DNA from: Acytostelium subglobosum | Lineage: Eukaryota | Assembly (NCBI RefSeq): GCF_000787575.1 | Contig: NW_012236508.1 | Span: forward strand, 139,437 to 174,442 | Length of the DNA stretch: 35,006 nt | Reading direction: 5' to 3' | Shown: piece by piece, positions 1 through 35,006 of the stretch | How the letters are laid out: every line of letters starts with the position of its first letter | Position numbering within the stretch: position 1 is the stretch's first letter | The notes under the pieces: generated by a model | What the model saw: the letters and a program-made list of their open reading frames with translations, nothing else | Database searches by the model: none | What the model was told of the DNA's origin: nothing | Made by a program: the position numbers and the translations under genes

Positions 1-484
1 TTGACCAGTTCATCCATGATTTGATTTGGATAGCGAAGACCCAATGAGACCATGAGTGATGAAGCAGCCTGTTGCCAATCTGGAACGACCTCCTTGTCTC
101 TGGTCAACTCACTGACAGACATCTTTATGAGATCCAAGCATAATGAATCAACAATCTCATCACGCTTCTCACCAAGTATCTGATGCATTGACTTTAGTAT
201 TGTTACTCTATGTACAAGATCAATCTAGGTGTAATATAATGAGTATAAGTATATGGTTGGTAGCTCTCCCTCACAATCTCTCTTACCTTTTGATTCTTGT
301 TCAAATAGTCACAAGCCAATGCCAGTACAGTGTTGGGTTGACGGAAACCAATGTCATAGATTGAAGAGATGACACTCTTTCGGACAGTCTCATCATTGTC
401 ATTGGCCGAGAACAATAGTGCATTGACAATGTTCTCAATGACTGGCGAACGTTGTAGTTTCTTGTTGGCAAGTGCCGCCGACAT
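1..484 (-). CDS. N-terminal part of a hypothetical alpha-helical (HEAT/ARM-like) protein; gene runs off the window start. Exon 1 484..287, intron 286..192 (95 nt, AAG|GTAAGA ... CTAAAG|), exon 2 191..1 (partial).
   Basis: ATG at 484 (minus strand). The ORF-track protein MSAALANKK...YLNKNQK is followed by a GTAAGA donor. A phase-0 acceptor at 192/191 opens a frame (SMHQILGEKRDEIVDSLCLDLIKMSVSELTRDKEVVPDWQQAASSLMVSLGLRYPNQIMDELV) that stays open to position 1. No confident homolog recognised. Confidence 0.4.
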
Positions 485-1349
485 TACTCAAATATCACTT
501 TGTTGTTACAACTGTGTAGAATGTATGATGAATATGAATGATATATATATATAATACAAATAATAATAATAGATAGTTTATCTGTCTGCACCTTATTGAT
601 GATCTTTTAAAATAGATAGTAGATAGATAGAGGTAACAGGATGAATGAATGAAGGAATGAATGCAAAATGACTTTGGTGGTGGTACTCTGCAAAAATCTA
701 TTTCCCAAACAACACCAAATTGAATCAAATCACTCGAAAGAAGTTTCAAAACACTCCTCTCTCACGTGATGTTTGTTTGTGTTGTGTTGGTGAGTGCTCT
801 GTGTGCCTTCATTCACTTGTTGAATGCTCAGAGTCCAATTAATTAACATGCTGAGGTGATGACCTTAAGTGATTGGAGACAGCCATACACTCAGTATGTT
901 CAGGCTTGATTGAGTGTGATTCAGTAACACTACGTTGGTTGTAAACAAATATTATTATTTCTTCTTCTTGCCTTGCAATGTCAGAGTTGTCATTGACAAT
1001 CAATCAGTCGAATGTGGGCTAGGTCAACAGTGGTGTGTATCTCTTTGTCAATCGGTCAGTGACATCACATTGAAAAAAATGTGTGTGGTATACCTTCCAC
1101 GAAAATATCTTTTAAATTTATAAATATTTTCCAAGTTTTTTATCACAAAACTGATAATTAGATTGAATGATGATGTGCACTCTAGAGTTAAATTGAAACA
1201 TTTACAACCAAAAGATCACCTAGCATAAAAAGTCATCAAGCTGCTGATCATAAGTTCAATCAATCATTTAATTGCTTCATCTTTATCTCAATAAGAATAT
1301 TTATATATTACACAACTTATCTCATAAAACACTCTAATATATATAAAGA

Positions 1350-3986
1350 ATGTCAACTCCAACTCCTACTACAGTCATTAGAATCAAGCCACACCATTAC
1401 ATTCATGTAAGTTAGCTTCTGTCAATCAATCAAACAACAACAACAACAATCTAATCTAACAAATCATATTTATATTAAATTAGGTATTGGATAACAACAC
1501 AAATGTGACTCGCGTTGAAGTTGGTCCACAGACATTCACTAGATTGGATCATGAGAAAGTATTGACTCCATCTCCATTGCCAATGGTGTTGATCCCACCA
1601 AGAAACTACTGCATCGTTGAGAATCCAGTGATCAGAGCCAAGGATGGAAAGTTGGAGCTCGATCAGTTCCAGCAGCCAAAGCTCCGTCACGGTGACAAGG
1701 AGATCAGATTCTCCCAGGAGCCATTCCCACTGTTCCCAGGTGAGGTTCTCTTGGCCCTCCCAGTGCCACTGCAGGTGGTCCTGGCCAACAACGCCCTGAG
1801 ACTCAAGTGTCTGCGTGACTTTGTAGAGATTGCTGCCGACAAGAAGACTGAGGTCGTGCACGTCGCTGGTGATGAGTGGTTGTTTGAGGGTCCAGGTACC
1901 TACTACCCACGCATTGAGGTTCAGGTGCTCGAGGGAGTCAAGGCCGTCATCATCAAGGAGAATCAGGCCCTTAAGCTCCGTGCTCGTCTCGTCACAAAGG
2001 ATCGCAAGGGAGTCATCCGTCAGCCAAATGAGGAGTGGTTGGTCCGTGACTCTGGTGCCTACCTGCCAGGCGTCTACGAGGAGATTGTCGGTTTCGTCCC
2101 AGTCCCTTGTTTTGACTGAGCGTGTCGGCTACCACCTGTTGGCCCTGCGCTCCTTCAAGGACACTTTTGGCAAGCAGAGAAAGGCTGGCGAGGAGTGGAT
2201 CATCACCATCAAGGACTGTGAGACCTACATCCCAGACGTCAACGAGAAGGTCGTCCGTGACATCAAGTCCATCACCCTGACCACCCGTCAGTACTGTTTG
2301 GTTGACTCACCAGTCGACCCAGCCACTGGCAAGAACCGTCTTGGCCACCAAGAGCTGCGTCACGGTGAGCGCACCTTCTTCCTCTTGCCAGGTGAGAACC
2401 TCGTCTCTGGCATTCAAAACGTCAATGTCCTCTCTGAGGATGAGGCCTTGCTGCTCACTTGCAAGGAGTCCTTTGGCGATGTCGTCGGAAAGGACAAGGT
2501 CAACCGCAAGCCAGGTGATCTCTGGATGATCTACGGACCATGTGACTACATCCCACCCATCCAAGTCGACATTGTCGAGCGTCGCAAGCGTATCCCACTC
2601 GATGTCAACGAAGGAATCTACGTCCGTGACACCAAGACCGGTAAGGTCCGCTCTGTCATTGGTACATCATACATGTTGCTCCCCAACGAGGAGAGATGGC
2701 CAAAGCCCCTGTCCCCAATCGTCGAGGAGTTGCTCAGCAAGTCTGCCACCCGTGACGTCAACGAGGAGCACAATGAGGTTGAGCGTGACCCAACCCAGGT
2801 TGTCACCTACCGTGTGCCACACAAGGCCGCCGTCCAGATCTACGACTACCGCAAGAAGCAGGCACGTGTCATCTTTGGACCAGAGTTGGTTATGTTGGCC
2901 CCAGATGAGGAGTTCACCGTCCTCTCACTCTCGGGCAAGATCCCCAAGAGACCAAACCACATCCGTTCCTTGGCTCTGTTCCTCGGACCAGACTTTATGA
3001 CCGATCTCATCACCGTCGAGACTGCTGACCACGCCCGTCTCTCCCTGAAGCTCTCCTACAACTGGGAGTTCCAGGTTGACCCAAAGAACCCATCCCGTCT
3101 CTTTGCCACACCAGACTTTACTGGAGACCTTTGCAAGGCCACCGGTTCATTGGTCCGTGCTGCCGTCGCTGCCGCCACCTTTGACCACTTCCACAAGCAC
3201 TCGGCTGAGATTATTCAGACCTCTGTGTTTGGAAAGAACGCTGACGGCGAGCCCAACAACCGTCTGGTGTTTGAGACTAACGGTCTGGTCATCACCAACA
3301 TTGATGTTCAGTCTGTCGAGCCAGTCGACCAGCGTACCCTCGACTCTCTGCAAAAGTCTGTCCAGCTGGCCATCGAGATTACCACCAAGTCCCAAGAGGC
3401 TACCGCCCGTCAAGAGGCCGAGCGTCTGGACCAGATGGCCAGAGGTGAGTTGGAGCGCCAAAAGATCGTCGACGAGGCAGAGGCTGAGAAGTCCCGTGCC
3501 AACCTCGTCAAGCTGCAGGCTCAGTCAGCCAGCGTTGAGTCCACCGGTCAGGCTATCGCCGAGGCTCGTGCTCGTGCCGAGGCTGCCCTCATTGCCACCG
3601 AGGCAGAGGTCAAGAAGGCCAAGCTTGAGTGCCAGGCCTCAGAGATTGAGGCTACCGCCGAGCTGGAGGAGGAGGTTGCCAAGCAAGAGATGGAGATTGA
3701 TCACATCAAGCAACTCAACGATCTCGAGATCACCAAGGCAAGAGAGTTGGCCGCCATCGAGGTTGGCAAGTTCTCCAACCAGGTCTCTGCCCTCGGAACC
3801 GAGACCATCAAGGCCATCGCCCAGGCCGGTCCAGAGATGCAGGCCAAGCTCCTGCAGGGTCTCGGACTCAAGACCGTCTTGCTCACCGACGGTTCATCGC
3901 CAATTAACCTGTTCAACGCTGCCAACGGACTCATCGGAGGTGCTCCACTTCCAGGTGCTGACGCCAGTGGCTTGGAGGACTTTTAA
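1350..3986 (+). CDS. MVP: Major vault protein (MVP). Exon 1 1350..1406, intron 1407..1483 (GTAAGT...TTAG), exon 2 1484..3986. An apparent +1 frameshift within 2098..2108 splits it into ORFs 1487..2119 and 1830..3986.
   Basis: Translation [19 protein letters not shown] | [27 protein letters not shown]...[12 protein letters not shown] aligns with the metazoan MVP N-terminus (..[41 protein letters not shown]). Repeated MVP-repeat motifs run throughout (GEEWII..., [14 protein letters not shown], shoulder and coiled-coil cap ...[24 protein letters not shown]...[15 protein letters not shown]). Stop TAA at 3984-3986. Confidence 0.9.
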
Positions 3987-4454
3987 ACAGTCATTTCCAA
4001 CACCAACTAGACTACCATAATCCTTTCACTACCATCTAAGGAAGACACACATACACATCACTGTTCAAGACTTGAAAGTAACACTTCAAGACATTGGTCA
4101 ATGGTTTATACTATTGGCCAATACACAATAAACAACAAAACCCATTGTAATTTACTTCTAAACATCGTATCATTGTCTAATTATCTGTTCTATGTCATTA
4201 GACATGACCAGACATTGTTGCGTTTCATTGTCCTTCCACCATTCTTTAAGTCTAAAGAATGTGTGAGGGTATGTCTGTGAGGGTATGTGATTCGTGTTGG
4301 TGTTTCAAAACATTGATTTGTTTGATTTTTTTTTATTTAATTTGATTGGATCGTGGTGGTGGTGTGAGTGGAGGAGGATAGAGGGTATGTGATTCATTGG
4401 TTTGCTCTTCTTCAATCCAGTGTTCCTCGCTCTTATCACGTACAACATTCAATC

Positions 4455-5358
4455 ATGGGTAGACGTATGTATCTACATCATCATCAAGTTGGTCAATCCT
4501 TAATCGATACTTACTCTGCACCCATCAATCAACTCAATCGATCAATCTATCAATCAATCAATCATCGATTCACTATTCAATCATTCATGATATACAGGTC
4601 CAGCTAGATGGTAAATACATACTTTGAATCATCCAATCGATTGGATAAGCAGCTAATCATACAATCTCATCAATCAATCAATCAACACAACATCCATCAT
4701 CATCATCAATCAATCAACATATTATAGCTACAGATACTGTAAGAACAAGCCTTTCATCAAGTCCAGATACTGCCGTGGTGTCCCAGACGCCAAGATCAGA
4801 ATCTACGATTTGGGTCGTAAGAAGGCATCCCCAGATGAGTTCCCATTCTGTGCTCACTTGATCTCTTTGGAGTACGAGCAGCTGTCCTCTGAGGCTTTGG
4901 AGGCCGGACGTATCTCCTGCAACAAGTACATCTCCAAGGTCGGAGGTAAGGACTCGTTCCACATGCGTGTCCGCGTTCACCCATGGCATGTGCTCCGTAT
5001 CAACAAGATGTTGTCGTGCGCCGGTGCTGATCGTCTCCAGACCGGAATGAGAGGTGCCTACGGTAAGCCAGTCGGCACTGTTGCTCGTGTCAACATCGGA
5101 CAGGTCATCTTCTCAATTCGTTGCAAGGACAACATGTCTGCTCACGTCATTGAGGCTCTCCGTCGTTCCTCCTACAAGTTCCCAGGCCGTCAGAAGATCG
5201 TCATCTCCAAGAAGTGGGGTTTCACCACCTACGATCGTGAGGAGTACAAGCAGCTCAAGGCCGCCGGTCGTGTCATCAACGACGGTGCCAACGTTAAGCT
5301 GATCACCAACCACGGTCACCTCAAGGACTACGGAAAGTTGTTGAAGGCTGCCATCTAA
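4455..5358 (+). CDS. RPL10: 60S ribosomal protein L10 (uL16, QM). Exon 1 4455..4464 (ATGGGTAGAC), intron 4465..4597, micro-exon 2 4598..4610 (GTCCAGCTAGATG), intron 4611..4727, exon 3 4728..5358.
   Basis: Spliced product [41 protein letters not shown]...[30 protein letters not shown]... is nearly identical in its motifs to eukaryotic uL16. Donors GTATGT and GTAAAT, acceptors TACAG and TATAG. Phases are consistent only when the 13-nt micro-exon is included. Confidence 0.88.
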
Positions 5359-5497
5359 ACGTGTTGCTCTCTCTCTAATAAACTACAAAGTTATATAGAC
5401 AACGAAGACGACGACTACTACCTTTTGGATGATGATGACGATGACGATGATTGATCAATCTTCAGAGTGATAGGAGTTTCCGCGGAAAGGTGTTTAT

Positions 5498-8400
5498 TTA
5501 TTTAGTTCTGTAGACTGATAGGATCTCTTGTACATGTTGTGGCTGTCTTACTTCTTCGGCCATTTCATCACCAACCTTCATCCAGCTGTGTTCATCTGCA
5601 CCGGCCAACTTCTCTTTGCCCCAGAGTAACCTGTTCTTGGCGAGCATAGAGTCGATGCTCTCTCTGGCCACCTCATTGTGCACCATGTTGAACTGCATTA
5701 GATTGAGAGATGTGAGTTGTTTGTTCTCTCTCAGTGCCTCACGAAGCATCGTAACACCCTTCTGGGAGATGCCATTATTAGTCAGGTCAATGCTCCTGAT
5801 CACCTTGCTCGAGCGGATCAGACGGGATATCTCGGCGGCACCCTCGTCCTCTAGCACATTGTTCAGAGCACCCATGACAAAGGTTGCTTTGGTGTAGCCA
5901 AGGTTGAGGAACAGGAGTGATGGATGAGGGATGATTGCTTCCACCAATGCCCTTGCTCCAGCCGGTCCAATACAATTGGACGACAGACCCAATCGCACAA
6001 GTGTCTTGTCCGTGTTTAGACCTTTGGCAATCTCGGCAGCTCCAGCGTCTCCCAATTGATTGCAGCTCAAGTAGAGTGTCTCCAGGTGGTTGTTGCCAGT
6101 GGCAAGATGGTTACCCACAGTCACTGCACTGGCCACAGTCAGTCCATTGGTGTCAATGTAGAGATGCTTGAGAGTCTTGTTGTTCTTGAGTGCAGCAAAG
6201 ATTGTGGCGACACCCTCATCCAGCACTCCACAGTTGAGCAAGTCCAACACTTGAAGGAAGCAGTTGGTCTCGAGCATTCTTGCCAGTGGTCTCACACCTG
6301 CGCTCAGCAGAGGATTCCTCTTGAGCCAGAGTGCCTTTACTTTGGTGTCGTTGGCTAGGGCGGCAGCAATGTGGGTGATTCCCTCCTCGTCAAAGTTGTT
6401 GCCCGCAATGTACCAAGTGTCAATCTTTGAGTCTGGATTGTTGAGAATGTAGTCGGCGATGGCCTCTGCACCACCGTTACCAACAATGTTGTTGCCAAGC
6501 AGTAGTCGCTTGATTGTGCTATGCTTCTTCATGGCACCAAGTAATGGTTTGATGCCCTCAGGGCCAACAACCTGTTTGCACAGGTCTAGTCTGCCGTCAG
6601 GCATGCAGGTGCCTCTGGTGAATCTGATCAAAGAATCATCGGACAGGGGCTTGTCGGCCTTCATAAACTCGAGCAGTGGGTCCAGCTCCTCAAGTGGGCA
6701 TGGGAACACAGGCTCAGGCTCAGGGTTCAAAACATAGTTGGAAGGTGCAGCGTCAATCATCTTTCTCCTGTTCTCTGGCGAGATACCCATAGCACCGGCG
6801 CCCTTTTTGAAGGCCTCACGATCCGATCTCTGGACGCTATAGTCGACAGTGCTTGGATAGGTGCTCCTGAGAAGGTTGGACAACCTGGCAACAATCTTTC
6901 GATAGTTCTCGTAGCAGAGTCCTTTGGCAATGCCTATTTGCTTATCGTTGGCATCCTTGGGTGTGGGAGGGATTGGTGACATAAACCTGGCAATGTCCTT
7001 GGCCAGCAGTGACGAGTAGCCCTTTCGACCACCTCCCAGTCTGGGTGCGTCAAGAGCACAGTTGGATGGCCACCTGAGTAGTTGGTCAGAGTTGTTCTCA
7101 TCATCCTCGATAGTGTCGTCAGAGTTCTCAACGTCGATAATCTTGTAGTCGGACATCAACTGTTTGGTGAACATCTCAATGACCACCTGTCTCAACTGTT
7201 TCAAAAGAGTGATGCGTGTGTTGTTGTTGTTGTTGTCCATGTCTGTTGAGGTTGACTGAAGTTGTTGCGCCATCTTGTTTCCATAGTAGGCAAGAGTGGT
7301 CAAGTCACGCCATGTAGCTAGCTTGGGGAAGGCGTCAAGGTTGGTCAGGAGCTTGGTAGGATGTGCAAGGTAGAGATTGAGCCACAAATGGTAGAACAGT
7401 GGGTAGTCACGAGGTTCGTCCTGTTTAAAGTTGAGTCTTGTCGACCACAGTATCACCAACAGATCATCAAAAGATGAGAGGCATGCATGAAGCTTGACAA
7501 TCGAGTCATTGGCAATTGATTGTCTGTCCAATGAAGGTGGATTGCTGTCCAAGAGTGATTTGAACTCCTCCTCATTGACCAACGCACTTCTAGTCTCTGC
7601 AGTGAGTCCATGCAATGTGATGGCGAACCTCTCATCAAGTGTCTTGCCATTGTTGTAGTTGGTCACTAGACGTGTTCGGTTGATTCGTAATGACTGCTCC
7701 ATCTTCTCATCAAACGTTGCAAGTTCTTGTAATGGATCTGGGATGTTTGAGTCTTCCTTTCCAATCGCATCATCAACAGCAACATCAGTGCCTCCATTAA
7801 CTATTAGTGATTGTTGTTCACTGACAAACTCCTTGATCTCTTGATTGGGCCACCTGTTTGGTGTAAAGTGACCACCATCGTGTTGTACCAGTCGACCACC
7901 CTCAAACAGTGCAGCCAACTGTCTAGTCCTATCATTGTCCACTAGGTCATCGCTAGTTCCAAGTATCGACAGGGTGGGCAGTCCGCGAACGAATGAAGGT
8001 TGCATCATTGGCTGGTGTGCCTCTGCTCTCGAGGTGAATCCCGAGATCAAGATGGCAAACTTAAAATTAAACAGCAGTTGGTTCTGTTGTTGCAACGCTG
8101 CGAGGATGCCGGTAAAGGCGGCACCCTGGGAGAAACCAATGATTCCATCGAATGGACCCTCTGTCTTGGACAACTGAGTCAGGTAATGTACCGAAGCATC
8201 AAGGTGTTGATAGACCTTGTTGTCCTTGGATGCGTTCCACCATTGACGTTGATGTCCAGTCTGTGGCAGCTCACCAAATGCCGTCAACAAAGCTGTCCTA
8301 TTATCACCACTAGGGCTGTAGGACAATGGAGCGTTGGCATAGTAGATCGTTGCGATATCCGATAACATTGCAGCAAGTTTCTTGGTGGATCTCTTTAATA

Positions 8401-9125
8401 TTGATCCATTCTGTCGGAAACTAGTACGATTGATTGATTGATTGAATGAGTGAGTGAGTGGAACATGTACCTTTGGAGGACTGAACACATACCTGTGTAA
8501 GAGTACCAACTTCAACTTTGGCTTCTCATTGATGGGAGGGGCAATGTTGATGGTGTTGATGAACTTTCTCTTGGGCTTGAATTGATTCTCCATGGTCACG
8601 GGAGGACGCAACTGGATCTCCTCGTGATCACCGTTCGATGGCTCGTGGGCGGATTGTGAAGAGTTGTTCTTGGCCCATGTGAGGTAGGCCTGCTCCTCAT
8701 CGGTCGACTGACGCTTGAGTAGGAAGTTGCGGTGGGGATATCGACCGAATCTCTGGATGGTCTCGAGATGGTCGCGGGCAGATTGCGCGAACCTTTTGTA
8801 GTACTTGAGTTGCGCGGGAAACAGTGAGTCACTGGCCATAGATTCCATCAACTGATGTGCCCTCGTGACAAGCTCCAAGTTCTCAGAGTGCTCCAGAGGG
8901 AGGTAGATAAAGATACGCTCTGGCAATGAGTACATAGAGGCATGATCTTGGTTGGTCGGATTGTCAAGTATGTCCAGTGATAGACGCAATGCAACATCGT
9001 CATACTTGAACATGTCAGCTGATCCACGATACATTGCTCGAGGGAATTGATCAAACAGCAACAACAGTGCGATCCTGCCTCGTTGGAATGATGACCAACG
9101 ATCAAAGATGCCATCCACTATGGCG

Positions 9126-9163
<38 letters not shown>

Positions 9164-9505
9164 ATTGGACTGGTCGATTGATGCAGCTGCCTCTTGAAGC
9201 AGTTGTTCGAATCTACCCTTGTCGAGTGCACGTCTTCGACCGAACCAAAGCTTGGTCTTTCCATTGTATCTTTTGGACCAAGTGGATGTCTTGCCAAACC
9301 AGAATGAATAGACCAGTTCAATATTATTCTGATCATCAATGGACACTTGAGAGTTCAAGTGATTGGCTGGTTCATTACCATTACCAAGTATTAGTTGTTG
9401 TTGTTGAGAGGTATCAACAACTCCTTCACCAGATGATGATGTTGTTGATGTTGTTGTTGTTGTTGATGGTGTCACAATAGCGATGTTGTTATCGTTGGAC
9501 ATCAT
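5498..9505 (-). CDS. Large multidomain protein: N-terminal DUF924 domain, central FSH1/OVCA2-type serine hydrolase, C-terminal RNI-type leucine-rich repeats. Contains at least one in-frame intron (8492..8421) hidden inside the uninterrupted ORF.
   Basis: DUF924 motifs WFGRRRALD...RIALLLLFDQFPRAMYRGS...YLPLEHSENLE...RFGRYPHRNFLLKRQST. FSH1 motifs LLHSFRQNGSILKRSTKKL (after intron removal) and the nucleophile elbow DGIIGFSQGAAF. LRR_RI-type repeats LLLGNNIVGNGGAEAIADYIL..., LYLSCNQLGDAGAAEIAKGL..., LGLSSNCIGPAGARALVEAI. Continuous 1335-codon ORF on the minus strand. Confidence 0.7.
8421..8492 (-). other. 72-nt in-frame intron inside the DUF924-FSH1-LRR gene: donor CACAG|GTATGT at 8492, acceptor GTACTAG| at 8421.
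   Basis: The sequence is intron-like, with (CACT)n(CAAT)n microsatellite content of the kind seen in other introns in this window. Its length is a multiple of 3 with no stop, so the ORF finder read through it. Removing it produces LLHSFRQNGSILK, matching the conserved N-terminal FSH1/OVCA2 motif (LHGFRQNG). Confidence 0.6.
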
Positions 9506-9860
9506 TGTTGTTTAGTTTGTTTATGATGATTTATAATTAGACAGCAGTGATTCAGTTGAGTAACAGTAGATGTTATTAGTGTTGTTGTTGTTGTTGCAGG
9601 GATTCATAGACAATTGAGCTTTGCTCTGTTGTTTGTTTAATTGATTGAATGAATGAGTGTCTGGAAGATAAGGATGAATGAACAAATATGATATCATGTC
9701 CAACTTTGGAGTAAGCAAGTCAGGTGATCATGGTCTAGAGTCATTATCTCCCAATGACAACACTGTTTAGCATTCTGCTTAAATTCTGGAACAATTATGC
9801 TTGTCGTTTCAAAAAAGTGGGAGTTGGACAAACTTGAAGTTCTCGAGTTTAGAGAGATAG

Positions 9861-10640
9861 TTATTTACAAGGTTGAGGATAAAGATCTCGGTCACTCATC
9901 ATTTGAATGACAGTGTCATCCTCGGTCTGGTCGAATAAGTGATAGAAGTTACCAACTGCATTGAATGGATATGGTGTTGATAAACAGATAATCTCATCAA
10001 CCTTTGGATTATGCTTCAGTTCACTTATACTATCATGTGGCGCCACTGGTACTGCCACAACAATCTTCTTTGGTTCCAAATGTTTGATCGATTCTATAGC
10101 AGCCTTCATTGTTGATCCTGTTGCTATACCATCTGTATGGTTGTTAGACTAGTCATTGCCAACATCATCATTCATTGTGAACGCTCTTACCATCTACTAA
10201 TATAATAACTTTGTTTTTAAAGTCAACTGGAGGCCTATCACGTCTATATACAACTTGTCTCCTCTTTGATTCAACTCTTTGTTTCTCTACCTCTTTATCC
10301 AAATATGATATTGGTATACCAAGTTGATCAATGACATCTTGATTGAAGTATCCTTCACCATTCTCTGCAATTGCTCCGATTGCATATTCCTTGTTTGATG
10401 GTGCTGTTGAATAAGGAGGTGAGTAGTTACTCCGATTGATTGATAGATTAGATTGAACATACCTCCAATCTTTCTTGGTACAACTATATCAAGTGGAAGA
10501 TGAAGTGCTTTGGCAATTGGATAGGCCACAGGTACTCCACCTCTTGGTAGTGCAACTACTACTGCCTGAGGATCATTGTTAAATTGTCTAAGACGTTCTA
10601 ACAACAATTGACCAGCATGTTCTCTATCATTGAATTTCAT
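9861..10640 (-). CDS. Bacterial-type phosphoribosyltransferase-domain protein (PRTase, type I fold). Exon 1 10640..10463 (alternative upstream start 10706), intron 10462..10404 (59 nt), exon 2 10403..10192, intron 10191..10133 (59 nt), exon 3 10132..9861.
   Basis: Spliced product MKFNDREHAGQLLLERLRQF...VVVALPRGGVPVAYPIAKALHLPLDIVVPRKIG|APSNKEYAIGAIAENGEGYF...VIILVD|DGIATGSTMKAAIESIK...ICLSTP. The PRPP-binding motif VILVDDGIATGST is reconstituted only after splicing. Donors GTATGT and GTAAGA, acceptors CAACAG and TACAG. Confidence 0.75.
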
Positions 10641-10905
10641 TTCTACTTCTCCAATTATATATATCAATAACAATATTATTATTATTATCTTATAACAATG
10701 TTTCATCTTGTTGTGTTATTGTTGTTGTTTGTCAAAGGAATGAAGGGGGAGGTCTTGAAAGTTAGCCCAATCCACCCCATTGGACGGATGGACTTACCAC
10801 GCCATAAAAGGTAATTACCAAATCCGGAAGTTATAATTAATAATACATGTATGTTTAATTGTGTATATATATGTGCAAGATGACAAGTTTGTAATTGTCA
10901 TTTGC

Positions 10906-12462
10906 TCAATTGGCTGGTGTCGTTCCATCATTCTCCACAACATCTTGTTCTATCTTGTCTATTTTTGCAATATCCTGATCCTTTGGTTGATCCTGCTGCA
11001 GCTGTTCCTCTTCAACAACAACAGCATCTGGTGTAGAAACAACAACGGGTTGTACAGCAGGCATTAGAGGTGTTTGTGGTGGAGTTGGAGCCAGGAACTT
11101 CTCAAGATCATCTTTGTTCTCATCAATGACCACTTGTTCAATCGATACGATGGCTGGACCATCATCAACTTTGGGTGGCACAACAGTTGGTGGGAGTATT
11201 CCACTTGTCTTGTAGTCGTTCAACTGCTGTTGAATGGTCTTGTCGAGGTTTGTTCGCAGTTTGGCATCCTCCTGTATCTTCTTTTGCAGCTCTTCGTCCT
11301 GTCGCTTGCGAGCCAAACGCTCCTGATCGATCTGAGCCTGTCTCTCCAAGATGGCCTTCTCCCTCTCGTGTCTGTTGAAGGCGGTGGACAACTCCTCCTC
11401 GAGCCTCGGCAGCTCAGCCTTCTTCACCTGTTCATATCTAGTGACCTCCAACTCCTTCTTGTCCTTCCACTTGCCCATCTCATTGTCAAGATAGTTGTCA
11501 ATCTCAATCGATAGACCAACCTCTAGTGATTCAATCTTTGAAACTATTGAGTCTGTTGTTGTATGATTGGTGATGTGTGAGTGAGGCGATCACATGTCTC
11601 GTCAATCAATCAAACATACCTAATGATAAACCGATTGTCTCGATCATTGAGTTCATCTCATCGAGGTGCGCCAACTCGATATGTGCCTTCTTCCAGAACT
11701 CGGCATGGGCAATGCATGTGCGAACGAGTGGTCCGATCTTCTTGTCACAGTCATCGGCGCGCTCAGCCAGGATGGTGCCATTTGTTCTGACCTGCTTCAG
11801 CTTGATCTCGTAGGAGCGCAACAGTAGTGATCCATTGTAGAGGTCCACGTCCTGTAGTGACTCCTTGAGCTGGGCCACCGATGGCAGGTGCACTGTTGTG
11901 TTGATCGTGTTGCTCATTGTGTTGCTGACGGTGCTGCTCACAGTGTTGCTGATTGTGTTAGTGACGGTGGAGACGTTGCTAGAGAATGCCTGGATGGCCA
12001 CTGGTATATCCTTGCCGGCTTCCTTCAAACTCTCCGGGAAGTCACGTTTAATCGAGTCCTTGATCGACTCTGTCACTGCTGTCATTGGCTGTACTACATT
12101 GTCCTTGAATGCATCAACTACTGGTTGTATATTATTGGACAATGTATTCAATGGTGATGTTGCGGTTGTTGTCGTCGTCGTCGTATCTTGTGGAGTTGTT
12201 GGTGAGGTTGTAGTCGCGGAAACTGATGTTGGAGTCGCTGTCGCATTGGTAGTAGTGGCCGCTGATGTTGCTGTTGGTGTTGTTGCTGTTGTATTGGATT
12301 GAGGTGCACCTGATTCAGCTGGCTTATTGAACAATGTGTCCTTTAATGAGCCAGTGCTATTTGAAACATTGTTAGAACTTGATTGATCGATTGATTGATT
12401 GAGTGAGAGGCCTGCTAGGATACATACGTCTCCTCAAACTTCTTAACGAATGATTTGAACAT
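10906..12462 (-). CDS. Hypothetical protein: Ser/Thr-rich low-complexity N-terminal half, central helical segment, and a charged coiled-coil C-terminus. Exon 1 12462..12428, intron 12427..12357 (71 nt), exon 2 12356..11620, intron about 11619..11553, exon 3 about 11552..10906.
   Basis: ATG at 12462 followed by a GTATGT donor. A phase-2 acceptor AATAG|C joins to the ORF 11606..12334. A donor TTAG|GTATGT at 11619 and the acceptor CAACAG|AC link in-frame to an open reading segment upstream of the ORF 10906..11478 (..SIVSKIESLEVGLSIEIDNYLDNEMGKWKDKKELEVTRYEQ...). The exon-3 acceptor is ambiguous between 11552 and 11543. Confidence 0.5.
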
Positions 12463-12682
12463 TGTATGATTGAGATGATATCAAATGTTGTCGCTTCTAA
12501 CAAACAACTATCTTTCTAAGAGATCTCTTTGTTGTTGAAACTTGAATGAATGAAAATGATGAAATGCTTTGGAACTTTCAAAAAGTGGATATTTTGAAGC
12601 TTTAGGTCTTTGACCAACAAGTCAGACTTCGGAGATTAAATGTTATTATAATACATTTAACATACTTATATATAAAGGAAAG

Positions 12683-13105
12683 ATGTCAGACCAACAACCA
12701 CAACAACAAACAAAGAAAGTATTGTTTGCTTGCATTCAGAATGCAGGAAGATCACAAATGTCAGCAGCATTGTTCAATCTACATTGTTCTAACAAGGGAT
12801 GGACGGCTATTTCAGCTGGAACTAATCCCGCTACACATGTTCATCCTGCTGTCGTAGAGACGATGAAGGAGAAGGGTGTGGACCTGACCAACAACATACC
12901 ACAGAAGTTGACATTGGAGCTGGCTCAGACTGCCACCATCTTTGTCACGATGGGCTGTGGCGATGCCTGTCCCTACGTGCCTGGCATCAAGATTGTCGAG
13001 TGGCAGATTGAAGATCCCAAGAACAAGCCAGCTGAACAAGTTCGTTTAATACGTGATGACCTCGAGGCCAGGATCATTGACTTTATCAAGCAAGAGGGTA
13101 TATAA
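12683..13105 (+). CDS. Low-molecular-weight phosphatase-family protein of the thioredoxin-coupled arsenate reductase (ArsC) type; single exon.
   Basis: CX5R P-loop VLFACIQNAGRSQM. The downstream TMGCGDACPYVPG cysteine pair resembles the bacterial ArsC (pI258/Bacillus type) TLCGDAADKCP rather than the eukaryotic ACP1-type LMW-PTP. 140 codons, ATG..TAA. Confidence 0.75.
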   Translation: MSDQQPQQQTKKVLFACIQNAGRSQMSAALFNLHCSNKGWTAISAGTNPATHVHPAVVETMKEKGVDLTNNIPQKLTLELAQTATIFVTMGCGDACPYVPGIKIVEWQIEDPKNKPAEQVRLIRDDLEARIIDFIKQEGI

Positions 13106-13309
13106 ACTATCATCATTATCATCATCATCGAATGACCTCCAACTCATGGGCATCGACGTTAAAGTGTGATACCCCCCTCACTCTATCAAACAAAAGTGTG
13201 CTTTTGCTCAAGTTTGTTTATTCATTCATTCAATCATGTGAATGAAAGAAATAGAGATAGAGATAAAGATAGAGATAATATAATTGTATATATATATATA
13301 TAGAATAGG

Positions 13310-15519
13310 ATGAAGCATGCAATCAAGAGACGATTCTTGAAGTTTACAGGCATACTTGGATTCAAAGGTGCACAGGTCAGCAACAATGCACCGAATGATG
13401 AACCTGAGGAGGTTGGTCCGGCAATACCAACAGAGCCAACGTTTACAGAACCAGTAGAGTTGGAACGTGATGAACTAGAACAAAAGATGAATACTTTTAA
13501 GCATTATTTAGCATCACTTGCTCCATCATCATCAACTACCTCTGGGCTGGCTGATAATACAGACCTGTTGACAACACCTTTGGCACCACCAACTTCGCGT
13601 AACATTGCAGCATTATCACTTTCACCATCTGCATCATCGTCGACAATAGACTTTAGCAATGGTAGTCTCTATCTACCCAATGAGTTGATGCACGCCATCT
13701 TTTGCACCGTACTCTCAAACTCCAACATGCTCATTGACACTTCACAACAAAGACAACATCATCAACATCTACATCAACATAATCAACAACAACAAACAAA
13801 TGGAAGTGTATTGGCAAAGGTAAGAGAAAGTGCATCAATCAAACATAGAAGTGATAATGACTGACATGTCAATGATATAGGCAATACCAATAATAAGTGG
13901 ATTGACATGTGCAAGTATAAGTTGCACACAAACAACATCACCGGAGGAGTTGGTGCAACATCTGTTTATTCAGTTACCAGACTTGTCGGCACAGAAACAA
14001 AAGAAATCGTCAAAGCAGAGGACTTCAGTGTATAACAGTGGCGGTGGCGGTGGTGGCAGTAACTCGAGCAACAACCCATTCAGTCCACTTGACCAGATAT
14101 CATCATTCCGATCAAACATCAACAATGTTGTTGGCAATGTCGACTCGCCCTTGGCATTGAGTCGCACAGAGTCAGCTTCGTCATCGGTGCTCCAGCAACA
14201 GATGCTTCAACAACAGCAACAGCAACAACAACAACAGATCCAAGCTGCGACTCCCTATCGCATGGTGGACGTACTGATTGTCGATGACATTGACATTGCA
14301 CCCATGACAACAAGACACACTCTTCTTCAGATGATGGTCTATCGAAAGGTTGCATTCAAGGGCAACACATTTGACACACCGCCCTCGCTTGTAGTCATTG
14401 CTACAGCGTCCTCACTATCCAGCCGTTCATTCCTCAATCAGAGCATTGAACCTTTATCACCACTGATGGTATGTAGACACACCGCGACGAACATGAGAGA
14501 CTTCCTCAAGCTAACAACAATGTGGACTACCTACACAAACAGCTTGATTGCTTCTTTATCAACATCAGATTATATGAACACTTGAGACTACCTCAAGTGA
14601 CTGTACAGAGCGATCCATTAATATCAACCGCTGAATCAAAGTATATACTTGCACCAAGCCGTATCCAACATCTAAGGCAACTAATTTCCAAAGTACACAT
14701 TACACATGTATGTTAATCAGTGAGCTTTTGTTTGTTCACATTTGCGTCACATCTGACTCCAATCAATCAATCATCAACATAGGATATTGAACAATACATT
14801 AGAACTATTATCGTAAACCTTCGTAACCATCCACTCGTTACGTTTGGTCCTTCACCCAGGGCAACTCCAACACTGACTCTTGTTTCAAAGTATGTATTCC
14901 TTTACAATCAGTCTACACTCACTTTGCATGCAACACCTAACATATACATTACCCTAGGACTGTGGCGCTATTGTCTGGACAAAAGTTTGTTACGCCAACT
15001 CATGTGTTGACTGTAGCCACCAAGGTATTGAACCATCGTGTCTTCCTATCAAACCCATTCCCACTGGATCAGAACCAGGGAGACATGCCCAATCAAATGG
15101 ACATGGACACGAACAATGTTGTCTCAACCTTTACACCGATTCAAACATCACCATCCACATCGCCCAGCAGAATGACACCATCGATAATGGTTCACGAAGC
15201 GCCGGGCAGGAACAACCCACTCATGGAGACCTCTGCATCGTTGCCCTGTGTCAAGACTCATAAACGGTCGACATCAATCCTTTCACAAGCGACACATCTT
15301 CCTCCACCACCAATCTCCATCACAGACAACAGAGAAGAGGACTCATCCCAACCCATAACAAATAGCGGCAGCAATTCACTTGCCAAGTCCAACAACAACA
15401 ACAACAATAACCAGGCTGATCAACAGGGATCGATGGCGACTGGAGCATCAACTAACAACGAAATAGACTCATTCACAGTCATCAAGATCATCCTGGAGAA
15501 CCTTTCCCCGCCCATATAA
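13310..15519 (+). CDS. Degenerate MoxR-like (AAA_3 family) AAA+ protein with poly-Q and low-complexity insertions. Proposed exons 13310..13819, 13881..14468, 14543..14640, 14958..15519.
   Basis: Exon joins are phase-consistent: AAG|GTAAGA..ATATAG| (61 nt); ATG|GTATGT..CAAACAG| (74 nt); TCAAA|GTATAT..CCCTAG| (317 nt). The product shows a Walker-B/sensor-1 region VLIVDDIDIAPMTTRHTLLQMMVYRKVAFKGNTFDTPPSLVVIATA (compare MoxR [47 protein letters not shown]), then PLSPLMLDCFFINIRL (compare PLPEAQLDRFLLKLHV), then QKFVTPTHVLTVATKV (compare RDYVTPDDV sensor 2). The Walker A looks degenerate (..NGSVLAK|AIPIISGL across an intron). Confidence 0.5.
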
Positions 15520-15646
15520 ATGCAGTCACGTCAAGATAGACAGTATAGATATCGATGTGATATAAGAGAGGAGTCATTGTTTACTACATCGAGATGATCC
15601 ACCAAACTACACAACTTGGCATACATAAACATAAAGAGTTGACTAG

Positions 15647-16895
15647 TTAGTCAATGTCATTCTCCCAGTTTCTTCTCTTTTGTTCCTTCTTCTCGAAATC
15701 GCTCTCCCACTTGTCCTTGTTCTTCTTTGATGACTTCTCGGCCACCCTCTCACCGTCCTTCCAGGAGTGCATCTCCATTCCAGCGGGCGCAGAGCCGTCA
15801 ACGTGGCCCTTCTTGACGTCGTCCCAGTTCATGTTGAGCACCGTGCCACCCGACTCGTAGTAGGACTTCATCATGGCACGTCGCTGCTCCTCCGATCCGG
15901 TGGAGTATATATCTTTGAAGAAGCTGGTGGATGGGTCACCTTCCTTCTCGTCGCCGGCCTCGATGGCGTCCCAGTTCTTCTGTGTTTGGTAGGGCGAGGG
16001 AACTCCCACGGCCTTGGCCTCTGGTGTGTCAACGGTGCCAAGTGGCTTGTCGACGCCTGTGAACTCGAGGTTGTCCCAACGGATCGCTCTGGACTTTTTC
16101 AGGACCATCTCCACCTTGGTGCTGTAGTACTTGGTCGTGCTCTCGCTGGGTACAACCGGGTCAAAGAACTCAATGTCCAAGCTGTACTCACTGCCTGTGA
16201 GCATCTTGAAGGAGACATTGATCGACTTGTCCTTGATTTCGATTGAGGAGTTGGTCGCTGTGACATACTTGGCATAGACGGTGAGGGTAACATGTGTGGC
16301 CGTCTGATACCACTCGTGCTTGACCTTGGTTCCAGATGATGGCATGGGCAATGCTGGAACGGGCGCTGGGGCTGGGGTAGCCGCTGGCTTTGCAGCTGCT
16401 GGTGCCTGTTCTGGCTTTGAGGCAGCAGGTGTTGAAGCAGCAGCAGGCTTTGGTGCTGAGGCTTGACCAAGCTCAGCCTTGGCCTTTCTAAGCCATGTCT
16501 TGAGTTGAGATGACTCTGGGTCCAATGTCAATCCCTTCTCAAATACACTCTGTGCAGTTTCAAAGTCCTCCAATTCGAAACAAAGTTGTCTGTAGTGTAA
16601 TGTAGAGAGTTAGTTAGGGAATGAGAGAATGATTGAGTAGCAACACTATGACAAGACGACTTGATTCATACCCTTTCTTCAAGTAACTCTTTGGATTGTT
16701 TGGCTCGAGTGTGATACAGGTGTTGATGTCGCGAAGTGCATCATTGATCGAGTCGAGCTTGTGATGGCACTGAGCTCTCTTGAAGAACGTTTCATAGTGT
16801 GTTGGCAATGCTTCACAGGCCTTGTTGTACGACTCCAAGGCTTGATCAAACTCCTCATCAATGAATAAGCAGTTGGCTTTGTTGAACTCCTCCAT
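15647..16895 (-). CDS. SGT1: SGT1 (suppressor of G2 allele of SKP1) homolog: TPR + CS + SGS domains. Exon 1 16895..16672, intron 16671..16590 (82 nt), exon 2 16589..15647.
   Basis: TPR N-terminus MEEFNKANCLFIDEEFDQALESYNKA...PKSYLKKG|QLCFELEDFETAQSVFEKG. CS domain VKHEWYQTATHVTLTVYAK...KYYSTKVEMVLKK. SGS motif KNWDAIEAGDEKEGDPSTSFFKDIYSTGSEEQRRAMMKSYYESGGTVLNMNWDDV. Donor GG|GTATGA, acceptor ACTACAG|, phase-consistent. Confidence 0.85.
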
Positions 16896-17065
16896 TCTCT
16901 CTATCTATCTACTTTCATACAAATAATTAGCAATCAATCAAAGTGACTTGAACAGACGCTTTGTTGAGTTGTCCTTCAAAGACTCAAGTTGCGGCAGATC
17001 TGGGCTTCCCTTTAAAGAATTATTACAGAAATCTGTATGAAATTTCACTCTTTTTTTACACTTGT

Positions 17066-17104
17066 GGGCAAGGGTAAGGGCAAGGGCAAGGGTAAGGGTA
17101 AGGG
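17066..17104. repeat. Hexamer microsatellite (GGGCAA/GGGTAA) x 6.5 in the intergenic spacer between the SGT1 5' region and the 3' end of family gene B1.
   Basis: Direct reading: GGGCAA GGGTAA GGGCAA GGGCAA GGGTAA GGGTAA GGGTT. It is the source of the spurious Arg/Val-rich ORF 17062..17271. Confidence 0.9.
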
Positions 17105-17105
17105 T

Positions 17106-19296
17106 TCAAAGTTTAATGACCTTATGTTGTGAAGGGTTATTATCGATCATCTCTTCAAGTTCACGCCTCTTCAATATAGCGCCAGTAGTCAGTGAAGTCT
17201 TTCCGTATGAGGCCAAAAGACGATCGCACATTGCTATGATTTTGAGATTGCCTCCACGGCAAGACTTGTGACGGATTGAATTGAGCAATGGGACCAACAT
17301 GTTTGGCTTCCATCCAACTCGTTCAAATGGTGAGGTTGATTCACTGGCACGGTCTCCCTCAAACAAGTAACATAACAATTGGTGATAGTTCCTTTTGGTG
17401 GCGTCGTTGATACGGCGAAGTGATGGAAGATAACGTTTGAGCTGTGATGGACTTGTGCAGTTCTGATACACAACACGGATGATGTCAGTATCTCCTCTGA
17501 CCATAGAATAATCCACCAAGCGTGTCAGTGATTGCGTCTTGTCATTGACAATGTCATCCACACTAATGTATCCCTTGTCAAAGAGATGTGCCAGAACTGA
17601 AGCGTTACAGTTCTCCACCTTGATGATGTTGATTAACTTGTGTTTGGTAACCGAGGCGAGCTGAACAACATAATCGATCGATTCAAAGTCACTTTGCTTG
17701 TAGCAGTTGTTCATCATCGATTCCAAGTCTCTGCAGCTCATGTTGTGGACGACACTGTTTGGGTGACTGTCTTCATCATTGGTGTATGTGGTAAAGTGAT
17801 TGATGATCCACTTAATGACCGATATTGACTTTGATGATGCGATCAACAGCAATCTGACAATATTCCTCGAAGAAAATGACCTTGGTTCTGGATTCACAAT
17901 GTTGGCAAACTCGATGAATGACTCCATTGATATCTTGTTGTCTCCGGGTAATCCAACAACTTCAAGCAAAGAACAAAGGTGATCTATGGTTGGTTTGATT
18001 GTTTGATCCTTGGCCATGATCCTCTTGACTAGCTCCATGTCACGCTTCTCAATTGCACATGACAGAGCTCCACGATAATCTGATATGAGAGTCTTCCATT
18101 TGTCATTGTTACTCTCCTCCAACAACTTATCGACCAACACTTTGTTTCCAATCTTGATGGCATTACCCAAGATATTCTTACAATTAAGAATGATTTGGGG
18201 AATGGCCATCAGTCGCTCAATTAGGTCAACCGACAACAGATTTGAATTGATCACCAAAATGTTGATTGATTTGATTCGATCGGAAGGCAGTTGATCGAGG
18301 ATGAAGTTGGCAACTCCCAAGTGTTGTTGGGACAATGCTACTAAGATGAAATCAGTCGCCATGATTGTTCCAAAAGCCTTTAGCTCATTGAATATCCTCT
18401 CCACCATTGCAAGATGTCCATGACTGATTGAGCACGAAAGGGATGACTCTAGACTGAACGATTGATCTTCTAGGCGAATACGACTGAGTACCAAGTCCAG
18501 ATAGTCCCCTCGTCCACAAGAGCATATTTCATTGATAAATGATTGGACATAGCCTGATCTATCCTCAAACAATCGTGTCATTGCAGTCGATTCGACAAAG
18601 TACCGAAAGACTGATGTAATGTTGTGATTGATCGCGTAGATACATATCCTTAGGTGGTCGTCATATGACAAGATACCATGTTGATCCAGTAACTCGACCT
18701 TTTCCAATGCCCATGGTTTGGTGATCCAGGAAAGGTTCTCGACTTCTGTGTATTTGGAGGTGTCGAGTTTGGCATCACATTGTATGAGCTTGCGAAGGAA
18801 AGATGGATGTTGGACAAAATCCAAGGGGATCTCCAGTCGACCAGACTGAAAAGTGATGAGGACATACTGATCAAACAATCTCTCCCATTCAGGATGAGTG
18901 CATGTCGATACATTCTTGACAAAAGTAGCGCTGCGACGTGCAATAGACATTCTTGTATTGGCCATAAGTACGTCGACAGCTCGTTGGTCACACATCGTAT
19001 AGGCCATATCTAGTAGTTCTGTGTTCACAATAGTGTTGTTATCAAATGTTCGAGAGGTGTATGATTGTAGGAACCATTCCGTTGCACCATACTGGATATA
19101 ATCTATCAAACAATGATTTTCCAACAACTTTGAGCCTTTGATCACTTGATCACTCTCCACACCAAGTGACTTGTGTACCAATCCAACATGTTCCATTATA
19201 AACATTCCAAGCTTCCTGTCTCTGAACACTGAATGGACAGTCGTCTCCAACTGATATGAACATTGTGGATTCATTGCAGTGTCGATCGTATGTAGT
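17106..19296 (-). CDS. Family copy 1, B half (C-terminal exon of the A1-B1 gene); ankyrin-like helical-repeat protein of a lineage-specific family.
   Basis: ORF 17106..19274 extended upstream to the acceptor at 19297/19296. Conserved motifs: CSYQLETTVHSVFRDRKLG, IKGSKLLENHCLIDYIQYGATEWF, CTHPEWERLFDQYV, HPSFLRKLIQ, GWITKPWALE (variant), LAHLFDKGYISVDD..., LKRYLPSL. Confidence 0.7.
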
Positions 19297-19353
19297 CTGA
19301 TGTTTGATTGATTAGCAATGAAATCAATACATGACTGTATGAGTGATACTTAC
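19297..19353 (-). other. 57-nt intron joining A1 to B1: donor CAACA|GTAAGT at 19353, acceptor ACATCAG| at 19297. It removes the apparent TAA stop (19352..19350) of the A1 ORF.
   Basis: Canonical GTAAGT donor overlapping the stop codon; a CTAAT branch-like site; phase 2 to phase 2, giving ...QQQRQ-Q-LHTIDTAMNPQCSYQLETTVHSVFRDRK in frame. Confidence 0.65.
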
Positions 19354-21360
19354 TGTTGTCTTTGTTGTTGTTGATGTTGATTAACCAATGCATCAATCTG
19401 ATCAGTGCATAGCTTGATCACTCTGGTTGCTCCACACTTATAACCTTTGTTCAATATGGAATGAATGGTTCTCAATCGGTGTGAGACCGACATGCCGTTG
19501 AATAGCGGTGAGTTGAAGTGATACTCCAATGAGTGATAGGCATTGTACTTGGCCAGTTGGGTAAGATTCTCGAGACTTGGTCGAACCATTATCTTTGTGT
19601 CTAGATGTTCAAAGATAGAAAGTTGTTGAAGTGATTGGATAAAGTCTGGTCTATCCTGTATTAATGCCTGGTCCACCGCAGATTGTATTGGTACGCCTTC
19701 CAACTGCTCTCGTGTGTACAGCTTGACAACATATTCGACAACGTCCCAATGATCATTGCACATTGCATCATCCAATATTGACGGATCCTGTCTGATATAG
19801 TCCATGTGATTGAGCAAGAATGTTACATCGTCCAATGATCCACATTGTAATAGTTCGCAAGCCATAGTCTTTACCGCATCATCCTTCATTATCTCTGTTT
19901 GCGGGAAGAGTAAACACAATGTCTCGCGACAACACCTCTTGATCGCGTGTCTAAAACATTGAGGACTGTAGGCAATGTTGAGTTGAGTGTGGAGTAGTTG
20001 CATCACCTGGGCCGAGTGGCCGGCCGCCAATATCATTGCCTCATTGAGATAAGTGGGCACCTTGTGTCTACAATTCACAATGAACTGAGAAACGATATCA
20101 GCCGTGATGTTGCTCTCTGGCTGAGCCATTGCCTTTACCATGTTGAAGATTGAAAGACCGCTGAATCTCATCTGTGTTGCTCTGTTGCAGCTGATTGCGT
20201 TTGCCATCTCTTTGGACATCTTTCGACAGGTCTTGGCGTCTAGCTCCACAACCATATTGACATTTGCCTCGACACTGACAAGGTCATCGTGTCGGATCGC
20301 TGCCAACAGTGTGACCCTAAGCTTTGCCGGGTCCATTGAACTTGGATTGGGAGGTGTTTCAAAGCATGCTCGGACGTAATGCTCAGAGTTCTTTGTGATG
20401 ATGGTGTTACCAATGTACTTCTCAAAGATGTACTTGATAAACTCAACATGACCATGGTCCCATGCAACCTTGACTACATGGTTAATGTCATTCCTGAGGT
20501 ACCTGGTGATCCTCACTGATCTCATTAGCAGCTGAAACATTTCAATGTTACCTTGCTTGGCACATTGACAGAGATAGGAGGATATGAGCGGGTCTTCAAT
20601 TACCCATGATGGATGGTTTTCCAAGATGTATTGTACACTGTCCATCTGGTTGTACTTGACACTATGTCTTAGTGCTTCGCTTTTAAGAGTCTTTAGAGAG
20701 TAGAGGCAGCCAAACTCTTCATGAAGCACTTTGAGCATAGCAACACTGATGCCACGACCACGTATAAACTTGAATGGGTCGATGAGCCCATTTGAGTGCA
20801 TATCTATGGTCATGTGTTGGAGTAACAGTCGAACCAGTGACTCGTTGCCTGTGACCACAGCCTTGATGAGACCAGACACACTCAGACATTCGTGGATCGA
20901 CTGCTGAGTGAACGGTGTGAGGTATTGTTGTAGCAGATCAAAGTTGTCACGTCTGAATAGTTCTGCCAAACTCTCAAAGTCAGGACGGATATTTGGATGC
21001 TTGAGCAAATGTTCAAACACCTTTCTGTTGTTGTAGCGCACTGCACTTGATAACAGTTTGTTGTTGTGTGGGTAGTTGTTGTTGTTGTTGTTGTTGTTGG
21101 CCACGCTGTCGAATGTCTCGATGAACATTTGAGTGGCATTGTATTGCAACATCTCTATTAGATTGCCATTGGCGTGTAGCTTGGCACCTTTGATCGTTGA
21201 CTTTATCAATTATATCACCAGCCACAAGCATGCGTTCGTGATGGTACTTGTCATTGGCGAGGTTTATCAATCGACTGTGGATATCACTAACATGTTTAAA
21301 GATCAATCTACACAACACTCTATTGTGAAATACTAAATGAATACTACTATTATCTTTCAT
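19354..21360 (-). CDS. Family copy 1, A half (N-terminal exon of A1-B1). N-terminal 60 codons (21360..about 21215) are out of frame with the rest, so this is a possible pseudogene or a sequence error.
   Basis: Conserved start context ACAAACAAATAATGAAAGAT..SSIHLVFHNRVLCRLIF in the ORF 21013..21384. Downstream, the conserved IKSTIKGAKLHANGNLIEMLQYNATQMFIETF continues in a different frame (ORF 19350..21209), with the break at about 21203-21215. Confidence 0.5.
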
Positions 21361-21525
21361 TATTTGTTTGTTATAATTATCCATGTTTGAATGAATGAAA
21401 AAAGCAAGTTGGGGGAAGGATAAGTCATCATCCGCGGATTTCCATGAATCTCAAAAGATCTATATTATCATTATTCGTTCATTCAATTCAAATATATAGA
21501 GATAATAAAACATAACAAATAAATA
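21361..21525. promoter_or_regulatory. Putative shared bidirectional promoter between the divergently oriented A1 (minus) and A2 (plus).
   Basis: 165-bp AT-rich spacer between the two start codons. All A copies share the start context (A)CAAATAAATAATGAAT(G/A). Confidence 0.3.
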
Positions 21526-23581
21526 ATGAATAGTAATAAGAATAGTATACATTCAGTATTTCACAATCGATTATTATGTCGACAAATATTTAGTCATGTT
21601 CATGATATGCACAATCAATGGAGTCGTCTAACAAAATCATCATTCGATGATAGTGATGACCACCAAATACCTCGCAGGATAAAGTCAACGATCAAAGGTG
21701 CCAAACTTTATGCCAATGGCAATCTAATCGAGATGTTGCAATACAATGCCACTCAAATGTTCATCGAGGCATTCGACAGTGTCGCCAACAACTACCCACA
21801 CAACAACAAACTGCTTCAAAGTGCACTACTCTACAACAATGCAACTGTATTCAAACATCTTTGTAATCACCCAAACATGTTGGTGGACCTTAGAGTGGAT
21901 ACAGAAGACCTCCTGTCCAAACTATGTCAACTTGGCAACTTGGACATGCTCAAACAATACCTCATAGTCTATCCCTATCGTCCATTCCCCGACAGCATTA
22001 TGGCACATCTATGCAATGCCGTTAACACTGGCAACGAACAGTTTGTTCGTCTGCTGCTCCAACACATCACAATCGATCCCGTTGTCGCCAATGAGTTGGT
22101 GAGAGCAACCCATTTCAAACGAGATGCAGTCAAGGTTGGAATGCTCAAAGTGCTACACGAGGAGTTCAACTATCTATTTAGTTTCACTAGCTTATGGGAG
22201 CAAGCACTCTTCAGTTCAATCAGGTGTAATATGTTGGACAGTGTTCAATATATCATGGCTGGCGTGCCATCCTCATTGAATGAAAAAACCTTCACCAATT
22301 GTCTTAAGCTCTGTGCTCAAAAATGCAACATCGACATATTCCAAGTGTTAAGCTCGTCTGTAGTTGGTTCCAAACAACTGAAGGATTGTGATCTTGGAGA
22401 AATGGTCAGACAGGCACGAGATCGTGGACATGAATCATTCATCAAACATCTCTTTGATCATCATGTTGGCAACGACACCATCACTGAGAACTCCGAGAAG
22501 CACATTCGACAGGCACTGGAGTTGTCCACAACTAATAGAGAGGACACCACAATGTCCACCCAGGTCTATTCTGATCACCATGCCACGCTGAGGGAAGCGA
22601 TCAACAAGGATGACATTTTGGGAGTGGAGTCTTTTATACATAATTGTTGCTACATTCATTTGGACCAAATAACCTGCCAAAAAATGTCAGAGCCCATGGC
22701 AAGATTGCTCAGTAGTCCTCGAACACCTACACTGGTCTTCAAAGACTCAATAATCAACATGATCAAGGCCGTTCGCAAGCCAGGCAGCAACATCAATGTG
22801 GACATTGTGTGTCAGTTTATTGATAACTGTGAACATGATTCACACCAGGATTACGACTTTGAAGACGATGGACATTTAATGTATGCAATGATGGAGGCCG
22901 CTAGATTCTCATCGACATTGATGCGCAAGATCAAGGTTCGATTCAATATTCGATACGACAAGCAATGTTTGGAAGAGGCACTTTATTCAAAGTGTCGTGA
23001 GACAATAGAGGTATTGTTTCAAGAAATGGATCATGGTCAGATCGTTGATGCCAAGAGTATAATATTCAATATCATTGGTGAAGAGTCAGGATCATTGGAT
23101 GAGATCAAATTCATTCTGGATCACGTGCCGGTTGAGATAAGGAGCGACCCAAAGATCTGTGAATATGTCATGTACAATAATGATGATAAAGTGATTGAAC
23201 AAGTCATTGACATGTTTACACCAGAGCAATTGGACGACAAGGCGTTGAGTAGTATCTTCACAATGGCAATGATGAAGAACAAACTACACATTGTACAGTC
23301 ACTTCAACAACGATTCGTATCGAATCGATCATCCAATACTCTTGTTGATCGACCTTCGCTCTTGACACTCAGAATTATGGTAGATAACAATTCCCACAAC
23401 ACACTAGAGTACCACCTCAAGTCAGTGACATTCGCCAAAATTCCAATCATCAATCGTTTGCGAACCATTCATTCAATCATGGAGAGTGCTTATAACCTTG
23501 GAATGACCAGAGTGATCAAACTGTGCACTGATCAGATCAAGGCCATCTCAACGACAACACCAATCATTACCCAACAGTATG
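21526..23581 (+). CDS. Family copy 2, A half (intact, 707-codon ORF 21526..23649).
   Basis: MNSNKNSIHSVFHNRLLCRQIF..IKSTIKGAKLYANGNLIEMLQYNATQMFIEAF...RVIKLCTDQIKAI. The likely splice donor G|GTTCAA at 23582 lies upstream of the in-frame stop at 23647-23649. Confidence 0.65.
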
Positions 23582-23672
23582 GTTCAACAAAGATCATTGG
23601 GTGGTTATGCTCATTCACTAACTCATTCTTTCTCAAACAGATATATTGATACACCAATGATTGACGCTCAAG

Positions 23673-25894
23673 AATGTACTGGCCAACGGTTGGATATAGC
23701 ATTTCACTCAGTGTTCAGAGACAGAAATCTTGGAAAGTTCATCATTGAGCAAATTGAGGCAGTACATGATATCATAGGTGAGGATAGTACACTAATGATC
23801 AAGGGTAGAGGCTTCATCTACGATCGTTGCTTTAAAGATTACATTCGTTATGGTGCTTTGGATTTGTTCCACCGGGAGTTCTCTATATCCACATTAAGAA
23901 CTTACCCCAATTCAAGATTACTTGACATGGCGATGGAGCATGATGTGCGATTCATCAAGACCCTTTTGGCAAACCCCATGATGTTGTTAGATGATCACAC
24001 AAGCCTTCAATGTTCATTATTTTGGAACCTATCATTGTGCACTCATCCAGAATGGGAGTGGTTGCTTGAACAGTACATCCTGATTATATCTCAGACATCA
24101 ACACCTGAGCTTGACGACAAGTCAATATCATATATCCGCCATCCATCATTCCTCCGCAAACTCATGCAATGGAATGTCATTATCAAACCTACATCAACAT
24201 CAACATCAACAAGTGAAGAGAATGAACTTGTAAACAAAATGGACAAGGGATGGCTCACAAAGCCATGGGCACTGGAGATGTTCCAACTTCTGGAGCAACA
24301 TTCATTAATAAGTCCGATACTCCGCCAAGGACTATTACTCAAAGCAGCAGAGCACGACATCAAATCAATCATTATATATTCTATCGATCGACAATATATA
24401 TCCAACCCATCATTTGCAAATGAACTTCTAAAGCAATGTTGCAAGTTTGGACGAGTAGACCTCATTGATAGTCTACTTCCATTCCTTCCCGTGCGCCTGT
24501 ACAGCAATTTTTTCAGATACTCATTGCAATTTGGACATCTCGATATCATTGTAAAGCTCCACCCTCACTATGTCCAATCATCCAGCACTGGACACTCCAA
24601 AGACTGGCTAGGGTTGCTCCAAACTCCTTTGGTAAATGGACACTTGGAGGTTGTAGACTATTTGATCATGAATATCCCATCACCAAAGGACGACGACAAT
24701 GATAGGTCAAAGACATTGAGGTCATTTTCAATCTATGAGATTGGCTCAAAGATCATGTCTGTTGACTTGATCAAACGATTGATGACCATTCCCAACATCA
24801 CATTCAACTTTGGCAAGTTGTTGTCACTGGCAATCAATTCCGGAAACAAGGATATGATCACATTTATAATGAAGGACGGAACGGAATCATTGGTGTCAAC
24901 AGGTCATATTATTTGTGCTCTTAAAGTTGGTGATTTGGACACAGCCCGAGCGATCATTGACATGGCGCCAAAGTTGAAGATATCCAGTGATGATTGCTTT
25001 GACTCTTTGATAGATCACATTGGGGAGCCCAACAGCAAGGTCACTGAGGATGTGATCATTGAGTTTGCAACCAAACTTCACAACAACTCCCATCCCTATT
25101 TATTCAAAGTGCTCTTAAAGGCAGCCGCCAAACCATTGTCTGTGATCAAGATGGTGATCAAACATTACACCTCATTCTACGAAGGTGACAAGTTGGTTGG
25201 AGGCAGCATTGGTGATATCATTAACAGAGTGACTAAAGATCAATGGAGACAGATATTAGAGATCAGTGTCAAACGTGATGATTTGGAATCAATCGATTAT
25301 CTTATCCAACTTATGATTTTGTCCAACAACGACAACAACTGGAGGATCAGTTCACTCATCAACTTGGAACATTGCAAAACATCAGTATTGGAGTATTTGT
25401 TTGACAAAGGATACATCAGTGTGGATGACAGGAATGATCGGTTGGCAGGATTGATCGATTGGGCCTGCACCAAAGGACAATTGGACATCATCAAGTGTGT
25501 TCATCAACGTCGTACGACACCATCACAACTTCAAAGACATCTCCCAACACTCAAACCAATTTTGGATGCATCCTTGGTGAACCATCACAAAGTTATCGGC
25601 TATCTGTTTGATGGCAATGATTCAGCATTCAAACGATCACAAGTCAATATCTACATGATACCATTGCTCCAAGCAGTAAGACACGAATCAATCTATTTCG
25701 GCAATCTAATTGTTATTGAGATGTGCGATCGTTTGTCGTCTAGTCAACCTGAACAGACTATCGCTAGTGGACGTGGAGTCAAGAGAAAAGATCATGATGA
25801 TGACCATGTTGATGATGATGATACTACTGCCATAACAAAACCAAAGTCTGCAAGAGTACATAATGGTCATACTTTTTTCGAAGAACACTCCTGA
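23673..25894 (+). CDS. Family copy 2, B half (intact; ORF 23579..25894, overlapping the A2 ORF in another frame).
   Basis: ..CTGQRLDIAFHSVFRDRNLGKFIIEQ..., CTHPEWEWLLEQYI, HPSFLRKLMQ, GWLTKPWALEMFQLLEQH, LEYLFDKGYISVDD, LQRHLPTL. A possible 91-nt intron (23582..23672, CACTAAC branch site at 23625-23631) would join it in-frame to A2. Confidence 0.6.
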
Positions 25895-26002
25895 GAGATA
25901 TCTCAACAGTTCCCTCACAACAACATCCCCCACAATCATCGTGCATTCATTCAATACATTGATCATAGAGATAATAATAACTATAACCCAAACAAATAAA
26001 TA

Positions 26003-27955
26003 ATGAATGATAAGAATAGTATACACTTAGTGTTTCATAATCGATTCTTTCGACATGTCAGTGAGATGCACAATCAATGGCGTAGTCTAGCAACATCATC
26101 GTCATCAGAGTATGATAATGATGACAACCATGATCATGATGATGACGACCAAGTACCTCATATAAAGTCAACGATCAAAGGTGCCAAACTACATGCCGAC
26201 GGCAATCTCATTGAGATGTTGAGATACAATGCCACTCAGATGTTCATCGAAGCGTTCGACAGTGTCGCCAACAACTACCCCATACTCCGTAATATTCAAC
26301 AACACAACCGTATTCAAACATCTATGTAAACACTCAAATATGATAATGGACATGAGGAATCAACTCCAACATATCTGTCAAATTGGCAACCTTGTCATAC
26401 TCCAGCTCTACCTCACAATCAATACATATCGCCAAATACCAAACGACACCGTCTCACACCTTCATCTCGCCATTGACACTGGCAACGAACAATTTGTTCG
26501 TCTGCTTCTCCAACATCTCACAATTGACGACAAGGCCAACGACAGAATGACGTTCAAAAGATGTGGTGTCAAGGTTGGCATGCTCAAAGTACTGCACGAG
26601 GAGTTCAACTGTCTCTACAGAATCAAACAACTTTGGGACGTTGCACTCTTGCGCTCGGCCAGGTGTAACATGGTGGACAGTGTTCAATATATACTTGATA
26701 ACCTTCCCTCGGATTATGATCAAAAGTCAATCGGTGTCCTCCAGAGTTTTCTTCAACAATGCGCCACGTCAGGTTCATCCAACATGCTCCAAGTGTTGAG
26801 CCAGTCAACTGCTGGCGCCAAACTACTCAAGACCTACGACAACTTTGGAGGACTCGTTCAACGTGCGCTGGAGAATGGCCATGAATCATTTGTTGAGCAT
26901 CTCAAAGCCATCCCCCTGCATAGAACCAGCTTTCAACAGAATGAACATTTCACACTTTTGACCTCCATCCTCAAAGATGACTTGGTTAGCTTCGAGGAAT
27001 TAATTGGACAATGGAATGATCATGATTTCGAGTCGGACAAAAAGGTTTGCCAAAGAATGTCGGTGGCGATGTCAACATTGATAAGCAGTCCTCGAACCAT
27101 ACCTCTGACTTTCTACAATAGTTCATTGCTCAACATGATCCGTGCCGTTGGTAAACCGGGCAGCAATATCACCGAAGATATTGTTTGCCAGTTCATTGTT
27201 AACTGCAATCATTTTGGGCATGACTATGGATATAGCGAGGATTCTGACTACCCTGCGTTTTTATATGACATGTTGACCATAGCTGCGGGATTCTCCGATG
27301 ACAAGGTGATGCGTCAACTCTTCGATCGGTATGGCGAGCACTATGACAAGGACAGTTTGAAGATGGCAATTCAATCAAAGTATCACAAGACAGTGATGTT
27401 TCTATTACAACGACTCGATAGGAATGTGATCAACACTGTCAAAGATAGTCTATTCAGTCTCATTGCCGATGGATCATACTCTTTGGACGATATCAAGATC
27501 ATTCTGGACCGCGCCAATGAACTCAAGACTGATACTTTCATATGTGATTGGGCTGCGTTCCATCAACATGACGAAGTGTTTGAGTATGTTATCTCAACTT
27601 TTACATCAGATCAACTTGATGAACTGGTATTGGACCGGATCATATCGCATGCAATGACCTCAAACAAACTAAACATTGTTCAATCACTTCAACGACGATT
27701 CGGGTGGGTACGTGGTCCAAAGCTCTGGACACTCCTAGATATGGCCGAACACAATGCATACAGCACACTAGAGTACCACTTTAAGTCATCTACATTCACC
27801 AATATTCAAATCATACATCGTTTGCGAACCATTCACTCTATCTTGGACCAAGCTTATCAACTTGGATTGTCACGAGTGATCAAACTGTGCTCTGATTATA
27901 TCAGGGCTTTGGCAATCCCATCAACAACAACATTACCATCCAATCATCAACAAAT
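26003..27955 (+). pseudogene. Family copy 3, A half, with an internal deletion of about 31 nt and a frameshift near 26278..26290 relative to A2 and A4 (ORFs 26003..26329 and 26229..27959).
   Basis: ..AFDSVANNYP in one frame, then YSVIFNNTTVFKHLCKHSNM in the +1 frame. The paralogs read ANNYPHNNKLLQSALLYNNATVFKHLCNHPNM continuously. Confidence 0.6.
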
Positions 27956-28023
27956 GTAAGTTATCTAACTGAACTTAAAGATGGATGTAGTTACTCTCAT
28001 TTACTAACTTCACTCACCCACAG
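27956..28023 (+). other. 68-nt intron joining A3 to B3: donor CAAAT|GTAAGT at 27956, TACTAAC branch at about 28011-28017, acceptor CCCACAG| at 28023. It spans the apparent stop of A3.
   Basis: Textbook GTAAGT donor, TACTAAC branch and CAG acceptor; phase 2 to phase 2 giving ..HQQ-M-MIICLYNYIRYNAMEWFLKAF. Confidence 0.7.
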
Positions 28024-30088
28024 GATGATCATTTGCCTGTACAATTACATACGATATAACGCAATGGAATGGTTCCTAAAGGCATTCTCCGTTTGGAACA
28101 ACCCACAAGGTTCACAACACAACATTGCTAGAGTTGGCAATCAATCATAACATTCGATTTGCCAGTGTACTTTTGACCAACCCGATGTTGTCATTCAAAG
28201 AGTCCAATGTCGCCCAATATCTATTGGAACGCATCGTCTCATCCAGAATCAATCAGAGTGGTTGCTTGATCAATACATCACGATCACCACTCAGAACTCA
28301 TCACAAGATGAGATCGGTCTCACCACCGTCTCATTGATCAAACATCCATCATTCCTTCGCAAACTAATTCAATTGGGAGCCAAACCATCCAAGCTCATAT
28401 CCACCGACACCAATGTTAATGAGGACCACATCTCATACATGAACGAGGGATGGCTCACCAAACCATGGGCACTGGAGATGTTCCAACTTATGGAGCAGCA
28501 CTCAATCATCGGTCCACATCTCAAACTCCAATTGTTATTAGGATCAATAGAACACAACATCACATCAATTGTCAATCATTGTGTTGATGGTATTCGACAA
28601 ATGAATGATGCGTCAAGAGGACGATTGTTAGATCAATGTTGCAAGTATGGACGTGTTGAGCTGTTTGACATTATACGCTCACTCTTCCCCATGACGGAGA
28701 ATATCATATATTCGGCACTGTTTATCAGCGCTGCAAAGTATGGACAAATGGACATACTCCAAAGGGCCCACTCACTCTTGGATCCCGACAATCTCCCAAC
28801 ACCAAGTAGCTTGTTCGAGTGTACAAAGTCAGCATTGGCCAAAGGACATCTGGATGTCTTCAACTTCATAATCGACATAATCACATCATATTATGAACAA
28901 CACAAGGATCAGGAGATACTACTCGACAGATGTTTGGTCAATAGTATTGATTCAAGTATCATGTCGGTGGACTTGGTCCAACGAGTGAAGGCACATTCCA
29001 ACTTTCTCTTGGACTTTGGACTGTTGTTGGCCGAGGCCATCAAATATGGAAACAAACCAGTTATCAATATGTTGATGAATGACCCATCAACAACACTATC
29101 AATCACTCATGTTGAGAAGGCGTTTGAGGCAGGAGATTTGGAATCAATCAGAATGATCATTGACAAGGCACCAAACTTGTTCACTTACGATTATCTTAAC
29201 TTTTATCAAATCGAAACAGTGGAGAAGTCATTTTCTTCATTTTTTGATAAAATCGGAGTTCCTGGTAGCTTGGTCACTGAGGATGTGATTCTAGAGTTGG
29301 TCACCATACTGTGCAAATTGGACAAAACCATGCGTATATTTGGAGAGACTCGAAATATCTTTCAAAAGGCAGCGACTAAATCACTGTCTATGATTAAAAT
29401 GGTGATCAATACCTTCAAACCAGTCATTGACACCGGGTCAATTTATGATTTCAGAACAGTAATTGAGAGCAGTGTCAAACGATCCGATTTGGAATCACTC
29501 GATTATCTGATTGGTCTGGCAATCACATCGTACAAACCAAGGAGATACGATCCGAAGACACCAAAGATCAGTGAGCTCATCAACTTGGAACATTGCAACA
29601 AGTCAGTGTTGGAGTATCTTTTTGACAAAGGACATATCAGTGTCGATGGCAAAGAGGATGATTTGGAATTATTGATGGATTGGGCCTGCACCAATGGACA
29701 TTTGGACATTATCAAGTGTGTTCATCAACGATGTGCCACACCATTGCAACTTCAAAGATATCTGCCAACAATCCAACATATTTTGAATGCATCCTTCTCA
29801 AACCATCATCAAGTGATCAGTTATCTATTAGATGGCAAAGATTCGGCGTTCCAACGATCACTGGTCAAGTTCGACATGATACCATTGCTCCAAGCAGTAA
29901 GATTCCAATCGATCAAATATCAAGGCAATTTAAAGATCATTGAGATTTGTGATCGATTGTTGTCCAATCTTTCAATATCCCATACTCGTGGAGTCAAGAG
30001 ACGAGACCAAGATGATATTGATGATGAGGTTGTCAGAAAGTCTGCCAGGTCATCACTCCACAAGAATCCATATCTTTTCCAAAAATAG
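28024..30088 (+). pseudogene. Family copy 3, B half. At least three frameshifts between 28095 and 28262, and a deletion of the conserved N-terminal HSVFRDR...IKG segment. The remainder is ORF 28262..30088.
   Basis: Homology to B2 continues across three reading frames: ICLYNYIRYNAMEWFLKAFSVW / TTHKVHNTTLLELAINHNIRFASVLLTNPML.. / IYWNASSHPE / SEWLLDQYITI. One shift coincides with a 4-nt CAAT-type insertion at 28246-28252. Confidence 0.6.
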
Positions 30089-30159
30089 TCAACTTCAAAA
30101 GTGAGTGGATGCCTCGAACATTCATTCATAGATAATCATACATATACAACAAATAAATA

Positions 30160-32252
30160 ATGAATGGTGATGATAGTAATAAGAATAGTATACATTCAGT
30201 GTTTCACAATCAATTGTTATGCAAACAAATCTTAAGAGATGTCCACGATATTCATAGTCGATGGTCCAACAAAGATGGTAATTTGGATGATGATGATCAA
30301 GTACCTCATATCAAGTCAACGATCAAAGGTGCCAAGCTATATGCCAATGGTGATCTAATTGAGATGTTGCGATACAATGCCACTCAAATGTTCATCGAAG
30401 CATTCGAACGTGTCTCCAACATCACGTACCCATACCCTCACATAACAAACAACAACAATAACAACCTATTATGGTTCTCAATATATATCAACAATGTGAC
30501 CATATTCAAATATCTGATCAATCATCCAAACAACTACAAATATACAATGTTCATTGATACTACAACAAAAGAACTACTTGAAGTTATATGTTATCATGGC
30601 AACACTGAGATGCTTCAACAATACCTCGAGATCACAGCCTACCGTCCACTACCCAGCGACACTTTGTCCAACCTCACTCTTGCCATGGACACTGGAAACA
30701 TACAATTTGTACGTCTCATGCTCCAACACCTCATCACCATCGACTTAACCGTGGTCAACCAGCAACATCAAAAGATCAAACCAACTTTCAATCAACGTCG
30801 CTCCGTCAAGGTTGGAATGCTTACGATGCTACACGAGGAGTTCAACTGTCTATTCAAACTCACTGAGCTCTTCAAAGCTGCCCTGTTGCACTCAACCAAG
30901 AACAACATGTTGGACAGTGTTCAATACATAATGGACAACATGCCTTCAGACATAGAGTTCCACGAGAAGGATCGAACATTCCCTGCATGTCTACAACATT
31001 GTGCTGTGACAGGTGATATCAACATGTTCCAAATGTTTAGCAAGTCGACTGCTGTTGGTGCCAGACTACTTTTGGAGTATAAATTGGATGACATGATTGA
31101 GGAGGCGCGTGATCGTGGCCATGAATCATTCATCAAACATCTCTTTAAGCATCATGTTGGCAATGACACAATCACAGAGTCTTCTGAGATCTGTATACGA
31201 GACTCATTAACGTCAACAGGAGATAGTCTAAGTGTCACATTGTTGTCTGCGATCCGTAACAATGACACTTTGAGTGTAGAGACACTTCTTACTCAGGAGG
31301 ATGAAGAGGATCATCCTTTCTGTGAGTTGGATGCCAAGACCTGCCGAACAATGTCAAAGGAAATGGCTACATTTATCAGCGCCCCACGTGCACCTGGACC
31401 ATCATTCACTTTCCACGACTCATTGTTCAACATGATCACTGCCGTTGGCAAGCCGGGCAGTAACATCACCGATGACATTGTATGTCAGTTCATTGAGAAC
31501 TGCACACACGAGTCACTTTGGTATGACATGAGCTATGGAATCACAGGCTACATTAGTGAAAACCTGTTGCTCATCGCTGGTAGCTCATTAACAATCATGC
31601 AGAGGCTCATGGATGTATTATACCTACGGTTTGATCATAACAGTCTGGTTGCGGCAATTCAATCAAAGCGTCAAGATACAATATCATTCCTATGTCAAGT
31701 GTTGGTAGAGGACAGAGAGGAGATTGAACATCCTTTAGTCAAGGATGCAGCATTCAATTTCATAAAAGATGCATCATCTTTGGAGAGCATCGAGTACATA
31801 TTGGAGAAGTTGGGTCTCAAGGATGATCCAAACATATGTGTATGTGCCCTGTACAATGACCGACCAGAAGTGTTTGAGCACATCATCAACATGTTCACAC
31901 CAGACCAGATTGGTGACTGTCTGCTTAATGATATAGTATCATGTGCAATGATCAAGGATAATCTACAAGCTGTACAGTTACTTCAACAACGATTCGGACC
32001 ATCAGACAGTGTACGATCAGGGCAATCGGCACTACTGTCGATGGCTCAATACAGTGCCCATCACACTCTCGAGTTCTACTTTGCCTCTCCATTATTCATC
32101 AACATGTCAGTCACCAATCGATTGCGAATCATTCATATAATCATTGACAAAGCCTACGATTATGGTATCACTAGGGTGATCAAGCTGTGCACTGATCAGA
32201 TCGATTCGACACAATCACTCATTCAACAACAACAACAACAATATCATCCCTT
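30160..32252 (+). CDS. Family copy 4, A half (intact; ORF 30160..32352).
   Basis: MNGDDSNKNSIHSVFHNQLLCKQIL..IKSTIKGAKLYANGDLIEMLRYNATQMFIEAF...RVIKLCTDQIDS...QQQQQYHPL followed by a GTACGT donor at 32253. Confidence 0.7.
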
Positions 32253-32319
32253 GTACGTGTATCAATCCAACATCCATCACTCATTCAATGTACTAACTTC
32301 AATCCCCACCTTCACCCAG
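32253..32319 (+). other. 67-nt intron joining A4 to B4: donor CCCTT|GTACGT at 32253, TACTAAC branch at 32291..32297, acceptor CACCCAG| at 32319.
   Basis: Of all AG dinucleotides before B4, only this acceptor keeps the B4 frame; it lies 22 nt after the branch A. The B4 ORF has no ATG upstream of its conserved HSVFRDRK motif and begins at a TTG, consistent with it being an internal exon. Confidence 0.75.
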
Positions 32320-34426
32320 ACTTCAATCCAAGACTTGTTCACGTCAGTTTGAGTCATTGGTTCACTCAGTGTTCAGAGACAGGAAGGTTGGCATGCTCAT
32401 TATGGGACAAGTTGGAGTGATTCACAAGTCACTGGGTGTGGAGATCATCAAAGGGGCACACTTATTGGACAATCATTGCCTCTCAGACTACATCAAATAT
32501 GGAGCGTTCGAATGGTTCATCAAAGCATACTACTCCGCCAACTCCAAGACCATCTCCTCAAGAAGGACGAACAATGATCTCCTTGTACGGGCATTCCAGA
32601 GGCTTGACACCCGCTTCATTGATCTCCTCCTGGATGACCCCTTGATGAACATCAGCGAACAAACAGACCATCAAGTATTCTTTTGGAGGTTGTCAATATG
32701 TACACATCCAGAATGGGAGAGATTGTTTGATCAGTATGTCAAGATCACTGCACCACTCAAGCTTGACCGGCTCACTCTTGCATCGATCCGACATCCATCA
32801 TTCCTCAACAAACTCATTCAAAGTAATGGACTCATCAAACTCCCAACCCTGGACACTAGTGATGGCGAAACTTACAATCAATGCGTTAATATGATTGCAG
32901 AGGGATGGCTGACCAAACCATGGGCATTAGAGATGTTCCAACTGATAGTCAAACACTCACTCATGACTCCAGAGTTCCCACAACTATTGATCAAGGCGAT
33001 CAACCACAATGTATCATCAGTGATCAGATGTTGGGTTGATTCTCTAGAAGGACCCGATGAGAGACTGAACAATATCTTGGATCAATGTATATATGGAGAT
33101 TTGGAGCAGCTTCAGATGATTCTTCGCGTAGCTATACCAACCAATATAACATATTACAATTTGTTTCAGACAGCCATCTGTCACAACAAGATTGCCATTG
33201 CTCAATGGTTGTGGAAAGACCGCCTGCCCAATCTATCATACAAGATTGATCCATTGGATTCGTTTGGCACTGCTTTGAAGTGTGGACACTTGGAGATGTT
33301 TGACTTCCTGTGCACCATCCAACAACATGCATCAACATTCGATCCCAACAAATACTCGGATGTGCAGAACATCCATCCAAGCATCCTATCAACCGAGCTG
33401 ATCGAGCGACTTATGGCACATCCCAACATCAAGTATCCCTTTGGCCTGGTGCTGGGCCAGGCGATCCAGTCTGGCAACAAGGCAGTTGTCGATATGTTGT
33501 TGAATGATGAGCGACTCACTCTATCAAGAGAGAGAACGTATGATTATAAGGATGCCGTAATGAATGCTATTGATGTTGGTGATGTTGATGTGATCAGACA
33601 GATATTCAAGGTGGACCCAACAGTCAGACTATACAATGGAGAAGGATTACTACCATTGTTCAATCACATTGGTTTGCCTGGCAGCATGATCACCGAGGAT
33701 GTGATCATTGAATTGGCCGACAAACTCATCAGCCGACCATCACTATGTTTGAACGTACAGAGTCTACCCTTGTTGCTCTGCAAGGCGGCAACCAAGTCAC
33801 TATCATTGATCAAGATGGTCATCAATAACTTTACAACATTCAACAACCACCAAGGTGATGATGACGATGTCTGTGTCGTGCACCAAATGACACCAAACAT
33901 GTTCAAGGGAGTGATTGATGTTTGCATCAAAAAAAGCGATACAGAGTCAATTGACTATTTGATACATCTGGCCATCACTGCTTCCAAACAACAACATGTC
34001 CACATCCATGAACTAATCAACTTGGAGAGTTGCAACAACACGTCAACACTGGCACACCTCTTTGACAGGGGATATATCAGTATCGATGATGACAAGAGTG
34101 ATGCTTTGCCAAGATTGGTAGATTGGGCTTGCTACACTGGTGACTTGGACATTATGAAGTTTGTCCATCAACGATGTTGCACAACAACACAACTACTTCG
34201 ACACCTGCCATCATTCTTCCACATCTTCACTGCATGTTCCAAATTCAATCATCACAAACTTCTCTGTTATATGTTTGAAGGTGATGAATCACCATACAAT
34301 CGAGTCAAGTTTGATATAATCCCATTGCTTATAATTGTACGTCATTTATCTGTTCATAATGGCTACCTAAAGATTGTTGCCATGTGTGATCATATAATCT
34401 CATCCAATCAAACAACTACAAAATAA
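32320..34426 (+). CDS. Family copy 4, B half (intact; ORF 32357..34426).
   Basis: ..LQSKTCSRQFESLVHSVFRDRKVGMLIMGQ..IKGAHLLDNHCLSDYIKYGAFEWF, CTHPEWERLFDQYV, HPSFLNKLIQ, GWLTKPWALEMFQLIVKH, LAHLFDRGYISIDD, LLRHLPSF. Confidence 0.7.
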
Positions 34427-34608
34427 ATAAAATATCTATTATTATTGGAACTAATCCAAAAAAATATCTTGGGATTTTTGCAATCTGTGTTCGAAGAAAA
34501 TCGAATTAAGATTTTACCAGTGCAATCACTTCAAGTTGGGTACCAACCTCCAACGCTCTTATTAATGTTTATACTAGCGATAGAGATAGAGATAACATAC
34601 CAAGCATA

Positions 34609-35006
34609 ATGGACAACAACCTTCGAAAGGTGTTTGGAAACAAAGTGTTGCGAACGACAGTCTTCCAACATCTCTGTGATATTCACAAACGATGGATCAG
34701 TCTATCATCACTCAAACAACAACAACAACAACAACATGATCAAGAACGAGAACAATCATGGATGATAAAGTCAACGATCAAAGGTGACAAGTTGTTGGCA
34801 GAAGGCAGTCTTGCACGATTTCTCAAGTTCAACGCGACTGAATGGTTCATCAAAGCATTCGACAGCTTTACACCAAAGTGTCACCAACTCACATCACGTC
34901 TCCTCTTTAAATCATTCAAATATAACAATATCCGAGCATTCAATCATATACTTGACAATACCAACACTGATCTTGATGATGATATCACACCCAGCCAGCT
35001 GACAAA
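34609..35006 (+). CDS. Family copy 5, A half, 5' part only (runs off the window end).
   Basis: MDNNLRKVFGNKVLRTTVFQHLCDIHKRW..QQQQQQ..MIKSTIKGDKLLAEGSLARFLKFNATEWFIKAFDSF.. carries the family N-terminal motifs. Confidence 0.6.
   Translation, partial: MDNNLRKVFGNKVLRTTVFQHLCDIHKRWISLSSLKQQQQQQHDQEREQSWMIKSTIKGDKLLAEGSLARFLKFNATEWFIKAFDSFTPKCHQLTSRLLFKSFKYNNIRAFNHILDNTNTDLDDDITPSQLT

Follow-up and report, generated by a model that had tools for sequence, protein, structure and literature searches.

A tandem array of divergent, putative double-module ankyrin genes in the social amoeba Acytostelium subglobosum

We analyzed a stretch of 35,006 nucleotides from Acytostelium subglobosum LB1 (contig NW_012236508.1, hereafter the window), which is spanned by the locus tags SAMD00019534_100320 to 100360. 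Positions 17106-35006 of the window are filled by about 4.5 tandem units of 4.1-4.4 kb: a single minus-strand unit, three plus-strand units, and the beginning of a fifth. In each unit, an A half precedes a B half. A self-comparison of the window by BLASTN gave 31 off-diagonal matches with 65-88% identity, nearly all within 17.1-35.0 kb, at plus-strand intervals of approximately 4.2-4.5 kb and in inverted orientation across 17.1-21.4 kb. An earlier sequence-only reading of this DNA had described an array of roughly 4.3-kb units at 17-35 kb, in which one minus-strand copy lies head-to-head with the plus-strand copies; the self-comparison and the open reading frames (ORFs) bear out this layout. 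The ORFs of units 1-4 comprise 619, 707, 576 (+108), and 730 residues for the A halves and 722, 771, 608, and 689 residues for the B halves, in agreement with the previously estimated 620-730 and 690-770 codons. The array adjoins the housekeeping genes MVP, RPL10, and SGT1, and its GC content of 0.39-0.46 is similar to that of the flanking host genes. The features are as follows:

17106..21384, minus strand: unit 1 (A1-B1), NCBI model SAMD00019534_100320 (from ORFs and frames)
21384-~21216, minus strand: N-terminal piece of A1, in a different frame from the main A1 ORF (one frameshift)
21209-19354, minus strand: main ORF of A1
19297..19353, minus strand: A/B intron of unit 1, 57 nt, phase 2, GTAAGT...CTAAT...CAG (from sequence and NCBI model)
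19296-17106, minus strand: B1
21385..21525, no strand: head-to-head spacer, 141 bp, AT-rich, separating the unit 1 and unit 2 start codons (from sequence)
21526..25894, plus strand: unit 2 (A2-B2), intact (from ORFs and spliced translation)
21526-23576, plus strand: A2
23577..23640, plus strand: predicted A/B intron of unit 2, 64 nt, phase 2, GTATGG...CACTAAC...CAG (from sequence)
23641-25894, plus strand: B2
26003..30088, plus strand: unit 3 (A3-B3), pseudogene (from frames and HMM matches)
27956..28023, plus strand: predicted A/B intron of unit 3, 68 nt, phase 2, GTAAGT...TTACTAAC...CAG (from sequence)
30160..34426, plus strand: unit 4 (A4-B4), intact, NCBI model SAMD00019534_100360
30160-32252, plus strand: A4
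32253..32319, plus strand: A/B intron of unit 4, 67 nt, phase 2, GTACGT...TACTAAC...CAG (from sequence and NCBI model)
32320-34426, plus strand: B4
34609..35006, plus strand: start of unit 5 (A5), 132 codons up to the window end

The spacer between units 1 and 2 lies in a region (21001-22000) where the GC content falls to 0.37, and we presume it to be a putative divergent promoter of both units. A scan of the spacer for bacterial promoters and terminators was set aside as meaningless in a eukaryote.

Splicing at the A/B junction yields predicted products of 1434 residues for unit 2 and 1399 residues for unit 4. The product of unit 1 comprises 1348 residues with the sole stop codon at its end, and a single frameshift is located near 21215-21260. 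Unit 3 carries several lesions. In A3, the N-terminal motif has lost 5 residues and a frameshift with a deletion lies near 26285, and B3 lacks the N-terminal HSVFRDR...IKG module, contains an in-frame stop near 28146, and shows an out-and-back frameshift, whereby HMM positions 79-126 match another frame at 28092-28235. By these disabling lesions, unit 3 is clearly a pseudogene, as had been suggested for some members, and unit 1 may also be decayed; errors in the assembly are a conceivable source of the frameshifts in either unit. Several members are divided or cut short in the public annotation. SAMD00019534_100330, identical to the window sequence (100%), covers only the A2 part and begins at an internal methionine, SAMD00019534_100350 spans only the A3 part, and both models lack the B halves. 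Internal methionine starts are found in many NCBI models of the family.

Each module begins with an N-terminal cap, F/H-x-V-F-x-N/D...IKG...Y-N/G-A-T-x-x-F, and ends with a C-terminal cap, LEYxF...RVIKLCxD. The terminal motifs quoted in the sequence-only reading were found in all copies, and the N-terminal module of A5 reads MDNNLRKVFGNKVL...IKSTIKGDKL...FNATEWF. The A module comprises about 685 residues and the B module about 715 residues, connected by a linker of about 50 residues whose coding sequence is interrupted by the short phase-2 intron, so that an intact protein has about 1,400 residues. The A and B modules match each other only weakly in pairwise BLASTP (E 1e-4 to 1e-7). However, their HMMs cross-match collinearly, and hhalign aligned the two profiles over 563 columns with a probability of 99.9% and an E-value of 4.8e-31. 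At the profile level, this comparison is decisive for A and B as collinear full-length paralogues, and their proposed mutual homology is thereby upheld.

A canonical GT...CTAAC/CTAAT...AG phase-2 intron was found at all four A/B junctions, with a stop codon inside or just past the donor in every unit. The introns remove the apparent stop or restore the frame, giving a single uninterrupted frame for units 1, 2, and 4: the intron donor of unit 1 contains the TAA that reads as the A1 stop codon, and the intron of unit 2 changes the reading frame between A2 and B2. NCBI models splice the same introns in units 1 and 4, and splicing is predicted for those of units 2 and 3. Elsewhere in the genome, about 45 paralogous models of 1,100-1,500 residues have the A-then-B order with linkers of 46-51 residues. 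A and B might instead be separate, alternating paralogous genes duplicated as pairs, the junction introns being short intergenic spacers. Every A ORF indeed closes with a stop codon, an in-frame ATG precedes the motif closely in B1 and B2, and models 100330 and 100350 end where A2 and A3 end. However, B4 lacks an ATG ahead of its N-terminal motif, spacers of 60-100 nt would be too short for a terminator and a promoter, and junctions of 57, 64, 68, and 67 nt bring B into the reading frame of A in every unit, with donor, branch-point, and acceptor consensus at all four. The constant linker among the fused paralogues also argues against separate genes, and we consider that arrangement unlikely. 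Judged from these splice signals and frames, A and B appear as halves of one gene, spliced together as the sequence-only reading had assumed. It is possible that separate A and B products, or isoforms retaining the intron, are made as well, given the ATGs in B1 and B2 and the stand-alone NCBI models of A2 and A3.

Pfam searches detected Ank_2 above the gathering cut-off of 27.3 bits in A1, A2, and A4 (39.7, 31.1, and 33.8 bits) and Ank_4 above its cut-off of 22.7 bits in B2 (29.5 bits). B1 and B4 taken singly fall below the ankyrin cut-offs. Across the family, matches to Ank_2, Ank_3, or Ank_4 occur in 11 of 13 A-type and 11 of 16 B-type members, and the B profile matched ankyrin-1/2 among the PDB sequences with an E-value of 1e-25. 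Sequence-level matches cover only part of each half. AlphaFold2 models (pLDDT of 83 and 77) are all-alpha, with 43 and 41 helices of about 10 residues each in 689 and 683 residues. The top Foldseek matches are 24-repeat ankyrin solenoids (8cs9, 4rlv, and 7uzu) with TM-scores of 0.25-0.36, nearly equaled by PPR and other alpha-solenoids. Both halves are thus predicted, from profiles and models, to be divergent ankyrin-repeat solenoids, in line with the ankyrin-like helices noticed earlier. In the six window proteins and 29 family members, no Pfam domain other than ankyrin repeats was detected, including the NACHT and NB-ARC domains of the STAND/NLR type; the whole proteins had no F-box, F-box-like, or PRANC match at E<=1. 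Because the hydrophobic pattern of the N-terminal motif superficially resembles an F-box, we considered this assignment and rejected it, as eight isolated N-terminal modules gave no F-box, F-box-like, or PRANC match at E<=10 and the N-module profile had no match in the PDB. Nothing in Pfam or the PDB matched the family-specific N- and C-terminal caps.

The paralogues have diverged considerably. BLASTP identities are 36-46% between A halves (E down to 0) and 32-44% between B halves (E down to 1e-152), and the identities over HMM columns, with all family halves aligned by hmmalign, are 40-49%. The by-eye estimate of 40-70% was therefore too high against the measured 32-49%; only the short N-terminal module alone reaches 60-92%. 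This divergence bears on whether the repeated units could be a mis-expanded repeat in the assembly, a general risk of draft assemblies, and one paralogue elsewhere is indeed flagged as "LOW QUALITY PROTEIN". Assembly artefacts yield near-identical copies, whereas nucleotide differences of 25-35%, residue differences of 51-68%, and distinct indels separate the copies here, which makes an artefact exceedingly improbable.

Among the units, pS is 0.59-0.69 and pN 0.35-0.40, with an overall pN/pS far below 1. Because synonymous sites are near saturation, the array is ancient, and there is no evidence for the rapid evolution suggested earlier. For the same reason, dN/dS ratios are unreliable at pS of 0.6-0.7, and a test of diversifying selection was dropped. 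In some 40-codon windows (for example, alignment columns 481-560 and 621-660 of unit 2 vs. unit 4), pN is about equal to pS, which is indistinguishable from relaxed constraint. The N-terminal module shows an unusually low synonymous divergence (pS 0.23-0.39), which may reflect local gene conversion.

Identities of the A halves and B halves correlate with r = 0.90 over 703 pairs of 38 fused proteins, and units 2, 3, and 4 are mutual nearest relatives. Duplication appears to have acted on whole A-B units, although the same correlation would also be expected from a co-duplicated pair of genes. The tandem duplicates have diverged from one another and unit 3 carries several disabling lesions, with intact and decayed copies side by side, as the proposed birth-and-death mode of evolution predicts; the N-terminal module, with its low synonymous divergence, is an exception to this pattern.

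The family reaches well beyond the window. A. subglobosum has at least 70 members over at least 10 contigs, most with the A-B architecture; clustering outside the window was read from locus tags alone. We obtained 79 representative matches to the family, and every strong match looked up came from A. subglobosum. In an exhaustive HMMER scan covering 1.84 billion representative proteins, no strong relative turned up outside this species, and a word-indexed search with the B-alignment profile returned only A. subglobosum proteins. The family is, however, not strictly an orphan, so that the earlier claim of lineage specificity stands for all strong matches only. DFA_01536 from Cavenderia fasciculata and PPL_07238 from Heterostelium album are weak relatives sharing the N-terminal module (FFLVFRN...MKG...YLRYGRTEEF) and an internal "ILSxELLERLxxHPN" motif. 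Against the B HMM, they reach E-values of 5e-22 and 3e-17, respectively, whereas whole-protein phmmer against B4 gives only about 1e-4. Unlike the A-B proteins, they consist of a single module (580-772 residues), and DFA_01536 as a query in the word-indexed search retrieved no paralogue besides itself.

Giant viruses and intracellular bacteria carry large tandem ankyrin families, which raises the question of whether the array is foreign DNA from such a source. The best structural matches in a viral library are long ankyrin proteins of Pithovirus, Catovirus, Pandoravirus, Mimivirus, and poxviruses (E 3e-6), but with 10-16% identity and low TM-scores, as for a shared generic fold. The absence of strong relatives beyond A. 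subglobosum among the scanned proteins, the spliceosomal introns with host-type signals, the host-like GC content, the housekeeping neighbors, and the dictyostelid origin of the distant relatives with the family-specific N-terminal module all speak against a foreign origin, which we regard as very unlikely.

We consider it probable that the array comprises about 4.5 copies of a multi-copy A. subglobosum double-ankyrin gene, which would derive from a fused ancestor, duplicate as a unit, and encode a scaffold. A single-module ancestor, of the type persisting in Cavenderia and Heterostelium, would have doubled and fused to A-B before the expansion, and the conserved junction intron would mark the fusion point. 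Whole A-B units would then have been copied many times, both locally, probably via unequal crossing-over, and onto other contigs, and the copies would have drifted to 30-50% identity, with some decaying. The array would thus be a clean example of module duplication and fusion, whole-unit tandem amplification, and decay of some copies.

By analogy with other long ankyrin solenoids and from the predicted models, the A-B proteins are most likely non-enzymatic protein-binding scaffolds or adaptors. The conserved caps would preserve a framework or partner common to the family, with paralogue-specific binding surfaces on the divergent repeats. We could establish the anatomy, homology, and evolutionary mode of the family; the host-interaction or self-recognition role raised by the sequence-only reading is pure speculation. 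One could imagine the at least 70 members as an intracellular recognition repertoire, with variable surfaces for bacterial, viral, or non-self ligands, caps leading to a common effector, and the intron switching between A-only and A-B forms. We hold this to be a long shot; if it proved true, social amoebae would possess a novel type of innate-immunity or kin-recognition system. We found no account of the A-B family in the literature, and the paper reporting 12,722 genes in A. subglobosum (PMC4334915) carries no mention of it as judged by a full-text search on the organism and ankyrin, which did not match that paper. The previously undescribed family accounts for roughly 0.5% of the gene models (at least 70 of 12,722). 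It is a real, fairly ordinary lineage-specific ankyrin expansion, and would matter more only with a demonstrated role in recognition or defence.

Ankyrin-R/B, with 24 repeats in the membrane-binding domain, shares with the A-B family the profile match, the Pfam ankyrin assignment, and the all-alpha helix-hairpin solenoid predicted by the models. The A-B proteins differ by two tandem solenoid modules with their own caps, by TM-scores of only about 0.35, by highly degenerate repeats scoring as ankyrin in parts of the halves only, and by lacking the spectrin-binding, ZU5, and death domains. The tgrB1/tgrC1 genes of dictyostelid allorecognition are a polymorphic head-to-head pair encoding secreted or transmembrane IPT/TIG proteins. 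Only the head-to-head layout of units 1 and 2 resembles them; the window proteins have no IPT/TIG match in Pfam, and their predicted fold is an all-alpha solenoid. Lineage-specific ankyrin expansions are known from Mimivirus, Pandoravirus, and Pithovirus and from the "21.1" proteins of Giardia. Like the A-B family, they comprise dozens of divergent ankyrin-only paralogues, often in tandem, with no enzymatic domain. The viral families, however, show no specific sequence kinship to it and often carry F-box or PRANC domains, and the A-B family stands apart from both the protist and the viral expansions by its fixed double-module layout and conserved junction intron. Within the same genome, lineage-dependent family growth of this kind has been reported for the FNIP/B-box family (381 members) and a delta-endotoxin-domain family (27 members), whose domains are different (PMC4334915).

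Self-BLASTN of the window revealed a unit of ~4.3 kb that recurs between 17.1 kb and the end of the window with 65–88% nucleotide identity, in inverted orientation within 17.1–21.4 kb and in direct orientation beyond. The long ORFs of the array alternate between an A type and a B type:

17106–19274, minus strand, B1 ORF
19350–21209, minus strand, A1 ORF
21526–23649, plus strand, A2 ORF
23579–25894, plus strand, B2 ORF
26003–26329 and 26229–27959, plus strand, A3 ORF in two pieces
28262–30088, plus strand, B3 ORF
30160–32352, plus strand, A4 ORF
32357–34426, plus strand, B4 ORF
from 34609, plus strand, A5 ORF, with B5 outside the window

The repeat and the alternating ORFs bear out the array of ~4.3-kb units proposed in the sequence-only reading, and all the motifs quoted there were found in the alignment of the copies. 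The proposed 40–70% identity between paralogues was too high. BLASTP gave 36–46% between A halves and 32–44% between B halves (E-values down to 0), and the identity over HMM match columns was 40–49% among the window units. Units 2, 3, and 4 are mutually nearest (A2-A4 49%, A2-A3 47%, and B2-B3 47% over HMM columns), and unit 1 is at roughly the same distance to units 2–4 as to paralogues on other contigs. Only the N-terminal module of ~40 residues (IKSTIKGAKL...YNATQMFIEAFDSVAN) attains 60–92% identity. The divergence between the copies excludes an assembly artefact.

As judged from the reading frames, A and B appear to be two halves of one gene, with a textbook short intron at their boundary:

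19353–19297, minus strand, unit 1 intron, 57 nt, GTAAGT...CTAAT...CAG
23577–23640, plus strand, unit 2 intron, 64 nt, GTATGG...CACTAAC...CAG
27956–28023, plus strand, unit 3 intron, 68 nt, GTAAGT...TTACTAAC...CAG
32253–32319, plus strand, unit 4 intron, 67 nt, GTACGT...TACTAAC...CAG

Each of the four introns falls between the second and third bases of a codon. Unit 1 has A and B in one frame, with the sole intervening stop located within the intron donor; in units 2–4, the A-to-B frame change is matched exactly by the intron length. Splicing yields single ORFs of 1348 residues for unit 1 (from 21209), 1434 for unit 2, and 1399 for unit 4. The NCBI models for unit 1 (SAMD00019534_100320) and unit 4 (SAMD00019534_100360, protein P0005) contain exactly the same junction introns, and splicing in units 2 and 3 is predicted. 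These introns, spliced ORFs, and models agree with the direct succession of A half and B half noted earlier for each unit. Elsewhere in the genome, ~45 paralogous models of 1,100–1,500 residues also run from A to B, with a constant linker of 46–51 residues. The sole serious rival, that A and B are separate alternating genes, is considered unlikely next to the exact frame restoration, the shared NCBI introns, and a B4 ORF with no ATG upstream of its conserved motif. For the fused gene, an A-only product through intron retention may be a conceivable isoform.

Public gene models of the family appear under-merged or truncated. Those for A2 (21526–23649, SAMD00019534_100330) and A3 (26003–27959, SAMD00019534_100350) lack B halves, and many paralogue models (proteins P0011, P0014–16, P0020, which is the unit 1 model, P0021, P0024, and others) begin at the internal Met of ‘MLQYNATQMF’ at A-HMM position 40, omitting the conserved upstream SIHSVFHNR motif. 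SAMD00019534_113340 on another contig (P0053, 2463 residues) shows an A-B-A-B architecture, which is either two tandem units merged by the gene predictor or a true double-length member.

Pairwise BLAST between A and B detected only the N-terminal module (E-values between 1e-4 and 1e-7) and a single weak match at the C-terminus. The A profile (13 sequences) aligned to the B profile (16 sequences) with a probability of 99.9% and an E-value of 4.8e-31 over 563 collinear columns at 15% identity, pairing the N-caps, ‘KPGSNITxDIVCQFI’ with ‘GLPGSxVTEDVIIEL’, and the C-terminal ‘LEYHF...RVIKLCTD’ with ‘YLFxG...IxMCDR’. The proposed mutual homology of A and B thus holds and extends along their whole length, so that the gene arose by an ancient internal tandem duplication or by fusion of two tandem paralogues. 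Because pairwise identities of A halves and B halves are strongly correlated (r = 0.90; 38 fused members, 703 pairs), the fusion is placed before the expansion, with units since duplicated whole. Single-module relatives, DFA_01536 from Cavenderia fasciculata (772 residues) and PPL_07238 from Heterostelium album (580 residues), have the N-terminal module and internal motifs in common with the A-B family and are nearer to B than to A; this type is plausibly the ancestral form.

As the first reading had suggested, the repeats are ankyrin-like. Pfam matches were confined to ankyrin families, with A1, A2, A4, and B2 over the gathering threshold and B1 and B4 under it; ANK families matched 11 of 13 A-type and 11 of 16 B-type members. 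The B profile matched ankyrin-1/2, DARPins, FEM1, and NOMPC in the PDB with E-values up to 1e-25. The AlphaFold2 models were confident (B4, pLDDT 83 and pTM 0.66; A2, pLDDT 77), with 41–43 short paired helices forming ~20 helix hairpins per half. Their top PDB fold matches are 24-repeat ankyrin solenoids, but with low TM-scores (0.25–0.36) and PPR solenoids near. The family proteins showed no catalytic, F-box, NACHT, or IPT/TIG domain, no signal peptide or transmembrane segment was evident by eye, and the family-specific N-terminal module had no Pfam or PDB match. The best-supported interpretation, from the fold, is a non-enzymatic α-solenoid and putative binder of other proteins, in which a shared framework or partner might come from the conserved caps and surfaces specific to each paralogue from the divergent repeats.

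Among intact window units, pS was 0.59–0.69, dS 1.15–1.89, and pN 0.35–0.40. Such values point to an old array under overall purifying or relaxed constraint; with synonymous differences near saturation, they provide no usable evidence for positive selection. Unit 3 is a likely pseudogene, in agreement with the decayed members proposed earlier: five residues are deleted from its N motif, a frameshift accompanies a deletion near 26285, the N-terminal module of B is missing, one stop falls in frame, and an out-and-back frameshift lies at 28092–28235. In unit 1, a single frameshift parts the N-terminal motif from the remaining gene. Tandem duplication, independent divergence, and decay fit the birth-and-death evolution proposed for the array. 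One qualification is the low synonymous divergence of the A-half N-terminal module (~40 codons), located at:

21090–21206
21678–21800
26162–26278
30310–30424
34763–34866

Its DNA identity is 83–87% among units 1, 3, and 4 and ~73% to unit 5, and its pS is 0.23–0.39 versus about 0.6–0.7 in the remaining gene, a possible sign of local gene conversion or of constraint at the nucleotide level.

A. subglobosum is a social amoeba of dictyostelid group 2, which also includes Rostrostelium and Heterostelium. The genome published for it has 31 Mb, 12,722 genes, and 55% A+T, and EST and mRNA-seq data have been published as well (Urushihara et al. 2015, PMC4334915). Gene editing has been reported across diverse dictyostelids (PMC13046832). 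The A2 ORF is 100% identical to the hypothetical protein SAMD00019534_100330 of strain LB1 (502-kb contig). The left half of the window holds ordinary host genes, namely major vault protein, ribosomal protein L10/uL16, a DUF924-FSH1-LRR protein, low-molecular-weight phosphatase, a MoxR-like AAA fragment, and SGT1, and the GC content of the array (0.37–0.46) is indistinct from theirs. The major vault protein gene (1487–3986, plus strand) comprises two overlapping frames (1487–2119 and 1830–3986), both with Vault-repeat matches, presumably reflecting an intron or frameshift near 1830–2119. The uninterrupted 1335-residue ORF at 5498–9505 (minus strand) unusually joins three parts: the ‘bacterial’ DUF924, whose function is unknown, an FSH1 serine hydrolase domain, and, at the C-terminus, leucine-rich repeats of the RNI type. 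ARAGORN called a 91-nt tRNA-Gln(CTG) at 15013–15103 (minus strand) within ORF 14962–15519, whose AAA-lid match is on the opposite strand; either the tRNA contains an intron and lies inside a gene or intron, or the call is a false positive. A (GGGTAA/GGGCAA)n microsatellite (17066–17105, 6.7 copies, period 6/18) adjoins the B1 stop codon at the outer array edge; it is no permutation of the telomere repeat TTAGGG.

An exhaustive HMMER scan with B4 against 1.84 billion representative proteins gave 79 matches, 49 of them below 1e-30, and all strong matches looked up belong to A. subglobosum, on at least 10 contigs. Locus tags suggest further clusters (100320–101400, 023010–026710, and 113340–113820), and family members share a median pairwise identity of 29%. 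The introns, the host-like composition, and the distant relatives among dictyostelids contradict a viral or bacterial origin, as does the lack of a specific foreign homologue; structural matches to giant viruses reflect the generic ANK fold at 10–16% identity. In the annotation, its members are hypothetical proteins, and the family is unmentioned in the genome paper (PMC4334915) and the other literature searched. The family would be of more than modest interest only if a role in recognition or defence were shown. Ankyrin expansions confined to one lineage are frequent among protists and their viruses; what stands out here is the tidy architecture of two modules and the intron that marks where they were fused.

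Follow-up and report, generated by a model that had tools for sequence, protein, structure and literature searches.

A phase-2 linker intron very probably joins the paired open reading frames of a tandem ankyrin-like gene family in Acytostelium subglobosum

Four tandem pairs of open reading frames (ORFs), each of about 600-770 codons, run from about 17.1 kb to the end of a 35,006-nucleotide stretch of DNA (the window) from the dictyostelid Acytostelium subglobosum LB1, and raise the question of whether the two ORFs of a pair are neighbouring genes or the two exons of a single gene. The pairs, here called u1 to u4, are A1/B1 on the minus strand and A2/B2, A3/B3 and A4/B4 on the plus strand. The window lies in a 502,132-bp contig and its genes carry the locus tags SAMD00019534_100320 to _100370. 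Six deposited LB1 proteins, GAM26857.1-GAM26862.1, map exactly, exon by exon, onto it, and the last of them marks one more copy at the window edge:

34609..35006, plus strand: 5' part of a fifth tandem paralogue, with a 100% match to residues 1-132 of GAM26862.1 (SAMD00019534_100370); it continues past the window

The window ORFs also include major vault protein (MVP), mitochondrial-type L16, DUF924-FSH1-LRR and MoxR-like AAA genes, together with an SGT1-like gene carrying CS and SGS domains. The DUF924-FSH1-LRR gene is one 1335-codon ORF on the minus strand (5498-9505), in which DUF924, an FSH1 serine hydrolase and C-terminal RNI-like LRRs are combined in an unusual domain fusion that also contains poly-N and poly-T tracts.

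An initial annotation of the window had described each A/B unit as a two-exon gene of about 1400 codons. This description fits u2 and u4, which are intact, cleanly, but u1 has an N-terminal frameshift and u3 is degenerate.

Candidate linker introns of the four units

The joined reading of u4 comprises three features:

30160..32252, plus strand: exon 1 of u4 (A4 half), an ORF from ATG 30160 to a phase-2 end, TT
32253..32319, plus strand: candidate u4 intron, 67 nt, phase 2, with donor GTACGT (32253-58), TACTAAC (32291-97) and CAG (32317-19)
32320..34426, plus strand: exon 2 of u4 (B4 half), without an in-frame ATG ahead of HSVFRDR

On reading the sequence, we found this intron and its three signals exactly where the initial annotation had placed them, and the same junction occurs in the deposited model GAM26861.1 (SAMD00019534_100360), which takes in 30610..32252 of exon 1. 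The codon across the junction is TT|A (Leu), followed in the B4 frame by LQSKTCSRQFESLVHSVFRDRKVG, and the spliced unit reads as an uninterrupted protein of 1399 aa, preceded by the conserved leader ACAAATAAATA ahead of its ATG. The spliced peptide QQQQQYHPLLQSKTCSRQFESLVHSVFRDRK is identical in GAM26861.1 (1179 aa), which also includes QQQQQYHPLLQSKTCSRQFESLVHSVF. The A4 stop had been placed inside the intron, but this TGA (32350-52) sits 31 nt 3' of the acceptor, in the A frame, which goes unread owing to the +1 shift of the 67-nt intron. The junction peptide likewise needed amendment, since it reads ...QYHP-L-LQSK, with two Leu, where three had been written.

For u1, the corresponding features are on the minus strand:

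19354..21360, minus strand: exon 1 of u1 (A1 half), with the ORF at 21209..19354 and ATG 21360 in another frame
19353..19297, minus strand: candidate u1 intron, 57 nt, phase 2, with GTAAGT (19353-48), TGCTAAT (19317-11) and CAG (19299-97)
17106..19296, minus strand: exon 2 of u1 (B1 half), with an internal ATG at 19274

The proposed u1 intron was borne out by the sequence, with the TAA stop lying within the GTAAGT donor and CA|A regenerating Gln, and its junction is that of GAM26857.1 (SAMD00019534_100320; 1307 aa), which includes QHQQQQRQQLHTIDTAMNPQC. It had also been claimed that neither B4 nor B1 has an ATG before HSVFRDR; this stands for B4 but not for B1, in which ATG 19274 lies 13 codons upstream of the motif. 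At the N-terminus of u1, ATG 21360 starts MKDNSSIHLVFHNRVLCRLIFKHVSDIHSRL... and specifies the conserved MKDNSSIHLVFHNRVLCRLIF... motif, but in a frame other than that of the ORF with IKSTIKG at its start (21209). The frameshift is located at about 21215-21270, in an acidic linker, and reflects either a 1-nt indel in that linker or an assembly error. A 47-nt candidate intron (GTACCA..AAG) was rejected as a remedy for its wrong length modulo 3 and poor signals, and we found no plausible intron that restores the frame between 21360 and 21209. Directly 3' of the u1 stop codon, the plus strand carries a short GGGTAA/GGGCAA hexamer repeat (17060-17105).

The third unit has been damaged on both sides of its intron:

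26003..27955, plus strand: exon 1 of u3 (A3 half), degenerate, with a frameshifting deletion near 26275-26290
27956..28023, plus strand: candidate u3 intron, 68 nt, phase 2, with GTAAGT (27956-61, containing the A3 TAA), TACTAAC (28002-08) and CAG (28021-23)
28024..30088, plus strand: remnant of u3 exon 2 (B3), with the HSVFRDR segment deleted, TAA at 28148-50 and frameshifts

Its intron reads CAAAT|GTAAGT ... TACTAAC ... CCCACAG, precisely as first described, and the junction is shared with GAM26860.1 (SAMD00019534_100350; 580 aa), which begins at an internal Met (26340), ends at 28150 and includes SNHQQMMIICLYNYIRYNAMEW. About 45 codons (HSVFRDR...IKG) are gone directly after the acceptor at 28023, and the in-frame TAA at 28148-50 is accompanied by two further frame changes before 28262. 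The splice signals are still perfect despite these lesions. Judged by its lesions, u3 is a decaying copy and a probable pseudogene.

The second unit required a different intron from the one first proposed:

21526..23576, plus strand: exon 1 of u2 (A2 half); GAM26858.1 is the same ORF unspliced, 21733..23649
23577..23640, plus strand: candidate u2 intron, 64 nt, phase 2, with GTATGG, CACTAAC (23616-22) and CAG (AAACAG); missing from the public annotation
23641..25894, plus strand: exon 2 of u2 (B2 half); publicly represented just by the 209-aa fragment GAM26859.1, 24668..25451

The junction tentatively suggested before, 23582..23672 with a GTTCAA donor and an AAG acceptor, turned out to be the worst of four frame-preserving GT..AG options, and we dropped it in favour of 23577..23640, which scores far better. 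With the latter, the donor junction is CAACA|GTATGG and CA|A encodes Gln, the same as in u1; the peptides YIDTPMIDAQEC and YIDTPMIDAQECTGQRLDIAFHSVF are retained and align with HTIDTAMNPQCS and LHTIDTAMNPQCSYQLETTVHSVF of u1, respectively; and the spliced u2 is an uninterrupted 1434-aa protein. The A2 stop (TGA, 23647-49) lies 7 nt 3' of the acceptor, in the frame abandoned by the splice. The general statement that each A stop lies inside an intron or at its donor is therefore correct for u1 and u3, with TAA in GTAAGT, but not for u4 and u2, where the stops are 3' of the acceptors. In the public annotation, u2 is split between SAMD00019534_100330 (GAM26858.1, 638 aa), an unspliced reading of A2 that ends with the A-frame stop (23647-49), and SAMD00019534_100340 (GAM26859.1, 209 aa), a fragment within B2. 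These two should be merged into one 1434-aa model with the splice 23576|23641. Neither the u2 intron at 23577..23640 nor the 1434-aa u2 protein is in the public record.

Intron signals and their chance expectation

We scanned both strands for the pattern GTANGK-N(15-70)-CTAAY-N(6-30)-YAG and compared the result with 200 first-order Markov shuffles. The window gave nine sites, against 2.66 ± 1.6 expected and a shuffle maximum of 7. Four of the nine fall exactly on the four A/B boundaries, and another four lie where the ORFs of unrelated genes are broken (1407..1483, 14469..14542, 14890..14957 and, on the minus strand, 12427..12357). The ninth site (minus strand, 31627..31533) is antisense within A4 and bridges no ORF, and was taken as chance. 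Furthermore, between two and eight GT..AG pairs keep the frame in each unit, and the chosen site scores best among them in every case.

The linker introns share with the canonical short U2-type introns of the same genome their donor, branch site, acceptor, spacing and near-70-bp length, and nothing about them is unusual except the conservation of position and phase among paralogues. Their donors are GTACGT (u4), GTAAGT (u1 and u3) and GTATGG (u2), with GTAAGT or GTATGT in the control introns of the MVP, MoxR-like and other genes, and the branch A lies 15-23 nt before the CAG acceptor in all four. They measure 57-68 nt and the control introns of the window 68-77 nt; the size distribution that the genome paper gives for A. 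subglobosum introns defined from cDNA and EST data has its mode at 70 bp (PMC4334915, Suppl. Fig. S2). One of the control introns, in the MVP gene (1407..1483, 77 nt; GTAAGT...TCTAAC...TTAG), splits HYIH|VLD. Without it, the N-terminus of the product reads HHYIH|VLDNN and aligns to solved MVP structures without gaps (E 3.8e-23), and homology thus validates the local intron grammar independently.

Protein identity between the units is just 40-50%, and their introns can hardly be aligned at all. All four copies within the window nonetheless keep the donor, the branch site, the acceptor and phase 2, and the exons flanking the linker intron align across the units: AGAGTGATCAAGCTGTGCACTGATCAGATC; CACTCAGTGTTCAGAGACAGGAAG.

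One gene or two

The splice signals, the restored reading frame, the homology of the two halves and the match to deposited models all point the same way: A and B are, with high probability, two exons of one gene joined by a phase-2 linker intron. In addition, at least 10 further paralogous models of 1191-1487 aa are continuous through the linker, with the shared layout VIKLC.D.I, a variable Q/S/T-rich linker, and HSVF.D.KLG. We infer that the A-B units are actually spliced and expressed. The promoter and leader from which each gene is transcribed would lie 5' of the A half; one U2-type GT-AG intron (57-68 nt, phase 2) would be removed from the low-complexity linker region; and the spliced message would be translated in one run, beginning at the start codon of A and ending at the stop codon of B. 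The A stops would then be by-products of unspliced reading, namely the TAA in GTAAGT for u1 and u3, and the first stop in the frame left behind by the +1 splice for u2 and u4.

A conserved leader distinguishes the two halves, since it is found ahead of all A starts and of none of the B starts:

21371-21358, minus strand: leader ACAAATAA(ATA)ATG of u1
21515-21528, plus strand: leader ACAAATAA(ATA)ATG of u2
25992-26005, plus strand: leader ACAAATAA(ATA)ATG of u3
30149-30162, plus strand: leader ACAAATAA(ATA)ATG of u4

This element may be specific to the family, or it may be a translation-start context typical of the genome.

Three of the four junctions (u1, u3 and u4) have been in GenBank since 2015, and in this respect the observation is correct and known: the deposited LB1 models of this locus (Urushihara et al. 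2015, PMC4334915) join A and B exactly at the three junctions 19353..19297, 27956..28023 and 32253..32319 of the initial annotation. They differ from our reading in their internal-Met starts, in doubtful extra in-frame introns and in the division of u2 into two. The deposited u4 and u1 models start at an internal Met (30610 and, in GAM26857.1, 21152, respectively), and conserved N-terminal motifs lie upstream of both. According to the genome paper, the LB1 models combine alignments of cDNAs and ESTs, homology to D. discoideum and the output of an ab initio dicodon predictor, and were in part curated by hand (PMC4334915). The models of the present units are most likely ab initio predictions and not transcript-proven, because the family has no D. 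discoideum homologue and the models start at internal Met residues and carry extra in-frame introns that delete family-conserved residues. Their match to our junctions would thus represent agreement between predictors and not transcript proof. We found no transcript-derived proteins clustering with the deposited models.

If the extra introns of the public models were real, the genes would have more than two exons, with additional introns in u4 (about 31519-31644 and 33086-33175) and in u1 (about 18677-18612, minus strand). These segments are present in the deposited models and have GT..AG ends, but they are located inside uninterrupted ORFs, have no CTAAY branch site at the usual distance and delete family-conserved blocks, for example AAG.S..VM.LLH and CC..GR.E.L. 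We regard it as unlikely that they are genuine; the extra in-frame introns of u4 and u1 are probably ab initio artefacts.

A single gene could also use retention of its intron as a regulated option, leading to an A-only half-protein or to transcript decay. The position of the in-frame stops, at the donor in u1 and u3 or 7-31 nt past the acceptor in u2 and u4, would suit such a role, as would the in-frame stop carried by the 57-nt intron of u1, whose length is a multiple of three (3n). Short 3n introns with in-frame stops are reportedly a pattern found under nonsense-mediated surveillance (Jaillon et al. 2008). However, in phase 2 a GTAAGT donor always brings a stop with it, and nothing separates these introns from ordinary, constitutively spliced ones; a regulated retention is unlikely.

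Only 71-182 nt of intergenic DNA, with 30-33% GC, separate one 4-kb gene of the tandem array from the next (25895-26002, 30089-30159 and 34427-34608), and promoters and terminators must consequently be very compact; at such distances, the proximity of A and B alone proves nothing. The shortness of these true spacers, the public GAM26858.1 that consists of A2 alone read to the A-frame stop, and the in-frame ATGs upstream of the conserved motif in B1 and B2 would all be compatible with A and B as separate adjacent genes whose intron-like signals are fortuitous or vestigial, but this is highly improbable, given that B4 lacks an ATG before the conserved N-terminal motif, that, upstream of any B ATG, the B frame is conserved as coding sequence right back to the acceptor, that the leader is missing before B, that all four diverged copies retain donor, branch site, acceptor and phase, and that both halves stand together in a single protein in most of the family models with the better scores (about 1100-1500 aa).

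Duplicated halves and the gene family

The exon boundary had been placed at the seam of two duplicated halves, and profile comparison upheld this. In pairwise BLASTP, A and B show only weak similarity (25% identity over 293 aa, E 1e-4). Comparison by hhalign of an A profile and a B profile, each made from 13 halves, gave a probability of 99.8% and an E-value of 2.9e-30 over 590 colinear columns, establishing their colinear homology; the duplication behind them would be ancient. Pfam ankyrin models matched A4 (Ank_2, 33.8 bits; cut-off 27.3), A2 (30.7 bits) and B2 (Ank_4, 29.7 bits, cut-off 22.7; Ank_3, 23.9 bits, cut-off 22.3), while B4 reached 22.2 bits, below the cut-off, and B1 gave no match.

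We also modelled GAM26861.1 by AlphaFold2 with 18 family sequences. The model is all-helical (mean pLDDT 78.8, pTM 0.44), and the u4 junction (residues 507/508) falls within a segment of pLDDT<50 (498-526) between two confident helical halves. The model thus places the intron in a disordered linker that connects two modules of ankyrin-like helical repeats. The top Foldseek match in the PDB is the 24-repeat AnkB structure 4rlv (E 1.5e-5, prob 1.00), at TM-scores of just 0.16-0.20, and HEAT, ARM and PPR solenoids score as well. With ankyrin-repeat proteins (Ank_2/Ank_3/Ank_4; AnkB, PDB 4rlv), the family appears to have a helical-repeat solenoid in common, whereas its repeats are very divergent and each of its halves carries a conserved N-terminal HSVF(H/R)(N/D)R...IKG..L motif that lies outside the Ank models. 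Ankyrin solenoids generally act as protein-binding scaffolds, and by analogy the family proteins may do the same.

As in other internally duplicated genes with a seam intron, the intron here lies in the linker between colinear homologous halves; no single-half outgroup gene was identified for the A. subglobosum family. A distinctly improbable origin of the family is that two single-half ankyrin genes lying in tandem fused, that the linker intron is a relic of the spacer once between them, and that its retention serves to make A-only proteins. In every copy, retaining the linker intron would cut translation short at the donor or just past it.

All matches to the spliced u2 protein in a homologue search came from A. 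subglobosum LB1. In an exhaustive HMMER search with GAM26861.1 against 1.84 billion representatives, 102 proteins matched at E ≤ 1e-3; LB1 is the source of 35 of the 37 matches with a known source, these 37 consisting of 18 named homologues, 6 further window-derived models and paralogues, and a sampled set of matches. The two others rank with the weakest matches and are ankyrin proteins, one from Cavenderia fasciculata and one from a metagenome. GAM26858.1 was recovered in the exhaustive search and was absent from the search with spliced u2 despite its identity with A2. At 50% identity, the same library of 1.84 billion proteins contains about 100 family clusters, nearly all from LB1, and the LB1 genes are grouped in tandem at several places (locus tags 0234xx-0267xx, 1003xx-1011xx and 1133xx-1138xx). 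As far as these searches reach, the family appears as a large, lineage-restricted expansion that is almost confined to A. subglobosum. The genome paper anchored its analysis of gene families on those of D. discoideum (PMC4334915). The searched passages of that paper leave the family unmentioned and do not contain the word "ankyrin", and the family is not in its Table 2; its supplements have no entry for these loci by locus tag, "ankyrin" or model type (PMC4334915), and a literature search for Acytostelium subglobosum with ankyrin found nothing on this family.

A reading of the DNA alone therefore recovered what are very probably real splice junctions, and its value is otherwise mainly in annotation hygiene. 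The gains are the u2 intron with its merged model, the flagging of u3 as a probable pseudogene, and the doubts cast on the introns and starts of the deposited u1 and u4 models. The biology is mildly interesting, in that A. subglobosum appears to possess a large, lineage-restricted family of internally duplicated, ankyrin-like proteins.
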